Source: Actinomycetota bacterium (GTDB taxonomy: Bacteria; Actinomycetota; UBA4738; HRBIN12). Taken from it: DNA of 63,367 bases. Where the stretch lies: NCBI GenBank assembly GCA_050998695.1, contig JBPCPX010000032.1, positions 1-63,367 of the forward strand, written 5' to 3'. The notes beneath the pieces were generated by a model. It was not told the origin of the DNA. It saw only the letters and a list, made by a program, of their open reading frames with translations, and made no database searches. Shown piece by piece: positions 1 through 63,367 of the stretch. Within the stretch, counting starts at the first letter, position 1, and each line of letters opens with the position of its first letter. The position numbers and the translations under genes were made by a program.

Positions 1-463
1 CGAGCTGCTCGGGGAGGGGTCTCCGCTTTGTGATGTCGAAGATCGCTCCGCCCAGCCACAGGACCGTCCCCTTGGGCCCGAGGACCCCTTTTCTTTTCTC
101 ATACACCCAGCGGATCCCGGCGTCGGCGCCGACGATCCGATACTCCAGGACGTACGGCTTTCCGCGCGCGACGGCCTCCTCGACGGTCTGTTCGACGGCC
201 TGCCGGTCCTCCCGATGGATGATCGAGGCGAACGTCCGCACGCAGCTCTGGATGAAGTCCGACGCCGGATATCCGGAGATCGACTCGATGTTGTCGCTGA
301 TGAACTCCATCTCCCAGTTCGAGTCGAGCCCGCAGCGGTACATCGCGCCGGGTATGTTCGAGAGCAGCGTCCGGAAGCGCTCTTCGCTGACGCGCAGTTC
401 CTCGAGGGCTCGCACGGAGTCCGCAGGAGGATCTGTCACCGCCGGATCGTGCTCGTGACTCAT
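1..463 (-). CDS. PAS domain-containing signalling protein, N-terminal part only (gene runs off the window start)
   Basis: Own translation of the minus strand from ATG at 463-461 gives MSHEHDPAVTDPPADSVRALEELRVSEERFRTLLSNIPGAMYRCGLDSNWEMEFISDNIESISGYPASDFI..HREDRQAVEQTVEEAVARGKPYVLEYRIVGADAGIRWVYEKRKGVLGPKGTVLWLGGAIFDITKRR, a typical PAS fold pattern. It is absent from the ORF track because there is no stop inside the window. Confidence 0.75.
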   Translation of the reverse strand, partial: MSHEHDPAVTDPPADSVRALEELRVSEERFRTLLSNIPGAMYRCGLDSNWEMEFISDNIESISGYPASDFIQSCVRTFASIIHREDRQAVEQTVEEAVARGKPYVLEYRIVGADAGIRWVYEKRKGVLGPKGTVLWLGGAIFDITKRRPLPEQL

Positions 464-599
464 CTATCCGGTATCGGCGCAGCCACCCGATGCCTGAAGG
501 CGCACCTTGTCGCTCGTCGGTGGGCGCTGGCGGTCGTCGTCCTGTGGCTCCTGCGGGGAGTTAGATGACGTTTGATCAGATCCAACGGAAAGTGGAGGC

Positions 600-986
600 A
601 TGGTCGAGCGCACCCGCTTATGGGGTTTCCGGCACGTCGCGACGCGCTACATGAACCCATTGACGCGCCCCTTCGCGGGTTGGCTGCCGGGCTTCGGGAT
701 CTTGACGCATGAAGGTCGCTCGACCGGACGGGTCTACCGGACCCCGATCAACGTGTTCCGACGGGATGGTGGCTACGTGTTCCTCCTCACGTACGGGTCG
801 GATGTCCAATGGGTGAAGAACGTGCTGGCCGCAGGGAGATGTTCGCTGCGGACGCGAGGGCGAGACATAGTGCTCGTCGATCCCGAACTGATCGACGATC
901 CCGAACGGTCGATCGTCCCGCTCGTCGTCCGGTCGGTCGGGGGCGTGATCCGCGCGAGGCGGTTCCTGCGGATGCGGGCAGCCTGA
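600..986 (+). CDS. deazaflavin (F420H2)-dependent nitroreductase-family oxidoreductase (DUF385/Ddn-like)
   Basis: 128-aa ORF. GILTHEGRSTGRVYRTPINVF..GGYVFLLTYGSDVQWVKNVLAAG resembles the short Ddn-like split-barrel family. Confidence 0.65.
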   Translation: MVERTRLWGFRHVATRYMNPLTRPFAGWLPGFGILTHEGRSTGRVYRTPINVFRRDGGYVFLLTYGSDVQWVKNVLAAGRCSLRTRGRDIVLVDPELIDDPERSIVPLVVRSVGGVIRARRFLRMRAA

Positions 987-1325
987 GCGACGTCGGCGTA
1001 GGCGAACAAGAAGCGGATCTCATCGGCCTGCATCGATGATGTCTCCCGGTGCGTGTCTGGCCGCGGATCGAAGCGTCGTGGAGGACAACCAACGTTCCCG
1101 GGTCGGGCCCGCGTGCGCTCTCCTCGAGGGTAGCAACTTCGTCTGGCCCACCTCCGCGTGTTCCGGGATGTCTTGGGTTCCATCGGGGACGAGGCTGGCA
1201 TTGACGCCCGCGAGTCGACGGTGCAGATTTCCGATAGGGGTTGGGCGTCGCTTCCGACACCGAGGCCGAAGGGATGGAGGGAACCTCGGTGGCCTCGGGC
1301 ACATCGAGAGAACTGGAGGTTCATT

Positions 1326-1751
1326 GTGAAGATCGAGGCCTCGATCGAGATCGACAAGCCGATCGCCGACGTATGGCGCTGGTACGCCGAAGATCACGTC
1401 CGCAACCATCCGCGCTGGAACCCAGACCTGGAGCTCGAACAGATCTCTGACGGTCCGATAGGGGTCGGCACGAAGATCCGGCGGCGGAACACGATGGGGG
1501 AGACTCCCGTCGAGGGCGAGATGGAGGTGACCGAGTTCGACCCGCCCCGCGCGATGGGCGTTTCGATCAGCGACGGGGATTCGGAGACACTCGGCCGGGG
1601 CACGCTCGAGGAGCGAGGACCCGAGCGGACCCTGCTGACCGTCTCGGCCGACATCTCGGGGCTCGATGACCCTGAGACGGCGCAGTTCGTCAAGACCATG
1701 ATGGGCCGGAGCCTCGCCAACATGAAGACCATGATGGAAGCGGAGATCTAA
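1326..1751 (+). CDS. SRPBCC (polyketide cyclase/dehydrase-like) family protein
   Basis: In frame with ORF 1158..1751. The likely GTG start at 1326 gives VKIEASIEIDKPIADVWRWYAED..HPRWNP, a typical SRPBCC N-terminus. Confidence 0.6.
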   Translation: MKIEASIEIDKPIADVWRWYAEDHVRNHPRWNPDLELEQISDGPIGVGTKIRRRNTMGETPVEGEMEVTEFDPPRAMGVSISDGDSETLGRGTLEERGPERTLLTVSADISGLDDPETAQFVKTMMGRSLANMKTMMEAEI

Positions 1752-1994
1752 GGGGTCCGCTTCACGTTCGAACCGCGATGACCGCTCCTGCCGGCCGAGG
1801 AACCTTCCTGGCGTCCAGCACGTGCCCCTCGCGCCGATGCGAGGTGGCTACCGGTGTCGTTCGACATCGACCCCACCCTTCGTCGTCCGATGCGACCGCT
1901 CGCTCGTCCGACCCGGACCGGACGACGACCGTCGCGACCAAGGCATCAGTGTTCTGTGCATTGTGTATTCGTGTCAAGGCACAGCGACTGGCGG

Positions 1995-3104
1995 CTACCG
2001 GGCTGCCTCCCCGAGGTGCTCCGCCATCCAATCCCCTGCGAGCGGCCGGTACTTGTACGGGATGTTGTTGCAGACGTGGTTCCCCTCCGGGTACATCACG
2101 AGCTCGGCGTTGGGGGCCTCACCCGCGACGCGCTCGGCATGCTCGTACGGAACCAGCCGGTCCTGGCGGCCGAAGATCGCGAGGAACGGCTGCGTGACCT
2201 TCGGCAGCACTCCCGTGAGCGTCATCTCGTTCGCGATCGCCTGCGCTTCGTCCAGATCCTTCGCGCCGGAATGGTGCATGAACGTCTCGCGCGAGATCGA
2301 TGGACGATCGGCGATCAGCTCGCCGAACGAGTGGGCGCCGCCGATCGCGCACACGGCCTTCACGCGCGGCTCGAACGCAGCGGTCCGGGGCGCGTAGTAC
2401 CCGCCGAGTGACACGCCGACGACGCCGACCCGGTCGAGGTCGAGGTCGAGGTCGCTCCTGCCGGCCAGGTGGTCGAGCAGCGCGATCGGACCCACCTCGT
2501 AGTCCGCTCGGATGTGGGTGTGGTAGCCGGTCTCGCCCTGGCCCGGCCCGTCGAGCGAGACCGTGGCCATCCCGCGGGCGAGGAACACGTCCTCCCATCG
2601 GAAGAACTCCTCCTTCGTGGAATCCAGGCCGGGGAGCAGGAGGACGAGCGGCGGGCGCTCGACGCCCGGTGGACGACGTAGGTTGGCCACCATCTGCGCG
2701 CCCTCGAACGGGATCTCGAGGCGCTCCGCGGTCGGGTCGAGCAGCCGGTGGGTTTCGCGGATGGCCGACACGGCTCGATCCGAGGCGTCGCGATGCTTGT
2801 CGAGGTCGACCATCCACACGAACTTCGCGAAGTGATAGGAGAGCGCGGCGCGGACCCAGGCGTCGCCGGCCGAGAGCAGTCGGCCGCGTTCCTCGGCCTC
2901 GCGCGCGAGGTCGGCGTGCATGTCGCCGTTCGCGCACCAGGCGTCCAACCAGTCCTCCCATCGCTCGAGGCCGCTCGTGATCCTCCCGAAGTCGCTTGGG
3001 TCGACACCCTGCGAGGTGAACCGTGGTGCCCAGTTCGCCGTCGCGGCCTCGATCCGCTCGTCGCTCATCTCCACACACCTCCCGATCGGGGTGGACACGG
3101 TCAT
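1995..3104 (-). CDS. alpha/beta hydrolase fold protein
   Basis: 369-aa ORF with nucleophile elbow GVSLGG and LLLPGLDSTKEE. The C-terminal ..GNHVCNN fits a catalytic His region. The start may instead be the internal MSDERIEA. Confidence 0.75.
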   Translation of the reverse strand: MTVSTPIGRCVEMSDERIEAATANWAPRFTSQGVDPSDFGRITSGLERWEDWLDAWCANGDMHADLAREAEERGRLLSAGDAWVRAALSYHFAKFVWMVDLDKHRDASDRAVSAIRETHRLLDPTAERLEIPFEGAQMVANLRRPPGVERPPLVLLLPGLDSTKEEFFRWEDVFLARGMATVSLDGPGQGETGYHTHIRADYEVGPIALLDHLAGRSDLDLDLDRVGVVGVSLGGYYAPRTAAFEPRVKAVCAIGGAHSFGELIADRPSISRETFMHHSGAKDLDEAQAIANEMTLTGVLPKVTQPFLAIFGRQDRLVPYEHAERVAGEAPNAELVMYPEGNHVCNNIPYKYRPLAGDWMAEHLGEAAR

Positions 3105-3370
3105 CGCCTCGACGTCGCCGGAGAGGCGATCGAGGCCGTGGTCCTAGTGGTCCTTAGTGTCCCCGGGTGCGGCCGCACACGACAAGGCACCCGAGTGCGG
3201 TCTGTCTGGCGCGCATGCCCTGGTCGCTCTCAAGCCTCCTCCCGCTCTGGTAAAGCTTCGGGAGATGATCAAGGCAGCAGAAGATCGTCAAGGAGCGCAT
3301 CCGGGAGCACGAGGCACAAACAGATCGTTGAGGGATGGCGGACCAGCGCTGCGACACGTACCGTGTGCCG

Positions 3371-3598
3371 ATGGCGACCTACGAGTACCTCTGCCTCTCC
3401 TGCGAGCAGCCGTTCGAGGAGCGCCGGCCCATGACCGGTGATCTCGTCAGGACCGCGATGGCCTGCCCTTCGTGCGGGAGCGACCGAGTGCGCCGTCGAT
3501 TCTCGTTCTCCGCGTCGATCGGGAGCACAGGCGCAACGGCGACCGCCGAGCCCACAAGTGGGGGCTGCTGCGGCGGGGCCTGTGGCTGCGGCAACTGA
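3371..3598 (+). CDS. FmdB-family putative regulatory zinc-ribbon protein
   Basis: MATYEYLCLSCEQPFE...CPSCGS (CxxC..CxxC) plus a Cys/Gly-rich tail CCGGACGCG. The start is taken at the internal ATG of ORF 3335..3598. Confidence 0.8.
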   Translation: MATYEYLCLSCEQPFEERRPMTGDLVRTAMACPSCGSDRVRRRFSFSASIGSTGATATAEPTSGGCCGGACGCGN

Positions 3599-3632
3599 CG
3601 GATCCGGCGTCGCGAACGGCGTCCGCCGTGGG

Positions 3633-4135
3633 GTGACCGAGCCCGCCCACGTCGGGGACGAACGCACCGCCTTGCTGGGGTTCCTGCAGAGGCAGCGCGA
3701 CCTGGTCGCGTGGAAGATGCGCGAGGCGTCCGACGAGACGCTCGCCTCGGTTCGGATGCCGAGCGGCCTCACCTTGCACGGCATCGTCCGGCACCTGGAG
3801 AACGTGGAACGCTCGTGGTTCCGGGAGTTCTTCGGCGGCCAGACCGGATCGCACTTCGACTGGACCGATGAGGATCCCGACGCCGACATGCGAGCCGAGG
3901 GTGTCCCGATGGCCGATCTGCTCGCCGCCTACGCGGCGGAGACCAAGCTGTGCGATGAGGTGATCGCGGCGGCTCCCTCCCTCGATGCCACGGCTGTTGA
4001 TCCGGACGTCACGTACTCGCTGCGCTGGGTCTCGTGCATATGATCGAAGAGACCGGGCGGCACCGCGGCCACATCGACCTGCTACGTGAGCAAGCAGACG
4101 GCGCGGTCGGCGAGGTGCCTCCGGCGGACGCGTGA
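3633..4135 (+). pseudogene. DinB/DUF664-family protein interrupted by a 1-nt frameshift near 4031
   Basis: Frame A (ORF 3438..4043) ends ..TYSLRWVSCI*. Frame A-1 continues [24 protein letters not shown]..* (stop 4133-4135). The joined [24 protein letters not shown] is the hallmark DinB_2/DUF664 C-terminal motif. Confidence 0.7.
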
Positions 4136-4185
4136 GTGGTCCCGACACCGGGTTGTGACCGACATCTCCTGGATAACGTCATGAC

Positions 4186-4788
4186 GTGGAAGGGATGGCG
4201 GGCTACTTCACGGCGCTTGGCCTCTCGACGGCGGCCGGTCTCAACGCGTACATCCCGCTGCTGACCGTCGGGCTGCTCAACCGATACACGGACCTGATCG
4301 ACCTCCCGGCGCCGTGGGACAACCTCGGTGATCCGCTCATCCTGGGGATCGTCGGCGTCGTCGGGGTGGCCGACTTCATCGGCGACAAGGTGCCCATCGT
4401 CGATCACGTGTTGCACGTCTTCGGTCTGGCCGTCGCGCCGGTCGTGGGAGGGCTGCTGGCACTCGCGTCCGCGAGTGCGTTCGACCTCGATCCGAGCGTG
4501 ACGGCCGGGCTGGGTGTCGGTGCCGCGCTGGCGACGCAGGTCGGCCGGACCGCAGCCCGCCCCGTCTCGACGGCGGTGACCGGAGGGGGCGGCAATCCCG
4601 TGGTGAGCCTCGGCGAGGACGGTGTCTCCGGCGCGCTCGCCTTCACGGCGGTGGTGTGGCCCGTGGTAGCCGCCGTCCTCGCGGCGGTCGTGCTCGTCGC
4701 GGTCTTCGTCCTCTGGCGGAAGTGGCGCTCGTTCCGGTCCCGCTTCCCGGCGCGTGGGCGTTCCCCAGGGCAGGGCACGATCGGGTAG
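4186..4788 (+). CDS. DUF4126 domain-containing membrane protein
   Basis: 200-aa hydrophobic ORF with LSTAAGLNAYIPLLTVGLLNRY, as seen in DUF4126 proteins. Confidence 0.65.
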   Translation: MEGMAGYFTALGLSTAAGLNAYIPLLTVGLLNRYTDLIDLPAPWDNLGDPLILGIVGVVGVADFIGDKVPIVDHVLHVFGLAVAPVVGGLLALASASAFDLDPSVTAGLGVGAALATQVGRTAARPVSTAVTGGGGNPVVSLGEDGVSGALAFTAVVWPVVAAVLAAVVLVAVFVLWRKWRSFRSRFPARGRSPGQGTIG

Positions 4789-4820
4789 AGCGTCCTGGTC
4801 CGTCCGTAGACTCCCGCACC

Positions 4821-5929
4821 ATGCCGATGAAGCCTCTCGAGCTGTCGCGGCGTCGGATGGCCAACTCGCGGCTCACGGGGAACGGCTTCGAGACGGCGGA
4901 GGAGGTCGTCGGGTGGCACCTGGCGATGCAGGCGCAGGATTATGGTCCGGCGACGTGGTCGATCGGTCAGCGATCGACCGGGCTGCGCAGCGACGACCTC
5001 GATGAGGCCCTGGCGTCCGGCTCGATCGTCCGCACGCACGTCCTCAGGCCGACGTGGCATTTCGTGGCCCGGGACGACATCCGCTGGCTGCTCGCGCTCA
5101 GCGGTCCGCGTGTGCAGCAGGGGAACGCCGGCCGATACCGTGAGCTCGGGCTGGACGAACGGACACGGGCCCGCGCTGCGAAGGTGATCGTCTCCGCGCT
5201 CGAGGCGGGAACCGTCTCACGCGGAAGGAGCTCGGTGCGGTGCTGGACGACGCCGACATCGACCGAACCGGGCAGCGGATGCCCTACATCCTGAGTCACT
5301 GCGAGCTGGAAGCCATGATCGGCAGCGGCGGCCTCACGGGGAAGCAGCAGACGTTCGCGCTCCTGGACGACCGGGTCCCTGCGGCCGGTCCGTTCGACCG
5401 CGACGACGCGCTCGTTGAACTGGTCCGCCGCTACCTCAGGAGCCACGGCCCAGCGACCGTGAAGGACATGAGCTGGTGGTCGGGGCTCACGATGACCGAT
5501 CTCCGGAGGGCGCTCGATCTGCTGGGGCCCTCCGAGGCCCGGAGCGATACGGTCGACGGACTCGAGCTGTGGTCGGTCGCGTCGGACGACCCCGCTCCAC
5601 GCCCCGTCCGTGGCGCGCACCTCCTCCAGACCTACGACGAGCTCGTCGTCGGCTACACCGAGTCACGCTTCCACGGCGAGCCGGGCGCGGAGAAGGCTCG
5701 CGCGGCGTGGGGGGACCGGACGTATCCGAGCGGCTTGTTCCTCCTGAACGGCCGCGTCGGTGGTCACTGGAGGCGGACGTTCGAGCGGGATGCGATCCAC
5801 GTCGAAGTGCACTTCTACGAAGAGCCGAAGCGAGGCGGGACGAGAGCGGTCGAGAAAGCGGCCGCGGACCTGGGTCGTTTCCATGGACTCCCCGCGCACG
5901 TGGAGGTGCTTTCCTCGGGAGGCCGGTAG
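4821..5929 (+). pseudogene. winged-helix DNA-binding protein (YcaQ/DUF1006-like) interrupted by a 1-nt frameshift near 5207-5210
   Basis: The N-terminal half lies in frame of ORF 4656..5294 (MPMKPLELSRRRMANSRL..HLAMQAQDYGPATWSIGQRS..RTHVLRPTWHFVARDDIRWLL). The rest lies in frame -1 (ORF 5240..5929, preceded in that frame by NRLTRKELGAVLDD). The two halves join at the GGG run in gaggcgggaacc. Confidence 0.7.
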
Positions 5930-5938
5930 GGTTCGGCC

Positions 5939-6370
5939 GTGCGGCGGGACCTGCGTGTCGAGGATCTGGATGGCTTCCTCGAGGAGCCTCTCGTCGCCGT
6001 GCTTGCCACTCTTCGGGACGACGGCACCGTCCTGCTCTCGCCGGTCTGGCACGAATGGCGCGACGGCGGCTTCAACGTGTGGGTCGGGGCCGACGACGTG
6101 AAGGCGCGACATCTGCGGCGCGACCCCCGTGCCTCGATCCTCGTCGCGGACTCGGAGCCTCCCCTTCGGGGCATCGAGATCCGATGCTCCGCCAGGATCC
6201 TCGAGAAGGATGCGCGCGAGACCGCGGTGCGGATCGCGAGCAGATACATCGGTCCCGAGAAGGGCTCCGCCTATGTCGGGTCGGAGGGCAACCACGTAAC
6301 CGTCCGGCTCGAGCCCGGTGAACTCCGCGTCTGGGACTTCGCCGACGAGTACGACGAGATGAGTTCCTGA
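5939..6370 (+). CDS. pyridoxamine 5'-phosphate oxidase-like (PPOX class, probably F420-dependent) protein
   Basis: 143-aa ORF. LVAVLATLRDDGTVLLSPVWHEW..VWVGADDVKARHLRRDPRASI is a typical PPOX/FMN-binding split-barrel pattern. Confidence 0.6.
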   Translation: MRRDLRVEDLDGFLEEPLVAVLATLRDDGTVLLSPVWHEWRDGGFNVWVGADDVKARHLRRDPRASILVADSEPPLRGIEIRCSARILEKDARETAVRIASRYIGPEKGSAYVGSEGNHVTVRLEPGELRVWDFADEYDEMSS

Positions 6371-6415
6371 CGTCGTGTTGTCCCGGTGGGAAGCCACGCG
6401 CGAGACGGAGTGGGC

Positions 6416-6931
6416 TTACAGGTAGCGGGCGGCGGCCATCCCGATCACGGCGACGATCAGCAGGGGGACGATCGCCTTGCCGGCAGCGATGCCGCGACGC
6501 TGGAGCGCCTGGAGCTGTGCGGCCTGCTCGGGTGTGGGAGGGCCGCCGCTCGCAGCGACCGCACGTCCGATGGCGAGGTTCTCCATGATCATGGGGCGAA
6601 CGACCGAGCCGCCGATCGCGAACGCAGCGATCGCGCAGAGGGCTCCCACCGTGAGTGAGACGCCGGGAGCCGAGCCGATCCAGTCCGCGTCGAGTCCGTC
6701 GGAGACGCGCCAATACATCAGGAGTCCGGCGAGCACGGTCAGGCCGGCCGCGCCCAGCACGAAGTCGATCAACCGCTTGCGTCCGGCCAGGTGCATCATG
6801 AACGGTCCGGCGGCCGGGCCGATCTCTCGAGCCGTCGGCTGGATGAACAGCAGCGTCGTGAGCGCCGCGCCCACCCAGAAGACCCCGGCCAGGATGTGCA
6901 CGATCCGCAGCACCACCATGTAGGTGTCCAT
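6416..6931 (-). CDS. integral membrane protein of unknown function (about 4 TM segments)
   Basis: 171-aa ORF with several hydrophobic stretches (VHILAGVFWVGAALTTLLFI, VLGAAGLTVLAGLLMYW, VGALCAIAAFAIGG, IVPLLIVAVIGMAAA). No family recognised. Confidence 0.5.
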   Translation of the reverse strand: MDTYMVVLRIVHILAGVFWVGAALTTLLFIQPTAREIGPAAGPFMMHLAGRKRLIDFVLGAAGLTVLAGLLMYWRVSDGLDADWIGSAPGVSLTVGALCAIAAFAIGGSVVRPMIMENLAIGRAVAASGGPPTPEQAAQLQALQRRGIAAGKAIVPLLIVAVIGMAAARYL

Positions 6932-7026
6932 CCGCAGTCCTTCCCAGTCTTTGGCCTCAGTCGTTCAAGATGGGGACGCTAACGGCCGGGAAGGCCGCGA
7001 GCAAGCCTGACGGCCCTTCGAGCTTC

Positions 7027-7989
7027 CTACCGGTCGCCGATCGCCGGCAGGAGTTCGCTCTTAGCGAACTCGAGGAACTCCTCTTGCCGCGGCCCCACCT
7101 GATGCAGGAAGACGTGATCGAACCCGACGTCTTCGAACTCGCCGATCTTCTCGAGGATCGGGTCGGTGCCGGGACCGCACACCACCTTCTCGGCGACCGC
7201 GTCGGCAGTGACCAGCTCGGCGATCAGCTCGAAGTGCTGCGGCTCCGCGAGCTCCACGCTGAGCTCACCCGGGGCGCACGTGTTGGGCCACCACTCGAGT
7301 GCCTCCTGCTTCGCCTTCTCCTCGTCGGTGCCATAGCACACCGTCAGCTGGCCGTAGACGGGGTTGCCCTCGCCCCCCGCGTCCTGGAACTCCTGCACGA
7401 GCTCGGCGTCGGGCTTGGTCGTGATCAGGGCGTCGCCGCTCCGGCCGGCGAGCGCGGCCGCCTTCGGGATCGAGGCCGCCACCGCGATCGGGGGCGAGGT
7501 CTCGGGCAGGGTGTAGAGCCGGGCGCGATCCACGGTGAAGTGGTCCGTCCACTCGGTGACGAGCTCACCGGTCCAGAGCCGGCGGATCAGCTCGATCGCC
7601 TCCTCGAGCATGTCGAGGCGCTCGTCCGGATGGGGCCATCCCATGCCGACGACGTGTTCGTTCAGCTGTTCCCCGCTCCCGAGACCCAGGATGAAGCGGT
7701 CGGGGAGGAGGGCCGCCGTGGTGGCCGCCGCCTGGGCGATGATCGCCGGATGGATCCGGATCGTCGGGCAGGTGACCGCGGTCATGATCGGCACGTGCTC
7801 CGTCTTGACGGAGAGACCGCCGAGGATGCTCCAGACGAGCGGACTCTGGCCCTGCCGCGATGTCCAGGGATGGAAGTGGTCCGAGATCGTCAGGAAGTCG
7901 AAGCCCGACTCCTCCGCGATCCGCCCGTACAGGAGGAGGTCCCCGGGAGCCTGCTCCTCGCTCGACAGCGAGTAGCCGATCTGCACCAT
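7027..7989 (-). CDS. LLM-class F420-dependent oxidoreductase (G6PDH-like family)
   Basis: MVQIGYSLSSEEQAPGDLLLYGRIAEESGFDFLTISDHFHPW..SPLVWSILGGLS..VTCPTIRIHPAIIAQAAATTA..FILGLGSGEQLNEH matches the luciferase-like monooxygenase F420 G6PDH-family pattern. The start is taken at the internal ATG at 7989. Confidence 0.75.
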   Translation of the reverse strand: MVQIGYSLSSEEQAPGDLLLYGRIAEESGFDFLTISDHFHPWTSRQGQSPLVWSILGGLSVKTEHVPIMTAVTCPTIRIHPAIIAQAAATTAALLPDRFILGLGSGEQLNEHVVGMGWPHPDERLDMLEEAIELIRRLWTGELVTEWTDHFTVDRARLYTLPETSPPIAVAASIPKAAALAGRSGDALITTKPDAELVQEFQDAGGEGNPVYGQLTVCYGTDEEKAKQEALEWWPNTCAPGELSVELAEPQHFELIAELVTADAVAEKVVCGPGTDPILEKIGEFEDVGFDHVFLHQVGPRQEEFLEFAKSELLPAIGDR

Positions 7990-8033
7990 GGGGGCATCTT
8001 GTCCGCGTCGGAAGGAGCCCAAACCTCCGGCAG

Positions 8034-8756
8034 TCAGGAGTGCTCCGGGCTCTCGCCCACGACCACCCGGAGGAGGACACCGTTGGGCGCCGGCCCCCCG
8101 GTTCCGTAGCCGACGCGTTCGATCGTCATCGCCGGGGCCGCGCCGAAGCCGGAGGCGGCGACCGCGAGGATCGCCACGCCGGTGGGCGTCACCAGTTCGC
8201 CCTCGGCGTCCTGCGGTTCCACGGGGATCTCTCGGAGCAGCTCGAGCGTCGCGGGCGCGGGGACGGGGATACGGCCGTGGGCGGTCTCCACCGTCCCGTG
8301 CCCGAACGGCAGCGCTGAGGCAAAGATCCGCTCGATCCCGAGGTCCTCCGATGCGAGGGCGGTGCCGACCACCCCGACGAATGACCGCAGCGAGCCGACC
8401 TCGTGGAACCGAACGGCGGCCGTCTCCGATGCATGAACGCGGGCCTCGGCCTCGGCGAGTCGTCGGTAGACTCCGAGCGCGATGTCACGGGCCGCATCCG
8501 GGAGGGAGGCGGCAGTGATGAGCGCTTCCATGTCGCTGAGCCCGCGCCCGACTTGCTCGTCTCCGCCGACGATCGAGACCGTCCTCGCGCGGAATGGGCC
8601 GACCATCGTGTCGTCGAGCCTGATACGGGAACGGTCCACGCCGAAGACACCGAGGCGGGCTGCAAGCTCCTCGACGTCGGCGCCCGCGTCGAGGAGCGCC
8701 GCTAGCGTCGCCCCTCCGCTGATGCCGCGGGCGCAATCGAAGTAGGCGACCCTCAT
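8034..8756 (-). CDS. larC: LarC-like nickel insertion protein, N-terminal (LarC1-like) domain only, 240 aa
   Basis: MRVAYFDCARGISGGATLAALLDAGAD..AEAEARVHASETAAVRFHEVGSLRSFVGVVG..HGRIPVPAPATLELL..ELVTPTGVAILA..VGYGTG matches the LarC/DUF111 N-terminal domain. The ATG at 8756 overlaps the larB stop (ATGA). Confidence 0.7.
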   Translation of the reverse strand: MRVAYFDCARGISGGATLAALLDAGADVEELAARLGVFGVDRSRIRLDDTMVGPFRARTVSIVGGDEQVGRGLSDMEALITAASLPDAARDIALGVYRRLAEAEARVHASETAAVRFHEVGSLRSFVGVVGTALASEDLGIERIFASALPFGHGTVETAHGRIPVPAPATLELLREIPVEPQDAEGELVTPTGVAILAVAASGFGAAPAMTIERVGYGTGGPAPNGVLLRVVVGESPEHS

Positions 8757-9400
8757 CCCCGGATCATCCGGTGGGCCGCCATCGCTGCTCCCAAACCGTT
8801 GTCGATGTTGACCACCACGACTCCGGGGACGCAGGAGCTGAGCATGCCGAGCAGGGCGGCAAGGCCATCGAACGTCGCGCCGTAGCCGACGCTCGTCGGC
8901 ACCGCGATCACGGGAGCCGGGACGAGGCCGGCGACGACCGAGGGCAGCGCACCCTCCATCCCGGCGACCACGATCACACAATCCATCCGCTCGAGGGTCG
9001 GCACCCGCTCGAGGACGCGGTGGACGCCGGCGACACCGACGTCGGTGATCCGCTCGACCGACAGCCCGAACGATTCCGCGGTGACCGCGGCCTCCTCCGC
9101 GACCGGAAGGTCCGACGTGCCGGCGGACACGACCGCGACCGTCCGGTGCCGATCGGTGGCCGGTCTGACCACGATCAGGTTCGCGATCTCGTGGTGGCGA
9201 GCGTCGGGGTGCTGCTCCGCGACGGCTCGCACCTGCTCGGCGGTGGCACGCGACACGAGGATCGGCCGGACATCGGCTCGGATCAGGGCGTCGACGACCG
9301 CCAGCACCTGTTCCGGAGTCTTCCCCGGTCCGTAGATGACCTCGGGTTGCCCCGTCCGCGCCTCGCGGCCGGTGTCCGGCTGCACCTGTGGCTCCTCCAA
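8753..9400 (-). CDS. larB: LarB, nickel-pincer cofactor biosynthesis protein (PurE-like pyridinium-3,5-biscarboxylic acid mononucleotide synthase)
   Basis: VAVVSAGTSDLPVAEEAAVTAESFG..VGVAGVHR..VIVVAGMEGALPSVVAGL..PVIAVPTSVGYG is the LarB/AIR-carboxylase-like signature. Confidence 0.8.
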   Translation of the reverse strand: MEEPQVQPDTGREARTGQPEVIYGPGKTPEQVLAVVDALIRADVRPILVSRATAEQVRAVAEQHPDARHHEIANLIVVRPATDRHRTVAVVSAGTSDLPVAEEAAVTAESFGLSVERITDVGVAGVHRVLERVPTLERMDCVIVVAGMEGALPSVVAGLVPAPVIAVPTSVGYGATFDGLAALLGMLSSCVPGVVVVNIDNGLGAAMAAHRMIRG

Positions 9401-9449
9401 GGCTCGGATGTTAACGGGAGCGACGTGGCGACCGGGCTAGACTCCGTCG

Positions 9450-10316
9450 GTGGCCCTCGACCTCCGCGCGGCACGGCACAAGGTCACCGAGCTCCGGCGG
9501 ATCGTGAGCGGCATCCCGGACCCGGCGGTGGCGTTCTCCGGAGGCGTTGACAGCTCGCTCCTGGCGGTCGTCGCTCGGGATGTGCACGGAGACGACATGC
9601 GCGCGGTGATCGCGGACTCACCGTCCTTGCCCCGGAACGAGCTCGCGGCGGCGATCCGGTTCGCGGACGCCCACGACCTGCCCCTCCGTGTGGTCCGCAC
9701 CGCGGAGTTGGAGGACCCCCGATACCGTTCGAACGGATCCGACCGGTGCGCCTTCTGTAAGGAGGCGTTGCTGGAGGCCGTGATGACCGACCCGCTCCTC
9801 GGCAGCCGGACGATCCTGCTCGGCGTGAATCTGGATGACCTCGCGGATCATCGGCCCGGCCAGCGAGCGGCGCGGGACCGTGGTGCTCGGTTCCCGCTCG
9901 TGGAAGCCCGCTTGGGCAAGCACGAGGTCCGGGCACTCGCGCAGGATTTCCACCTCGAGACGTGGGACAAGCCGGCGGCCGCGTGTCTCGCCTCGCGATT
10001 GGCCTACGGTGTACCGGTGTCGGAGGAAGCGCTCAACAGGATCGAGCGGGCCGAGGCGTCCCTGCGCAGCCTCGGTTTCGCGGGGGACGTGCGCGTACGG
10101 GATCAGGGTTCGGGATTGGCTCGGATAGAGGTGCCACCGGAACGTTTCGAGGACCTGCTCGCTCGCCGGACGGAGGTGATCGAGGGGATGCGCGAGGCCG
10201 GATTCCGCTACGTCACCCTTGACCTGGAGGGGTTCCGCTCGGGGAGCCACAACCTAACGATCTCCACCGAAGAGCTCCGGACCCGCCTCCCTCGGAGCCC
10301 CACGGACGTGCGATGA
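9450..10316 (+). CDS. larE: LarE, ATP-dependent sulfur transferase (PP-loop ATP pyrophosphatase)
   Basis: PP-loop AFSGGVDSSLL. Cysteines in CAFC (codons 9747 and 9756) and the AACLASR cysteine (aa 179). Divergent from larB across a 49-bp spacer. Confidence 0.8.
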   Translation: MALDLRAARHKVTELRRIVSGIPDPAVAFSGGVDSSLLAVVARDVHGDDMRAVIADSPSLPRNELAAAIRFADAHDLPLRVVRTAELEDPRYRSNGSDRCAFCKEALLEAVMTDPLLGSRTILLGVNLDDLADHRPGQRAARDRGARFPLVEARLGKHEVRALAQDFHLETWDKPAAACLASRLAYGVPVSEEALNRIERAEASLRSLGFAGDVRVRDQGSGLARIEVPPERFEDLLARRTEVIEGMREAGFRYVTLDLEGFRSGSHNLTISTEELRTRLPRSPTDVR

Positions 10317-10372
10317 TGCGGGCCGTCGGAGGGGTACGGACGACCCGTCCCCGGCGCTGAGAGGGAGGACGC

Positions 10373-10981
10373 ATGCCGAGGATCTATTCGATTCGCCCGA
10401 CATGGTCGCTGAAGGGACGCCGTTTCCAGGGGGTGCGGGGCTTCACGGGGAAGCCGTCCCATCCGCCGCTCACGGATTTCCCGATCGTGTGTTACACGCT
10501 CGCGGCGGTGTTCGACCTGATCTCGTACTTCTCGGCCTCCTCGGATCCGAAGGCTCGTGACTTCTTCGTGGCGGCCACGTTCGTGATGGTGGCCGGGTAC
10601 GCGGTCGGACTCCTCGCGGCGATCACCGGCTTCTTCGACTGGTGGAAGGGGATTCCGCGCGACCGGAAGAGCGGACCGATCGGCAGGGCGAAGCACACGC
10701 AGGTCTGGCGCACGATCAACTTCCACGCGACCGTGATGATCGTGGTCACCGTGATCACGCTCGTCGACATCATCCTGCGCGTCAGCAACTTCCAGGACGG
10801 ACAGACGAGCGGCCTGTGGCTCGTGTTGTCGCTCATCTCCGCGGCCGGCGTCGGGTTCGGCGCGGCCTACGGCGGAACGCTCGTGTTCGAGTACGGCTTC
10901 AACGTCGAGAACGTCGAGGAGGCCTGGAAGGAGTCCGAAGAGGATCACGTCCGTCTCCCTCGAGGCGGCTCCTCCTCGTAG
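10373..10981 (+). CDS. DUF2231 domain-containing membrane protein
   Basis: GKPSHPPLTDFPIVCYTLAAVFDLIS followed by further TM helices, typical of DUF2231. Confidence 0.6.
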   Translation: MPRIYSIRPTWSLKGRRFQGVRGFTGKPSHPPLTDFPIVCYTLAAVFDLISYFSASSDPKARDFFVAATFVMVAGYAVGLLAAITGFFDWWKGIPRDRKSGPIGRAKHTQVWRTINFHATVMIVVTVITLVDIILRVSNFQDGQTSGLWLVLSLISAAGVGFGAAYGGTLVFEYGFNVENVEEAWKESEEDHVRLPRGGSSS

Positions 10982-10989
10982 GCGTCTGG

Positions 10990-11520
10990 ATGGCCGCGGA
11001 TCGACCGCTCGGCTACTGGACCCAGACCTCGGTGACGTCGGCCGCGTCGCCGCAGGTCGTCTACGACACGATCGCGGACCTCCGGAACCATCTCGACTGG
11101 TCCGGCGAGCGCGCGAGCAGCGAGACCTTCAAGCTCCTGTCGATCGAGGCGCCTGAGGGCCCCGCTGCGGTCGGGACCGCGTTCACGTCCTCCGGCTCCG
11201 CCGACAACGGCACGTTCCACGACCGCTCGGAGGTGACGATGGCCACCAGCCCGAGGACGTTCGTGATCGAGACCGACGCGCACCTCGATCGCACGCGCGG
11301 GAAGCCATGGGACGCGCACTTCTCGCATCGGTACGACATCTCGCCCGAAGGCCAGGGGTCGCGAATCACGTACACCGAGACGATCGAGCGCGTGAACTAT
11401 GTCCCGTACTGGCTGCAGCCCGTGGTGCGCTCGCTCTTCAAGGTCTACGTCAACCGCGCGGATCGCAAGCAGCTGGCGAACCTCGCGCGGCTCGCCGAGG
11501 AGCGTTCGTCGGGCAGCTGA
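10990..11520 (+). CDS. SRPBCC family protein
   Basis: Internal ATG of ORF 10642..11520 gives MAADRPLGYWTQTSVTSAASPQVVYDTIADLRNHLDWSG.., which is SRPBCC-like. Confidence 0.55.
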   Translation: MAADRPLGYWTQTSVTSAASPQVVYDTIADLRNHLDWSGERASSETFKLLSIEAPEGPAAVGTAFTSSGSADNGTFHDRSEVTMATSPRTFVIETDAHLDRTRGKPWDAHFSHRYDISPEGQGSRITYTETIERVNYVPYWLQPVVRSLFKVYVNRADRKQLANLARLAEERSSGS

Positions 11521-12048
11521 TCAGAATTCGAGGGTGCAGTTCTCGCAAACGAAGCCCCTGCTCCGGAAGTTCAGGCTGTGCCCGCCGCAGCGGTGGCATC
11601 GTCGGCACGTCCCGCCGGACGCGCAATCGATCGGATCGGTGGTCGCACCCGGCTGATCCCAGGTCGTCGCCGGCTCCGACGGCCTCGGCAGCTGGATGGA
11701 CAGGAGCGTCATCGGTCCGTCCCCGCTCAGGAAGCCGTGGGGGTGTGCGGTCGCCCGGCCGATCACCAGGCTCCCGTCCAGAGGCACGGGATTGTCGGCG
11801 AGTAGCGCCTTCCCCTCCCCGGCGAGGACCACCACCCACTCCTCCGAGTCCGGATGCGTGTGCGCGAAGGCGGGCTGGTTCGCGGTGAACCCCTGGAGGG
11901 ACAGGTAGAACTCGTCGCCCTGCGAGATCGGGACCCGGCGGAACCCGGAGGGACACAGGGCCAGGACCTCCTCGGGATGCATCGCGAACACCCCGAGGTT
12001 GTCGAGCACCTCCGCCAGGTCGCCGACCGAGTGCGTCATCGGTAGCAT
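11521..12048 (-). CDS. cupin domain protein with C-terminal zinc ribbon
   Basis: Cupin metal-site pattern AHTHPDSEEWVVVLAGEG...HPHGF. The C-terminus is CASGGTCRRCHRCGG..FVCENC. Confidence 0.6.
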   Translation of the reverse strand: MLPMTHSVGDLAEVLDNLGVFAMHPEEVLALCPSGFRRVPISQGDEFYLSLQGFTANQPAFAHTHPDSEEWVVVLAGEGKALLADNPVPLDGSLVIGRATAHPHGFLSGDGPMTLLSIQLPRPSEPATTWDQPGATTDPIDCASGGTCRRCHRCGGHSLNFRSRGFVCENCTLEF

Positions 12049-12130
12049 CCTGTCGTATCACGGGCCGTTCGACCAACCGAGGGCCGTCCGTTCGATCGAC
12101 CGTGGGACGCGGCCCGGAGAGCGAGGACGT

Positions 12131-12550
12131 ATGACCGATCGACACGTCGTCGTCGACCACGTCCTGTTCGTCGTGGAGGATCTTCCCGCCAGCAGGCGTC
12201 TGTACACCGCCGCCCTCGCTCCCCTCGGGATCGAGGAGCTGAACGAGGAACCCAACTGCGTCGGGTACGGTCGGCAGGACCTCGATGACTTCGCGATCTG
12301 CGAGGGCTCGCCGGTCACGACCGCCGCGCATGTGGCGTTCGACGCGGCCGACCGGGAGTCGGTCGACGCGTTCTTCGAGGCCGCGCTCGCCGCGGGCGCG
12401 AGCGCCCGCGGCGAACCGGGCGTCTGGGTCCAGTACTCCGATCGGTACTACGGGGCGTTCGTGAACGACCCGCACGGCAACAACGTCGAGGCGGTCTTCC
12501 ACAGTCCTGAAGCGATCAGGGACGCACCGGTACGACCCGGCGTCCCGTAG
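12131..12550 (+). CDS. VOC (glyoxalase/bleomycin resistance/dioxygenase) family protein
   Basis: MTDRHVVVDHVLFVVEDLPASRRLYTAALAPLG..AHVAFDA..YYGAFVNDPHGNNVEAV. Confidence 0.7.
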   Translation: MTDRHVVVDHVLFVVEDLPASRRLYTAALAPLGIEELNEEPNCVGYGRQDLDDFAICEGSPVTTAAHVAFDAADRESVDAFFEAALAAGASARGEPGVWVQYSDRYYGAFVNDPHGNNVEAVFHSPEAIRDAPVRPGVP

Positions 12551-12576
12551 AGCGGGCCGCCGAGCCAGAGACAGAT

Positions 12577-12602
12577 GAAGGAGGGGCCGGAGCCCCTCCT
12601 TC
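12577..12602. terminator. perfect 11-bp stem / 4-nt loop hairpin between convergent genes
   Basis: gaaggaggggc-cgga-gcccctccttc, read directly. It lies between the stop at 12550 (+) and the stop at 12629 (-). There is no strong U-tract. Confidence 0.45.
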
Positions 12603-12628
12603 ACGCGAGCCCTGCCGATCGAGTGTGG

Positions 12629-13163
12629 TTACCCGAGCAGTCCGATCAGCTGGTTCAGCAGACGGGCCACCGCCGACAAGGTCGCATTGCTGTCGAGCAG
12701 CCCAGCGATACCACACAGCAGATTGCCGAGCAGGTTCCCTGGTCCCGACTCCGCGTCGATGTCGAGCACGATCTTGTCGAGGTGCACCACGAGCCCCAGC
12801 AGATCGAGGTCGAGCGGTCCGAGCTCGAGGTGCAGGATGTCGCAGGTGCCCGACGCCGTCAGCGGAAGTCGGACGAGCACGTCGGTCACCGTGCCGATCA
12901 CGGTGCCGGATGCATCGGTCAGGGTGGGTCCCAGAAAGCGTCCCGACCGCCACGAGCTCGCCGTTCTGCACGACGACCCGATCGAGATCGAACGTCCCAA
13001 CGAACGTTCCACCAGGCAGCGTTCCCGTGACTGGGATGTTGGTGATGTCTGGTGCCGGGGGCGCTGCGATGGCGCTCCCTCCAGTGAACAGCAACATGGT
13101 GCTCATCGCGGTCATCGCGACGAGTGCCGATAGTCTTTCGGCATAGCGAATCACTCCTCCCAT
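12629..13163 (-). pseudogene. secreted protein of unknown function interrupted by a 1-nt frameshift near 12929-12932
   Basis: The signal-peptide-like N-terminus (..LVAMTAMSTMLLFTGGSAIAAPPAPD..GTFDLDRVVVQNGELVAVGTLSG) is in frame of ORF 12516..13187. The continuation (P)TLTDASGTVIGTVTDVLVRLPLTASGTCDILHLELGPLDLDLLGLVVHLDKIVLDIDAE..LLNQLIGLLG* is in the frame of ORF 12629..13012. The start is uncertain (13163 or 13115). Confidence 0.55.
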
Positions 13164-13226
13164 ACAGGGGTTCGGGGGGTTGAGCAACCGTTTGGGCTAC
13201 CCACTCCACTCAGTATCGGGCTCTAT

Positions 13227-13268
13227 TCCGCTCCTACCCCCGACAGGTCCGCTCCTACCCCCGACAGG
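13227..13268. repeat. perfect tandem direct repeat, 2 x 21 bp (tccgctcctacccccgacagg)
   Basis: Read directly: 13227-13247 equals 13248-13268. Located in the 204-bp+ divergent intergenic region between 13163 (-) and 13392 (+). Confidence 0.95.
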
Positions 13269-13391
13269 CGGGAGGCAAACGGTTCTTCGAAGAATGGACG
13301 CGTATCCATCGACTTACACCTCGGGTTTCGACTCTCGATCGTCGGGTATCGGCTCCATGAGGCCGCGAACGGAAGGAAAGGAGAGCGTCTC

Positions 13392-13736
13392 ATGACTGAC
13401 ATGTGGACGTATTCGAACGAGTACTCGGCACAGACGATGGATGTCGAGGGTTTCGAGGTGGCCGCCACCGATGGCGACATAGGGAAGGTCGATGAGGCCA
13501 CCTACGATGTCGGAACCTCGTACATCGTGGTGGACACCGGGCCGTGGATCTTCGGTCGGAAGGTCGTGCTCCCCGCTGGCGCGATCGAGCGGATCGACCT
13601 TGACAATCGCAAGGTCGAGGTCCGGCTTACAAAGGACCAGATCAAGAACTCGCCCGAGTACGACGCGGACACCGAGGACTATCGCTCGGATGCATACCGT
13701 GATCAGGTCGGCACGTACTACGACACGTACCTCTGA
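13392..13736 (+). CDS. PRC-barrel domain protein
   Basis: GFEVAATDGDIGKVDEATYDVGTSYIVVDTG..GRKVVLPAGAIERIDLDNRKVEVRLTKDQIKNSPEY fits the PRC-barrel pattern. Confidence 0.6.
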   Translation: MTDMWTYSNEYSAQTMDVEGFEVAATDGDIGKVDEATYDVGTSYIVVDTGPWIFGRKVVLPAGAIERIDLDNRKVEVRLTKDQIKNSPEYDADTEDYRSDAYRDQVGTYYDTYL

Positions 13737-13757
13737 TCACACGGTTTCCGACGAGAG

Positions 13758-13783
13758 AGAGGCGGGGCCATTGCCCCGCCTCT
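13758..13783. terminator. 11-bp stem / 4-nt loop hairpin between convergent genes (bidirectional terminator candidate)
   Basis: agaggcggggc-catt-gccccgcctct followed by ttcg. Lies between the stops at 13736 (+) and 13816 (-). Confidence 0.5.
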
Positions 13784-13815
13784 TTCGCGTTGGGCCCGCC
13801 TGACGCGGCTACCGA

Positions 13816-15003
13816 TCAGCTGAGCTCGGACTTCGACTCGGCGAAGGCCTTGACCGCGAACTCGAGGTCTTCACGTGTATGCGCAGCTGATACCTGGGCG
13901 CGGATGCGCGCCTTGTCCTTCGGGACGACCGGGTAGGAGAACCCGATCACGTAAACCCCCCTCTCTAGCATCGCCTCCGCCATCCTCCCGGCCAGGGCCG
14001 CGTCGCCGAGCATCACCGGCACGATCGGGTGCTGGCCTGGGAGCACGTCCAGCCCGGCCGACTCCATCTCCGAGCGGAAGAAGCGCGTGTTGCCCTCGAG
14101 GGTGTCGCGAAGCTCCGTCGACGCCGTCAGCAGCTCGATCGCCTTGAGCGACCCGCCCACCACGGCGGGCGCGATCGTGTTGGAGAACAGGTACGGCCGC
14201 GACCGCTGGCGCAGGAGCTCCACCACCTCCTTCGGACCGGCCACGTAGCCCCCGCTCGCGCCGCCCATCGCCTTGCCGAGCGTTCCGGTGAGGATGTCCA
14301 CGCGATCCATCACCCCGTGGTGCTCGTGCGTGCCTCGACCGCCCGGTCCCATAACCCCGACCGCGTGGGAGTCGTCGACGACCACCATCGCGTCGTGGCG
14401 CTCGGCGAGGTCGCAGATCGCCGGCAGATCGGCCAGGAAGCCGTCCATCGAGAACACGCCGTCGGTCGCGATCAACCGCCGCCGCGCGCCTCCGGCCTCC
14501 TTCAGCTGCGCCTCGAGGTCCTCCATGTCGTTGTTGCGGTAGCGGTAGCGCTGGGCCTTCGACAGACGGACGCCGTCGATGATGCTGGCGTGGTTGAGCT
14601 CGTCGGAGATCACCGCGTCCTGCTCGCCGAGCAGCACCTCGAACAGGCCGCCGTTCGCATCGAAGCACGACGAGTACAGGATCGTGTCCTGGGTCCCGAG
14701 GAACTCGCTGAGCGCCGCCTCCAGATCCTTGTGGATCTCCTGCGTCCCGCAGATGAACCGGACCGACGCGAGCCCGAAGCCCCACTCCTCCATCGCCGCG
14801 TGCGCGGCCGCGACGACCTCCGGGTTGTTCGCGAGCCCGAGGTAGTTGTTCGCGCACATGTTGAGGACCAGGTCGTCGCGGCCGCGCACACCCACCCGCG
14901 CCCGCTGAGGCGAGGTCAGGACGCGCTCCGGCTTCTCGAGTCCGACCTCGCGGATCTGCTCGAGCTCCTCGGCGAGCGCCGGCCGCACGGTCTCGCTGGT
15001 CAC
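13816..15003 (-). CDS. kbl: glycine C-acetyltransferase (2-amino-3-ketobutyrate CoA ligase)
   Basis: 395 aa. [48 protein letters not shown] (PLP lysine). Overlaps the tdh stop by 4 nt. Confidence 0.9.
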
Positions 15004-16034
15004 GATCCCTCGCCCCAGTGGAGGAGCACCTTCCCGGTCTCGCCCGACCTGATCGCGTCGAACGCGTCCTCGAAGCGGTCGGCCGGGAACCGATGCGTGA
15101 TCACCGGCGTGATGTCGAGGCCGCTCTGCAGCATCACGGTCATCATGTACCAGGTCTCGTACATCTCTCGGCCGTAGACGCCGCGGAGCGTGAGCTGCTC
15201 GAAGATCACCGTGTTCCAGTCGATCGCGAACGGCTCATCGGGGAGCCCGAGCATCGCGATCCCCGCCCCGTGCGACATGTTCGCGAGCATCTCGTGCAGC
15301 GCCGCCGGGTTCCCGCTCATCTCGAGGCCGACATCGAACCCTTCCTTCATCCCGAGCTTCGCTTGCGTGTCCGCCACCGTGCCCTCGCGCACGTCCAGCG
15401 CGAGGGTCACGCCCATCTTCCTGGCGAGCTCCAACCGGTAGGGGTTCACGTCGGTGACGACGACGTGGCGGGCGCCGGCGTGCCGGACGACCGCCGCGGC
15501 CATCAGCCCGATCGGACCGGCGCCCGTGATCAGCACGTCCTCGCCGAGTACCGGGAACTGCAAGGCTGTGTGCACCGCATTGCCGAACGGGTCGAAGATC
15601 GACGCGACGTCCCTGTCGATCGGGCCCTCGTGATGCCAGACGTTCGTCATCGGGAGCGAGATGTACTCGGCGAACGCGCCGGGCCGGTCCACGCCGATGC
15701 CCTTCGCGAACGCGCAGAGGTGGCGCCTGCCCGCCATGCAGTTCCGGCATCGCCCGCAGACCACGTGGCCTTCCCCGCTCACGAGGTCGCCCTCGCGGAA
15801 GTCGCTGACGTTGGACCCGATCTGCGTGATCTCGCCGACGAACTCGTGCCCGATGACGAGCGGCAGGGGGACGTGCTGCTCGGCCCACTCGTTCCAATCG
15901 TAGATGTGCAGGTCGGTCCCGCAGATCCCCGTTCGATCCACACGGATCAAGACGTCGTTGATCCCGATCTCGGGCTCCGGCACCTCCGTCATGATCAAGC
16001 CAGGGGCCGGATCCTGCTTCACGAGCGCACGCAT
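15000..16034 (-). CDS. tdh: L-threonine 3-dehydrogenase
   Basis: 344 aa. Zn-ADH pattern [38 protein letters not shown], and [12 protein letters not shown]. Forms a classic tdh-kbl pair. Confidence 0.9.
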
Positions 16035-16121
16035 GTCCGGCTATCTCAACACGGATGCCCTCTGAGCGGCACGTCCCGGCGTTCACTGCGCTTCAGACCG
16101 GGCGGGTAGCATGCGGCACTC

Positions 16122-17117
16122 ATGGCCGACATCGCGATCGAGGTCGAGGGTCTCAAGAAGCGGTTCGGAGACGTCATCGCTCTCGACGGAGTCGACTTCA
16201 GCGTTTCGGAGCGCTCCGTGTTCGGCCTCCTCGGCCCGAACGGGGCCGGCAAGACGACGGCCATCCGCATCCTCGCCACGGTGCTCGAGCCGGATGCGGG
16301 ACGAGCCTCCGTTCTCGGGCGCGACGTCGCTCGTGAACCGGACGAGGTCCGCCGCCGCATCGGCCTCGCCGGGCAGTTCGCGGCGGTCGACCCCAACCTC
16401 ACCGGGCGGGAGAATCTGCGGTTGGTAGGCCTCCTGACCCAGATGGCGTCACCGCCGATCATGCCGCGCGCCGCCGAGCTGCTCGCCCGATTCGATCTCA
16501 CCGACGCCGCCGACCGGCCCGCGCGAACCTACTCCGGCGGCATGCGCAGGAGGCTGGACATCGCGGCGGCGCTCATGCCGCGGCCGCCCGTCCTCTTCCT
16601 CGACGAACCGACGACGGGTCTCGACCTGCAGAGCCGGAACGAGCTCTGGGACATGATCCGAGAGCTGGTGCATGACGGCACCACCGTCCTGCTCACCACG
16701 CAATACCTCGAGGAAGCCGATCGGTTGGCGCAGCGGGTCGCCGTCATCGATGGCGGCCATGTGATCGCGAACGACTCGCCCGCTGCGCTCAAGGCGCAGC
16801 TCGGCAGCGCAGTGGCGGAGCTGGGGTTCGAGGACGAGGCGACCGCCGAGAAGGCGCTCGCGCTCCTGGCGTCCCCGTATGCGGGCGTCGAACGCGAGGG
16901 AGCCACGGTGCGGCTCAGCACACACGAGGGACCACGAGTGCTGATCGACGTGCTCCGCGATCTCGACGGCGCGGGCCTCGCGCCGTCGACCCTCGCGGTG
17001 CACGAGCCGAGCCTGGACGACGTCTTCCTCGCCCTGACGGGTCGTCACGCGGAAAGCGTCGGAGCCGGCAACGAGCCGGGCGAAGGCAAGCGGTCGCGAC
17101 GGCGAGGTGCGGCTTGA
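16122..17117 (+). CDS. ABC transporter ATP-binding protein (DrrA-like)
   Basis: Walker A GPNGAGKTT, signature YSGGMRRRL, Walker B VLFLDEPTTGLD. Confidence 0.85.
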   Translation: MADIAIEVEGLKKRFGDVIALDGVDFSVSERSVFGLLGPNGAGKTTAIRILATVLEPDAGRASVLGRDVAREPDEVRRRIGLAGQFAAVDPNLTGRENLRLVGLLTQMASPPIMPRAAELLARFDLTDAADRPARTYSGGMRRRLDIAAALMPRPPVLFLDEPTTGLDLQSRNELWDMIRELVHDGTTVLLTTQYLEEADRLAQRVAVIDGGHVIANDSPAALKAQLGSAVAELGFEDEATAEKALALLASPYAGVEREGATVRLSTHEGPRVLIDVLRDLDGAGLAPSTLAVHEPSLDDVFLALTGRHAESVGAGNEPGEGKRSRRRGAA

Positions 17118-17908
17118 GTGCCGCCACGTCCGTCGTCGAGCGCCCGGCGCTCGTTCGCGCCGTCCGCGATGCCCTCGCGATCACCTGGCGGAACCTCATC
17201 GGCTATCGCCGAGTGCCGCAACTCTTGGTGTTCTCGACGGTCCAGCCGGTGATCTTCGTGCTGCTGTTCCGGTACGTGTTCGGTGGGGCGATCAACGTCC
17301 CTGGCGTCCCCTACGTGGACTTCCTCATGCCGGGCGTGTTCGTCCAGACCGTCGTGTTCGGCTCCCTCGCGACGGCGATCGGACTCGCGGCCGATATGAA
17401 GTCCGGCCTCCTCGAACGGTTCCGCTCGCTCCCGATGGCCCGCAGCGCGGTGCTTGCGGGGCGCACCCTCGCCGACCTCACTCGCAACGTTTTCGTCGTG
17501 CTGCTGATGATCGCCGTCGGGTTCCTGGTGGGGTTCCGGATCCACACGAACGCGTTCGCCCTGATCGGCGGGATCCTGCTGCTTCTTTTCTTCGGATATG
17601 CGATGTCATGGATCTTCGCGACGGTGGGGCTCGCTCTTGGCGACCCGGAGACGGCCCAAGCGGCGGCGTTCCCGGTGCTCGCGCCCCTGGTCTTCGCGTC
17701 GACGGTATTCGTGCCCCTCGAGTCGATGCCCGGCTGGCTGCAGGTGTGGGCGGAGCACCAGCCCGTGTCCGTGACGGCGTCGGCGGTGCGAGCGCTCGTG
17801 CTGGGAGGTCCCACCGCCAGCCTCGTGTGGCAGTCGCTCGCGTGGTGCGTCGGGATCCTCGCGATCTTCGCGCCGCTGGCCGTCCGGCGCTATCGCCGGG
17901 CGGTCTGA
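17114..17908 (+). CDS. ABC-2 type transporter permease
   Basis: 264-aa polytopic protein with a 4-nt overlap on the ATPase gene. ABC-2 like (..RSLPMARSAVLAGR..). Confidence 0.8.
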   Translation: MSAATSVVERPALVRAVRDALAITWRNLIGYRRVPQLLVFSTVQPVIFVLLFRYVFGGAINVPGVPYVDFLMPGVFVQTVVFGSLATAIGLAADMKSGLLERFRSLPMARSAVLAGRTLADLTRNVFVVLLMIAVGFLVGFRIHTNAFALIGGILLLLFFGYAMSWIFATVGLALGDPETAQAAAFPVLAPLVFASTVFVPLESMPGWLQVWAEHQPVSVTASAVRALVLGGPTASLVWQSLAWCVGILAIFAPLAVRRYRRAV

Positions 17909-17913
17909 ACGAC

Positions 17914-18342
17914 CTACTGCCAGCTCGCGACGATGATCGCCGCGACCAGGTTGCCCACCGCGTGGTAGCCGCCGTTCACGGCGCCCCAGACCATCGGCTT
18001 CGGCTTCTCGGATTCGAACTGCGCGGTTACGAAGGAGATCGCGACCGCGAACCCGATCGCGACGATCAGGCCCAGGGCGATGCCTTCCTGCAGCGTGTCG
18101 GAGTCGGTGGCCTTCGCGAGCATGCCGAGAGCCACCGCCGACAGCACGCTCCCGACGAGCGGCGTCAGATAGATGGCGGGGCTCGGGCGCGTCCCCGCCT
18201 CCGGCATCGCCATGCCTCCCGCGGCCATCCACGCCTTGCCGAACACGGGCGGCGCGTACCACAGTGCCCCGATCGCGAAGTAGGCGAGGGCCGCCACGAA
18301 GACGGCCAGCCAGTTCAGTTCGCTCAGTGCGTCGAATGTCAT
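17914..18342 (-). CDS. DUF1761 domain-containing membrane protein
   Basis: MTFDALSELNWLAVFVAALAYFAIGALWYAPPVFGKAWM.. preceded by GGAGGA 5 nt upstream of the ATG at 18342. The longer track ORF (to 18834) is rejected. Confidence 0.6.
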   Translation of the reverse strand: MTFDALSELNWLAVFVAALAYFAIGALWYAPPVFGKAWMAAGGMAMPEAGTRPSPAIYLTPLVGSVLSAVALGMLAKATDSDTLQEGIALGLIVAIGFAVAISFVTAQFESEKPKPMVWGAVNGGYHAVGNLVAAIIVASWQ

Positions 18343-18483
18343 GGTTGTCCTCCTTCGGACCGGTTCCGGCCGTGAGCGTACCGTCGCTCGACCGCCTCGG
18401 CGGTAAGAGCTCTGTGTGGGTTGAGCTGCCGGGGCGATGGGTATCTCGGGGTGGACCCCTATCAGGACGAGCGAGGTGCGGCC

Positions 18484-18912
18484 ATGGCCAGACGGACGAG
18501 CGAGGCGCAGTGGGAAGGACCGCTGAAGGACGGGAAGGGCAGATTCTGGACCGAAAGCGGTGAGGTCTCGGGCGTCTACTCCTACTCGACGAGGTTCGAG
18601 GAGCAGTCGGGATCGAACCCCGAGGAGCTCATCGGAGCAGCGCTCGCGAGCTGCTTCTCGATGAAGCTCGCAGGCGACGTGGGAGCCGCAGACTACAACC
18701 CGGAGTCCGTCCGAACGGTCGCGACGGTGCGGCTGGACAAGGGCGAGAGTGGATTCGCGATCACCGGTGTCGAACTGGACACCGAGGCGAGGATCCCCGG
18801 GATCGATCCCGCGGAGTTCGAGAAGATCGCGCAATCATCCAAGGAGAACTGCCCGGTGGGGAAGGCCCTCGCGGCGATACCGATCACCCTTCGCACCCGA
18901 CTCACTGCCTAG
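18484..18912 (+). CDS. OsmC family peroxiredoxin-like protein
   Basis: EAQWEGPLKDGKG..NPEELIGAALASCFSMKLA..ENCPVGKAL, showing the two conserved OsmC cysteines. Confidence 0.8.
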   Translation: MARRTSEAQWEGPLKDGKGRFWTESGEVSGVYSYSTRFEEQSGSNPEELIGAALASCFSMKLAGDVGAADYNPESVRTVATVRLDKGESGFAITGVELDTEARIPGIDPAEFEKIAQSSKENCPVGKALAAIPITLRTRLTA

Positions 18913-18920
18913 CGTCCGAC

Positions 18921-18939
18921 GCTCCCGGTCACCGGGAGC
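18921..18939 (+). terminator. 8-bp stem / 3-nt loop hairpin after the OsmC-family gene
   Basis: gctcccgg-tca-ccgggagc followed by tt. Weak U-tract and a short loop. Confidence 0.3.
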
Positions 18940-18959
18940 TTGCACCGTAAGCTCCGACC

Positions 18960-20507
18960 GTGAGCAGCTCCGACCACCGCGTGATCGTGGGTCAGACCGG
19001 GCAGAACGTGCTCGGACTCGCGGTCGGAGCGGTGGCCACGTTCGCCGCTCAGGTCCTGATCACCAACGCGTTGGGCGACGAGGCGTTCGGCGTCGTCACG
19101 CTCACGACCCAGGCGGCCTTCATCGCCGCGGCGGCCACGCGGTTCGGGATGGACGTCGCGGACGTGCGACTGGTGTCGATCCTCGCGGGCCGGGGCGACG
19201 TCGTGCGCGCCCGAGGCCTGGTTGGCCGCTCCATCGCCATCGCCGCCGCCGTCTCGGTGCCGTTCAGCGTGGTGGCCTTCGTGCTCTCGCCCTGGCTCGC
19301 CGAACGATCCACGGCGGTTCCCGAGCTCGCGGAGCCCGCGTTCCGGGCCGCCGCAGTGACGGTGCCGTTCGCAGCGCTCGCGTTCGTCTACATGGGCGCG
19401 ACCCGCGGTCTGAAGATCATGCGGTACACGCTCTACTCCCAGTGGATCGTGCAGCCGATCGGATGGATCGTGCTGACGATCGCCTTCTGGGCGGCCTCCA
19501 GGACGGCGGCGATGACGACCCTGGCGTTCGGAGCCTCGTGGGCGCTCGCCCTGGCGATCGCGTTCGCGGGGTGGCAGCGCGAGCAGCGCCGGTTCCCGGC
19601 GGACATCGAGGCAGGCGAGGGGATCCTGGAGGAGCGCACGAGCGCGCTCGTGCGCTTCGGCGCGGTCCGCGCGCCGGCCACCCTGTTCTCCCAGCTGATC
19701 TTCTGGACGGACCTCTTCGTCCTTTCTGTGTTGTGGAGTGACAGGGGTTCGGCGGGTGCGGCGCAAGTAGGGGTGTACGGTGCCGTGCTCCGCGCGGGGC
19801 AGGCCCTGTTCCTGTTCCTCACGTCGGTGTCGCTGACGTTCAGCCCGTTCGTGGCCGACCTGCACCATCGAGGCGAGCGGGGGCAGCTCGATGCGCTCTA
19901 CAAGAACGTCACGCGATGGTCGCTGGCCGCGACGATCCCCGTCCTGCTCGTGCTGGGGATCCTGCCCGAGGAGACCCTTCGGATCTTCGGGCCCGAGTTC
20001 ACGAGCGGCGCCGACGCCCTCAGGATCCTGATCGTCGGGATGATCGTGCCGGTGATGGTGGGCACGGTCGGCTTCATCCTCATCATGGCCGGGCGGACCG
20101 GTTGGGACCTGGCCGTCTACCTCGGCGGATTCGCGCTCGACATCGGCGTGGCGCTGGCGCTCGCCGGTCCGGCGGACCTGGGGATCCGAGGAGCGGCCAT
20201 CGCGCAGGCGCTCACGCTGTCGTTCTCAGCCGTCGCCCGGCTGCTGCTCGTACGGCACTTCCTCGAGATCTGGCCGTTCGACGGGAGATGGGTACGGCTC
20301 GCGGCGCCCACGGCGCTTGGGGCACTGACCATGGGGTTGGCCCATGCGGTGATGCCGAACGGGAGGTGGGCCTTGGATCTGCTGGTGTCCGCCGCTCTCG
20401 GAGTGGGGATCTACGCAGCGGCGATGCTGACGATCGGGTTGTCTCCCACCGAGCGTGCCGCAGTGGCACGGCTGATACGACGCCGAACCGCTGCTGACGC
20501 CCCCTGA
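18960..20507 (+). CDS. polysaccharide/oligosaccharide flippase (MOP/Wzx-like) family membrane protein
   Basis: 515-aa protein with about 12-14 TM segments and a GTG start. The general pattern is that of lipopolysaccharide biosynthesis (Wzx-type) proteins. Assigned by overall architecture only. Confidence 0.55.
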   Translation: MSSSDHRVIVGQTGQNVLGLAVGAVATFAAQVLITNALGDEAFGVVTLTTQAAFIAAAATRFGMDVADVRLVSILAGRGDVVRARGLVGRSIAIAAAVSVPFSVVAFVLSPWLAERSTAVPELAEPAFRAAAVTVPFAALAFVYMGATRGLKIMRYTLYSQWIVQPIGWIVLTIAFWAASRTAAMTTLAFGASWALALAIAFAGWQREQRRFPADIEAGEGILEERTSALVRFGAVRAPATLFSQLIFWTDLFVLSVLWSDRGSAGAAQVGVYGAVLRAGQALFLFLTSVSLTFSPFVADLHHRGERGQLDALYKNVTRWSLAATIPVLLVLGILPEETLRIFGPEFTSGADALRILIVGMIVPVMVGTVGFILIMAGRTGWDLAVYLGGFALDIGVALALAGPADLGIRGAAIAQALTLSFSAVARLLLVRHFLEIWPFDGRWVRLAAPTALGALTMGLAHAVMPNGRWALDLLVSAALGVGIYAAAMLTIGLSPTERAAVARLIRRRTAADAP

Positions 20508-20671
20508 GCACGAGGACAGATGAGGGGCCTGCGACGGGTCGCGCGTAGCTCCGACACCAGCTAGCCTGCCGGGTCGGCGGCCTGGCGCTCCGCGCGCCGC
20601 CTGGCAAGCTCGTCCTCGATGTCCGGCAACGTGATGAGTCGGTCCTGCAGCTCCGTGAGGCGACAACCTCG

Positions 20672-21166
20672 TCATGGGCTGCCCGGCAGTCGCTCCGCGC
20701 CTTCGAGCGCCCGTACGACCGCCTCGGCCGGGTCGGCCGCGCGCTGCAACGGGTCGCCGGGAAGACCCTCGAGGTCGAGGGACCAGGTCCCGAGGCCGAC
20801 GACCGGCTTGCCCATCTTCAGCGCCAGTGCGATCTCCGACAACGTGCCGAACTCGCCGCCGACGGCGATCACGGCGTCGGCGGCGCGAGCCACGATCGCG
20901 TTGCGCGCCTCGCCAAGGCCCGTCGCGATGCGGACCGTGAGGTGCGGCGAGCCATGGGTGCGATCGTCGTCCGGCGGGATGCCCACCGAGGTGCCGCCCG
21001 CGGCTCGGCAGCCGCGGGCGGCCGCGTCCATGACCCCGCCGAGGCCTCCGCAGACGAGCACGGCGCCGGCTTCAGCGAGCCGGCGTCCGATCTCCTCGGC
21101 GGCGGCCGCCTCGTCATCGGAGGCCTGCCCCGCGCCGATCACCGAGATATAGGGACCCTCGCTCAC
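20672..21166 (-). CDS. TIGR00725/LOG-like Rossmann-fold protein
   Basis: ISVIGAGQ..LVCGGLGGVMDAAARG..GGTSVGI..AVIAVGGEFGTLSEIALALKMGKPVV. Confidence 0.65.
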   Translation of the reverse strand: MSEGPYISVIGAGQASDDEAAAAEEIGRRLAEAGAVLVCGGLGGVMDAAARGCRAAGGTSVGIPPDDDRTHGSPHLTVRIATGLGEARNAIVARAADAVIAVGGEFGTLSEIALALKMGKPVVGLGTWSLDLEGLPGDPLQRAADPAEAVVRALEGAERLPGSP

Positions 21167-21212
21167 GGCCGGAGTATGTCAGTCGCTCACGCGCGGCCTC
21201 AGCCCCGCGGCG

Positions 21213-23489
21213 TCAACCCCACGTGATGCCGAGTATCGCCGCCAACAACGAAGCCGCCGCCGGCTTGTCGAGCGGCTCGTTTCCGTTCCCGCACTTGGGA
21301 CTCTGCACGCACGAAGGGCAACCGAGCGAGCAGGGGCACTGCCGGATCGTCTCCAGGGTCGCATGGAGGAGCCGTTCGATGTGACGGAACCCCCGCTCGC
21401 TGATGCCCGCGCCGCCCGGGTAGGCATCGTGGATGAAGATCGTGGTGAGGCCGGTGTCCGGATGCAGCGGCGTGGAGACGCCGCCAAGGTCCCACCGGTC
21501 GCACGTCGCGATCAGCGGCATCAGCCCTATCGCTGCGTGCTCGGCTGCGTGGATCGCGCCGGGAAGTTGACGAGGGGTGACGGCGGCCTTCGACATCACC
21601 TGGCCCGGGATCGTGAGCCAGAGGGCCCGGGTCTGCAGGTGCTGCGGGGGGAGCGCCAGTGTCTCCTCGCCCATCACCTCGTTCGTCGCTACGAGCTTGC
21701 GGACGAAGCCGACGACCTGGTCGGTGACGAGCACGGAGCCGAACGAGACGCCGACGTCGCCGAGCGACCAGCCCTCGAGCTCCTCGACGATCTCGATGTC
21801 GGTCACGTCGCGAGCCTGCGTGTAGTAATCGGGATCGGCGGACTCGACGGCGGCCACCCCGCGCGAGAGGTCGAGCTCCCGGACGAGGAACTGCTCGCCC
21901 ATATGGAGGTAGACGGCGCCGGGATGGAGCGTGGCGAACGCCCGATGCTCGTCGGCCGTGCCGATCACCTCACCGGTGGCGCGGTTGACGATCGTGTAGA
22001 CGCTCCCCGCCCCGGCACGGACGTCGACCTGGCGGTGCGGCGACTCGCGTCCGGCGTCGTGCCACGCGTCGCGGCGGCGCGCCAGCTCCCCGCGCTCGCC
22101 CATCCGCTCGAGGGCCGCGCCGGCCTCGGGACCGAAGTAGGCGTGATCCTCGTCGGTGATCGGCAGCTCGCGCGCCGCGCACCGCAGGTGCGGTTCCAGT
22201 ACGTAAGGGTTCTCGGGATCGATCACCGCATCCTCGGCCGGCTTGTCGAAGAGGTCCTCGGGGTGATGCACGAGGTACTGGTCGAGGGGGTCGTCCTGCG
22301 CGACGAGCATCGCGAGCGAGCCCTCGGTCCGGCGTCCCGAGCGGCCCGCCTGCTGCCACATCGAGGCGCGGGTGCCCGGGTAGCCGGTCAGCACGGCGGC
22401 GTCGAGCGAGCCGATGTCGATCCCGAGCTCGAGCGCGGAGGTCGCCGCGACGGCGAGCAGCTCGCCGTCGGCGAGGCGCCGCTCGATCTTGCGGCGGTCT
22501 TCGGCGAGGTAGCCGGCGCGGTAGGAGACGATCCGGTCGCGGCGGTCCGCGTCGCCCACCTCGCGTCGTGTGAACTCCGCGAGCAGCTCCGCGGCCCGCC
22601 GCGACCTCGTGAATCCGATCGTTCGGACGTCCTTGGCAACGAGCTTCCCCATCAACCACGAAGCCTCGGCCAGAGCGCTCCGCCGCCGGCCGGTCTCCTC
22701 GTCGACGACCGGGGGGTTCCACAGCGCGAACACCTTGTCCCCCGCCGGCCCGCCGGCTGCCTCGACGACTTCCACGTCGAGGCCCGTCAACCGCGACGCG
22801 AGCTCGCCCGGATTGCCGACGGTGGCGCTCGCGAGGCACCAGCGCGGGCTGCCGCCGTAGTGCTCGATCAGCCGCCGCAGACGCCGAAGAACCATCGCGA
22901 CGTGGGATCCGAACACGCCTCGGCACACGTGCGCTTCGTCGATCACGATCAACGAGAGCCGGAAGAGGAAGTCGGCCCACCTCGCGTGGTCGGGAAGCAT
23001 CGACAGGTGGAGCATGTCCGGATTCGTGAGCACCAGGTTCGCGTTCTTCCGGATCAGCGGCCGCTCGGCCTTCGGCGTGTCGCCGTCGTAAGCGGAGGCC
23101 CGGATCTGTGTGAGCTTCAGCGCTCGGACCGCGCGGAGCTGGTCGCGCGCGAGCGCCTTGGTGGGGAAGAGGTACAGGGCCGTGGCCTTGGGGACGTTGA
23201 CGGCCGCCTCGGCGAACGCGACGTCGTAGACCAGGGTCTTGCCGCTCGCGGTCCCCGTCGCGAGGATCACGTCCCGGCCCGATCGGAGCGACTCGAGCCC
23301 GCGGGACTGGTGCGGGTAGAGGCCCTCGATGCCGAGGAGCCCGAGTCGGGAGCGGACGATCTCCGGAACGTCCTCGGGGAACGGATCCAGTCGAGGCTCC
23401 CGGGCCCGGAGCTCCCGCAGGCCGACGAGACAGGCGGCGGTCTCCGGGTCGTCCGCGGTCAGCTCTTCGAGGAAGGCGTGCGCGTCCAC
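21213..23489 (-). CDS. DEAD/DEAH-box helicase with C-terminal DUF1998/MrfA zinc-binding domain (MrfA/YprA-like)
   Basis: Walker A ATGTASGKT and DEAH-like box IDEAH. HPEDLF..DPENPYVLEPHL. The C-terminus CPCSLGCPSCVQSPKCGNGNEPLDK is the DUF1998 four-Cys motif. Confidence 0.8.
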   Translation of the reverse strand: MDAHAFLEELTADDPETAACLVGLRELRAREPRLDPFPEDVPEIVRSRLGLLGIEGLYPHQSRGLESLRSGRDVILATGTASGKTLVYDVAFAEAAVNVPKATALYLFPTKALARDQLRAVRALKLTQIRASAYDGDTPKAERPLIRKNANLVLTNPDMLHLSMLPDHARWADFLFRLSLIVIDEAHVCRGVFGSHVAMVLRRLRRLIEHYGGSPRWCLASATVGNPGELASRLTGLDVEVVEAAGGPAGDKVFALWNPPVVDEETGRRRSALAEASWLMGKLVAKDVRTIGFTRSRRAAELLAEFTRREVGDADRRDRIVSYRAGYLAEDRRKIERRLADGELLAVAATSALELGIDIGSLDAAVLTGYPGTRASMWQQAGRSGRRTEGSLAMLVAQDDPLDQYLVHHPEDLFDKPAEDAVIDPENPYVLEPHLRCAARELPITDEDHAYFGPEAGAALERMGERGELARRRDAWHDAGRESPHRQVDVRAGAGSVYTIVNRATGEVIGTADEHRAFATLHPGAVYLHMGEQFLVRELDLSRGVAAVESADPDYYTQARDVTDIEIVEELEGWSLGDVGVSFGSVLVTDQVVGFVRKLVATNEVMGEETLALPPQHLQTRALWLTIPGQVMSKAAVTPRQLPGAIHAAEHAAIGLMPLIATCDRWDLGGVSTPLHPDTGLTTIFIHDAYPGGAGISERGFRHIERLLHATLETIRQCPCSLGCPSCVQSPKCGNGNEPLDKPAAASLLAAILGITWG

Positions 23490-23494
23490 CGGAG

Positions 23495-24904
23495 CTACGC
23501 GCCGGGCAGAGGCGGCGAGTCCCCGTTCGCATCCGTGTGCGGCGGCGAGGGATAGTCCTTCTCGAGTTCGCCGAGTGCGTCTTGCAGACGTTCCCTCGAC
23601 AACTCCGCGTGCGAGGCGACGAAGGCATCTCGTATCAGGAGCGGCACGCGTCGGCGGTCTCGGAGGATGAAGATCAGGCCGAGCAACAGGTACAGGACTC
23701 CCACGCCGATCCGCTCGGCCGCGTGCAGCGACTCGGGTACCAGCGCTCCCACGATGAACTGCGCCCAGAACAGACCGAAGAGGTAGCCGGCCTCACGCAA
23801 CGACAGCGAGAGGTTCGACATGATCGCGACCGCGAAGAACGACTGGGCGGCGGTCAGGAACAGCTCCTCCCGCTGCACGGCACTGATCGGCAGCCCGTGC
23901 ATGGATGAGCTGGAGATCGCGAACACGATCGGAAGTGTTCCGACGAGGAGCGTCCACTGGTTCACCTTCGAGGAGACGAGGGTCCCGAGCGCCGAGTTCG
24001 TGTTCAGCCGCCACGCGAAGAGGCCGGCGACGAGCAGCTCCGGTGTCTCCGATGCGAGCGGCGCGAGCCACTGCACGAGGAGGAACTCGTTGATGTTGAG
24101 TTCCAATCCGGTCTCGGTCAGGGCCTCCGCGAAGGGATGCGCGAAGAGCCAGATCACCACACCGGAGGCAACGAAGAGGCCCAACACCGATGCCCGGCGC
24201 GTCGCGACGGGGAACGAGCCCAGATAGCGTGCCGGTCCCACGAGGTGGGGCTCCTCCGCCGGTGCGCGCGAGACGCGCCAGGTGTAGCCCGCGAACAGGG
24301 TGACGAGGACGATCGTGTCGATCAACGTGATCGACCCTTTCAGAGGCAGGGTGAGGGAGTAGAGCGTCGCCACCCACAAGAACCCGAGCTCGATCGAATG
24401 GTCCCGCGTGAGCTCGATCCCCGCCCAGCGCCCCGGTCGCATCTCGCCCGTCTTCCGCAGCCGATACCAGGCGATGAACACCACCATCGACCAGCCGATA
24501 CCGATGAGGAGGCGGTTGGCGCCGGTCATGTTGGCGAGAGCGAGGTCGCAAGGCGATTCGGCCCCCGGGGTCGCCGGGGGGCAGCTGGGATCGACCTCGA
24601 AGGCATTCCCGCCTCTGGCCGTGAACACGAAGTCCACCGCGTACTCGGGCAGGACCGCGATCAGCGCGAGGATCGCGATCGCGAGTCCGGCCGAGATGTC
24701 GAGCTGAGCCGTCTCGGCCGCCCACGAGATCGCGAACGCCGCACCGACGATCGCGAGACCGAACAACAGCGCTTCGAGCGGATGGGAGGTCTCGAGGCCA
24801 CCGAACCGCACGAGGAACGCCGGCACGGTGACGAGCGCGGCGGCCGCCAGCGCTATTCGCTGGCGGCCGGGATGTATGTCGAGGAGATCTTCGTGCACGG
24901 TCAC
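23495..24904 (-). CDS. CaCA-family cation exchanger-like membrane protein
   Basis: 469-aa polytopic protein with two alpha-repeat-like segments (IAVLPEYAVD and LASETPELLVAG). It ends 6 nt upstream of the helicase start. Confidence 0.55.
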   Translation of the reverse strand: MTVHEDLLDIHPGRQRIALAAAALVTVPAFLVRFGGLETSHPLEALLFGLAIVGAAFAISWAAETAQLDISAGLAIAILALIAVLPEYAVDFVFTARGGNAFEVDPSCPPATPGAESPCDLALANMTGANRLLIGIGWSMVVFIAWYRLRKTGEMRPGRWAGIELTRDHSIELGFLWVATLYSLTLPLKGSITLIDTIVLVTLFAGYTWRVSRAPAEEPHLVGPARYLGSFPVATRRASVLGLFVASGVVIWLFAHPFAEALTETGLELNINEFLLVQWLAPLASETPELLVAGLFAWRLNTNSALGTLVSSKVNQWTLLVGTLPIVFAISSSSMHGLPISAVQREELFLTAAQSFFAVAIMSNLSLSLREAGYLFGLFWAQFIVGALVPESLHAAERIGVGVLYLLLGLIFILRDRRRVPLLIRDAFVASHAELSRERLQDALGELEKDYPSPPHTDANGDSPPLPGA

Positions 24905-25021
24905 CGGATGCGGGTCGTCGCGAGGAGGTTCGGTTGCTTCCGGCGGAGCGTATCACCGGCCCCCAAACGCGAAGTTCATGGCGCCGCCACTCGTCCGGGA
25001 AGCGGCCTCACCGGCAGCGCC

Positions 25022-25969
25022 TCACCGTACGCCGGTCGGACTCCGGGGGATGTTGGCCCGCCGCAGCGCGCCGTCCTCCTTCGCGTCGCGGAAGATCGCC
25101 CGGGCCGTCCCCATCGAAAGTGACACCACCGACAGTCCGCCGACGGACCCGGTGCCGCCGGGGAGGACCACGTTGCGGACGTCGTTCGGCCGGATCCCGC
25201 TGGCCGTGAACGCGAGGTCGACGAGCTCGCCCAGAGGGAGATCGGTATCCATGTTCTTCGCACCGGCCGCGATCCACGCGAGGAGGCGGCTCGGGTTCTT
25301 CCGGTACTCCTGCCGGAACTGGGTCAGGGCCGCCACGAAGACTCGCCCTCCGTTCTCCTGCCGTCCGAAGTCACCACCTCCCACGCTCTTGCGATCACGC
25401 GCGAACGCGAGGACCTGCTTCCCGTGCAGCCGCCGGTAGCCGGGGTGGAAGTTCGATCCGGAGAACGGGTCCTGCATCCGGAACGGGATGCGGATCCGTA
25501 GCCCACCGACCCGGTCGACCATGCGAGCGATGCCCCAGAACGACGTGACGGCCCAGTAGTCGATCCGGGCGCCGAAGTTCCGCTCGACCGTTTGCACCAT
25601 CCTCGCCGGCCCGCCACTCGCCATCGCCGCGTTGATCTTGCTGGTGCCGAGCCCCGGGATCGACACCCACGAGTCTCGAGGGATCCCCACGACGACGGCC
25701 CTCTCCTTCCGGGGGTGGAGGAAGATCACGTGGATCGAATCCGCGCGGGAGCGGAGCGGGTTCTGCCCCGGCCTGGCGTCGGAGCCGACCGCGAGGATCG
25801 TGATCGTTCGTCGCCCCGACGGCTCGGGCGTGTAGCCGTCGTGGGCACGACCGAACGCGAGGCCGGCCGTCCGCGCGCTCGCCGCGGGGAGCCCCGCGTT
25901 CGAGCCGAGCGTGGTGCCGGCCAGCCACGACAGGACGATGGTGAGCGCGATGAAGGCTCGACGCGTCAC
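25022..25969 (-). CDS. LCP (LytR-CpsA-Psr) family protein, copy 1
   Basis: ILAVGSDARPG..RADSIHVIFL..VVVGIPRDSWVSIPG..SKINAA..IDYWAVTSFWG..VDRVGGL..LAFARDRKS..GDFGRQENG. The proposed GTG start at 25969 overlaps the upstream stop (GTGA). Confidence 0.8.
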   Translation of the reverse strand: MTRRAFIALTIVLSWLAGTTLGSNAGLPAASARTAGLAFGRAHDGYTPEPSGRRTITILAVGSDARPGQNPLRSRADSIHVIFLHPRKERAVVVGIPRDSWVSIPGLGTSKINAAMASGGPARMVQTVERNFGARIDYWAVTSFWGIARMVDRVGGLRIRIPFRMQDPFSGSNFHPGYRRLHGKQVLAFARDRKSVGGGDFGRQENGGRVFVAALTQFRQEYRKNPSRLLAWIAAGAKNMDTDLPLGELVDLAFTASGIRPNDVRNVVLPGGTGSVGGLSVVSLSMGTARAIFRDAKEDGALRRANIPRSPTGVR

Positions 25970-26646
25970 GCTGATCCCCGCGGTGCATCGGTGCGCGTGA
26001 CGTGGAAGGACACGATCTTCCATGACCCACGGACGTGTTCGAAGAAGAACTGTCCGTTCGAACGGAGCGTGACGGGCTCGGGCCCCACGGCGATCGCCGA
26101 GAACCGAACGAAGCTCAGGAGCAGCGTGGGTCTGCCTCCCCGAGCGACGAGGACACTCGTGTCGATGCGGCCGGTCACGGGCAGGATCTGCTCGTAGCGA
26201 TCGCCGGCGCGAGCGCCGGCCGTGAGCAGGCCGGGGTGTGCCAACGCCCGGTTCCTTGCCCCTCTCGCGAATCCGCCGAACGCGTCCGCGTAGTCCCCAC
26301 GGGTCCAGTTCGCGGGATCGAGGAACCCCTGGGTGTACAGGTCGTCGAGGATGGTTCGGGCGGCGACCTCGGCGCGCTCGCCCGCCTCCCGTTGACGCCG
26401 CTTGATGCGTCCCCCCGAGGTGGGCACCACCTTTCGCGTTGCCTTCGTGAACCGGAACGCGGGCGTCGCGGCGACGCCCTCCTCGCTCTCGGTGGGCACG
26501 TCCACGTCGCGATGGAGACCCCTCACGGGCCCGTCGTCCTTTTGTGTGAGGAGCACGACCGCCCCGATCGCCAGCAGGGCGACGAGTGCGGCTCCGATGA
26601 GGGTCGTCCGGCGACGGGACCGAGGCGGGATGGGCTCCTCCTTCAA
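25966..26646 (-). CDS. membrane-anchored protein of unknown function, LCP-associated, copy 1
   Basis: N-terminal anchor RRRTTLIGAALVALLAIGAVVLL followed by a ~180-aa extracytoplasmic part. Paralogous to 27581..28351. Confidence 0.6.
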   Translation of the reverse strand: MKEEPIPPRSRRRTTLIGAALVALLAIGAVVLLTQKDDGPVRGLHRDVDVPTESEEGVAATPAFRFTKATRKVVPTSGGRIKRRQREAGERAEVAARTILDDLYTQGFLDPANWTRGDYADAFGGFARGARNRALAHPGLLTAGARAGDRYEQILPVTGRIDTSVLVARGGRPTLLLSFVRFSAIAVGPEPVTLRSNGQFFFEHVRGSWKIVSFHVTRTDAPRGSA

Positions 26647-26648
26647 CG

Positions 26649-27581
26649 CTAGCCCGAGGGCGCGTTGGCGGGCGGGATGTCCTGCGGCAGCACGTAGCCG
26701 TCTGCCGCGATGTCCTCGAACACCGGGTTCGGGGACGGGAGGTTGACGATGCTGATCCCTCCCGCCGTGCCGATGCTTCCGACGGTCACGAGGTTCGTGA
26801 CCCGCTTCGGGCTGATCTCTGACGACGCGAAGCCGAGGGTCAGCAGCTCGCTCACGGGGACGTCGGTGGTGACGTTTCGCATGCCCACCGCGATCCAGCG
26901 GAACAGGGCGGCCGGGTCCTTCTGGAACTCCGCGCGGAACTGCGTGAACGCCGCCTGCAGGATCCGCCCCTGGTTCATCGAGCGGTCGAAGTCGCCCTGG
27001 GAGAGGCTCTTGCGCGTGCGCGTGTACTCGAGCGCCTGCGGACCGGTCAGCGTCTGCCGCCCCTCTTCGAACGGGGTGAACTCGTGACCTTCGAACGAGT
27101 ACGGGATATCGATCTGGAGGCCCCCGAGCGTTTCGAAGATCCTCTTGAACCCGTCGAAACCGGTGAGCATGTAGTAGTCGAGGGTGACTCCCGTCAGATC
27201 CTCGACCGTGTCGATCATCCCTTTGACGCCCACTCGCGGGAGGGCGTTGTTGATCTTGTCGTTGCCGCCGCCCGCGATCGGCACGTAGGAGTCACGGGGG
27301 ATCCCGACGAGTGTGGCCCGCTTCGCCTTGGGATCGATCCCGAGGACATGGATCGAGTCGCAGAGGCCACGCTCCAAAGGCGTGCCCGGGCGCGCGTCGC
27401 TCCCCATGATCAGGATGAAGATCGGCTTGTTCCCGCGGAGAGAGGGAGCGAACTCGGCGTGCGCGTCCCCGATCTGCAGGAGTGGGGCGCTCGCGACGGG
27501 CGTCGCCTGGAGCGTCGCGGCGCTGAGTCCCGCGACGCCCGCCACGAGCGAGGCGACGGTCGCGATCAGGCGGCGGCGCAT
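26649..27581 (-). CDS. LCP (LytR-CpsA-Psr) family protein, copy 2
   Basis: ILIMGSDARPG..LCDSIHVLGI..TLVGIPRDSYVPI..DKINNA..LDYYMLTGFDGF..LGGLQIDIP..LEYTRTRKSLSQGDFDRSMNQG. The start is taken at MRRRLIATVASL (27581). Confidence 0.8.
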   Translation of the reverse strand: MRRRLIATVASLVAGVAGLSAATLQATPVASAPLLQIGDAHAEFAPSLRGNKPIFILIMGSDARPGTPLERGLCDSIHVLGIDPKAKRATLVGIPRDSYVPIAGGGNDKINNALPRVGVKGMIDTVEDLTGVTLDYYMLTGFDGFKRIFETLGGLQIDIPYSFEGHEFTPFEEGRQTLTGPQALEYTRTRKSLSQGDFDRSMNQGRILQAAFTQFRAEFQKDPAALFRWIAVGMRNVTTDVPVSELLTLGFASSEISPKRVTNLVTVGSIGTAGGISIVNLPSPNPVFEDIAADGYVLPQDIPPANAPSG

Positions 27582-28351
27582 CACGACGGCGACCCCGTGG
27601 GGCTCGGTTCCTCGGATGCCTGGTCGTCGCGATCGACCTGGTACGCGAAGACCTTCCACTCCCCTTCGACCGGTCGGAGGAAGAACGCCCCGCTGCTCGA
27701 GACCTGCGTGGACGAGCCGTCCTGCGCCTGGGCGTCCGCCTGGAACCGCACCTGGGCGATCGCCGATGCGGGGGCATCCTTCCGGTCGGTCAGGATCGTG
27801 ATCGAGAGGGTCTTGGTGGTGGGAGTCAGCGCGTCGTACACCTCGTTCGCATCCAACCCGAGGGTGAGGACGTCTCCGTCCGCCTCTGCACGGGCGGCCG
27901 CAGGTCCGTCGAACACCGCGAAGGCGGCCTCGTAGTCGCCCCAGGAGTCCATATCGACGAACGCACGGAGGTAGAGCTCGTCCATCGTCGCCTTCACGCC
28001 GGTCCCGGCCTCGCGGATCGTGTCCCTGAGCTGTGCGGGCGGGGTGCGGCTGGTCGTCGAGGCCCGCAGGCCTTTCATCTCGAAGCTGAACTCACCCGGC
28101 GCATCCGGTCCCTCGTCGATCAACGGAACGTCGCCGCCAAACAGCAGGAAACCGCCGATGGCGAGCAGGGCGACCACGACGACGGCGATCGCGATTCGCC
28201 AGCGTGTGGTCAGGGATCGCCGCGTCGGCTCGGCGGCGGGGGGTTGGTCTGTCAAAGCGGGGCCGACGCTACACGCCGACCGGGGGTCTTCCAAGGACCG
28301 TATCGGCTCGGGTTCTCGACCACGAGGTCGGATAAGATGGATCCGTTCCAC
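27581..28351 (-). CDS. membrane-anchored protein of unknown function, LCP-associated, copy 2
   Basis: Anchor WRIAIAVVVVALLAIGGFLLF. Shared blocks with copy 1: MDELYLRAFVDMDSWGDYEAAF vs LDDLYTQGFLDPANWTRGDYADAF, and FFLRPVEGEWKVFAYQV vs FFFEHVRGSWKIVSFHV. The start is uncertain because it overlaps a possible nhaA start. Confidence 0.55.
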   Translation of the reverse strand: MERIHLIRPRGREPEPIRSLEDPRSACSVGPALTDQPPAAEPTRRSLTTRWRIAIAVVVVALLAIGGFLLFGGDVPLIDEGPDAPGEFSFEMKGLRASTTSRTPPAQLRDTIREAGTGVKATMDELYLRAFVDMDSWGDYEAAFAVFDGPAAARAEADGDVLTLGLDANEVYDALTPTTKTLSITILTDRKDAPASAIAQVRFQADAQAQDGSSTQVSSSGAFFLRPVEGEWKVFAYQVDRDDQASEEPSPTGSPS

Positions 28352-29794
28352 CTATGGCGTGCCGGGAAGACTGGTCGGCGAGCGAGGTTCACCGTGAGCG
28401 AACGACCAGGCGGGGCGCCACACCCGGAGCTGAGACCGCCGTGGTCCAGATCCGATCGGCCCGTGCCGCGGCGCCTCGTCCGGCCGCTCCAGGAGTTCCT
28501 GTCCACCGCCACCGCGAGCGGCACCCTGTTGCTCATCGCCGCGTTGGTGGCCCTCGCCTGGGCGAACTCGCCGTGGGGGGACGCCTACGAGCGGTTCTGG
28601 CGCACGCCAGCCGAGCTCCACCTGGGCTCCTGGGAGATCGGCCACGACCTCCGGCACTGGGTGAACGACGGACTGATGACGCTGTTCTTCCTGGTGGTCG
28701 GTCTCGAGATCAAGCGGGAGTTCCAGACGGGCGAGTTGCAGGATCGGCGCGCCGCCGCGCTGCCGGTGGTGGCAGCCGTCGGCGGGATGATCGTGCCCGC
28801 CCTGATCTACCTCGCGCTCAACGCGGGCGGCGACGGCACGGCCGGATGGGGCATCCCGATGGCCACGGACATCGCCTTCGCCCTCGGCGTGCTCGTCCTC
28901 GCGGCGCGACATGCCCCGTCCGGGCTCAAGCCTTTCATCCTCACGCTGGCGATCGTCGACGATATAGGTGCGATCATCGTGATCGCGCTCTTCTACGCGG
29001 GGGGCGTGTCGATCGGCTTCCTGGCCGCCGCCGGGGCCCTCTGCGTCCTGATGCTCGCGCTCCGGCGCGTCGGGATCCGGGCGACGCCCGTCTTCGTCGG
29101 CATCGGGGCCCTCGTGTGGCTCGCCACGTACGAGTCCGGGGTACATCCGGCGATCGCGGGGGTCGTGCTGGGTCTTTTGGCCCCCGCCGAGTCCTACCAG
29201 CGGCCGCGCGCCGTGAGCGCCGAGGCCCGACGCACCGCCGACCTCACGATGGACGACCCGGAGCCTCCGGACGCGGATGCCGCCCAGTGGCTCCGACTGG
29301 CCTCGCTCTCCCGGGAGGCGGTCTCACCCCTGGGACGAACCGAGCACGCCCTGCTGCCGTGGACGAGCTTCGTGATCATCCCGCTCTTCGCGTTCGCGAA
29401 CGCGGGTGTGCGGCTCGGCGGCGAGCAGATCGCCGACGCCTCGGCGAGTCGCGTCACCCTCGGCGTGGTGCTCGGGTTGGTGGTCGGCAAGGTCGTGGGG
29501 ATCTCGGGCGCCGCGGCGCTCGCGGTTGCGGTGCGGGTCGCCAGGCTGCCCGCCGGCGTCCGGCTCGTCCATCTGATCGGCGCCTCCGCGGTCGCGGGTA
29601 TCGGGTTCACGGTCAGCCTGTTCATCGCCGAGCTGGCCTTCGACGACGAGGCGCTGATCGCCGAAGCCAAGGTCGGGATCTTGGCCGCCTCCTTCCTGGC
29701 GGGCGTCATCGGGTGGTTCGTGCTCCGGCTGTCGCCGTCCGTGGACGAGGCGACGCTCACCGACGTCGAGGACGGAGCGACCGACGACGCGTGA
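28337..29794 (+). CDS. nhaA: Na+/H+ antiporter NhaA
   Basis: LIAALVALAWANSPW..HWVNDGLMTLFFLVVGLEIKRE..WGIPMATDIAFALGVL..LAIVDDIGAIIVIALFY is the NhaA signature, including the DD pair. The start could be ATG 28337 or GTG 28394. Confidence 0.85.
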   Translation: MDPFHLWRAGKTGRRARFTVSERPGGAPHPELRPPWSRSDRPVPRRLVRPLQEFLSTATASGTLLLIAALVALAWANSPWGDAYERFWRTPAELHLGSWEIGHDLRHWVNDGLMTLFFLVVGLEIKREFQTGELQDRRAAALPVVAAVGGMIVPALIYLALNAGGDGTAGWGIPMATDIAFALGVLVLAARHAPSGLKPFILTLAIVDDIGAIIVIALFYAGGVSIGFLAAAGALCVLMLALRRVGIRATPVFVGIGALVWLATYESGVHPAIAGVVLGLLAPAESYQRPRAVSAEARRTADLTMDDPEPPDADAAQWLRLASLSREAVSPLGRTEHALLPWTSFVIIPLFAFANAGVRLGGEQIADASASRVTLGVVLGLVVGKVVGISGAAALAVAVRVARLPAGVRLVHLIGASAVAGIGFTVSLFIAELAFDDEALIAEAKVGILAASFLAGVIGWFVLRLSPSVDEATLTDVEDGATDDA

Positions 29795-29823
29795 GGTCAC
29801 TGACCTGGCACGTTGCCTATACT
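29794..29823 (+). promoter_or_regulatory. 13-bp perfect palindrome AGGTCAcTGACCT plus a -10-like TATACT upstream of hppA
   Basis: The palindrome is at 29794-29806, overlapping the nhaA stop. TATACT is at 29818-29823. No convincing -35. Inference only. Confidence 0.25.
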
Positions 29824-29866
29824 GCCCGCCGTTTCCCGGTCCTTCGCAACGTTCCTTACCCACGAC

Positions 29867-32152
29867 ATGGAGGTCCATTTGCACGGCATCCTGGCTCAAG
29901 AGGGCGGGCCGCTCGAGGTCATCTTCACGTCGACGGAGACCACCTATCTCTGGGTGATCTTCGTGATCTCGCTCCTCGCGCTCGCATTCGCGTACTACCT
30001 GGTCCGAGAGGTCCTCGCCGCACCGGAGGGGACCGAGAAGATGAAGGAGATCGCTCGCGCGATCCAGGAGGGCGCGAAGGCGTACCTCTCACGACAGTTC
30101 CGGACGCTCGGCATCTTCCTCGCGCTCCTCACGATCCTGCTCTTCTTCATCCTGCCCGCGCCGGAGAACGCGTCGTACTCGGAGTTCTCGATCAAGTTCG
30201 GACGGTCGGTGGCGTTCATCCTGGGAGCCGGCTTCAGCGCGCTCACCGGGTACGTCGGGATGTGGCTTGCGGTCCGAGCCAACGTCCGCACCGCCAACGC
30301 GGCTCGTGAGTCGGGTCTCCGACGCGCCCTGAAGATCGCGTTCCGAGCGGGCGGCGTGGCCGGCATGTTCACCGTCGGTCTCGGCCTGCTCGGTGCCACC
30401 GTTATCCTTTTGATCTACAAGGGCGACGCCACTTCCGTGTTGGTGGGCTTCGGGTTCGGCGGCGCGCTGCTCGCGATGTTCATGCGGGTCGGCGGCGGCA
30501 TCTTCACGAAGGCGGCAGACGTCGGCGCCGACCTGGTCGGGAAGATCGAGCAGGGGATCCCCGAGGACGACCCGCGCAACGCCGCCGTGATCGCCGACAA
30601 CGTCGGCGACAACGTCGGCGATTGCGCAGGGATGGCCGCCGACCTGTTCGAGTCCTACGAGGTGACGCTCGTCGCCTCGTTGATCCTCGGAGCCGCCGCG
30701 TTCACCGGGTCTGAGGGAGGCGCGATCGTCGGGGTGATGTTCCCGCTGTTCGTGCGCGCGGTCGGCGTGATCACGTCGATCATCGGGATCCTCGCCGTCA
30801 CGCCCCGGAGCGAGACCGAGCACGGGATGAAGGCGATCAACCGGGGCTTCTTCCTCTCGGCGGCGATCTCCGCCGCGGTCGTCTTCGTCATCTCGCAGAT
30901 CTACCTCGACGACTGGAAGCCCGCCGCCGCGGTGGTGATCGGCCTGCTCCTCGCGAGCGTGATCCAGGTACTCACGCAGTACTTCACCGACACGAAGTTC
31001 AAGCCCGTCCAGGAGATCGCGGAGGCAACGAACACGGGGCCGGCGACCACGATCCTCTCTGGTTTCTCGATCGGTTTGGAATCGACCGTCTGGTCGGTGC
31101 TGATCATCGCCGGCGCCGTGATGGGGTCTTTCTACCTGGGGGACACGCTCGCGGAGCGCCTCTATTTCATCGCGCTCACGGGGATGGGGATGCTCACGAC
31201 GGTAGGGGTCGTGGTCTCGATGGACACGTACGGTCCGATCTCGGACAACGCGCAGGGCATCGCGGAGATGTCCGGGGAGTTCGAAGGGCGTCCCGCCGAG
31301 ATCCTCGGCGGGCTCGATGCGGTCGGCAACTCGACGAAGGCCATCACCAAGGGGATGGCGATCGCGACGGCGGTCCTGGCCGCCACGTCACTGTTCGGTT
31401 CGTTCGCCGAGGCGGTGCTCGGAGCCCTGGGGAGTGACGCCGAGGAGTTCCCCATCCGGATCGACAATCCCGACGTGCTCGTCGGCCTCCTGCTCGGGGG
31501 CTCGGTCGCGTTCCTGTTCTCCTCGCTCGCGATCCGGGCGGTCGGCCGCGCCGCGATGCAGGTGGTCGTGGAGGTCCGCAACCAGTTCCGCGACCACCCC
31601 GGGATCATGAACTACACCGAGAAGCCGGACTACGGCCGGGTCGTGGACATCTGCACCCGCACCTCGCTCCGCGAGCTGATGACCCCCGGGCTCCTCGCGG
31701 TGCTGAGCCCGGTGATCGCGGGGTTCTTCCTCGGCGCCGAGGCCCTGGGCGCCTTCCTCGCCGGCGCGATCCTCACCGGTCAGCTGCTGGCGGTGATGCT
31801 CTCGAACGCGGGAGGCGCGTGGGACAACGCGAAGAAGTTCATCGAGGAGGGGCACTACGGTGGGAAGGGCAGCGAGGCGCACAAGGCGGCGGTGATCGGC
31901 GACACGGTGGGAGACCCGTTCAAGGACACGGCGGGTCCGGCCCTCAACCCGCTGATCAAGGTGATGAACCTCGTCGCCCTCCTCATCGCCCCGATCGTCG
32001 TCACGCACGCGGACGACACCGGGATCCGCGCGGCGGTCGTGGCGATCGCCGTGGTGGTGCTCGCGTCGATGATCTGGGTCTCGAAATCGAGGAAGTCGGA
32101 GCTCGAGTCCGAGATCAAGCAGATGGACGCGGCGGGAGCGCCTTCGTCCTGA
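29867..32152 (+). CDS. hppA: membrane-bound proton-translocating pyrophosphatase (K+-independent type by signature)
   Basis: Long polytopic ORF with [50 protein letters not shown]. The start is set at ATG 29867 rather than 29813 because the -10-like box lies inside the longer ORF. The start remains uncertain. Confidence 0.9.
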
Positions 32153-32153
32153 C

Positions 32154-32513
32154 GTGGGCTTCGTCCAACGCCTCCTCGAGCGCCTGAACGAGAGCGACGA
32201 GACACGTCTCGCCGAGGAGACGCGTGCCTGGGCGGACTCGATCGAGGGGTCCGTCCGGATCGCCGATGCGTCGCTGCGTCAGCCGGTGAAGATCGCCGGG
32301 GTCATCCGACGCATGACCGTTCTGCCGATGGAGGGGAAGGAAGCGCTGCAGGCCCTGATCTCCGACGGCACGGGTGAGGTGACGGCCGTGTTCATGGGGC
32401 GGCGAGGGATCGGTGGCCTCTCACTCGGCAGACGGGTCGTCGTCGAGGGGGTCCTCGGGCAGCATCGAGGCGAGGTCCGGATGGTGAATCCTCGGCTCGA
32501 GTTCGCGGGCTGA
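32154..32513 (+). CDS. OB-fold domain-containing protein (actinobacterial trkA-neighbour type)
   Basis: [62 protein letters not shown]. Confidence 0.6.
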
Positions 32514-32535
32514 GCCGGTGTCGGGAACCGGGCCG

Positions 32536-33264
32536 TCAGGGGCCGGTGGAGGGGCCGGGCTCCGATGGCGCGTGGGTCTCACGCTCGTCGTCGTCCGTCC
32601 CCGTGCCCATCACGCTGTCGCGGAGAGCTCGCTCGGAGTCGACGCTCGAAAGAGCCACGATCTCGTCTCCCGCCGCGAGAGCCGTCTCCGGCTGCGGGAT
32701 CATCACGTGTCCCTCGCGCAGGATCGCGACGAGCGTGGTGTCCGGCGGCAGGCGAAGCTCGTAGAGCGCTCTCCCCGCATTGGGTGAGTCCTCGGGCAGG
32801 CGCATCTCGACCAACGCGACCTTCCCGCCCTCGAGTCGGAGGAGGCGGACGAGGTCGCCGACGGTGACCGCCTCCTCGACCATCGCCGTCAGGATGTGCG
32901 GGGGCGACACCGACGCGTCCACGCCCCACTGCTCGTCGAAGAGCCATTCGTTCTTGGGGTGATTGACGCGCGCGAGCACCCTCGGGACGCCGAACTCCTG
33001 CTTGGCGAGCAGGGACGTCACCAGGTTGTCCTCGTCGTCGCCGGTCGCGGCGACGACCACGTCCGCGGATCGCACGTCGGCCTTCTCCAGGATGCGCGGC
33101 TCGCACGCGTCGCCGTATACCACGTGGGTGTCGGGCGCCCAGTTCTCGAGCTTCTCCGCGAGGTCGCGTCGCTGCTCGACGAGCGTGACGTCGTGGCCCC
33201 GTTCGGTCAGGTCCTGGGCGAGGTGACGTCCCACCGCCCCGCCGCCGGTCACGACGACCTTCAT
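32536..33264 (-). CDS. trkA: TrkA-family potassium uptake regulatory protein (RCK N+C)
   Basis: MKVVVTGGGAVGRHLAQDL (GxGxxG)..VVAATGDDEDNL plus a C-terminal RCK_C segment. Confidence 0.85.
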   Translation of the reverse strand: MKVVVTGGGAVGRHLAQDLTERGHDVTLVEQRRDLAEKLENWAPDTHVVYGDACEPRILEKADVRSADVVVAATGDDEDNLVTSLLAKQEFGVPRVLARVNHPKNEWLFDEQWGVDASVSPPHILTAMVEEAVTVGDLVRLLRLEGGKVALVEMRLPEDSPNAGRALYELRLPPDTTLVAILREGHVMIPQPETALAAGDEIVALSSVDSERALRDSVMGTGTDDDERETHAPSEPGPSTGP

Positions 33265-33920
33265 GCGTGCGGGTCCTTCGCCCCGATGAGCTCGTCGACG
33301 AGGTCGAGCCCTTCCTTCGCGATCATCAGGATCAGGTAGTCGCCCGCCTGGAGCGTGGACGAGGCCGTCGGGATGAAACCGCCCCCGCCGCGTGAGATCC
33401 CGGCCACGCGGACCTTGCCGTCGATCTCGACGGACGACACGGGTTCCCCTGCGAGATGCGCCGGCACGGGAACTCGGAGACGGAGGAGGTCACCGCCTCC
33501 GAGGGTCTCGCGGATCTCCTCGCGGTCGTGGAAGAGCATCAGCTGGATCTGCTTCACGCCCCATCGCGTGGTGGCGACGGTCGGGATGTTGAGGCGCTCG
33601 TAGATCTCCGCGCGTCTCGAGTCGTAGATCCGGGCGATGACGCGAGGCACGTGGTAGTACTCGAGCGCCACGCGAGCCGAGACGATGTTCGAGTTGTCCC
33701 CGCTCGAGACGGCGACGAACCCGTCCGCGTCCTTGATACCCGCGTCCTCCAAGACGTCGCGGTCGAAACCGAGCCCGACGATCTGTCGTGCCTTGTCCCC
33801 CGGCGGATAGGCGTGGAAGGCCTCCGGGTTCTTGTCGATGATGGAGACCTCGTGCTCCTCGACGAGCGCGTTCGACAGCTCGGAGCCCACACGGCCGCAA
33901 CCCATGATGATCACGTGCAT
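33261..33920 (-). CDS. trkA: TrkA-family potassium uptake regulatory protein (second paralogue)
   Basis: MHVIIMGCGRVGSELSNAL..FVAVSSGDNSNIVSARVA. This is only the last 219 codons of the 850-aa track ORF 33261..35813. It overlaps the downstream trkA by 4 nt. Confidence 0.85.
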   Translation of the reverse strand: MHVIIMGCGRVGSELSNALVEEHEVSIIDKNPEAFHAYPPGDKARQIVGLGFDRDVLEDAGIKDADGFVAVSSGDNSNIVSARVALEYYHVPRVIARIYDSRRAEIYERLNIPTVATTRWGVKQIQLMLFHDREEIRETLGGGDLLRLRVPVPAHLAGEPVSSVEIDGKVRVAGISRGGGGFIPTASSTLQAGDYLILMIAKEGLDLVDELIGAKDPHA

Positions 33921-34036
33921 ACGGTGCGGAAGCGTACCCCGGGGCAGGACTCCCCACCAAGCCGTCCCTGGCGCGTCCCTTCGGGGCGTAGAAGACGGCA
34001 CGGGAGGCCATCCGGAGCCGAACGACCGGGAAAAGG

Positions 34037-34064
34037 ATTCGGGCCCGCGGAGGCGGGCCCGAAT
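34037..34064 (-). terminator. perfect 12-bp stem / 4-nt loop hairpin in the trkA 5' leader (attenuator candidate)
   Basis: attcgggcccgc-ggag-gcgggcccgaat. On the minus strand it is followed by ccttttccc. It lies 117 nt upstream of the trkA ATG (33920). Confidence 0.4.
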
Positions 34065-34229
34065 GATGAGGACGGATCCGGAGATCCGACGACTGGAGGG
34101 AGCCGTCGGCCCCCCGGATTTGACTCGGAGGATGGGTTCCTCTCGTTGCATCTTCGAGAGTGGAGCGTGAGGGATGCGTGAAGGTTCCCTCTCGAGGCGT
34201 GAAGATCCCGTGAAAGGGGCTAGCTTGTC

Positions 34230-35681
34230 GTGGTCGTGAGCCAGGAACCGGAGTACGAGGGGACCGCGGACATCACGGTCAGGGGGGTCGTGATCGGGCT
34301 GCTCACGCCCGCGATCGCCACGGTCGTCGCGTACCCCATCGCGCCGACCCGGCCCGAGATCTCGATCGCCGTCTTCATGCTGGCGGTTGTGATCGCCGCG
34401 GTGGCGGGAGGGCTGTGGAGCGGCCTCATCGCCGGGATCCTCGCGTCGACGCTCCGCCCCCTGGTCGTGGAGGATCCACAGCTGACCTTCCGCTTCGACG
34501 ACGTGGAGGACGTCGCGACCGGCGTCGTGTTCCTTTCCGTGGCAATGGTCGTCGGCCTGCTCGTCGGGCAGGCGAGCGAGGACCGGGCGCGCGCCTCGCG
34601 CCGGGAGCGCGAGGCCCGTTTCCTCGGCACGCTCTCGAGCACGCTGCATACGAGAGAGGTCCCCGATCGCGTCCTCGATCAGTTCGCCGAGGTGCTGATG
34701 GAGCCGTTCGGCCTCTCGAGGGTCGAGGTCGAGGCCACACTGGACGGCACAGATCTGCGCGCCCTCGCGACGACCAACGGAGAGGTGGTCGTCGGGGGTC
34801 CCCGCACGTCGGTCAGGCTCCTGGCCGGCGACGCGTCCATCGGCACGCTCGTCGCGGAGCGGCCGCCCGGGGGGCGGCCGTTCTCCCGCGACGACCAGCT
34901 CCTGCTCGAGACGGCCGCGCGTCAGGCCACGGCCGCGCTGGACCGCGCGCGCCTGGACGCGCGTGCACGGAACGCCCAGCTCGATGCCGAGACCAACCAG
35001 CTGCGCGCCGCGATGTTCTCCTCGGTCACGCACGACCTGCGAACACCCCTGGCCTCCATCAAGGCCGGTGTGACCAGCCTCCTGGACACCACCGTGCAGC
35101 ACGACCCGGCACAGGAGCGGGAGCTGCTCACGACGATCCTGGAGGAAACGGATCGGTTGAACCGGCTGGTCGGCAACCTGCTCGACCTGGCACGGATCCG
35201 AGCGGGCGCGCTGACGCCGACACGCCAGCAGTCGGCGATGGACGAGATCGTCGAGATCGTCCTCGCCAGGATGCGATCCCGGCTGGCCGAGCACGTCGTG
35301 ACCGCGGACCTTCCCGCATCGCTGCCCGACGTCTGGGTCGACCCCGTTCAGTTGGACCAGGTCCTGACGAACCTCCTGGAGAACGCCGGGAGGCACGCGC
35401 CCGCCGGAAGCGAGATCCAAGTGAGCGTCCTGTGGATGCACGGCGCCGTCCAGGTCAGGGTCGCCGACGAGGGGCCGGGCATCCCACTCGACGAGAGAGA
35501 TCGGGTCTTCGAGGCGTTCTACCGGGGCTCCTCGATCCCGGAGACGCCGGGGAGCGGCCTCGGCCTCGCGATCGCGAAAGCGGTGGTCGTCGCGCACGGC
35601 GGGCGGATCTGGATCGAGGAAGCGCCCGCAGGAGGATGCGTCGTCGCGTTCGAGATCCAGGGTGGGGACCCGCAGGCATGA
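34230..35681 (+). CDS. sensor histidine kinase, KdpD C-terminal-like (DUF4118 + HisKA + HATPase_c), lacking the KdpD N-terminal sensor domain
   Basis: The membrane DUF4118-like N-terminus starts immediately. H-box FSSVTHDLRTPLASI, N-box QVLTNLLENAGRHAP, DEGPGIP, GSGLGLAI. Confidence 0.8.
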   Translation: MVVSQEPEYEGTADITVRGVVIGLLTPAIATVVAYPIAPTRPEISIAVFMLAVVIAAVAGGLWSGLIAGILASTLRPLVVEDPQLTFRFDDVEDVATGVVFLSVAMVVGLLVGQASEDRARASRREREARFLGTLSSTLHTREVPDRVLDQFAEVLMEPFGLSRVEVEATLDGTDLRALATTNGEVVVGGPRTSVRLLAGDASIGTLVAERPPGGRPFSRDDQLLLETAARQATAALDRARLDARARNAQLDAETNQLRAAMFSSVTHDLRTPLASIKAGVTSLLDTTVQHDPAQERELLTTILEETDRLNRLVGNLLDLARIRAGALTPTRQQSAMDEIVEIVLARMRSRLAEHVVTADLPASLPDVWVDPVQLDQVLTNLLENAGRHAPAGSEIQVSVLWMHGAVQVRVADEGPGIPLDERDRVFEAFYRGSSIPETPGSGLGLAIAKAVVVAHGGRIWIEEAPAGGCVVAFEIQGGDPQA

Positions 35682-36376
35682 ACAGGGTCCTCGTGGTCGA
35701 CGACGAGCCGCAGATCCGCCGTGCCCTGCGCACGAGCCTCGAGGCCCACGGCTACGAGGTCCAGACGGTGGGGACCGGCGAGGAGGCGGTGATCGGCGCC
35801 GCCGAGATGGCACCCGAGCTCATGCTGCTCGACCTCGGGCTTCCCGACCTGGACGGGACCGAGGTGATCCGACGCGTCCGAGGATTCACGGAGCTCCCGA
35901 TCATCGTCTTGTCCGTGCGGGACAGTCAGCACGACAAGGTGGCGGCGCTCGATGCGGGCGCGGACGACTACGTGACGAAGCCCTTCGCGATGGAGGAGCT
36001 CCTGGCGCGTGCCCGGGCGGCGATTCGCCGCGCGCAGCCAGGCGAGCCGACCCCGCCTTCGATGCGCTACGGTGCGCTCGAGATCGACCTCGGCCGGCGG
36101 CTCGTAACGCTCGACGGCGACCCGTTGCGGCTCACGCCGACCGAGTACCTGCTCCTGGAGGCGCTGGCGACGAACCCCGGGAAGCTCCTGACCCACCAGT
36201 GGCTGCTGCGGAAGGTGTGGGGCCAGGGCTACGGCACCGAGACCACCTACCTACGCACCTATGTCAGGGCCCTCCGCAAGAAGCTCGGCGACGACGCTCA
36301 GGCGCCGCAGCTGATCGTCACCGAACCCGGCGTCGGCTACCGCTGGATCGCGGAGAGCTCCGGCGCCGAGTCGTAG
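35678..36376 (+). CDS. OmpR/KdpE-family response regulator
   Basis: MNRVLVVDDEPQIRRAL..LLDLGLPDLDG..DDYVTKPF plus the winged-helix LTPTEYLLLEAL..GYRW. ATGA overlap with the kinase. Confidence 0.85.
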   Translation: MNRVLVVDDEPQIRRALRTSLEAHGYEVQTVGTGEEAVIGAAEMAPELMLLDLGLPDLDGTEVIRRVRGFTELPIIVLSVRDSQHDKVAALDAGADDYVTKPFAMEELLARARAAIRRAQPGEPTPPSMRYGALEIDLGRRLVTLDGDPLRLTPTEYLLLEALATNPGKLLTHQWLLRKVWGQGYGTETTYLRTYVRALRKKLGDDAQAPQLIVTEPGVGYRWIAESSGAES

Positions 36377-36386
36377 CATCCGTCGG

Positions 36387-38759
36387 ATGGCGACGAGGAC
36401 CGATGGTGGCGCGGGCGTCGGGAGCGCCCTGAAACGCGTCCTGGTCGGACGAGCCCTGTCGACCTCTTCCCAGGAGCACCAGCTCCTCCCCAAGGTATTG
36501 GCGCTGCCGGTGTTCGCATCGGACCAGCTCTCCTCCGTCGCTTACGCGACTGAGGAGATGATGCTCGTGCTCGCCCTTGCGGGGGCATCGGCGCTCGGCT
36601 TGTTGACGCCGCTCGGGTTCGCCGTCGCCGCCCTGCTCGTGGTCGTGATCGTGTCGTATCGGCAGACGGTCCGCGCGTACCCTCGAGGCGGCGGTTCCTA
36701 CATCGTGGCCAGGGAGAACCTCGGGACCGTCCCAGGTCTCACGGCGGCCGCGGGGATCCTCGCCTCCTACGTGCTCACCGTATCCGTGAGTGTGACCGCC
36801 GGCGCGATCGCCGTGACCTCTGCCGCTCCCGGCCTGGCCGAACACAAGGTGGGCCTCGCCACGTCGTTCGTCGTGTTCATCACGGTCGCGAACCTTCGTG
36901 GGGTCAAGGAGGCGGGCAGGCTCTTCGCCATCCCGACCTACGGGTTCGTGGGCGTGGTGGGGATCACACTCATCTGGGGACTGTTCCGATGCGTCTCAGA
37001 CGCCTGTCCACAGGCCGCCAGCGCGTCCATACCCCTCGAGGCGGAAACGACCCTGACCCTGTTCCTGGTACTCCGCGCCTTCTCATCGGGAGCGACGGCG
37101 CTCACGGGGGTCGAGGCGATCGCCGACGGCGTGCAGGCGTTCCGACGACCCCAGGCGAAGAACGCCGCCTCCACCCTGCTCCTGATGGGCGCGATGAGCA
37201 TCCCGATGTTCCTCGGGATCACGATCATCGCCCGACTGTTGGAGATCCGGGTCAACCACCAGCTCGCCTCGTCGAAGTCGGTGCTCGCGCAGATCGGCGA
37301 CACGATCTTCGCGGGTGGGTTCATGTTCATCGTGTTGCAGGTCTTCACTGCGGCGATCCTGATCCTGGCCGCGAACACCGCGTATCAAGACTTCCCGCGC
37401 CTGTCGTCGATCCTGGCTCGAGATCGGTTCATGCCGTCGCAGTTCCGGAACCGTGGCGATCGGCTCGTGTTCTCCAACGGGATCGTGGTGCTCTCGCTGC
37501 TCGCCGTGGCGCTCGTGTGGGCGTTCGATGCCAACCTCAGCGCATTGATCCAGCTCTACGTCGTCGGCGTCTTCATCGCGCTGACCCTCTCCCAGGCCGG
37601 GATGGTGCGTCGGCAACTCACGCTCCGGGCGCCGGGGTGGCGAGGGCGGGTCGCGACGAACGGCATCGGTGCGGCGACCACCGGTCTCGTGCTGCTGATC
37701 GTGGCGATCACGCGGTTCCGGCTCGGCGCGTGGATGGTCATCGCCGCCGTCCCGGTCATCATCGCGTTCTTCCTCGCCGTCCGTTCTCACTATCGGCGGA
37801 TCGGGCGCCTGCTCGCCGGCGGCCGGCTCACCGGCGACGTCACTGCGACCAATTCGTTCGTGCTCCTGGTCGGTGACTTCGGTCCCGCCACCGTCGATGC
37901 CGTGTCCTACCTGTTCACGATCCGGTGCCAGGGGGTCGTCGCGCTCTGGGTGGGGGCAGAAGATCGGCTGGAGGAGGCCCGCGAGACGTGGAGGCGTTTG
38001 GCCCCTCGCTTCGACGACCTCGAGCTGCTGCCGCGCGGGGAGGAGCATCCGGTCCGCGCGCTGCGCCACTTCCTGAAAGAGCGATCGTTCGGGACGGACT
38101 TCGTGACGGTCGTGATCCCCGAGGTGGTGTCCTCACGATCGCTCCTGCAACTCGTCCGCCAGCGCACGACGTTCCTGTTGAAGACTTCGCTCCTGTTCCA
38201 GCCCGGCGTGGTGGTGACGAACGTCCCGCTCGTGCCGGGAGAGCCACAGGCCGCGGCCGGCGCGCGCCCCGTCGAGCGGCCTCGGAGCGAGGTCATCGTC
38301 CCCGTTTCGAGCGTGCACGACGCCACCGTGCGGGCGGTCGTCTACGCGAAGTCACTCCAGCCCTCGTCGACCGAGGCGATCCACATGGCCGCCGATCCGG
38401 AGGAGGTCCCAGTCGTGGTGGAAGCCTGGCACGAGCGGCGGATGGACGTGCCGCTCGTCCTGGTCGAAGCACCCTTCCGCGATCTCGGCCCCCCGCTCCT
38501 GGAGGAGATCCGGAGCCGAACGGCGCGCGGCGACACCGTCGTGACGGTCGTCCTGCCGGAGCTCGTGCCGGACCACTGGTGGCAGAACCTCTTGCACAAC
38601 CAGTCGGCGTTGTTCTTCAAGAGGATCCTGCTCTTCGAGCCACACGTCGTCGTGACGAGCGTTCCGTTCCACCTGGCGGCGCCGGAGACGCTTCGTCGTG
38701 CGGAGGATCGCGAGACACCATCGGGCCCCAAGGCACCTTCGAGCCCCGAGGTACGCTAG
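36387..38759 (+). CDS. APC-superfamily permease with ~300-aa cytoplasmic C-terminal extension
   Basis: 790 aa. LALPVFASDQLSSVAYATEE..YRQTVRAYPRGGGSYIVAREN and about 12 TM segments, followed by a soluble region from about aa 480. Confidence 0.75.
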   Translation: MATRTDGGAGVGSALKRVLVGRALSTSSQEHQLLPKVLALPVFASDQLSSVAYATEEMMLVLALAGASALGLLTPLGFAVAALLVVVIVSYRQTVRAYPRGGGSYIVARENLGTVPGLTAAAGILASYVLTVSVSVTAGAIAVTSAAPGLAEHKVGLATSFVVFITVANLRGVKEAGRLFAIPTYGFVGVVGITLIWGLFRCVSDACPQAASASIPLEAETTLTLFLVLRAFSSGATALTGVEAIADGVQAFRRPQAKNAASTLLLMGAMSIPMFLGITIIARLLEIRVNHQLASSKSVLAQIGDTIFAGGFMFIVLQVFTAAILILAANTAYQDFPRLSSILARDRFMPSQFRNRGDRLVFSNGIVVLSLLAVALVWAFDANLSALIQLYVVGVFIALTLSQAGMVRRQLTLRAPGWRGRVATNGIGAATTGLVLLIVAITRFRLGAWMVIAAVPVIIAFFLAVRSHYRRIGRLLAGGRLTGDVTATNSFVLLVGDFGPATVDAVSYLFTIRCQGVVALWVGAEDRLEEARETWRRLAPRFDDLELLPRGEEHPVRALRHFLKERSFGTDFVTVVIPEVVSSRSLLQLVRQRTTFLLKTSLLFQPGVVVTNVPLVPGEPQAAAGARPVERPRSEVIVPVSSVHDATVRAVVYAKSLQPSSTEAIHMAADPEEVPVVVEAWHERRMDVPLVLVEAPFRDLGPPLLEEIRSRTARGDTVVTVVLPELVPDHWWQNLLHNQSALFFKRILLFEPHVVVTSVPFHLAAPETLRRAEDRETPSGPKAPSSPEVR

Positions 38760-38763
38760 CCAC

Positions 38764-39243
38764 GTGAACATCCGGCCCGCCACCAAGGACGACGCCGACT
38801 TCATCGGGACGATGCTCTACGAAGCAGCCCGATGGAATCCGGACTGGCCGCGGGAGTCGATCGAGGAGTTCCTGGATGAACCCAGCCTGCGCCGCTACCA
38901 CGAGGATTGGGGACGTGAGGGCGACGGCGGCGTGGTCGCGGAGGTCGACGGGGAGCCGGTCGGGGCCGCGTGGTACCGCGTCTTCACCGCGGAGGTGCCG
39001 GGCCTCGGGTTCGTGAACGAGAAGACCCCCGAGCTCAGCATCGCCGTCGCCCCACTCCATCGGCGGAAGGGGATCGGTCAGGCGCTCCTGCGCTCGTGCA
39101 TGGTGCAAGCGCGCGAGGAGGGGTTCCAGGCGTTGTCGCTCTCCGTCGCCGTCCACAACCGCTCCCGGATGCTCTACCAGCGCGCCGGATTCGAGAAGGT
39201 CGGCGAAGCCGGCGGATCCTGGACGATGCTCGCCAACCTGTAG
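38764..39243 (+). CDS. GNAT family N-acetyltransferase
   Basis: VNIRPATKDDADFI..LSIAVAPLHRRKGIGQALL..YQRAGFE. GTG start at 38764. Confidence 0.8.
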   Translation: MNIRPATKDDADFIGTMLYEAARWNPDWPRESIEEFLDEPSLRRYHEDWGREGDGGVVAEVDGEPVGAAWYRVFTAEVPGLGFVNEKTPELSIAVAPLHRRKGIGQALLRSCMVQAREEGFQALSLSVAVHNRSRMLYQRAGFEKVGEAGGSWTMLANL

Positions 39244-40223
39244 TGGCTCTCGATCGTCCGCTCGTGGTGATGGTCGACGCCGTCGACCGCGACCCTCCCG
39301 ACCTGGGCGCCGCAGAGGGGCTCGCTCGCATCGTCCGCGTGCCCGGCGTCGAGGAGCTGGCGCCGCATCTGGAGAGGATCGATGCGATCTTCGCGTGGAA
39401 CTTCGACCGTTCACGCCTGCGGGACGTGATCCCGCGCGCACCGGGGCTGCGATGGATCCAGTCGATCTCGGCGGGGGTCGAGGATCTCGCCTTCCCCGAG
39501 CTCCGCGCGCACGGCGTCGTCCTCACGAACGCGGCCGGCATCTACGACCCGGGTCTTGCCGAGTCCGTGCTCGGGTTCCTGCTGGCGTTCTCGACGCGCA
39601 TCCTCGAGGACGCGCGCCTCGAGCCGGGCGCGTGGCCGCAGGACGGGACGCGCCTGCTCCGGGGGACGACGGCGTTGGTCGTCGGCGCGGGCTCGATCGG
39701 GATCGAGACCGGGCGGCTGCTCCGGGCCGCGGGGCTCCGGGTGCGCGGCATCGCGCGCACAGCTCGTCCTCCCGACGACGTCTTCGAGTCGATCGCGGGG
39801 CCGGACGCTCTCCATCAGGAGCTGGCCGCCGCCGACCACGTGGTGAACGTGCTGCCGATCACGCCCGCGACGCGCCGAGTGTTCGACGCATCTTCCTTCG
39901 CGGCGATGAAGGCGAGCGCGGTGTTCGTCAACATCGGCCGCGGGAGCACGGTCGACGAGCCGGCGTTGATCGGAGCCCTGGGGGACGGCGTGATCGCCGG
40001 CGCGGCGCTCGACGTCTTCGAGGTGGAGCCGCTGCCGGCCGAGAGCCCGCTGTGGCGGATGCCGAACGTCCTCGTGTCGCCGCACCGCGCCGGCGATCAC
40101 GAGGGCTGGGAGTCGGCCGTCGTCGCGCTGTTCCTCGACAACCTCCGTCGGTTCGCCTCGGGCGAGCCGCTCCGCAACGTGGTCGACGTCGGGCTGGGGT
40201 ACGCGCCCGGTGGCCGGTCGTAG
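39243..40223 (+). CDS. D-isomer-specific 2-hydroxyacid dehydrogenase family protein
   Basis: VVGAGSIGIETGRLL, VNIGRGSTVDE, AALDVFEVEPLP, SPHRAG. The GTG start overlaps the preceding TAG. Confidence 0.85.
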   Translation: MALDRPLVVMVDAVDRDPPDLGAAEGLARIVRVPGVEELAPHLERIDAIFAWNFDRSRLRDVIPRAPGLRWIQSISAGVEDLAFPELRAHGVVLTNAAGIYDPGLAESVLGFLLAFSTRILEDARLEPGAWPQDGTRLLRGTTALVVGAGSIGIETGRLLRAAGLRVRGIARTARPPDDVFESIAGPDALHQELAAADHVVNVLPITPATRRVFDASSFAAMKASAVFVNIGRGSTVDEPALIGALGDGVIAGAALDVFEVEPLPAESPLWRMPNVLVSPHRAGDHEGWESAVVALFLDNLRRFASGEPLRNVVDVGLGYAPGGRS

Positions 40224-40232
40224 GTCGTCCGC

Positions 40233-43200
40233 CTACGCGGGGGGAGCCAGCAGTTGTTCGGCTTCCTGGATGAATGCGGTCGCGCCCATCCCCCGGTAGA
40301 GCTCGAGCGCCCGGGAGAGGAACGGCTCGGCCTCGGCTCGACGGCCGGCCGCGATCAGACGCTCAGCCTCCTTCACGCGGGCATAGGCTTCGTCGGGCGC
40401 CGAGCCGATCTCCTCGAATCGATCGGCTGCTCCCGCACGATCACCGGAAGCCCAGAGGCGCCCGGCCTGGATCCATCGCGATGGGAGATCTTCGCCACCC
40501 AGGGCGAGGATCTCCTCGGCCCGCCCCACCTCGGTGAGAACGATAGTCGCGGGAACGATCCACCAGGACCAGTCCATCATCGGCTCCGGTCCGGCCGACC
40601 GGAGGATCTCCTCGATCGTCGCGACCGCGTCCTCGATACGCCCGATGTGGAACAGGACGCGAGCCTTCTCGGCGAGGGACGGCTGGAGCGCCTGGGGGTC
40701 GCCCGCGCTCCGGCCGACCTCGACCCCGCGCTCCGCGTCCGCGAGGGCGCCCGCCGGGTCGCCCCGGCCCATCCTGATCCTGGCTCGCGTCTGACGGTGC
40801 TGCACCTCCAGGTAGTGGGGAGCGCCCGCCTCCATCCGGGCGATCTCGGCATCGAGGATCTCGAGGGAATCGTCCCAGCGCCCGACGAGGGACAGGTCGA
40901 ACGCCACCTCCGCGAGGTTCCAGATGATCGCCGCGTCCATCCCGATCCGACGCGCGTACTCGAGGTTCCGCTGGTGGACCTCGTACGCACGGCGGACCTC
41001 CCCCGTGTAGAAGAGGGACACACCGAGGTTCACGTTGTTCCTCGCGATGTGCCAAGGGAGCACTGCCTGCTCGGCGACATCGATACTCTCCTCGATGTCG
41101 GCGAACCCGCCGAGATCGCCCATATTGATCCTGGCGGTCCCGACGGAGTTCAGGGCGAACGTCCTCACCTCGTCGCGTCCGACCTCCCCCGCGATCGCGA
41201 TCGCCTCCCGGCCGACCCGGATCGCGTCCGCCGAACGACCGGTCACCATGAGGTACCGGGCGAGGTGTGCCTTCGCGTGCGCCACCGCGCCCGATGGGGC
41301 CCGACCCTCGATCAGCGAGGCGGCCCGATCGAACCGGTCCTGTGCTTCCCTGCCTTCGCCCCGCCGCCAGATATGGTCTCCGATCAGGAGCTCGGCGAGG
41401 GCTGCCGTCTCGACGTCGCCCATCTGCAGAAGCGCAGCCTTCGCTTCGGCGAGGATCTCGTCGCCGGCGTCGCGATGGACCCAGATCGCTCGCCCGTACT
41501 GATACAGCAGCGTCGGCCGCTCCGGATCGTCATCGGGCCAGAGATCGACGGCCGCGGCGTACGCGCGCTCGGCCGCCGCGTACGCGGCGAGGCCGAGCGC
41601 GCGGTCGCCGGCCGCGCGGAGGGCCAGCCGAGCCGGGCGCTCCAGGTCCCCCGTGTCCTGACCTGCCGCCCTCGCGAGCTCGAGAGCGGACAGGTAGTGG
41701 TGCGCGAGGAGCTCGGCCCGATCCTCGAGCCGCTCCCCCCCGAGCGAGCCGATCCAATCGGCCGCCGCGCGGTGCTTGGCCGCCCGTCCCCCTCGCGGGA
41801 TCTGTCCGTACGCGACGTCGCGGACCAGGAGATGGAGGAACGCGAACTCCGTCTCGCCTCCGACCGACGAGCGGCGCTCGCGCCGGATGAACCGGCCCCG
41901 CTCGAGCTGGTGCAGGCGCCGCTCCAGATCCGCCGGATCGCGTCCGCCGATCGCTGCCACGGCCCCCAGCCAGAAGGTCTTGCCGACCACGGCGGCGTCG
42001 TGCAGGAGCGACTTGTCGGCCGGCTCCAGTCCGTCGAGGCGCGCCGCGATGATCCCCTGGACCGAGCCCGGGAGCTCGACGGTCGAGAGGCCGGCCGCCG
42101 ATCGGTTTGCCGCCAGCCGTGCGAACTCCTCCGCATAGAGCGGGTTGCCTCCGGCACGTTCGAGGAGCGCGGACTGGAGCTCGGCGGGCAGCACCGCTCG
42201 GTCGAGGAGACCGGCCAGCAAGCGAGCGGTCTCCTCGTCCGACAGGGGCGCCAGCGAGATCGTGGCCGCGTTCGGCTTCCCGCCACCCCAGTCGGGCCGT
42301 CGGGCGAGGAGCTCCGGTCTCGCGGTGCAGAGCACGAGGAGCGGGATGTCTCGAGTCCAGTCGATCAGGTAGTCCAGGAAGTCGAGGAGCCCGTCGTCCG
42401 CCCAGTGGAGGTCCTCGAAGATCAGCACCGTCGGCCGTCGCTCCGCGAGCGCCTCGAGGAAGCGGCGCCACGCGGCAGGACCCTCGTCCGAGCTCTCGTC
42501 GCCCGATCCTCGCTCCTGCGTCAGACCGACGAGCGGGCGAAGATGGCGGGCGACCCAGCCGCGCTCGTCGGTGTCGACGATCAGCTCGCTCACGGTTCGG
42601 TCGAGCTTCGCGGATGCCTCGACGTCCGGATCCGTCTCGAGGATCCCGGCCTCGGCCTTCACCATCTCGCCGAGCGCCCAGTAGCTCACGCCGTCGCCGT
42701 AGGGCAGGCACCTGCCCTGACGCCACGCGATCAGGTCCGGCATCGTCTCGATGTGGGCGGAGAGCTCGTGCACCAGGCGGCTCTTGCCGATCCCGGGCTC
42801 GCCCACGAGGGTCACGAGCTGGGACTCGTCCTGGTGGCGCGCCCGGTCGAGGGCGTCCCGGAGCAGCGCGAGCTCGCGTTCGCGGCCGACTAGCGACGTG
42901 TCGACGCGCCGGGTGACGTCGACCCCGTAGCTGGACCTCGCCTCGAGTACCTCCCAGGCGGTGACCGGCTCCGACTTGCCCTTGGCCTCGATGGCCTCCG
43001 CGCCCCGGTACTCGATCGCGCGCTCCGTCGCGCGGTACGTGGTCTCGCCCACGAGGATCCCGTCGACGGGCGCGGCGGTCTGGAGCCGGGCCGCGGTGTT
43101 CACCACGTCGCCCGCCGCCATGCCTTCGCCCTGCAGAGGATGCACACCGAGCGAGATGAGGGCTTCGCCCGTATTCACGCCGACTCGGACGTGGAGATCG

Positions 43201-43586
43201 AAGCCCGGATCCTGCTCGTTCATCTCGGCCATCGCGTCGCGGATCGCGAGCGCGGCGCGAACGGCGCGCTCCGGGTCGTCCTCGTGCGCGGTCGGGGCGC
43301 CGAACACCGCCATCACCGCGTCGCCGATGAACTTCTCGACGGTCCCGCCCCGTCGTTCGAGCTCCTCGCGGAGACGGGCGAAGTACGGCGTCAACGTCGC
43401 GCGGACGTCTTCGGGATCGAGCTGTTCGCTCCTGCTCGTGAACCCGACCAGATCGGCGAATAGCACCGTGACGACCTTCCTCTCCTCACGGGCCGATCTC
43501 GCCGCATCGCCCAGAGGCGATCCGCAGTTGCCGCAGAAGCTCGCGTCTTCGGGGTTCTCTCGCCCGCAGGTGCTGCAGGTCAACAC
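40233..43586 (-). CDS. zinc-ribbon / class III adenylate-guanylate cyclase / AAA(STAND) ATPase / TPR multidomain protein
   Basis: N-terminus CSTCGRENPEDASFCGNCGSPL. Cyclase VVTVLFADLVGFTS..KFIGDAVMAVFG..VGVNTGE. Walker A GEPGIGKSRLV. Long helical repeat region. No C-terminal LuxR HTH seen. Confidence 0.85.
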   Translation of the reverse strand: MLTCSTCGRENPEDASFCGNCGSPLGDAARSAREERKVVTVLFADLVGFTSRSEQLDPEDVRATLTPYFARLREELERRGGTVEKFIGDAVMAVFGAPTAHEDDPERAVRAALAIRDAMAEMNEQDPGFDLHVRVGVNTGEALISLGVHPLQGEGMAAGDVVNTAARLQTAAPVDGILVGETTYRATERAIEYRGAEAIEAKGKSEPVTAWEVLEARSSYGVDVTRRVDTSLVGRERELALLRDALDRARHQDESQLVTLVGEPGIGKSRLVHELSAHIETMPDLIAWRQGRCLPYGDGVSYWALGEMVKAEAGILETDPDVEASAKLDRTVSELIVDTDERGWVARHLRPLVGLTQERGSGDESSDEGPAAWRRFLEALAERRPTVLIFEDLHWADDGLLDFLDYLIDWTRDIPLLVLCTARPELLARRPDWGGGKPNAATISLAPLSDEETARLLAGLLDRAVLPAELQSALLERAGGNPLYAEEFARLAANRSAAGLSTVELPGSVQGIIAARLDGLEPADKSLLHDAAVVGKTFWLGAVAAIGGRDPADLERRLHQLERGRFIRRERRSSVGGETEFAFLHLLVRDVAYGQIPRGGRAAKHRAAADWIGSLGGERLEDRAELLAHHYLSALELARAAGQDTGDLERPARLALRAAGDRALGLAAYAAAERAYAAAVDLWPDDDPERPTLLYQYGRAIWVHRDAGDEILAEAKAALLQMGDVETAALAELLIGDHIWRRGEGREAQDRFDRAASLIEGRAPSGAVAHAKAHLARYLMVTGRSADAIRVGREAIAIAGEVGRDEVRTFALNSVGTARINMGDLGGFADIEESIDVAEQAVLPWHIARNNVNLGVSLFYTGEVRRAYEVHQRNLEYARRIGMDAAIIWNLAEVAFDLSLVGRWDDSLEILDAEIARMEAGAPHYLEVQHRQTRARIRMGRGDPAGALADAERGVEVGRSAGDPQALQPSLAEKARVLFHIGRIEDAVATIEEILRSAGPEPMMDWSWWIVPATIVLTEVGRAEEILALGGEDLPSRWIQAGRLWASGDRAGAADRFEEIGSAPDEAYARVKEAERLIAAGRRAEAEPFLSRALELYRGMGATAFIQEAEQLLAPPA

Positions 43587-43595
43587 GGCGGGAGC

Positions 43596-44264
43596 CTACT
43601 CCGCCACCTGTTCCTCGGCGGCTCGGTCGAGCTCGGCGTAGGCGGCGCGGACCTTCCGGTACCTGCGAGCCACCCACCACACGCCGAGGGCGACCACGAC
43701 CGCCGCGATCCCCCACGCCACAGGCTGCAGGACGTCCTCGACCTTCGTCCAGTTCTCCCCCAACGCGTAGCCGAGCCATGCCAACGCGAACGTCCACGGC
43801 AGGCATCCGAGCACCGTATAGACGGTGAACCGCCAGAACGGCATCCGTGCGACGCCCGCAGGCAGCGAGATGAACGTGCGGATCACCGGCAGGAGCCGCG
43901 AGACGAACACCGCGAGCTCACCGCGGCGCTCGAACCACTCGTGCGCGCGGTCGACCTCGTGGGGAAGCACCAGGACGTATCTGCCGAACCGGTCGATCAG
44001 CGGCCGGCCCCCGACGGCGCCGGCCCAGTAGGCGACCCATGAGCCGACGAGGTTCCCCGCCGTCCCCAGAAGCCCTACCGCCACGAGGTCCAGTTCCTGG
44101 CCGGCTCCCGCGAACGCCGTGCTTGCCAGTGCGCCGCCGAACAGCATCGTCACCTCCGAGGGGACAGGGATGCAGGCGGACTCCAGCACCATGAGGAAGA
44201 ACACGGCCAGATAGCCGTAGTCGCCGATCAGGTTCGTGATGAAGTCGTTGAGTATCGCGAGCAC
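43596..44264 (-). CDS. DedA family membrane protein
   Basis: YGYLAVFFLMVLESACIPVPSEV..GRPLIDRFGRY..FVSRLLPVIRTFISLPAG. Confidence 0.85.
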   Translation of the reverse strand: MLAILNDFITNLIGDYGYLAVFFLMVLESACIPVPSEVTMLFGGALASTAFAGAGQELDLVAVGLLGTAGNLVGSWVAYWAGAVGGRPLIDRFGRYVLVLPHEVDRAHEWFERRGELAVFVSRLLPVIRTFISLPAGVARMPFWRFTVYTVLGCLPWTFALAWLGYALGENWTKVEDVLQPVAWGIAAVVVALGVWWVARRYRKVRAAYAELDRAAEEQVAE

Positions 44265-44462
44265 GCTCGGATGACCTCCGGTGCGGGAATATGGGCAGCG
44301 TACCAGTGCGTTCCTGAGGTTCCGGAGCCGCGGGGTCGGCGCTCATGGTGCTCCGAGACTCGGCCGATGCTCCGTGAGGCTCCGAGGGCCGGTGGTACCG
44401 TCCGAGCGAGGCTCGCATTGACAGTACCCGCCAACATCCCCTGAGAGGAAGCTCGTTTCGAT

Positions 44463-47000
44463 ATGCCAGGAACCCTCGTCGTCGTCGAATCGCCTGCGAA
44501 GGCGAAGACCATCGAGAAGTACCTGGGCGCCGATTACGCCGTCCGGGCTTCCTTCGGCCACGTCCGGGACCTGCCGAAGAGCCAGCTCGGCGTCGACGTT
44601 GAGGACGGTTTCGAGCCCGTGTACGAGGTCCCCGAGGACTCGAAGCGCCACGTCGCCGACCTGAAAAGAGCGCTCAAAGGCGCGGACGAGCTCGTCCTCG
44701 CCACCGACTACGACCGCGAGGGCGAGGCGATCGCGTATCACGTCGCAACCCTGCTGGGAGTACGCCCGGACGAGGCGAAGCGGATCACGTTCACGGAGAT
44801 CACGCGCGATGCCATCCTCGAATCCGTCCGTCACCCACGCGCGATCGATCTGAAGCTCGTCGACGCCCAGGAGGCTCGACGGATCCTCGACCGACTCGTC
44901 GGGTACCGGATCAGCCCGATCCTGTGGAAGAAGGTGCGTCCCGGACTGTCCGCCGGTCGGGTGCAGTCCGTCGCCGTCCGTCTGATCGTGGAGCGGGAAC
45001 GCGAGATCCGGGCCTTCAACCCGGTGGAGTACTGGAGCATCGACGTTCGGCTTTCTCCCGATGGCGAAGACCTGCCCTTCGTGGCCCGCCTCACCGAGAT
45101 CCCGGAGGGGAAGCTCGCGACCGCGCCGGACAAGAAGGGGATCCTGCTCGGAGCCGAGACCGACGCCACACCGCACGTCGAGCGGCTCGGCCGGGCCGCA
45201 TATCAGGTCGTCGATGTCCAGAAGAAGGAACGGAAGCGATCGCCCGCACCTCCGTTCACGACGTCCACGCTGCAGCAGGAGGCCGCGCGGAAGCTCGGAT
45301 ACTCCGCGCGCAAGACGATGTCGACCGCTCAACGGCTGTACGAAGGCGTCTCGCTCCCAGGTGAGGGATCCGTCGGCCTGATCACCTACATGAGGACCGA
45401 CTCGGTGAACATCGCCGACTCGGCACTTCGGGAGATCGCCGAGCTCGTGAAGACCGAGTACGGCGCCTCCTACGCGCTGGCGGAGCACCGCCGGTACAAG
45501 ACGCGTTCGCGGAACGCCCAGGAGGCGCACGAAGCGGTCAGGCCCACGTCCGTGCTGCGTTCCCCCGAGCGCGTGGCGGCGGCCCTCGACCATGACCAAC
45601 TGCGGCTGTACGACCTCATCTGGAAGCGGACCGTCGCCACGCAGATGGCGGAGGCCCGATTCGACCAGGTGGGTGTGGACATCCAGGCGGTGGACGGGGA
45701 TGCGAGGTACGGCCTGCGGGCAACCGGCCAGACGCTCGTGTTCGACGGGTTCATCCGCGTTTACACCGAGGGTCGCGACGAGGGACCGGACGAAGACGCG
45801 GAGTCGCGTCTCCCCGAGCTCACGGCCGACCAGCTCCTGCGGATGCTCGAAGTGCTGCCGGAGCAGCACTTCACCCAGCCACCTCCGAGGTACTCGGAAG
45901 CCTCGCTCGTCAAGACCCTCGAGGAGCTCGGCATCGGCCGGCCGTCGACCTACGCGTCGATCATCCAGACGATCCAGGCGCGCGGTTACGTGCGCCTGGA
46001 TCAGAAGCGGTTCATCCCCGAAGACGTCGCCGAGGTCGTGACCGACAAGCTGATCCAGCACTTCCCTGACATCGTCGACGTCCATTTCACCGCGCGGATG
46101 GAGGACGAGCTCGACGACATCGCAGAAGGCAAGGCCACCCGGATCGCTGTTCTCCAGGACTTCTACGTCCCGTTCGCGGAAGAGCTCATGCTCGCCGAGG
46201 AGAAGTTCGAACGCTACCTCGAGGAGCTGGAGGAGCTCTGCCCCAAGTGTCCCACCGAGGGGCGGGAGCCGGGGCGGCTGCAGGTGCGGCTGGGCAGGTT
46301 CGGGAAATTCATCGGCTGCGAGAACTTCCCCGACTGCGACTACATCCGCAACCTCGATGGAAGCGAACGGCCGGAGCCGGAGCTGCTCGACGAGAACTGC
46401 CCGGAGTGCGGGAAGCAGCTCGTGAAGAAGGTCGGTCGCTTCGGCCCGTTCGTCGGCTGCAGCGGCTACCCGGATTGCCGCTACATCAAGAAGGAGCCGC
46501 CGAAGAGCACGGGCGTCACCTGCCCCCAGTGCGGGAAGGGGGAGCTGGTCGAGAAGCGCACCCGTTTCGGGCTGATGTACGGGTGCGAGCGCTACCCCGA
46601 GTGCGACTGTGCCGTGAACAACCCGCCCGAGAAGGACATCCCCTGCCCCGACTGCGGTGGGCTGCTCCTGCGACGCCCCAAGAGCTTCCGGTGCTGGCAC
46701 TGCGGCGCCGAGGCGGACTTCGATCTCAAGGTGACCAAGCCCGGGGACCGTGAGGCCGAGGCGGCGGCGCGCGCGGCTAAGTCCGAGGCGAGGAAGGCGC
46801 GCGCGGCCGCGCGCGCCGCGAAGAAGCCCACGAAGAAGTCTCCGGGCCGCAAAACGGCGGCCAAGAAGAAGGCGCCCGCCAAGAAGAAGACGGCGGCCAA
46901 GAGAACGGCCGGGGCGAAGAAGATGACCTCCACGAACACGAAGCCTGCGGCCTCGCGGGAGACGGCGCCGGAGCCGGTCACGGCCGGCGAGGAAAGCTAG
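44463..47000 (+). CDS. topA: DNA topoisomerase I with four C4 zinc ribbons and a Lys/Ala-rich tail
   Basis: LVVVESPAKAKTIEKYLG..ATDYDREGEAI..GLITYMRTDS (catalytic Tyr). C-terminal CPKC..CENFPDC, CPEC..CSGYPDC, CPQC..CERYPEC, CPDC..CWHC, then AAKKPTKKSPGRKTAAKKKAPAKKKTAAKR. Confidence 0.92.
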   Translation: MPGTLVVVESPAKAKTIEKYLGADYAVRASFGHVRDLPKSQLGVDVEDGFEPVYEVPEDSKRHVADLKRALKGADELVLATDYDREGEAIAYHVATLLGVRPDEAKRITFTEITRDAILESVRHPRAIDLKLVDAQEARRILDRLVGYRISPILWKKVRPGLSAGRVQSVAVRLIVEREREIRAFNPVEYWSIDVRLSPDGEDLPFVARLTEIPEGKLATAPDKKGILLGAETDATPHVERLGRAAYQVVDVQKKERKRSPAPPFTTSTLQQEAARKLGYSARKTMSTAQRLYEGVSLPGEGSVGLITYMRTDSVNIADSALREIAELVKTEYGASYALAEHRRYKTRSRNAQEAHEAVRPTSVLRSPERVAAALDHDQLRLYDLIWKRTVATQMAEARFDQVGVDIQAVDGDARYGLRATGQTLVFDGFIRVYTEGRDEGPDEDAESRLPELTADQLLRMLEVLPEQHFTQPPPRYSEASLVKTLEELGIGRPSTYASIIQTIQARGYVRLDQKRFIPEDVAEVVTDKLIQHFPDIVDVHFTARMEDELDDIAEGKATRIAVLQDFYVPFAEELMLAEEKFERYLEELEELCPKCPTEGREPGRLQVRLGRFGKFIGCENFPDCDYIRNLDGSERPEPELLDENCPECGKQLVKKVGRFGPFVGCSGYPDCRYIKKEPPKSTGVTCPQCGKGELVEKRTRFGLMYGCERYPECDCAVNNPPEKDIPCPDCGGLLLRRPKSFRCWHCGAEADFDLKVTKPGDREAEAAARAAKSEARKARAAARAAKKPTKKSPGRKTAAKKKAPAKKKTAAKRTAGAKKMTSTNTKPAASRETAPEPVTAGEES

Positions 47001-47002
47001 GC

Positions 47003-49102
47003 GTGGCGAGCGTCGCCGACGAGGTTGCTGCGCTCCGCGGCACCCGGTCGGCGACGCTCGGCGACCTGATCACGCACCCCCCGTTCGCCCGCTTGCTCGC
47101 GGCGATGTCGGTGTCCTCGCTGGGCGACTGGGTCGGATTCCTCGCGGTGACCGCACTCGTCGCGGAGCTGGCAGGCGGCACCGGCGGCGCTGCCTTCTCG
47201 GTTGCCGGGTTGATGCTCGCCCGGACCCTCCCCGCCGTCCTGTTCGGTCCGATCGCCGGTGCCCTCGTCGACCGACTGGACCGGAAGCGGATCATGGTCG
47301 CCGCCGACCTCGCCCGAGGCGCGATGTACGCAGCGATGGTGTTCATCGGCCAGTTGTGGGCGATCTACGCGCTGTCCTTCGTGATCGAGAGTTTCTCGCT
47401 CGTCTGGGGACCCGCTCGCGACGCTTCACTCCCGAACCTCGTCCCGCGCCGTCAGCTCGCCAACGCGAACTCGATCGCGCTCGCCTCCACCTACGGCACC
47501 CTTCCACTCGGCGGGATCGTGTTCACGGTGCTCGTCGGTTTGAACACGCTGCTCAGCCACGCGATCCCGATCCTCGAGGGACGTGACCAGGCGGTGCCCT
47601 TGTTCCTCGACGCCGCGACCTTCTTGTTCTCCGCCGCGATGATCAGCCGCGTACCGATCCCTCCATCCGCGAGGCTCACCGGGCGTTTGGATTTCTCGCG
47701 CATCTGGCGCGACGTCGGCGACGGGATCCGGTTCCTCCGCGAGGACTCGATGGCGTCGGCGATGACCGCCGGGATCGTCGTCGCCTTCTCGGCCGTCGGC
47801 GCCGTGCTCGCGCTGGCACCGCTGTTCGTCGTCCGGAGCCTCGGCGCCGACGACGCGGGATGGGGGTTCATGGTTACTTCCTTCGGAGTCGGTATCGGTC
47901 TCGGGATGGTAAGCGCGAACCAGGCATCGCGGTTGCTCGAACGCGTCTCGCTCTTCCCGTGGTCGATCGTCGTGTCCGCGGGCACGCTCTTCGTGCTTGC
48001 GGTGATGCCCAATCTCGCCCTCGCCGCCGTCGTGACCGTCTGGCTCGGTGCCTTCTGCGGGCTGGCCTGGGTCACGGGCTACACCCTGCTCCAGGAGAAC
48101 GTCCGGGACGAGTTCCGCGGGCGGACGTTCGCCTCGCTCACGGTCCTTTCCCGCATGGGGTTGTTCCTCTCCCTTGCCACGTTCCCTACGCTTGCAGGTG
48201 TCTATGGCACATTGGGCGCCGGCTCCGAGCTCGGGATCCGACTGGCTCTCGCGAGCGCGGGCATCGCGGTGGCCGTCGCCGGGCTCAACACGCGTCGCCT
48301 CCTCAAGCGCTACCGGCTCTCTCGTCCCCAGCCCCTTACCCTCGTGCCGAAGCTGAAGCGGCCGCCCGCGACCGGCTTCTTCATCGCCTTCGAGGGCGTC
48401 GAGGGGTCCGGGAAGGGAACCCAGGTGCGGATGGCGGAGGAGTTCATGCGTTCGGAGGGCTACGACGTGCTGGTCACCCGCGAGCCGGGGGGGACCGCGG
48501 TCGGCGAACGGGTACGAGAGCTGCTCCTCGATCCCGAGACGGGGAAGCTCGACGCGCGGACCGAGGCGCTCCTGTTCGCCGCGTCCCGCGCGCAGACGGT
48601 CCATTCGGTGATCCGGCCCGCGCTGGCGGACGGGAAGGTCGTGATCTGCGACCGGTACGTGGACTCGTCCCTCGCGTACCAGGGGTGGGGGCGAGGGTTG
48701 GGCGAACAGGACATCCTGACCTTGAACGTGTGGGGCACACAGGGCCTATTCCCTGACCTCGTGATCCTGCTGCACCTGGAACCCGAGCGAGGTCTCCTCC
48801 GCTCGACGGATCCGCCCGACCGGATGGAGCTCGAGGGCCAGGACTTCCACACCAAGGTGGCCGACGCGTACCTGAGGATCGCCGAAGAGCACCCGGAACG
48901 CTTCGTGGTCGTCGACGCGGACAAGCCCGAGGCCGAGGTCTTCGAAGCCGTGAGGGTCGCGATCGACAAGGCGCTGGGTGAGCGTGAGGACGGGGGTGGT
49001 GCCGGAGCACTGAAGTCATCGACCGGCCCCTCGGAGACCGGAGGGGGAGCGGCCGCCTCGAACGGAGACGAGACCGGATCCGATGCCTTGCCCGCCGACT
49101 GA
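47003..49102 (+). CDS. tmk: MFS-type membrane domain fused to dTMP (thymidylate) kinase
   Basis: About 450 aa of MFS-like polytopic region, then FIAFEGVEGSGKGTQ (P-loop)..TREPGGT..DRYVDSSLAYQG. GTG start 3 nt after the topA stop. Confidence 0.85.
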   Translation: MASVADEVAALRGTRSATLGDLITHPPFARLLAAMSVSSLGDWVGFLAVTALVAELAGGTGGAAFSVAGLMLARTLPAVLFGPIAGALVDRLDRKRIMVAADLARGAMYAAMVFIGQLWAIYALSFVIESFSLVWGPARDASLPNLVPRRQLANANSIALASTYGTLPLGGIVFTVLVGLNTLLSHAIPILEGRDQAVPLFLDAATFLFSAAMISRVPIPPSARLTGRLDFSRIWRDVGDGIRFLREDSMASAMTAGIVVAFSAVGAVLALAPLFVVRSLGADDAGWGFMVTSFGVGIGLGMVSANQASRLLERVSLFPWSIVVSAGTLFVLAVMPNLALAAVVTVWLGAFCGLAWVTGYTLLQENVRDEFRGRTFASLTVLSRMGLFLSLATFPTLAGVYGTLGAGSELGIRLALASAGIAVAVAGLNTRRLLKRYRLSRPQPLTLVPKLKRPPATGFFIAFEGVEGSGKGTQVRMAEEFMRSEGYDVLVTREPGGTAVGERVRELLLDPETGKLDARTEALLFAASRAQTVHSVIRPALADGKVVICDRYVDSSLAYQGWGRGLGEQDILTLNVWGTQGLFPDLVILLHLEPERGLLRSTDPPDRMELEGQDFHTKVADAYLRIAEEHPERFVVVDADKPEAEVFEAVRVAIDKALGEREDGGGAGALKSSTGPSETGGGAAASNGDETGSDALPAD

Positions 49103-49133
49103 CGTCGTCGGTGTACCGCGATAGCGTGCGGCC

Positions 49134-50255
49134 GTGAGCGTCCCCGTCCTCGATCGAGTCCCCGGCCAGGTGGCTGCGATCGCGTTCCTGACCGGCGCGA
49201 GCGAGCGTCCCCATCACGCCTACGTGTTCGCCGGTCCTGAGGGCAGCGGGAAGTCGCTCGCCGCCCGGGCGTTCGCCGCCGCTCTGCTCTGCAAGAAGGG
49301 AGGGTGCGGTGCGTGCCGCGACTGCCGTCTCGCGGAGGAGGACCATCACCCGAACCAGTTCCTCATCGAGCCGGAGGGCCGCGACATCCACGTCGACACC
49401 ATCCGGGCCGAGGTCTGGCAGCCGGCCTACCGCACCGCGCCGGAGCCCGGGCGGAAGCTGTTCATCGTTCGTGAGGCCGACCGCCTCTCCCCGCAAGCCG
49501 CCGACACCCTGCTGAAGGTGTTGGAGGAGCCACCCGCCGACGCCGTGCTCCTACTGCTCTCGGCGCGGGCTCACGAGCTGCCGGAGACCGTGCTGTCGCG
49601 CTGCCACATCGTCACGTTCACCGCACTACCGGAGGCGTTCGTGGTGGAGGAGCTTATCCGAGGGGGCTCGGACGAGGTCCGCGCGCGGCTGGCCGCGCGC
49701 CTGGCGGGAGGAAATCTCGGGCGCGCGCGGAGGCTGGCCGGCTCCGAGGAGGGCCTCCGGTTCCGAGGCGCTGCTCGGACCGCGATCGAGCTCGCGGTGG
49801 TGGGGCCGGCGGGAGCTCTCGAAGCCGCGGGTGTCGTCCTGCAAGCGGCCGGCGACTACAAGAAGGGGATGAAGGACGAGCTCAAGGCGGATCTCGCTCC
49901 CTTCCTGGACGACCGGGGTCAGCCCGAGGAAGCGTACCGGGGGCCGATCAAGCGCCTCGAGATCAGGTTCCAACGTCGCGAGCGCCGGGCCGAGCGGGAC
50001 TACGTGGACTGGGTGCTGCTGGGTGTCTCGGCTCTGCTGCGGGACTCCGTCGTGGACGAGATCGGCGGCGGGATCGAGGTTCTGCTCAACCCCGACCTGG
50101 CGGGTGAGGGCGGCGCGCGCCTCTCCGTCGTCCGGGCGGCCCGCGGCATGGCGGCCGTCGAGGAGGCGCGCGCCTCCCTCGCCGAAGACATCAACCTGAA
50201 CACGCGCCTGGTCCTCGAGCGAGCGTTCCTTCGCCTCGGCGACGTTGCCGCGTAA
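49134..50255 (+). CDS. holB: DNA polymerase III subunit delta'
   Basis: HAYVFAGPEGSGKS..CGACRDCR..LLKVLEEPP..TVLSRC. Confidence 0.85.
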   Translation: MSVPVLDRVPGQVAAIAFLTGASERPHHAYVFAGPEGSGKSLAARAFAAALLCKKGGCGACRDCRLAEEDHHPNQFLIEPEGRDIHVDTIRAEVWQPAYRTAPEPGRKLFIVREADRLSPQAADTLLKVLEEPPADAVLLLLSARAHELPETVLSRCHIVTFTALPEAFVVEELIRGGSDEVRARLAARLAGGNLGRARRLAGSEEGLRFRGAARTAIELAVVGPAGALEAAGVVLQAAGDYKKGMKDELKADLAPFLDDRGQPEEAYRGPIKRLEIRFQRRERRAERDYVDWVLLGVSALLRDSVVDEIGGGIEVLLNPDLAGEGGARLSVVRAARGMAAVEEARASLAEDINLNTRLVLERAFLRLGDVAA

Positions 50256-50337
50256 GGCCGTTCGGGGACTTCAACTGTGGTGCTGGCACCACTGGCGCTC
50301 ACCCGGCCTGGTGGGACGCTTGCGTGTGGAGGAACAG

Positions 50338-50715
50338 ATGACCGTTCGAGTTCTCATCGTCGACGACCAGGAGCCCTTCCGCATGGCTGCCCGGATGGTG
50401 GTGGAAGCCACGGACGGGTTCGAGGTCGTGGGCGAGGCCGAGACCGGCGAGGACTCCGTCACGATGGCCTCCGACCTCGTGCCCGACCTCGTCCTGATGG
50501 ACGTGAATCTTCCCGGGATCAACGGCCTCGACGCCACACGCCAGATCCTCGCCGACAACGCGAACAGCGCCGTCGTGCTGCTCCTCTCGACGTACGAGGA
50601 GGAGGAGTACGCGCCGCGCGCCGCGGAGTGCGGCACGGCCGCCTACATCCCCAATTCGGTCTTCGGACCCGATCTTCTGGAAGAGGCGTGGGCCGCCGCG
50701 CGCGGCGCCGCCTGA
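50338..50715 (+). CDS. stand-alone receiver-domain response regulator (no output domain)
   Basis: GGAGGA RBS followed by MTVRVLIVDDQE..DLVLMDVNLPGINGLDA..VLLLST. 125 aa, ending 7 nt before the convergent kinase stop. Confidence 0.8.
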   Translation: MTVRVLIVDDQEPFRMAARMVVEATDGFEVVGEAETGEDSVTMASDLVPDLVLMDVNLPGINGLDATRQILADNANSAVVLLLSTYEEEEYAPRAAECGTAAYIPNSVFGPDLLEEAWAAARGAA

Positions 50716-50722
50716 CGTTCCC

Positions 50723-52798
50723 TCAGACCGGCACGCTCCCGTTGACTGCCGTCCCCTCGCCGACGGTGCTGACGATCTCGAACGTGCCGCCCAAGGCATC
50801 CAGCCGGTCCGCGATCCCTTGGAGCCCCGAGCCGTGTGACGCAGAGGCGGGGTCGAAGCCCACGCCGTCATCGGTGACCGCGAACGAGAGTCGACCGTCG
50901 CTCCGAGCGAGTGAGATCTTCACCTTCGAGGCCTCCGCGTACTTCGTCACGTTCTGCAACGCCTCGAGACACGAGAAGTACACCGCCGCCTCGACGTCCT
51001 GGGAGAAGCGGCCGAGATCGCCGGCGTCGACCGAGACCGGAACCCGCAGCTTCCGGGCCTGCGCCTCCAACGCGGCCGGGAGCCCCTTGTCCGCGAGCAG
51101 CGGGGGATAGATGCCCCTGGCGAGGTCGCGGAGGTCGTCGAGCGCGGCGGTCGCTTCCGCCTGGAGCTGGGTCGCGATCTCGGTCGCCTTCGCGGGATCG
51201 CGGCCGGCGATCTGTTCGAGGAGCCGGAGCTTCACGGTGAGCGCCACGAGTTGCTGCTGCGCCCCGTCGTGGATGTTGCGTTCGAGTCGGCGCCGTTCCT
51301 CGTCCTGCGCGGCGACCAGCCGCTGTCGCGAGGCCCGGAGCTCCTCGATGAGACGCACGTTCCGCAACACGAAGCCCGCCTGCGAGGCCAGGTCCCGCAC
51401 GATGCGGCGCTTGGCGGGGGTCATCGGATCGCTCGGTGACGGCTCGACGCTCAGACCGCCGAGGAGCTCGCCCTGGTGACGAACCTCGAACGCCTCTTCG
51501 CCGCGCAGCTCCGGGAGCCGGCCGGGCTCGGTCTGGAGCGACGTGGCCGTGGGCAGGTCCGGCGGCCACGTGGCGGCGGCGTGCAGCTCGCGGCCCACGC
51601 GGAGCCAGACGCGAGCAGCTCTCGCACGAGTGGCTTCGCCAACGAGCTGCGCCATCCGCGGAAGTACGTCCTCGGATGAGTAGGTGGCACCGACGCGACC
51701 GGAGAACTCGGTGAGGACCTCGTACGGCGTCGAGCGTCCGCCGAACACGAGCCGGTCGGCCAGCCACGTGGAGAACCGGTACAGGGGGAGCAACAGGAGC
51801 CCCAGGAGGACACCGGCTGCCAGCAAGAGCGCCGGCCGCTCATCCAGGGACGGCACCAGGCCGACTCCGACGAGGGTCGTCGCGACGCCACCGACCACCA
51901 TCAGGGCGACGACCAACACCGCGAACACGACCGTCCTTTTGATGACGAGTTCGAGATCGAAGAGCCCGTGCCTGATGATCGAGAGGCCGATCGCGACCGG
52001 GAACGCGACGCCGATGACCGCGATGAGCGCTAGCCAGAGGCCCTCGACGACGGGATTGAACTGGTCGCCGTCGGCGGAAACGACGCCGGACCCGATGGTC
52101 CCGACGAGCAACACGCACGCGAGGGCGGCGAGGTAGGCGAGCCATCTGATCTGCTGCCGCTCGTCCCCACTCGCGCGCCGGTACCGCAGGAACAGGGCGA
52201 CGACCGACGCGACCGACGCGAGGAAGAGCCCGGTCGTGGTGGCGAACAACACGGGCCCCAACACCGGCCGAAGTGCCTCCACACCGGTCGGGTTCGGGAC
52301 CTTGACGACGTCGTTGTCGACGGCTCCCGGGCTCAACATGACTGCCACCGCCGAGACCACGGCGACGGTGACCACCGCCGCCGGAACCCAGCGCCATCGG
52401 GGGGAATGCACGCGCCCCGTCGGGAAGAGCAACAGGATCAACGGGATCGGCATGAACACGACGAAGAAGACCCAGTTACTGAGCCACACCGCGAGATCGA
52501 GGAAGGGGACCGACGCCGACGGCTCGGTGACGTAGCCGTACGTGACGAGCTCGGAGGTGAGGCCCACGAGCGCGAATCCCAGCCCGATCGTCAGCATCAG
52601 CCAGCCGAGGGGATTGCCGGGGATGCGAGATGCCACGACGGCTCCGACGGTGCCGTACCCGAGCATCATGAGGATCGCGATCGCGACGAACGCCTCGAAC
52701 GAGTCGTTCCAGGCCGTGACTGTCGCCGTGATCGCCAGGAGTACGAGCATCAGGCCGTAGATGGCCCACGGCAGGCGTCGTCGAAGGGTGCTCGTCAC
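50723..52798 (-). CDS. polytopic GAF-like/HisKA_3 sensor histidine kinase, array member 5 of 5 (HK1 in my numbering)
   Basis: 691 aa. GDERQQIRWL, TPYEVLTEF, ERNIHDGAQQQLVAL (His codon 51269-51271), AVYFSCLEALQNVTKYA, DDGVGFD, GSGLQGIADRL. Confidence 0.88.
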   Translation of the reverse strand: MTSTLRRRLPWAIYGLMLVLLAITATVTAWNDSFEAFVAIAILMMLGYGTVGAVVASRIPGNPLGWLMLTIGLGFALVGLTSELVTYGYVTEPSASVPFLDLAVWLSNWVFFVVFMPIPLILLLFPTGRVHSPRWRWVPAAVVTVAVVSAVAVMLSPGAVDNDVVKVPNPTGVEALRPVLGPVLFATTTGLFLASVASVVALFLRYRRASGDERQQIRWLAYLAALACVLLVGTIGSGVVSADGDQFNPVVEGLWLALIAVIGVAFPVAIGLSIIRHGLFDLELVIKRTVVFAVLVVALMVVGGVATTLVGVGLVPSLDERPALLLAAGVLLGLLLLPLYRFSTWLADRLVFGGRSTPYEVLTEFSGRVGATYSSEDVLPRMAQLVGEATRARAARVWLRVGRELHAAATWPPDLPTATSLQTEPGRLPELRGEEAFEVRHQGELLGGLSVEPSPSDPMTPAKRRIVRDLASQAGFVLRNVRLIEELRASRQRLVAAQDEERRRLERNIHDGAQQQLVALTVKLRLLEQIAGRDPAKATEIATQLQAEATAALDDLRDLARGIYPPLLADKGLPAALEAQARKLRVPVSVDAGDLGRFSQDVEAAVYFSCLEALQNVTKYAEASKVKISLARSDGRLSFAVTDDGVGFDPASASHGSGLQGIADRLDALGGTFEIVSTVGEGTAVNGSVPV

Positions 52799-55023
52799 CG
52801 GTCCCGCCCCATCTCGGTCGGCACCACGCCGGAGATCGTCGTCCCGGCGTCGGGCGCGGTGCGGACCTCGAGCGTTCCCCCGATCGCGTCCAGGCGGTCG
52901 GCCATCCCCTGGAGCCCGGTGCCGCCGCCCTTGGCGGCCGCGTCGAACCCACGACCGTCGTCTACGATCTCGAACCGGAGCTCCTCCTCATCCTGTCGAA
53001 TGCGGATCTCGACGGTCGACGCCTCCGCGTACTTCGCGACGTTGTTCAGCGCCTCGAGGCAGCAGAAGTACACGGCCGACTCCACATCCGGACCGTAGCG
53101 GCCGACACCGTCGGGTTGCACGGAGACGGGAACCGGTGACTTCCGAGCTTGCGCCTCGAGTGCGGCTGGCAGACCTTTGTCGGCGAGCAGTGGCGGATAG
53201 ATCCCTCGGGCGAGATCCCGGACATCCTCGAGTGTCTCGACCGTGCGCGCCTGGAGATCCGCGAGCACGGCTCGAGCCTTCGCCGGATCGCGGTCGACCA
53301 TGCTCTCGGCGAGGCGCAGCTGCACCGAGAGCGCCACAAGTTGTTGCTGCGCGCCGTCGTGGATGTTCCGCTCGAGGGCGCGAGCCCGTTCGTCCTGAGC
53401 GCTCACGATCCGCCTGCGTGACTCACGGAGGTCTTCGATCAATCGCACGTTGCGCAGCACCAGGCCCGCCTGCGCAGCCATGTCTCGGATCAGCTTCTCT
53501 TTCGTGGGGTTCATGGGATCGTCCGCCGCCGCGATGATGGTGAGCGCACCCAGGAGCTCGCCCTGGTGTTTCACCTCGAACGCCTCTTCCGCCCCGAAGT
53601 CCGGAAGCTCGTCCTCCCGAACGGCCACGCCCGAAGGGATCGCACTTCCCGGGGGCCAGGAGGCCTCAACCCGCATCTCGTCGCCGATGCGCAGCCAGGC
53701 CCGCGCGGTCCGTGCGCCGCTTGCTTCACCGAGGAGTTGCACCATCCGCGGGAGCACGTCCTCGGTCGAGTACGTCTCGCCGACACGCTCCCCGAACTCG
53801 GAGAGCACCTCGTACGGCGTGGCGCGCTTCCCGTACACGACCCGGTTCGCCCACCGGCGAGCGCGGGTCCGGATCAGCATGAATCCGACCGCCAGGATCG
53901 CCCCGATCGCGACCGGCACGGGATCGGTCACGCCCCCTCCGACGCCCAAGACGGCCGTTGGGATCGCGACGAGCACGAGTCCGAGGACGGCCGTGAACCC
54001 TGCCGCGAGCACTCCGTATTGCAAGGTCTTCTTGACGACGACGTCGAGATCCCAGAGGCCGTGACGGAAGATCGCGACGAGGTACGCGGCGGGGACGCCC
54101 AGCACGATCGTGAACGCGGTGAGCGCGAAGAACGCTTCGAAGACGGGGGCGTCCTCATTCCGGAAGAAGAGCTCGGCTCCCAGGCCGACCACCCACTGCA
54201 TCACGAAGAAGAAGCCGGCGAGCGAGGCCACGTAGGCCAACCACCGCATCTGCTGGCGTTCCTCTCCGACCGCGCGCTTGAACCGCTGTCGCACGGCGAC
54301 GACGGTGGAGGCGGCGGAGAGCAGGGCGATCACGGTGCCCACCTGGATCACCTTCGGCGCGAAGGTCGCCAAGCTGTCGATCCCGAACGGGTTCTCATAG
54401 AGGATCCCGTCCCCGATCCAGTTGTTGTAGGGGCCGGGGCGGACGGAGAAGCCGACGATCGCGAGGGCAGTGCCCCCGACGAGACCGGCGACGGCCCATC
54501 GCCATCGACGGCTGGGCGCATGACCGTCCGGGTACAGGAGGAACAGGAGCGGGAGCAGCGCGATCGGATACAGGGCGTACTCGCCGAGGGTGGCCCAGAG
54601 CCCGACCAGTGGGACGGAACCCGGCTCGGCCTTCAGTCCGTGGATCACGAGTGCCTGGCCGAGCGTGAGCAACGGGAACGGGGCGCCGGTGATCAGGAAG
54701 ATCCATCCGGCCCAGTTCCGCGGTTGTCGCCATACGATCAGGAAGCCGACGCCGAGCCACACGAGCAAGAGCACGACGAGGACGGCGAAGCCTGGGTTGT
54801 ACCCGCCGGTGCTGGCCTCGAGCGCGTCCCCGCGCGCACGCTCCCTCTGGAGCTCCCTCAACAACACTTGCATCCGGGGCGTGCTCAGGTCCCCCACCAC
54901 GACGATCTCTCCCGGCCCGACCCGCTGACGGGCGGCCAGCCCGACCGGGATGGAGGCGACGACCGCGACGAAGCTGAGTCCGACGATGACTCCCGCGATC
55001 ATCCGTGCGGTCTTCGGGCTCAT
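52795..55023 (-). CDS. polytopic GAF-like/HisKA_3 sensor histidine kinase (HK2)
   Basis: 742 aa. GEERQQMRWL, ATPYEVLSEF, ERNIHDGAQQQLVAL (His codon 53359-53361), AVYFCCLEALNNVAKYA, DDGRGFD, GTGLQGMADRL. 4-nt overlaps at both ends. Confidence 0.88.
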   Translation of the reverse strand: MSPKTARMIAGVIVGLSFVAVVASIPVGLAARQRVGPGEIVVVGDLSTPRMQVLLRELQRERARGDALEASTGGYNPGFAVLVVLLLVWLGVGFLIVWRQPRNWAGWIFLITGAPFPLLTLGQALVIHGLKAEPGSVPLVGLWATLGEYALYPIALLPLLFLLYPDGHAPSRRWRWAVAGLVGGTALAIVGFSVRPGPYNNWIGDGILYENPFGIDSLATFAPKVIQVGTVIALLSAASTVVAVRQRFKRAVGEERQQMRWLAYVASLAGFFFVMQWVVGLGAELFFRNEDAPVFEAFFALTAFTIVLGVPAAYLVAIFRHGLWDLDVVVKKTLQYGVLAAGFTAVLGLVLVAIPTAVLGVGGGVTDPVPVAIGAILAVGFMLIRTRARRWANRVVYGKRATPYEVLSEFGERVGETYSTEDVLPRMVQLLGEASGARTARAWLRIGDEMRVEASWPPGSAIPSGVAVREDELPDFGAEEAFEVKHQGELLGALTIIAAADDPMNPTKEKLIRDMAAQAGLVLRNVRLIEDLRESRRRIVSAQDERARALERNIHDGAQQQLVALSVQLRLAESMVDRDPAKARAVLADLQARTVETLEDVRDLARGIYPPLLADKGLPAALEAQARKSPVPVSVQPDGVGRYGPDVESAVYFCCLEALNNVAKYAEASTVEIRIRQDEEELRFEIVDDGRGFDAAAKGGGTGLQGMADRLDAIGGTLEVRTAPDAGTTISGVVPTEMGRDR

Positions 55024-57134
55024 CCCACCACCTCGGATATACGGGCCGGTACGGTTCCGGTGACCGTCGTCCCCTCTCCAGGCACGCTCTCGATCGTGAG
55101 GGTGCCCCCGAACGCGGCCATCCGGTCGCGCATGATCTGGAACCCTTCGCCCTCGGTCGCCCGTTCGACGGTGAAGCCGGCCCCGTGGTCGTGAACGGTG
55201 AACGAGAGCCTCTCGCCGGCCTGGTCGATCGAGATCTCGATCGGAGATCCCGGGGCATGGCGCACCGCGTTCTGAACCGCCTGCACGCAGCAGAAGTACA
55301 CGGCGGCCTCGATGGCGTAGTCGTAGCGGGTCCCGGGTTCGCCCGTCTCGATCGAGAATCGTGACTCCGACCCGGCACGTCGGGCCATCGCCGAGAGGGC
55401 CGCAGCAAGTCCTTGATCGACGAGGAGCGGAGGGAAGATCCCGCGCGCGACTTCCCGAAGGTCGTCCAGCGCGGCGTTCGTCCGTTCGCTCAGATGGTCG
55501 AGCGAGGCTCGCACAGGATCGGGGTGTGCCGCCACACGCTCCGCATCGAAGCCGATCTGGTCACGGATCCGGGCGATCTCCGCTCCCACGCCGTCCCTGA
55601 GCTCTTGCTCCAACCTCCGTCGCTGGGCGTCGCGTACGGTCACCAACCGTTCACGAGACAGCCGGAGCTCCTCGTTCTGCGATGCGAGGTCTTCCGCCCG
55701 CGCTTCGAGGTCGAGCGTCAGCCGTGCGTTCTGGAGAGCGATCCCCGCGTGCCCGGCGAGGTCCTCCAGAAGTGATCGCTCGGCTGAACGGAGGGGCTCG
55801 CTCGCCTGCTTCACGATCGCGAGATCGCCGATCGGCTTGCCCGCGTGGTCGATGCCGAGGACCAGCGTGGGCTCGGCGATGTCGGTGTCCGGCGGCCACG
55901 TGGCCGCCAGCGTCCGGCCCTCCTCCATGAAGAGCTGTACGCGGGCGGCTCGCGCGCCTACCCCCCGACCCGCCGCCTCGGCCATGTCGGAAAGCACGTG
56001 ATCCGCCGAGGGTACTCCCGCCACCCGATGGCCGAATTCCGCCATGACCTCGTACGGAGTGGCGCGGCGCCCATACACGATCCGATTCGCCACCTGCTGG
56101 AGCAACGACCACGCTGGTTGCACGCCGACCGCGACGAGGGCGGTCGCAGCGATCCTGAGGGCCTGGCTGCGCGTATCGCCGATCAACTCGCCGATCCCCA
56201 CGACGAGCCCGACGTAGACGGCAGCGATGCCGAGGGCTAACGCGACGTATGCGATGGTCTTGGAGACGACGACGTCGACGTCATAGAGGCGGTATCGGAA
56301 GATCGCGAGCGCGGTGGCCGACGGGATCCCCAGCACCAGCACCACGGCAAGCGAGATCCAGAGGACATCGGACTCAGGCCCCGAGATCAGGAATCCTTGT
56401 ACGAGCATCGCGACCAGGATGGCGGCGGCCGCGAGTGCCACCAGCATCAGCCACTTGATCTGCTGTCGTTCGTCCCCTCGAGCTCGACGGAAGCGAACGA
56501 TGAGCGAGACGATCGCCGCCGCCGAGGCTGCAAGGACGATCGCAACCCCGGCGTCGAAGAGCGGTCCCCACGGACGGAGGAACTCGAGCCCGAGCGGGTT
56601 CCGGATCCGGAAGCGGTTCGGCTCGGCGTAGATGACGCCAGGGCGGAACAGGAGCCAGACCAAGCAGAGCAGACTCCCGACCAGCCAGGCACGGCTCACC
56701 CATCGCCATCGAGGGGTAGGCGGTGCCCCCGTCGGGAACAAGAGGAAGAGCATCGGGATCGCGAGCGCCATCACGGGGGGGAACAGGCTCGCCGTCACCC
56801 CTGCGATCCCCGTGCCGGGGAGGCTCGGGACGTATGGCTCCCGGAACGCGACGACGACGTACCCTTCGCCGGGCAAGCCGAGAGCCAGCGCGCCGCCCAT
56901 CACGAGGAACACCCAGCCCAGGACATTGCCGGCACGGGTCACGATGAGCCGACCGAGCGTGGAGAACCCGCTCACGAGCACGATGACGAGAACCACGAAG
57001 AGCAGATCGCCCCCACCCTCCCCGGTAAGAGCCCCGCCGATCACCGCGAGGATGACCAGCGCGAGGATGGCGAGCGAGGCGACGTGGACGATCCTGGCAC
57101 ACCGCGACGAGCGCGTCGCCGTTCGTTCGCTCAC
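55020..57134 (-). CDS. polytopic GAF-like/HisKA_3-type kinase paralogue lacking the phospho-acceptor His (HK3, predicted pseudokinase)
   Basis: 704 aa. GDERQQIKWL, ATPYEVMAEF. The H-box position reads RRRLEQELRDGVGAEI (Arg codon AGG at 55596-55598). The N-box AVYFCCVQAVQNAVRHA is retained. G-boxes DHGAGFT and GEGFQIMRDRM. Confidence 0.8.
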   Translation of the reverse strand: MSERTATRSSRCARIVHVASLAILALVILAVIGGALTGEGGGDLLFVVLVIVLVSGFSTLGRLIVTRAGNVLGWVFLVMGGALALGLPGEGYVVVAFREPYVPSLPGTGIAGVTASLFPPVMALAIPMLFLLFPTGAPPTPRWRWVSRAWLVGSLLCLVWLLFRPGVIYAEPNRFRIRNPLGLEFLRPWGPLFDAGVAIVLAASAAAIVSLIVRFRRARGDERQQIKWLMLVALAAAAILVAMLVQGFLISGPESDVLWISLAVVLVLGIPSATALAIFRYRLYDVDVVVSKTIAYVALALGIAAVYVGLVVGIGELIGDTRSQALRIAATALVAVGVQPAWSLLQQVANRIVYGRRATPYEVMAEFGHRVAGVPSADHVLSDMAEAAGRGVGARAARVQLFMEEGRTLAATWPPDTDIAEPTLVLGIDHAGKPIGDLAIVKQASEPLRSAERSLLEDLAGHAGIALQNARLTLDLEARAEDLASQNEELRLSRERLVTVRDAQRRRLEQELRDGVGAEIARIRDQIGFDAERVAAHPDPVRASLDHLSERTNAALDDLREVARGIFPPLLVDQGLAAALSAMARRAGSESRFSIETGEPGTRYDYAIEAAVYFCCVQAVQNAVRHAPGSPIEISIDQAGERLSFTVHDHGAGFTVERATEGEGFQIMRDRMAAFGGTLTIESVPGEGTTVTGTVPARISEVVG

Positions 57135-59203
57135 GACGACCGCACCCTTGCCGGCACTCGCAGCCGCCCCGAGACCGTCGTTCCCGAGCCCTGCGTCGAG
57201 GTGATCGTGACGTCGCCTCCGAATGCGGCCAAGCGATCACGCATGTTCTGCAGGCCGGTGCCGCGCGGCGCCACCGCCGAGTCGAAGCCGACCCCGTCGT
57301 CTTCCACCCAGAAGGAAAGGCCGTCATCGTCGCGAGCGAGGCGAACGCGAACCTCGGTCCCCCGCGCGTACTTGGCGGCGTTCTGCATCGCCTCGAGGCA
57401 CACGAAATACACGGCGGCCTCGATCTCGATCGGAAGTCGGTCGACCCCGTCGCTGTCGACCGAGACGGGGACGCCGGCCGCTCCACCTTGCGCGGCCAAG
57501 GCGGTGCCGACCCCTTGTTCTTCCAGCACCGAGGGATAGATTCCGCTGGCCAGGTCGAGCAGTGTCGTGAGCGCGAGATCCGTCTGATCCCTGAGGTCCG
57601 TGAGCTGGTCCGCCGCCCGCCGCGGGTCCTTCGCCGCCGTGGTACCCACGAGACGAAGCTTCACTGCGAGCGCCACCAGATGTTGCTGTGCGCCATCGTG
57701 GATGTTGCGCTCCAGTCGGCGGCGTTCGGCGTCATGGGCCTGCACGATCCGCATCCGCGATCCCTGGAGCTCACGAGCCCGAACGGAGAGCTCGTCGACC
57801 CGCGCCTGCAACTCGCCGGTGAGCGACAGGTTCCGGATGACCAGCCCCGTCTGGGAAGCCAGGTCGGCGAGGAGCTTCTCCTCGGTGGGGCGAAGTGGCT
57901 GGCCCGGCGCCGTCCAGACGCGGATCTCCCCGAGCACCTGGTCCTGATGCCTGATCTCCTGGATCAGCGGATCTGAGGCACCCGGCGTGCTGTCCGATGG
58001 CCAGACCGCGGAGGGATGAAGCATCCCGTCGGCGCGGAGCCAGATCTCGACGTGGCTCGCGCCGGTTCCCTCGGCGATCACTCGAGCGGTGCGAGGAACC
58101 ACGTCCTCGGCGGCGAACGTCGCGCCGACGCGGTCGCTGAAGCGGGCCAGCACCTCGTAGGGCTCCGCGCGCCTGCCGAACACGAGCCGGTTGGCGAGTC
58201 TCGTGACTCGGCGCCGGATCGGCTGGAAGAGCGCCGCGACGAGAGCGGTGGCCACGAGCGAGGGGACGAGCGAGTCGGTCGCGAGTGTGCTGATCACGAC
58301 AACGACGGCAACGTAGACGCCGGTGATGAAAACGGCGAGCGCGCCGAACACGAGGGTCCGCCGGATGACGACGTCGATCTCGTAGAGGCCGTATTTCAGG
58401 ATCGCCAAGCCGATGGCGGTAGGGACGCCGATCGCGAGCACGATGAAGAAGAGGAAGAAGAACGCGTTGTTCACGGCGACGTTGCTCTCGGTGGCGAAGG
58501 TGCCGACCATCAGCACGAGCGCTGCGATGCCGACATACGCCAGCCACCTGATCTGCTGGCGCTCGTCTCCGGACGACCTCCTGAACCTGAGCACCAAGGC
58601 CGTCAGTGCCGCGAGCGCGGCCACGAGCGAGCCGATGCCCCCGACCGTCAGGAAGACGTCTGCCACTGGCTCGAGCGACTCGATCGCGGTCGGATTCTCC
58701 AGATGGAAGCGGTCCGGCGTCTCGAGCCCGTTCGGCGAAAGAACGAACCCGAGGACGGCGAGGAGCGTCAGGCCCGCGATCGCCCAGACGAGGAGCCGCC
58801 ATCTGCGCGAAGGCGGCCGGCCATCCGGGAACAGCACCAGGACGAGCGGGATCGATTCCAGCGCCAAGACGAAGAGCCAGCTCTGCAACCAGGCGAGCGG
58901 GATGACGAACGCCATCGAACCGGTGACGAGTCCGCGGGTCACGAACTCATCTGCGAACGCCGACAGAGCGAAGACCGTCGCGGTCGCGCAGAAGAGCCAT
59001 CCGATCGCATTGCCGGGCCGCCGTGAGGCCATCAGCGCGCCGACACCACCGTAGCCGAGGACCAGACCGATCCCTCCGTAGATGACGACGAAGTCCTTCT
59101 CTCCGGACGCCGCGCCCGTCGCGAGGACGAAACTCCAGACCAGGAGGGCGATATCGATGACGAACGAGCCCCACGCGAGCCGGAAGGGAGTGCTTCTCTT
59201 CAC
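57131..59203 (-). CDS. polytopic GAF-like/HisKA_3 sensor histidine kinase (HK4)
   Basis: The GTG start at 59203 (VKRSTPFRLAWGSF..) overlaps the upstream stop (GTGA). GDERQQIRWL, AEPYEVLARF, ERNIHDGAQQHLVAL (His codon 57698-57700), AVYFVCLEAMQNAAKYA, DDGVGFD. Confidence 0.85.
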   Translation of the reverse strand: MKRSTPFRLAWGSFVIDIALLVWSFVLATGAASGEKDFVVIYGGIGLVLGYGGVGALMASRRPGNAIGWLFCATATVFALSAFADEFVTRGLVTGSMAFVIPLAWLQSWLFVLALESIPLVLVLFPDGRPPSRRWRLLVWAIAGLTLLAVLGFVLSPNGLETPDRFHLENPTAIESLEPVADVFLTVGGIGSLVAALAALTALVLRFRRSSGDERQQIRWLAYVGIAALVLMVGTFATESNVAVNNAFFFLFFIVLAIGVPTAIGLAILKYGLYEIDVVIRRTLVFGALAVFITGVYVAVVVVISTLATDSLVPSLVATALVAALFQPIRRRVTRLANRLVFGRRAEPYEVLARFSDRVGATFAAEDVVPRTARVIAEGTGASHVEIWLRADGMLHPSAVWPSDSTPGASDPLIQEIRHQDQVLGEIRVWTAPGQPLRPTEEKLLADLASQTGLVIRNLSLTGELQARVDELSVRARELQGSRMRIVQAHDAERRRLERNIHDGAQQHLVALAVKLRLVGTTAAKDPRRAADQLTDLRDQTDLALTTLLDLASGIYPSVLEEQGVGTALAAQGGAAGVPVSVDSDGVDRLPIEIEAAVYFVCLEAMQNAAKYARGTEVRVRLARDDDGLSFWVEDDGVGFDSAVAPRGTGLQNMRDRLAAFGGDVTITSTQGSGTTVSGRLRVPARVRSS

Positions 59204-61257
59204 GGCTCCACCCCCACGGGGACGGCGCCCCGGATCGTCGTGCCCAGGCCGGGCGCGGTGCGAAGGACGAACTCGCCGCCGAGCGCGGCAAGGCGGTCGG
59301 CGATCCCCTGCAGTCCCGTGCCGCGCTCGGCGGTGTGGGCGTCGAAGCCGAGGCCGTCGTCGGTGACCTCGAAGCTGAGGGTGCCGTTCGCCTGTGAGAG
59401 CCGGATCGTGACGGCCGTCGCCTCCGCGTATTTGGCGATGTTCTGCAGGGCCTCGAGGCATGAGAAGTACACGGCAGCCTCCGCCTCCTGCGGGTAGCGG
59501 CCGATCCCGTCGACCTCGACATCGACCGGCATGTGCGACTTCCGCGCCTGACTCTCGAGCGCGGCACCGAGCCCCTTGTCCGCGAGCAGCGGCGGATAGA
59601 TCCCGCGCGCGAGGTCCCGCAGGTCCTCCAGCGCCTGGCTCGTGTCGGTCTGAAGGTCGGCGAGCATCTCGTGCGCGCGCGCCTCGTTCTTGCCGAGGAG
59701 TGAGTCCGCGAGCTTCAGCTTCACGGCGAGCGCGACCAGCTGCTGCTGCGCTCCGTCGTGGATGTTCCGTTCGATCCTTCGTCGCTCCTCGTTCTGCGCG
59801 GCCACGAGCCGCTGACGCGAGGCCTTGAGGTCCTCGATCAGGGTCGCGTTCCGGAGCACGAGCCCCGCCTGCCCTGCGAGGTCCCGGATCAGCTGCTCTT
59901 TGGACGGGGTGATCGGATCGCTCGCCGGCATCTGCACCGAGAGGGCACCGAGCACCTCACCTTGATGGGCAACCTCGATCGCGGATGTCGGGATCGATCG
60001 GGCGGCAGGCTGGTGAGCGGGCCAGGTCGCTCCGGGTTGGAACCGATCGCCCACGCGGAGCCACACCGTCGCGGCATCGGCGCCGACCGCTTCGCCGAGG
60101 ACTTGCGCCATCCGTTCCAGGACGTCGTCGGCGGCGTAGGTCTCGGCCACCCGGCCGGAGAACTCGCTCAAGACCTGATAGGGGGTGGCCCGGCGCCCGA
60201 ACACGAGCCGGTCCGCGATGCGAGTGGCGACCCGGCGGAGCGGCCATACCGCCAGGCCGACCACGATCCCGGCCAGCATCCACGCGTATTCGCCCTCCCC
60301 GGCCCCCCGCAGCACGAGCCCGGCGGCCGCCCACGCGACGACGGCTCCGAGGCCGAAGAGCAGGATCGCGAGGACCGCGTAGACGACCGTCTTCTTGATC
60401 ACGAGGTCGATCGTGTACAGCCGGTACTTGAGGATCGCGACCCCGATCGCGACCGGGATCGACACGAGCGCGACAACGAGCAGGTACTCGACCACATCCA
60501 GCGACGTTGTTCCGTTCCCACCGAGGGTCCAGTAGGGGACGCCGACGATGAACGTCGAACCCAGTAGCGACAGCGCGAGCAGGAGCCACTTCAGCTGCTG
60601 CCGCTCCTCCCCCCGCGATCGGCGGTACCGGATCGCCATGGACGCGATGGCGCCGAGGAGGGCGGACGCGAACACGAGCATGACTATGTCGCCGACCGGC
60701 CGGATCCAGTCCGCGCCGTCGATCCCGAAGGGGTTGGGCACGCCGGGGAAGCTCTCGAGCTCGCCGGGTGCCAAGCCGAAGCAGAGGGCGCCGGCCGTGG
60801 CGCCGATCAGGCCGAGCACGAGGATGTATCCCCAACGGCGGGATAGGAGTTGCCCGGTGGGATAGAGCATCGGGATCACCAACGCCACCGCGGCCATGTA
60901 TGGGATCCAGACCCATTCGGTGAACCAGGCGGCGACGTCGGCGCCGGGGACTTCTCCGGGCGCGTGATAGAGGCCGTACTGCGAGTAATGCTGGGCGAAC
61001 TCCTGCACCGCCGTCCCCACTCCCGCCGCAAGGAGAACCCATCCGATCGGGTTGGAGGGGACGCGCGAAGCGATCAGGACGCCGGCGACCGCGAACGCAG
61101 ACGCGAGGATCAATCCCCACCCCTTGAACCCGAACGCCGACTCCGGGAAGGGTGTGCCGAGACCGAGGATCAGGAACACGAGGGCCGCGAGCAGGATCAC
61201 CACCGTCAGCCCCACCAGGGACCAGGCGAAGCGCGACGAGGTTCTGGATCCCGGCAT
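59200..61257 (-). CDS. polytopic GAF-like/HisKA_3 sensor histidine kinase, first gene of the array (HK5)
   Basis: ATG at 61257 (MPGSRTSSRFAWSLVGLTVV..). GEERQQLKWL, ATPYQVLSEF, ERNIHDGAQQQLVAL (His codon 59758-59760), AVYFSCLEALQNIAKYA, DDGLGFD. Confidence 0.85.
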   Translation of the reverse strand: MPGSRTSSRFAWSLVGLTVVILLAALVFLILGLGTPFPESAFGFKGWGLILASAFAVAGVLIASRVPSNPIGWVLLAAGVGTAVQEFAQHYSQYGLYHAPGEVPGADVAAWFTEWVWIPYMAAVALVIPMLYPTGQLLSRRWGYILVLGLIGATAGALCFGLAPGELESFPGVPNPFGIDGADWIRPVGDIVMLVFASALLGAIASMAIRYRRSRGEERQQLKWLLLALSLLGSTFIVGVPYWTLGGNGTTSLDVVEYLLVVALVSIPVAIGVAILKYRLYTIDLVIKKTVVYAVLAILLFGLGAVVAWAAAGLVLRGAGEGEYAWMLAGIVVGLAVWPLRRVATRIADRLVFGRRATPYQVLSEFSGRVAETYAADDVLERMAQVLGEAVGADAATVWLRVGDRFQPGATWPAHQPAARSIPTSAIEVAHQGEVLGALSVQMPASDPITPSKEQLIRDLAGQAGLVLRNATLIEDLKASRQRLVAAQNEERRRIERNIHDGAQQQLVALAVKLKLADSLLGKNEARAHEMLADLQTDTSQALEDLRDLARGIYPPLLADKGLGAALESQARKSHMPVDVEVDGIGRYPQEAEAAVYFSCLEALQNIAKYAEATAVTIRLSQANGTLSFEVTDDGLGFDAHTAERGTGLQGIADRLAALGGEFVLRTAPGLGTTIRGAVPVGVEP

Positions 61258-61437
61258 GACCAGCGCATCGTCCCATCGGTGTAGGGGTCCCTCCAAGGGC
61301 GTCGACCTGCGGTTCCCGGTGCGAGAACACCCGGGGCAAGGGAGTGCTGGCACCCCGGCGAAGTCTGCATGCACGCGCCGTCGTCGTGGCCCGGTGGGCG
61401 GCGTAGCGTCGCCATGACGAACGAAGGAGGACCTCAG

Positions 61438-61845
61438 ATGACGACGATCCTGGTGGGAACGGACACCTCGGCGGCCGCGGATCTCGCGGTGGAGGACGCG
61501 GCGCGACTCGCTCGTGACCGCGGTGCCGAGCTCTTGGTCCTGTACGTGAAGTCCGAAGGTGACGTTCGGGCGGTCGTCGACCCGGACCGGGCCGCCGACC
61601 CCCAGACGCACCTGCGTCGTCTCGCCGCGAGGTTCCCGGGTCTGTCGATCACGACCCGGATCGAGGACGGCGACGCCGCATCTCGGATCGTGGACGTGGC
61701 TGAGGAGATCCGAGCGGACACCATCGTGCTCGGGAACCGCGGCACCCACGGGTCACGATGGCGTGTTCGCGAGACGGTTCCGAACCTCGTGCTCCGGCAC
61801 GCGCCGTGCAGCGTCTACATCGTCGACACGCGGCGGGCCCAGTAG
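61438..61845 (+). CDS. universal stress protein (UspA family)
   Basis: GGAGGA RBS. MTTILVGTDTSAAADLAVEDAARLA..ADTIVLGNRGTHG..VPNLVLRHAPCSVYIV. Confidence 0.85.
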   Translation: MTTILVGTDTSAAADLAVEDAARLARDRGAELLVLYVKSEGDVRAVVDPDRAADPQTHLRRLAARFPGLSITTRIEDGDAASRIVDVAEEIRADTIVLGNRGTHGSRWRVRETVPNLVLRHAPCSVYIVDTRRAQ

Positions 61846-61871
61846 CCGTGCGCCGACGAGCCCAACGATCG

Positions 61872-62537
61872 CTACGTCTGGTCGCGCAAGAAGGCGAGCA
61901 CCGCCATCACTCGGCGGTGCACGTCGGGCTCCTCGGTCAGGCCGAGCTTGTGGAACAGCGAGTTGATGTGCTTCTCCACCGCACGCTCGGTCAGGAAGAG
62001 CGACTTCGCGATCGCGGCGTTGTTCTGTCCCTGGGCCATGTGGCCGAGCACCTCGCGCTCCCGATCGGTCAATCGAGCGAGCGGCGAATGCGCGAGATGC
62101 TCCTTGGCCGCGACGAGGGCCTCGACGATCTTCGGGTCGAGGACGCTGCCGCCCCTCGCCACCTCCGTCAGCGCGCGCACCAGTTCCTCGACATCGGCCA
62201 CGCGCTCCTTCAACAGATACCCGAGGCCGCCCGCGCCGTCCTTCAGCAGGTCGTACGCGTACTCCTCCTCCGCGAACTGCGAGAGCACCACGACGCCGAT
62301 CTCCGGATGCGACGCCCGGATCTGCTTCGCGCCGCGGATGCCCTCGTCGCTGCCGGTGGGCGGCATCCGGATGTCCGTCAGGACGGCATCCGGGCCGTGC
62401 TCGTCGACCGCCGAGAGAAGCTCGTCGAGGCTGGATGCGATGCCAACGATCTCGACCTCGTCGGCGGTCGCCAAGAGGGCGGCGGTTCCTTCCCGCACGA
62501 GATAGTTATCCTCGGCGAAGACCACCCGCAGCGGCAT
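61872..62537 (-). CDS. NarL/LuxR-family response regulator
   Basis: MPLRVVFAEDNYLVREG..DAVLTDIRMPP..GYLLK receiver, plus LTDREREVLGHMAQGQNNAAIAKSLFLTERAVEKHINSLFHKLG HTH. The start is taken at the internal ATG 62537. Confidence 0.88.
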   Translation of the reverse strand: MPLRVVFAEDNYLVREGTAALLATADEVEIVGIASSLDELLSAVDEHGPDAVLTDIRMPPTGSDEGIRGAKQIRASHPEIGVVVLSQFAEEEYAYDLLKDGAGGLGYLLKERVADVEELVRALTEVARGGSVLDPKIVEALVAAKEHLAHSPLARLTDREREVLGHMAQGQNNAAIAKSLFLTERAVEKHINSLFHKLGLTEEPDVHRRVMAVLAFLRDQT

Positions 62538-62587
62538 GCGCGGATGGTACACGCGAGGAACTTGCACAGATCTCAGGGGGCGGTTGC

Positions 62588-63279
62588 GTGACGATCCGGG
62601 TGGTGCTCGGCGAGGACAACGTCCTGGTGCGCGAGGGCGTTCGAGCGCTGTTGAACTCTTACGAGGACATCGAGGTCGTCGGGGTCGCCGAGGACGCGCC
62701 CACGCTGCTCGCCACGGCGGCGGAGCACAGCCCCGACGTCGTCGTGACCGACATCAAGATGCCGCCGTCCTTCCAGCTCGAAGGGATCGACTGCGCGCAC
62801 GCGATCCGCGAGCGCCATCCGGCCACGGGTGTCGTGGTCCTGTCCGCGCACGACGACGAGGAGTACGCGATCGCGCTGCTCGGTAAGGGTCACAGCGGGC
62901 TCGCGTACCTCTTGAAGGATCGGATCGCGCAGGGCGACGAGCTCGCCCGCGCGATCCGCGAGGTGCAGAGTGGCGGGAGCGTCGTGGACCCCGCGATCGC
63001 CGAGCGTCTCTCCGGGCGGGCCGAGTCCCAGGAGGAGGACCGGATCGTCCTCGACATGATGGCTCAGGGTCTCGGCTACGAGGCGATGGCGGCGGCGCTC
63101 GGCACGACCCAGGAGGCCGTGGACGGGCGCGTGACGATGTTGTTCCGGCGGATGGCCGGTGACGGCGGAGCCGGCACCGGCCTCCTGGGAGAGTTCAAGA
63201 AGCTGCATGCGGCCGTCGTCGAGCAGTCGGCGACGGCGACCTCCCTCAAGTCCTATGTTCCGTCCCAGTTCGTGGACGC
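62588..63279 (+). CDS. NarL-type response regulator paralogue with divergent GerE-like HTH and a further C-terminal extension, 3'-truncated by the contig end
   Basis: Own translation from GTG 62588: VTIRVVLGEDNVLVREG..DVVVTDIKMPP..AYLLKDR..DRIVLDMMAQGLGYEAMAAALGTTQEAVDGRVTMLFRRM..LGEFKKLHAAVVEQSATATSLKSYVPSQFVDA. It then runs into poly-G. It is not in the ORF track because there is no in-window stop. Confidence 0.7.
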
Positions 63280-63367
63280 GGGGGGGGGGGGGGGGGGGGG
63301 GAGGGGGGGGGAAGGGGGAGAGGGGGGGGGGCTGTGTTGGCTCAAGTGGTGGAGGGGTGCAACTAGT
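63280..63367. other. terminal poly-G low-complexity tract plus unrelated tail (sequencing/assembly artefact)
   Basis: The run from 63280 to about 63331 is almost pure G, interrupted by single A residues, followed by ctgtgttggctcaagtggtggaggggtgcaactagt. It lies at the extreme contig end. Confidence 0.8.

Follow-up and report, generated by a model that had tools for sequence, protein, structure and literature searches.

How is nickel inserted into a pincer cofactor if the LarC protein expected to insert it consists of only one of its usual two domains? This question is raised by the genome of an uncultured soil actinobacterium that contains three genes for building the nickel-pincer (NPN) cofactor, larB, larC and larE. 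The LarC proteins of Moorella thermoacetica and Lactiplantibacillus plantarum are CTP-dependent cyclometallases (EC 4.99.1.12; PDB 12bi-12bl; LarC2 domain, 6BWQ), and LarC is described as the only known biological cyclometallase; mechanistically, its need for CTP and for a second domain still awaits an explanation (PMC13510736). We analyzed a stretch of 63,367 nucleotides (the window) from the actinobacterial genome, whose assembly is a fragmented MAG (2.2 Mb, 178 contigs, 84.55% complete). The lar cassette and its surroundings comprise the following features:

6416-6931, minus strand: membrane protein of 171 aa, outside the cassette, without a Pfam match
7027-7989, minus strand: F420-dependent LLM-class oxidoreductase, 320 aa (TIGR03557, 419.6 bits; cut-off 210.4)
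8034-8756, minus strand: larC, encoding LarC1 only (type A, see below), 240 aa, supported by family matches, alignments and an AlphaFold2 model
8753-9400, minus strand: larB (NF033503, 274.7 bits; cut-off 175)
9401-9449, no strand: spacer between the divergent larB and larE genes, 49 bp, counted from the TTG/GTG starts
9450-10316, plus strand: larE, PP-loop sulfur transferase, 288 aa (TIGR00268, 276.7 bits; cut-off 150)
10373-10981, plus strand: DUF2231 membrane protein (Pfam PF09990), bordering the insertion site on the side away from the LLM gene, outside the cassette

As a first-pass annotation had proposed, the larB stop overlaps the larC start in an ATGA that can be read directly in the sequence, larE diverges across the 49-bp spacer, and a gap of 44 nt separates the larC stop from the start of an LLM-class gene on the same strand; both the coordinates and the gene identities are confirmed by the sequence and the family matches. 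The spacer is presumably a shared promoter region. A scan for the sigma-70 consensus gave no match in it, which is a weak test in an actinobacterium with 69% G+C.

Judged from their conserved residues, the first two enzymes look canonical. LarB aligns with PDB 7mj0 (E 4.7e-60), including the GTSD and SSC(V)PG motifs, and keeps the equivalents of S127 and C221. LarE carries an SGGVDS motif from residue 30 and the CXXC-C motif defined in PMC9283937 (C100, C103 and C179), whose cysteines place it in the [4Fe-4S] type rather than the sacrificial type. It also matches PDB 5udq and 6b2o (E ~1e-39) and retains the equivalents of S180, R212 and R214, which bind the phosphate of the mononucleotide. An altered substrate of LarB or LarE was considered and rejected, since the only clade-specific change found, relative to LarBs that accompany a full-length LarC, was A222V in LarB.

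The LarC protein of the window is limited to the LarC1 domain. It matches positions 1-235 of the 375 positions of Pfam PF01969 (E 1.7e-68), exceeds the threshold of NCBIfam TIGR00299.2 'nickel_LarC1' (178.6 bits; cut-off 90), and aligns with M. thermoacetica LarC (PDB 12bi; E 2.5e-49) over residues 1-235, end-to-end over LarC1 and with one 1-residue gap. As with the characterized LarCs, its gene comes after larB and has larE as a partner. Unlike them, it terminates with ..LLRVVVGES at the end of LarC1 and thus lacks the interdomain linker, the ~145 residues of the CTP-binding LarC2 domain and the hexamer core. This truncation point was defined by alignment with ten full-length LarCs from the same order, which bears out the length and domain content given to the protein in the first-pass annotation. 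The AlphaFold2 model of the 240-aa protein is a complete, confidently predicted domain (pLDDT 93, pTM 0.92); it returned no matches in a fold search against a PDB library that extended to April 2026 and did not include 12bi, and LarC1 has been reported as a new fold. In L. plantarum, the larC1 reading frame is fused to larC2 by a programmed frameshift, whereas the larC gene of the window has nothing downstream to which it could be fused. Read-through or frameshifting past its TGA stop codon was rejected, given that the post-stop sequences are unrelated between genomes and that no frame contains a LarC2 signal.

The first-pass annotation had also stated that no LarC2 domain is encoded in any frame ahead of the next gene, and this result extends to the whole assembly: an unfiltered hmmsearch of all six frames with a LarC2 profile yielded nothing (best E = 2). 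Searches with PF01969 of 41 and then 201 genomes detected no LarC2 for genomes with the short LarC, and a profile built from a LarC2-only alignment had, among 27 genomes of the genus, a sole match in the separate full-length LarC of one of them (G021). A separate LarC2 gene was thus found neither in this assembly nor in 11 of the 12 genomes of the genus that carry lar genes, some of them assembled into 4-10 contigs. The finding that the first-pass annotation had named as refuting its own reading therefore did not turn up, and the mode of nickel insertion is a genuine question.

The loss of LarC2 is real and old. The same short form of LarC (233-263 aa) is found in at least 112 database clusters (90% identity) that are 50-84% identical to the window protein, with full-length LarCs appearing only at identities of 49% or less. 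These proteins, which we refer to as type A, are monophyletic (UFBoot 100), and their sister group consists of full-length LarCs from the same bacterial family (UFBoot 91). A stop right after LarC1 recurs in 11 genomes and in the database, where more than 100 independent clusters show it. The layout of larE diverging from larB-larC1 is common to 13 loci and is still seen at 47% identity, in locus L128. Three other short LarC1 reading frames (P0135, P0183 and P0266) keep the canonical Asp residues; they lie on short contigs, and their LarC2 parts may be located elsewhere.

The type-A proteins also share a characteristic set of residues. The window LarC keeps E104, H108, H118, E119, H160, E187 and R230/R231; among 116 type-A representatives, E104, H108, E119, H160 and E187 are invariant, and H118 is present in 96. 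Compared with the M. thermoacetica and L. plantarum enzymes, the window protein has replaced D15 by Gly, H116 by Arg, D124 by Arg, D128 by Gly and Y180 by Glu. Across type A, position 124 is Arg in all 116 representatives, position 128 is Gly in 115, and position 15 is Asp in none, whereas canonical LarCs (n=117) conserve D124 and D128 in 100% and 99% of cases, respectively. The substitutions at positions 15, 116, 124 and 128 turn the pocket from acidic to basic. In the M. thermoacetica enzyme (LarC_Mt), E104 is the proposed nucleophile, the H108A, H118A and H160A variants have less than 10% activity left, and D15A, D124A, D128A and every change in the linker markedly reduce activity, with CTP-dependent CMPylation forming part of the accepted mechanism (PMC13510736). 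By the standard of LarC_Mt, type A should thus be crippled. The first-pass annotation was correct about the short LarC itself, but the existence of a whole clade with a remodelled pocket went unnoticed there.

The reading that we tentatively favour is that the type-A LarC, with its remodelled pocket, may insert nickel on its own and without CTP. LarB would produce P2CMN from NaAD, and the [4Fe-4S]-type LarE would provide P2TMN. The nickel step would then be performed by LarC1 alone, with the help of E104 and the three histidines H108, H118 and H160, while its new arginines might grip the 5'-phosphate of P2TMN directly. Nickel could in this way be inserted without a CMP 'handle', such that CTP would not be needed and there would be no phosphoanhydride to hydrolyze. 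A more far-reaching version of this idea, which we regard as conceivable but rather doubtful, is that type-A LarC1 represents a minimal cyclometallase whose arginine-lined pocket forms the Ni-C bond on plain P2TMN, dispensing with CTP, a CMPylated intermediate, the LarC2 hexamer core and the linker. If so, the nucleotide 'handle' would be an accessory to the reaction rather than its essence.

Alternatively, the short LarC may no longer insert nickel into P2TMN and be a relic or a repurposed protein, for instance one that binds or stores nickel through its histidine patch, so that the cassette would yield no finished cofactor or nickel would enter in another way. We consider this scenario unlikely, even though it would readily account for the replacement of three pocket residues whose Ala variants markedly cut LarC_Mt activity. 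It can also draw on a second group of LarC1-only proteins, orphan paralogues of 250-274 aa in sister genera within this actinobacterial family (type B; e.g. G054:C1:221274-221981). These proteins arose by an independent truncation, as they are nested within the main full-length clade (UFBoot 99/100), and differ from type A in that they keep D15, D124 and D128, show ELT(N/T)ATG instead of ELVTPTG, often have changes at H118/E119, carry a C-terminal tail and are encoded away from larB and larE. LarB was found in none of five genomes with type B, so LarC1-like proteins can persist beyond the pathway. In addition, the type-A cassette is patchily distributed. Of 24 genomes sampled from the genus, 14 yielded no cassette, larC1 is frameshifted in G020, and L042 and G011:C110 have both larB and larC1 in fragments, although these disruptions may be MAG assembly errors. 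The genus can do without the cassette, which at times decays. Nevertheless, translation of larC1 is coupled to that of larB, and the 10 of the 24 genomes that contain LarC are precisely those that contain LarB, always with the two side by side. The residues invariant in all 116 representatives likewise argue against a relic, and the replacements are fixed rather than scattered as expected from decay. The dN/dS ratios demonstrate purifying selection on all three genes, with larC1 (0.19-0.30) somewhat above larB (0.10-0.20) and larE (0.13-0.25), and selection on larB and larE would be hard to understand with a dead last step.

Another possibility, which appears improbable to us, is activation in trans by an unrecognized partner, either a LarC2 that has diverged very far or a nucleotidyltransferase with no relation to it, that would supply LarC1 with the usual nucleotidylated intermediate. 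Natural splits between the LarC1 and LarC2 genes do exist, as in L. plantarum, where two reading frames are joined by a frameshift (PMC13510736), and the incompleteness of the assembly leaves room for such a gene. However, the search for LarC2 was negative in 11 lar-positive genomes of the genus, some of them assembled into very few contigs, and the 13 loci, whose surroundings differ, share no further conserved gene next to the cassette. Moreover, the acidic residues lost in type A are those expected to handle a dinucleotide intermediate.

The window indeed contains no LarA, with no Lar_N match anywhere in it, but the implied lack of an enzyme using the NPN cofactor does not hold, because a LarA homologue is encoded on contig C43 (G000:C43; Lar_N E 2.3e-39). 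It aligns with PDB 9q2u across both domains (E 5.3e-26), a member of the single-histidine (Asn) LarA subfamily (PDB 9q2u, 9q3j) in which Lys forms the thioamide link to the cofactor and His acts as nickel ligand. Its GGHK..(16)..H motif corresponds to GGYK..H of 9q2u, so that the cofactor Lys and His are kept; an Asn occupies the position of the second catalytic His, an assignment that is less certain because the alignment is gapped there. This homologue, as a predicted member of the single-histidine subfamily, is the most plausible NPN consumer. It is 92-98% identical between lar-negative and lar-positive genomes, so its need for the cassette is putative.

If the cassette instead made a different pincer cofactor, such as one of the NPAD type that keeps the AMP of NaAD, the substrate would come pre-equipped with a nucleotide handle and LarC2 would be unnecessary. 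An NPAD cofactor is reported to exist (Desguin 2025, cited in PMC13524815), and L. plantarum LarC accepts P2TAD (PMC13510736). This explanation nonetheless strikes us as distinctly improbable, since LarB shows no clade-specific change apart from A222V and keeps its S127 and C221 equivalents, LarE keeps its mononucleotide phosphate-binding residues, and the LarA homologue keeps the Lys for covalent attachment of NPN. An ornithine-cyclodeaminase-like gene (G000:C140), the sole one in the genome, was examined as a candidate user of an NPAD-type cofactor and rejected, as it does not co-occur with the cassette, being present in only 3 of 24 genomes of the genus, one of them lar-negative. Finally, we regard as refuted the notion that the truncation is an artefact, with LarC2 missing through a faulty MAG assembly or a frameshift error, or residing in the unassembled part of this fragmented and incomplete genome, because the stop lies at the identical position in all those independent clusters and genomes, is followed by unrelated sequences and, after only 44 nt, by the next gene, and no frame of the genome carries a LarC2 signal.

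The F420-type LLM oxidoreductase is an incidental neighbour outside the lar system; its use of F420 is a family prediction. The first-pass annotation had suggested a link between the two, a tempting reading that our survey corrects. Orthologues of the LLM gene (74-90% identity) are present in nine genomes that lack the lar genes, none was found in four lar-positive ones, and the gene is non-adjacent in 7 of 13 type-A loci. Furthermore, three genomes (G012, G019 and G023) contain 'empty sites', in which the DUF2231 gene directly adjoins, and diverges from, the LLM and membrane protein genes, without any lar genes; this is the ancestral neighbourhood, and the 171-aa membrane protein gene comes after the LLM gene in every syntenic locus. 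On the basis of the orthologue distribution, adjacency survey and empty sites, the LLM gene was rejected as the cofactor user.

Molybdenum insertases of the Cnx1/MoeA type, like LarC, insert their metal into a nucleotide-activated cofactor precursor (PMC13510736). The two are related by analogy only, with no relation in sequence, and the LarC of the window apparently lacks an activation module altogether. A clade under selection has dropped LarC2 and the linker and replaced three acidic residues reported as required while keeping the proposed nucleophile and the key histidines, and this natural experiment may test whether the CTP-using half is needed. An active type-A LarC would mark out the minimal catalytic unit, and an inactive one would mean that a protein annotated as 'LarC', even one locked to larB and larE, is no guarantee of cofactor synthesis. 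Pipelines that use LarC (IPR002822) as a marker for nickel-pincer cofactors (PMC13524815) would count type-A genomes.

In the window, larE and the larB-larC pair are divergently oriented, and larC is followed by the gene for an LLM-class oxidoreductase:

9450-10316, + strand: larE (TIGR00268, 276.7 bits)
8753-9400, - strand: larB (NF033503, 274.7 bits)
8034-8756, - strand: larC, encoding 240 aa that match PF01969 positions 1-235 of 375
7027-7989, - strand: LLM-class oxidoreductase of the F420 G6PDH-like family (TIGR03557)

The stop codon of larB and the start codon of larC share an ATGA, larB and larE are separated by a 49-bp spacer, and 44 nt lie between larC and the LLM gene, so that the gene arrangement described in the first-pass annotation was borne out in full. 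Its description of LarC as a half-size protein comprising only the N-terminal domain (LarC1) also holds: the sequence ends with ..LLRVVVGES, at a point where, in our alignment, ten full-length LarCs from the same order continue with a linker and ~145 residues of the C-terminal domain (LarC2).

This truncation is a lineage trait rather than an accident. A search of a large protein collection returned no fewer than 112 protein clusters (90% identity) with a length of 233-263 aa that are 50-84% identical to the window LarC, all of metagenomic origin, and full-length LarCs (391-392 aa) appeared among the matches only at identities of ≤49%. Records related to the window genome come from soil. Within the genus, LarC was detected in 10 of the 24 other genomes sampled, nine of which contain the short form alone and one (G021) the short form together with a separate full-length protein. 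The five short larC genes that were read completely encode 235-245 aa, all terminate with TGA and are followed by unrelated sequence. In a phylogeny of the LarC1 region, the short proteins, hereafter referred to as type A, form one clade (UFBoot 100), with two full-length LarCs of their bacterial family as its sister group (UFBoot 91). The order larE<>larB-larC1 is repeated in 13 loci with differing surroundings, including one, in another assembly, whose type-A protein is 47% identical. Pairwise dN/dS values range from 0.19-0.30 for larC1, 0.10-0.20 for larB and 0.13-0.25 for larE, and AlphaFold2 predicts the 240-aa protein to form a complete domain (pLDDT 93, pTM 0.92). Some type-A cassettes are apparently damaged: larC1 of G020 (locus L017, G020:C5:~282016-282728) is frameshifted near residue 183, and both larB and larC1 are fragmented in locus L042, which also lacks the LLM gene, and in G011:C110. 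These lesions could reflect real decay or indel errors in the metagenome-assembled genomes (MAGs).

[quoted passage not shown] LarC2 forms the core of a hexamer and is thought to CMPylate P2TMN, and every change in the linker abolished activity. LarC1 carries a histidine patch, in which each of the H108A, H118A and H160A exchanges left <10% activity, and an acidic pocket, in which E104A, D15A, R71A, E119A, D124A, D128A and E187A all markedly reduced it, with E104 as the proposed nucleophile (PMC13510736). The window LarC aligns with this protein (PDB 12bi) without gaps through residue 221, so that its residue numbering is directly transferable. Among 116 type-A representatives, E104, H108, E119, H160 and E187 are invariant, and R231 (115/116) and H118 (96/116) are largely retained. 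However, position 15 is never Asp, D124 is replaced by Arg in all 116 proteins and D128 by Gly in 115, and Arg and Glu take the places of H116 (107/116) and Y180 (92/116), respectively. By contrast, 117 canonical LarCs from a 50%-identity representative library show 100% conservation of D124, 99% of D128 and 92% of H116, and among the 150 nearest representatives, R124 and G128 are confined to type A. Three carboxylates have thus disappeared from the type-A pocket, and two guanidinium groups have been added. As judged from its sequence, type-A LarC is a LarC1 domain that lacks two defining features of the characterised LarCs, namely LarC2 plus linker and the three acidic residues. The substitutions have settled on particular residues, a pattern that resembles selection for a new state rather than decay.

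We tentatively propose that type-A LarC may act as a stand-alone nickel insertase. In this scheme, R116 and R124 would hold P2TMN directly by its phosphate, and E104 together with the histidine patch would form the Ni-C bond. A CMP handle would not be required, and there would be no phosphoanhydride to cleave. D15, D124 and D128, which we suspect to serve the diphosphate and the divalent metal of the intermediate, could then be dispensable.

It is rather unlikely that the type-A protein no longer inserts nickel, even though the mutagenesis data for the M. thermoacetica protein speak for such a loss. Such a loss is also supported by the existence of a second, independent truncated paralogue in sister genera, which has kept the aspartates in the absence of LarB. 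This LarC1-only family, type B (G054:C1:221274-221981; genera g27, g28, g31, g33 and g44; loci L027 and L029-L039), comprises proteins of 250-274 aa with the C-terminal tail ..PDLRLV.EP.., in which ELVTPTG is changed to ELT(N/T)ATG and D15, D124 and D128 are retained. Its members are orphans, found either in genomes with a complete larB-larC-larE operon elsewhere or with no LarB at all (0/5).

A hidden partner acting in trans is improbable. The source MAG of the window (2.2 Mb, 178 contigs, G+C ~69%) is 84.55% complete, and no frame of this assembly matched a LarC2 profile in an hmmsearch run without filters. When PF01969 was run over 41 relatives and 201 genomes of the family, genomes with a short LarC gave LarC1-length matches alone. 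A profile built from a LarC2-only alignment had a sole match in 27 genus genomes, the full-length LarC that G021 encodes separately (E 2.4e-64); the remaining hits were noise (E > 0.01) that was seen in lar-negative genomes as well. The lar-positive genomes searched include assemblies of 4-10 contigs (G003, G020, G023). Thus, neither the six-frame nor the PF01969 or LarC2-only searches revealed a separate LarC2 gene in these genomes, the finding that would have spoken against the first-pass claim. G021 itself harbors a full-length larB-larC operon as well as a short type-A cassette, and each of these two lar sets includes a LarB of its own (G021:C16:5295-7111; G021:C64:27394-28808).

Synthesis of a different pincer cofactor by the cassette is also improbable, since LarB and LarE look canonical. 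LarB matches its Lactobacillus plantarum counterpart (7mj0; E 4.7e-60) and retains the equivalents of S127 and C221, with A222V as the sole clade-specific difference from LarBs paired with full-length LarC. In LarE, a PP-loop is accompanied by C100, C103 and C179, which make up a CXXC-C motif of the [4Fe-4S] type, and by counterparts of S180, R212 and R214, the proposed binders of the substrate phosphate in L. plantarum LarE. Neither protein appears to point to a different substrate, which argues against an adenine-dinucleotide (NPAD) product. The NCBIfam label of LarE, 'sacrificial sulfur transferase', is probably wrong, because its CXXC-C motif is of the catalytic [4Fe-4S] type. That the short LarC is an artefact, finally, is hardly credible for a form shared by an entire clade.

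The LLM gene, initially linked to the lar cassette, is a bystander. Its orthologues (74-90% identity) occur in 16 of the 24 genus genomes, including nine lar-negative ones, and were not found in four lar-positive genus genomes. It directly follows larC1 in the window, G009, G020, L023 and L041, is separated from it by a methyltransferase gene in L026, and is not adjacent to the cassette in seven cases (G003, G013, G019, G021, G023, L024, L025). In G012, which is lar-negative, and in G019 and G023, whose lar genes lie elsewhere, DUF2231 directly adjoins the LLM and membrane genes with nothing in between; in the lineage of the window, the cassette is inserted between DUF2231 and the LLM gene. 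In metagenomic locus L024 (JGI 3300086397, 8742-12660), ArsP/HMBD permease and Nramp genes lie immediately downstream of type-A larC1. They may provide a link to nickel supply; such metal-related membrane genes were not seen downstream of larC1 in other type-A loci.

The absence of LarA noted in the first-pass annotation is true of the window and not of the genome, whose sole LarA homologue (529 aa) is flanked by acyltransferase and zinc alcohol dehydrogenase genes on contig C43:

G000:C43:~1515-3104 (locus L002:589-2178), - strand: LarA homologue, single-histidine subfamily

Its nearest solved relatives, 9q2u (E 5.3e-26) and 9q3j (E 1.6e-23), are single-histidine LarAs; the Streptococcus plurextorum member of this subfamily holds the nickel-pincer (NPN) cofactor covalently via Lys195 and His211 (PMC12393405). 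With a conserved GGHK motif followed by His 16 residues on, the C43 protein is the most plausible candidate user of the cofactor. Of the 24 genus genomes, 23 encode such a homologue, and the proteins are 92-98% identical both in six lar-negative genomes without larB or larC (G007, G012, G014, G015, G016, G018) and in three of the four lar-positive genomes compared (G023: 90% over a partial match), with an identical Lys...His cofactor-binding motif in all ten. The lar genes diverge far more (44-75% identity for LarC1, against the 74-90% reached by the LLM gene). The cassette, patchy and diverged, thus behaves as a mobile accessory, whereas the putative user is near-universal and conserved and belongs to the core. 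In lar-negative genomes, the LarA homologue may depend on cross-feeding, use another cofactor or have another function. Elsewhere in the window genome, isochorismatase-like, ornithine-cyclodeaminase (OCD)/mu-crystallin-like and enolase-superfamily (MR/MLE) genes lie in a row (G000:C140:1781-4899; locus L127), with the OCD-like gene found in only 3 of the 24 other genus genomes.

Shortened LarCs also occur in other settings. A third shortened kind, second copies reaching only PF01969 positions 311-321 of 375, is found in the same order (families f4 and f7; G027:C278, G030:C132, G036:C33, G040:C55); they lack the last ~55 LarC2 residues, and each genome has a full-length copy elsewhere. On a Logan contig (L141, SRR29605934), gene 3010-3747 encodes a 245-aa LarC1-only protein with canonical D15, D124 and D128 and overlaps larB. 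It is followed by a convergent gene, with no LarC2 adjacent, in a spore-former-like context (CotE, SepF), indicating that short LarCs beside larB exist outside the Actinomycetota as well. Natural clades of LarC1-only proteins were not described in the accessible literature, which does not include three key older papers that may mention them. What is specific to type A is the combination of a complete larB/larE partnership, the genus-wide absence of LarC2 and a pocket in which a charge reversal has become fixed.

Follow-up and report, generated by a model that had tools for sequence, protein, structure and literature searches.

A recurrent tandem array of paralogous membrane histidine kinases in uncultured Actinomycetota as a candidate many-input, few-output two-component locus

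Why would a bacterium keep five sensor kinases of one kind in a row, with no response regulator among them? The question is raised by a 10.5 kb array from an uncultured soil lineage of Actinomycetota, which we analysed within a window of 63,367 nucleotides (the whole stretch of DNA under study). In this soil actinobacterium the array lies next to three response regulators that its members would share, an arrangement suggestive of many signals converging on one output. The reading that we favour, and regard as probable rather than secure, is that of a conserved multikinase two-component locus with many inputs, few outputs and a conserved pseudokinase as modulator. The array consists of five genes:

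59200..61257, minus strand: K1, first array kinase, 685 aa, His500 (open reading frame and Pfam)
57131..59203, minus strand: K2, 690 aa, His502, architecture as in the other array kinases
55020..57134, minus strand: K3, pseudo-transmitter, 704 aa, Arg513 in place of the phospho-accepting His
52795..55023, minus strand: K4, 742 aa, His555, loop of about 40 additional aa following TM1
50723..52798, minus strand: K5, last array kinase, 691 aa, His510

The initial annotation had proposed these five minus-strand reading frames, each overlapping the next by 4 nt, with H-box codons at positions 51269, 53359, 55596, 57698 and 59758. Our check of the open reading frames confirmed boundaries, overlaps and codons, and an independent gene caller reproduced the lengths of K1 to K5 on a 99.99%-identical contig. 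From K1 to K5 the four overlaps read GTGA, GTGA, ATGA and GTGA; by manual count, an overlap of this RTGA type occurs in about 2 of the 12 other close same-strand gene pairs of the window. All five frames are intact with high GC3, and a public MAG encodes a protein that matches K5 at 100% identity. It was also correct that no response regulator lies inside the array, the three receiver genes being found at its flanks. Internal promoters may also lie within the 10.5 kb; in organisms of this type a consensus promoter scan carries no information.

At the protein level the copies are 36-49% identical in pairwise comparison, and at the DNA level about 72-74% where they can be aligned. The array is furthermore reproduced in five independent assemblies at 99.6-100% identity, with equal gene lengths. 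It is thus an old paralogue array, neither a recent nor an assembly repeat, and together with the RTGA overlap geometry the paralogue identities bear out the earlier view of it as old, diverged and translationally coupled. The sensor/TM halves are 27-40% identical between paralogues and DHp identity reaches 71%, while among 160 His-bearing members of the family conservation exceeds 90% both in the H-box with alpha1 and in alpha2.

Each of the five proteins combines 10 TM helices with a GAF-like module, HisKA_3 and HATPase_c. The assignment of the last two domains holds in a Pfam scan, in which all five proteins pass the 24-bit cut-off for HisKA_3 (PF07730; 50.9, 43.3, 28.6, 43.2 and 51.0 bits) and the 26.4-bit cut-off for HATPase_c (PF02518). 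Seven of the eight recurring motifs listed at the outset are present in every copy, and only R-x-[PA]-x-N-x-x-G-W, in its strict form, is missing from K3. The N, G1 and G2 boxes (AVYF.C..A..N, D.G.GF and G.G[LF]Q) occur in all five kinases, K3 included, whereas H-D-G-A-Q-Q, which holds the phospho-acceptor His and DxxxQ, is found in K1, K2, K4, K5 and a sixth paralogue described below (K6), and is lost from K3. The proposed GAF-like module has some support from relatives that pass Pfam GAF; the array proteins themselves match weakly (K1, 24.2 bits) with no single stretch over threshold. The end of this region weakly matches the GAF domain of DosT (2vzw, 1.3e-3). An AlphaFold kinase model (pLDDT 84.5) has 10 TM helices, the GAF-like module, a long DHp and a CA domain, and its residues 375-452 form an alpha/beta module smaller than a full GAF. 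The catalytic core is nearest to DesK, VraS and DevS, and for the CA domain there is a match to DevS/DosT at 1e-9.

Whether the membrane module matches a named sensor domain had been left as a question, and the answer is negative for the resources searched. HisKA_7TM (PF16927) is matched by K3 only, whose 23.9 bits fall short of the 28.6-bit cut-off, and by 1 of 16 membrane-only segments, and the model shows 10 TM helices instead; Foldseek returned no solved structure resembling the module, its best match (E-value 0.013, TM-score about 0.4) being to GPCRs. The sensor is an uncharacterised 10-TM module. The named kinases of NCBIfam (MctS, UhpB, LiaS, NarX/NarQ, MadS, MacS) were also rejected, since whole-protein scores fall far below the equivalog cut-offs (at most 93-114 bits, for MctS, against 700) and all matches are confined to the C-terminal transmitter.

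Around the array lie the following genes:

50338..50715, plus strand: single-domain receiver (REC-only), convergent with K5; Pfam Response_reg 4.4e-20
61438..61845, plus strand: universal stress protein (Usp), 135 aa, divergent from K1; Pfam Usp 2.7e-25
61872..62537, minus strand: NarL/LuxR-type response regulator (REC and GerE), 221 aa; Pfam REC 3.9e-15, GerE 4.5e-14
62588..63280, plus strand: 5' portion of a coding sequence, truncated where the window stops, with REC, a degenerate LuxR-type HTH and a class III nucleotide cyclase; Pfam REC 6e-18

The array kinases are not orphans: a NarL-type regulator, a REC-HTH-cyclase and a single-domain REC accompany them in a locus that is conserved. The NarL-type regulator lies 0.6 kb upstream of the array and outside the kinase operon, with the opposite-strand Usp gene in between. 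Its receiver has Asp, Ser and Lys all in place, five independent assemblies carry the protein unchanged, and synteny is kept in most related loci. Over 198 aa, receiver alpha1 included, it is 47% identical to the REC-cyclase, and the two are close paralogues. On the sister contig L080 the full REC-cyclase has 428 aa, with REC and Guanylate_cyc. Window and L080 diverge at window position 63280, the last 87 nt of the window having no match to the sister contig. Just past the window end lies K6, with an H-box as in the array and a GTGA overlap with the REC-cyclase stop; the window thus truncates the locus, which has six kinases in full and five in the window. The REC-only frame opens at 50245, with Met at 50338 as the likely start. 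This receiver has a different alpha1 and apparently an Asn at the expected conserved Lys, and in related loci it adjoins the array end even where holB is 3 kb off. The Usp call of 135 aa recurs on the identical contig L080, and in 30 sequences, namely 29 related loci and the window, a homologue of Usp (E <= 1e-30) is divergent from a family kinase, at a distance below 500 nt as measured from where the kinase's aligned region starts.

The layout is not peculiar to one genome. A gene-neighbourhood comparison for array size and conservation placed the homologous locus in dozens of uncultured Actinomycetota species, in the order REC-HTH-cyclase with kinase(s), NarL-type regulator, Usp, kinase array, REC-only and holB-tmk-topA. 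Among the 79 related loci fetched, the array arm holds from 1 to at least 6 kinases; at least 10 loci have at least four tandem copies (L001 at least 6, L018 and L050 5 each), and loci with a single kinase occur as well (L014, L024, L068). K2-K3-K4 positional orthology holds at 50-70% identity, K1 has an orthologue at 77% identity in L009, and K4 has orthologues at 66-76% in L007, L009, L011 and L001. The array of L009 reads K1-K2-K4-K5, with K3 absent. RTGA overlaps of 4 nt are found at 73 of the 84 kinase-kinase junctions (87%). Elsewhere in these genomes many family members are orphans, with a regulator absent within 10 kb. At the head of the array we predict one further element:

61267..61296, minus strand: predicted sigma-70-type array promoter, -35 TTGGAG (61296-61291), -10 GACGAT (61272-61267)

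The spacer of this predicted promoter is 18 nt, and its -10 lies 9 nt from the ATG at 61257, which would imply a leaderless or near-leaderless mRNA. An equivalent arrangement precedes the first kinase in 23 of 30 related loci, compared with 0.6 +/- 0.7 in shuffles, so that a promoter-like element at the first start codon is conserved, the promoter itself being a prediction.

One member had been predicted to be a pseudokinase, and K3 indeed lacks the His. Its H-box reads LEQELRDG rather than LERNIHDG, and DxxxQ, which is the phosphatase motif of HisKA_3 kinases (PMC3510030), has given way to RDGVGA. The ATP-binding domain still has its N, G1 and G2 boxes. The change from His to Arg is kept in the K3 orthologues of four related loci (L001, L026, L018, L052). 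A K2 orthologue lies directly upstream in 4 of the 4 related loci that possess a K3 orthologue, and the K3-type member always adjoins K2 and K4 orthologues. Lacking both His and DxxxQ, K3 would be incapable of signalling alone, and with an ATP-binding domain that looks intact it most likely modulates a neighbour, whether as its heterodimer partner or through a catalytic domain that it supplies or withholds.

How might such a locus work? We propose that tandem duplication of a 10-TM/GAF-like/HisKA_3/HATPase_c membrane kinase gave rise to the array, which would be transcribed from one promoter at the first start codon and translated in a coupled manner through its RTGA stop/start overlaps. Each copy, having a different membrane/GAF sensor half, may receive a separate input, and as the His-bearing copies share a near-invariant DHp surface, they are predicted to feed these different inputs into the same flanking receivers. 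The outputs would be the NarL-type transcription factor and the 47%-identical paralogue that carries a fused nucleotide cyclase, with the REC-only protein possibly serving as a sink or connector. The earlier suggestion of multi-input signalling thereby gains comparative support, from the differing sensor halves, the near-invariant DHp, the paralogous receivers and the coupling of K6 to the REC-cyclase. Since many family members are orphans, however, the near-invariance of the DHp could be a trait of the family and not a sign of convergence at this locus.

The paralogues might instead form an obligate hetero-oligomeric sensor complex of mixed dimers or higher arrays, in which K3, as a dedicated subunit, either lends its catalytic domain to the His of a partner or blocks it. 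We consider this unlikely. Insulated kinase paralogues normally diverge in their DHp helices, and here these helices are unusually alike. Coupling at 87% of junctions would help the kinases to be made in equimolar amounts and in one place, although 4-nt overlaps are frequent in ordinary high-GC operons too. K3, with neither His nor phosphatase motif but with its ATP boxes kept and always beside K2/K4 orthologues, would suit such a role, for which the FasBC heterodimer with its proposed pseudokinase (PMC12675982) and RetS-GacS (PMC8498467) offer precedents. On the other hand, arrays vary from 1 to at least 6 members and K3 is missing from close relatives (L009), which argues that no fixed stoichiometric complex is conserved, and the single-kinase loci imply that homodimers must work. 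Hetero-oligomer formation by the array kinases is plausible as a hypothesis. A tentative elaboration, to which we give little weight, has mixed membrane complexes act as a combinatorial array, with swapped or diversified sensor halves on a constant transmitter, an ATP-binding K3 that trans-phosphorylates or gates its neighbours, and an integrated signal split between transcription, through the NarL-type regulator, and a second messenger, through the REC-cyclase; if true, it would make obligate histidine-kinase heteromers the basis of a bacterial sensory system.

It is improbable, in our view, that the kinases are independent and insulated, the array being a mere footprint of tandem duplication whose members have their own, maybe distal, partners and integrate nothing. 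The clearly different sensor halves and the many dispersed orphans of the family would fit, and lineage-specific kinase expansions often give orphans with separate partners (PMC1630713). Insulation predicts divergence of the partner-recognition surface, however, and DHp alpha1/alpha2, this surface included, show more than 90% conservation throughout the family; species related at 50-77% identity also retain the order of the genes, their coupling and all three receivers at the flanks. Moreover, duplicated kinases are normally scattered, not clustered (PMC1630713), so that their retention in tandem calls for an explanation. That the array was duplicated in assembly, or that its copies are redundant and on their way to becoming pseudogenes with K3 as first casualty, is barely credible: the first part is already refuted by protein identities of just 36-49% and the agreement of five assemblies, and although the missing His of K3 and the frameshifted or split copies in L011, L026, L016 and L051 would suit decay, the five frames are intact with high GC3, every array kinase has orthologues at 50-77% identity, and the K3 type retains its Arg, ATP-binding boxes and full length in four other species.

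We found no published description of such a coupled multikinase layout in the literature, in agreement with the initial annotation, but the many-input, few-output locus that we propose varies a theme already known, that of multikinase or branched two-component signalling, and is not a new category. GacS/RetS/LadS of Pseudomonas, NarX/NarQ with NarL/NarP, and DosS/DosT with DosR likewise combine several kinases of differing input with a shared NarL-family receiver, as predicted here. K3 resembles RetS as a non-signalling modulator, and the array kinases have a HisKA_3-class transmitter like NarX/NarQ, DosS/DosT and DesK. In the known networks, however, the kinase genes are scattered and of unlike architectures, whereas here 5-6 copies of one architecture stand head to tail and coupled, with an uncharacterised 10-TM sensor and one REC-cyclase fusion as output. 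DosS/DosT-DosR of Mycobacterium tuberculosis shares a GAF (here GAF-like) region, HisKA_3 and HATPase_c, a NarL-family regulator and nearby Usp genes. The array kinases are polytopic membrane proteins with a single GAF-like module, while DosS and DosT are soluble haem proteins that have two GAF domains. FasBCA of Streptococcus pyogenes (PMC12675982) is similar in its adjacent, co-transcribed kinase paralogues with division of labour, a proposed pseudokinase and a proposed heterodimer. FasBC is a pair with its regulator in the operon, in contrast to five plus one kinases with regulators outside the main array, and the Fas defect is a dispensable kinase domain, in contrast to the loss of acceptor His and phosphatase motif from a K3 whose ATP-binding domain looks intact. 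AbrC1/AbrC2/AbrC3 of Streptomyces coelicolor is an actinobacterial atypical two-component system with two histidine kinases and one regulator; as far as its description goes (PMC4428217), it is set apart from the present locus by the up to six kinases, 4-nt coupling, His-less member and cyclase output found here.

Finally, the divergent region between K1 and Usp contains a candidate operator upstream of the predicted -35:

61312..61328, no strand assigned: inverted repeat GTTCTCGCACCGGGAAC

An exact GTTC-N7-11-GAAC stands at the equivalent position in 7 of 30 related intergenic regions. These 30 regions hold 10 such sites in total, about 1.1 per kb compared with 0.16 per kb over all loci. Degenerate copies of the GTTC/GAAC repeat are visible in the alignment of other related intergenic regions.

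The array comprises five tandem minus-strand sensor-kinase genes, K1 to K5, and the open reading frames with 4-nt overlaps claimed by the initial annotation were found where it had placed them (lengths follow its start codons):

59200-61257, minus strand, K1, 685 aa
57131-59203, minus strand, K2, 690 aa
55020-57134, minus strand, K3, 704 aa
52795-55023, minus strand, K4, 742 aa
50723-52798, minus strand, K5, 691 aa

The stop/start overlaps read, in order, GTGA, GTGA, ATGA and GTGA, each with a purine-rich Shine-Dalgarno-like stretch ahead of it, and the coordinates reported for the H-box codons were likewise correct. All five proteins exceed the Pfam thresholds of both HisKA_3 and HATPase_c, as expected from the architecture proposed for them, and seven of the eight motifs described as shared occur in every kinase; the strict form of the eighth, R-x-[PA]-x-N-x-x-G-W, is missing from K3. 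Pairwise protein identities of 36-49%, with K3 as the most divergent member, agree with the view that these are old, diverged paralogues, and these values, together with the agreement of five independent assemblies carrying the same array, led us to reject an assembly duplication or recent repeat. The five assemblies are 99.6-100% identical to the window, and independent gene calls on them again gave 685, 690, 704, 742 and 691 aa. A public MAG contig encodes a protein identical to K5, and the flanking NarL/LuxR-type regulator is present as an identical protein on five independent assemblies (ENA, Logan, NCBI). No RNA element was matched when the whole window was compared with Rfam.

An AlphaFold model of K5 (66 homologues used, mean pLDDT 84.5) divides the kinase as follows:

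Residues 3-351, ten transmembrane helices
Residues 375-452, small alpha/beta GAF-like module
Residues 461-560, long signalling helix and DHp
Residues 588-690, ATP-binding domain

A simple hydropathy scan also finds about ten segments, with loops rich in Arg/Lys. Because the N-terminal stretch is basic and the C-terminal domains are cytoplasmic, we infer an N-in, C-in topology, which would place the RxPxNxxGW, FPTG..PRW, GDERQQIRWL and R[HY]GL[FY] motifs on the cytoplasmic side. In its transmitter the kinase has an ordinary HisKA_3 core, whose nearest relatives by sequence and fold comparison are DesK, VraS and DevS/DosT; the named families MctS, UhpB, LiaS, NarX/Q and MacS were rejected for the array kinases, scoring far under the cut-offs.

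For the membrane module, a Pfam scan of 16 membrane-only segments gave nothing consistent, and an identity as HisKA_7TM was rejected, the match being sub-threshold and K3 the sole array member to produce it. A model of the transmembrane region only is confident (pLDDT 84.7, pTM 0.77), and its Foldseek comparison with the PDB returned no significant match, only generic GPCR-like bundles at E-values of at least 0.013. A profile search with the module retrieved 27,854 cluster representatives (50% identity clusters) at E <= 1e-3 and 5,545 at E <= 1e-30. Those listed are mostly about 700 aa long; the representatives of 824-1,080 aa scanned with Pfam carry HisKA_3 and HATPase_c in four of four cases, and GAF too in three of the four. 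The module occurs twice in kinases about 1070 aa long (representatives P0121 and P0150) and stands alone, with no Pfam domain, in proteins of about 400 aa (P0206, P0216, P0230), some of which may be gene fragments. With about 28,000 clusters at 50% identity, this is an abundant, large membrane sensor module that has neither a Pfam model nor a solved relative.

By region, the identity among K1-K5 is 27-40% in the membrane part, 35-61% in the GAF module, 31-71% in the DHp and 41-60% in the CA domain. When the 160 family members that carry the His, from all loci, are compared, conservation reaches about 90% or more at most positions of alpha2 (LRDLARGIYPPLLADKGL) and of the H-box plus alpha1 (RNIHDGAQQQLVAL.VKL). 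K5 and its orthologue in the related locus L026 are 94% identical in the DHp and 36% in the membrane half, and a gene at 7788-10754 of locus L009 combines a K2-like membrane half (87% identity) with a different transmitter half that is only about 50% like K2. Sensor and transmitter halves thus evolve separately and probably also recombine separately; the pattern points to sensor halves that recombine or rapidly diversify within arrays. Among the K5 orthologues (including L026 7761-10352), DHp identity is 94% despite membrane identities of 36-53%.

A scan with one genome per species gave at least 79 related loci, all from MAGs, most of which bear an Actinomycetota or Actinomycetes label; a few are Dormibacteria, Chloroflexota or Solirubrobacterales bins. 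Same-strand kinase arrays proved common among these loci in the gene-neighbourhood check proposed at the outset, their sizes being taken from a family-profile search of the ORFs:

L001, at least six same-strand kinases, the locus ending inside the array on both sides
L018 and L050, five same-strand kinases each
L016, five or six same-strand kinases
L009, L011, L013, L019 and L075, four same-strand kinases each
L037, three plus three kinases in divergent arms

Numerous loci have a 2+2 arrangement and numerous others hold single kinase copies. The order REC-cyclase (with kinases), NarL regulator, Usp, array, single-domain receiver and holB-tmk-topA recurs widely, also in minimal versions with one kinase; other single-copy family kinases lack any regulator within 10 kb and are true orphans. 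Nearest-neighbour analysis assigned these positional orthologues:

L009, K1-K2-K4-K5, at 77, 68, 74 and 66% identity, respectively
L001, K1-X-K2-K3-K4-K5
L026, L018 and L052, K2-K3-K4 order kept, at 50-69% identity

RTGA overlaps of 4 nt are found at 73 of the 84 kinase-kinase junctions in related loci; by our own count from the gene list, about 2 of 12 other close same-strand gene pairs in the window overlap in this way.

One member of the array had been predicted to be a pseudokinase, and K3 indeed reads LEQELRDGVGAEI, without the phospho-accepting His, where the other kinases read LERNIHDGAQQQL at the H-box. This His-to-Arg change is present in 7 of 167 full-length family members, four of them K3 orthologues in which ELRDG and all three boxes (N, G1, G2) are retained. 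From its sequence, K3 is predicted to be unable to accept phosphate or, because the Gln of the DxxxQ phosphatase motif (PMC3510030) is missing, to work as a canonical phosphatase. Even so, its full length and ATP-binding motifs are conserved, and we infer that it is modulatory, through contact with a neighbour.

Upstream of K1 lie, in order, a divergent Usp gene, the NarL/LuxR-type regulator on the kinase strand and a divergent gene running off the window; 3' of K5, a convergent single-domain receiver is followed by holB, an MFS-thymidylate kinase fusion and topA. The two outer receiver genes are:

50338-50715, plus strand, single-domain receiver, adjoining K5
62588-63280, plus strand, 5' part of the REC-cyclase gene, beginning with a receiver domain

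The full REC-cyclase gene is held by L080 (8664-9950, minus strand), a contig 99.99% identical to the window, and encodes 428 aa, in which a receiver is followed by a LuxR-type HTH, which is degenerate, and by a cyclase domain of class III (adenylate/guanylate). A GTGA overlap joins the stop of this gene to the start codon of a sixth paralogue, K6 (689 aa), with the same H-box and 36-49% identity to K1-K5. Over 198 residues, the NarL regulator shares 47% identity with the REC-cyclase, a similarity that takes in the receiver alpha1 helix (EDNxLVREGxxALL) and the HTH remnant; the REC-cyclase resembles a duplicate of its NarL-type neighbour. In the single-domain receiver, alpha1 differs from that of the two NarL-type receivers and an Asn apparently occupies the conserved receiver Lys position (…AAYIPNS…). 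Judged from its residues, this protein may not be a standard phospho-acceptor partner.

Beyond K6, L080 carries genes for membrane and cupredoxin proteins, a Usp-Rieske-flavoprotein fusion, a small cNMP-binding protein (2010-2435, 4 kb further along) and a Usp-UbiB protein. The last 87 nt of the window (63281-63367), whose Gly-rich translation replaces the cyclase domain, do not align to L080 and are probably a contig-end assembly artefact. A minus-strand ORF at 62573-63208 (211 aa, no Pfam match, apparent conservation across related loci) was rejected as an unknown gene, being an antisense reading of the REC-cyclase stretch that encodes the receiver.

Scanning the array for consensus E. coli-type promoters and terminators gave nothing above chance, which makes the scan uninformative. 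Alignment of the Usp/first-kinase intergenic regions of related loci reveals a conserved promoter-like block: TT[GC][GC]NN, 16-19 nt, NANNNT, 5-9 nt and ATG/GTG exactly at the first kinase start occur in 23 of 30 loci, against 0.6 +/- 0.7 when shuffled. The corresponding elements at K1 are:

61296-61291, minus strand, TTGGAG, -35 of the predicted K1 promoter
61272-61267, minus strand, GACGAT, -10 of the predicted K1 promoter
61257, minus strand, ATG of K1
61328-61312, inverted repeat GTTC-N-GAAC (GTTCYCGC..GGGAAC), just upstream of the predicted promoter

Such a promoter would imply a leaderless or near-leaderless K1 message, which would explain why K1 is without a ribosome-binding site. An exact copy of the inverted repeat is found at the same relative position in 7 of the 30 intergenic regions, which contain ten exact sites in all, about sevenfold over background, and the repeat in the K1/Usp divergent region is a predicted operator. 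A conserved box, GGGGTGCCAGCAC, lies about 20 nt further upstream (61340-61355); where box and repeat recur in related loci, they do so at fixed positions.

The evidence best supports a two-component locus with many inputs and few outputs, in which kinases that arose by tandem duplication, differing in their sensors and sharing a transmitter surface, would be co-expressed from one promoter and act on two paralogous receivers, giving transcriptional and cyclic nucleotide outputs, with the small receiver as a possible sink. The kinases may assemble into mixed dimers of the kind proposed for FasB/FasC (PMC12675982) and RetS/GacS (PMC8498467); the variable array size, the loss of K3 in close relatives and the existence of single-kinase loci argue against an obligate fixed complex.

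In textbook two-component signalling, one kinase serves one regulator, and paralogues are insulated through divergence of the DHp surface. The locus described here, in contrast, has up to six paralogues beside two paralogous receivers with different outputs, an almost invariant DHp with strongly diverged sensor halves, and translational coupling. Duplicated kinases were reported to lie dispersed over the genome in most cases (PMC1630713), whereas five or six paralogues here stay in tandem. That several kinases converge on one regulator is a familiar theme; the unusual features are the tandem retention of five or six paralogues, their near-universal translational coupling and a DHp invariant across them, as well as a His-less member that is conserved, a 10-TM sensor that has no name and the REC-HTH-cyclase twin of the regulator. 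Searching the literature on tandem, adjacent or consecutive histidine kinases, multikinase networks and HisKA_3 paralogues provided comparators and no description of such a locus. The lineage carrying these arrays is a widespread, uncultured one from soil, and if the inferred wiring is true, the locus would offer a compact natural model for signal integration and pseudokinase action in histidine-kinase networks, and a source of modular sensor and transmitter parts.

Elsewhere in the window, 40233-43586 (minus strand) encodes a 1117-aa protein with a zinc ribbon, an adenylate cyclase domain, AAA_16 and TPR. In several unrelated loci (L028, L031, L042, L054, L070 and L071), homologues lie less than 10 kb from single or paired family kinases, which may be a coincidence within a large paralogue family. 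In the topA-holB interval, the gene at 47003-49102 (plus strand) fuses an MFS transporter-like membrane domain to thymidylate kinase and is kept in related loci.
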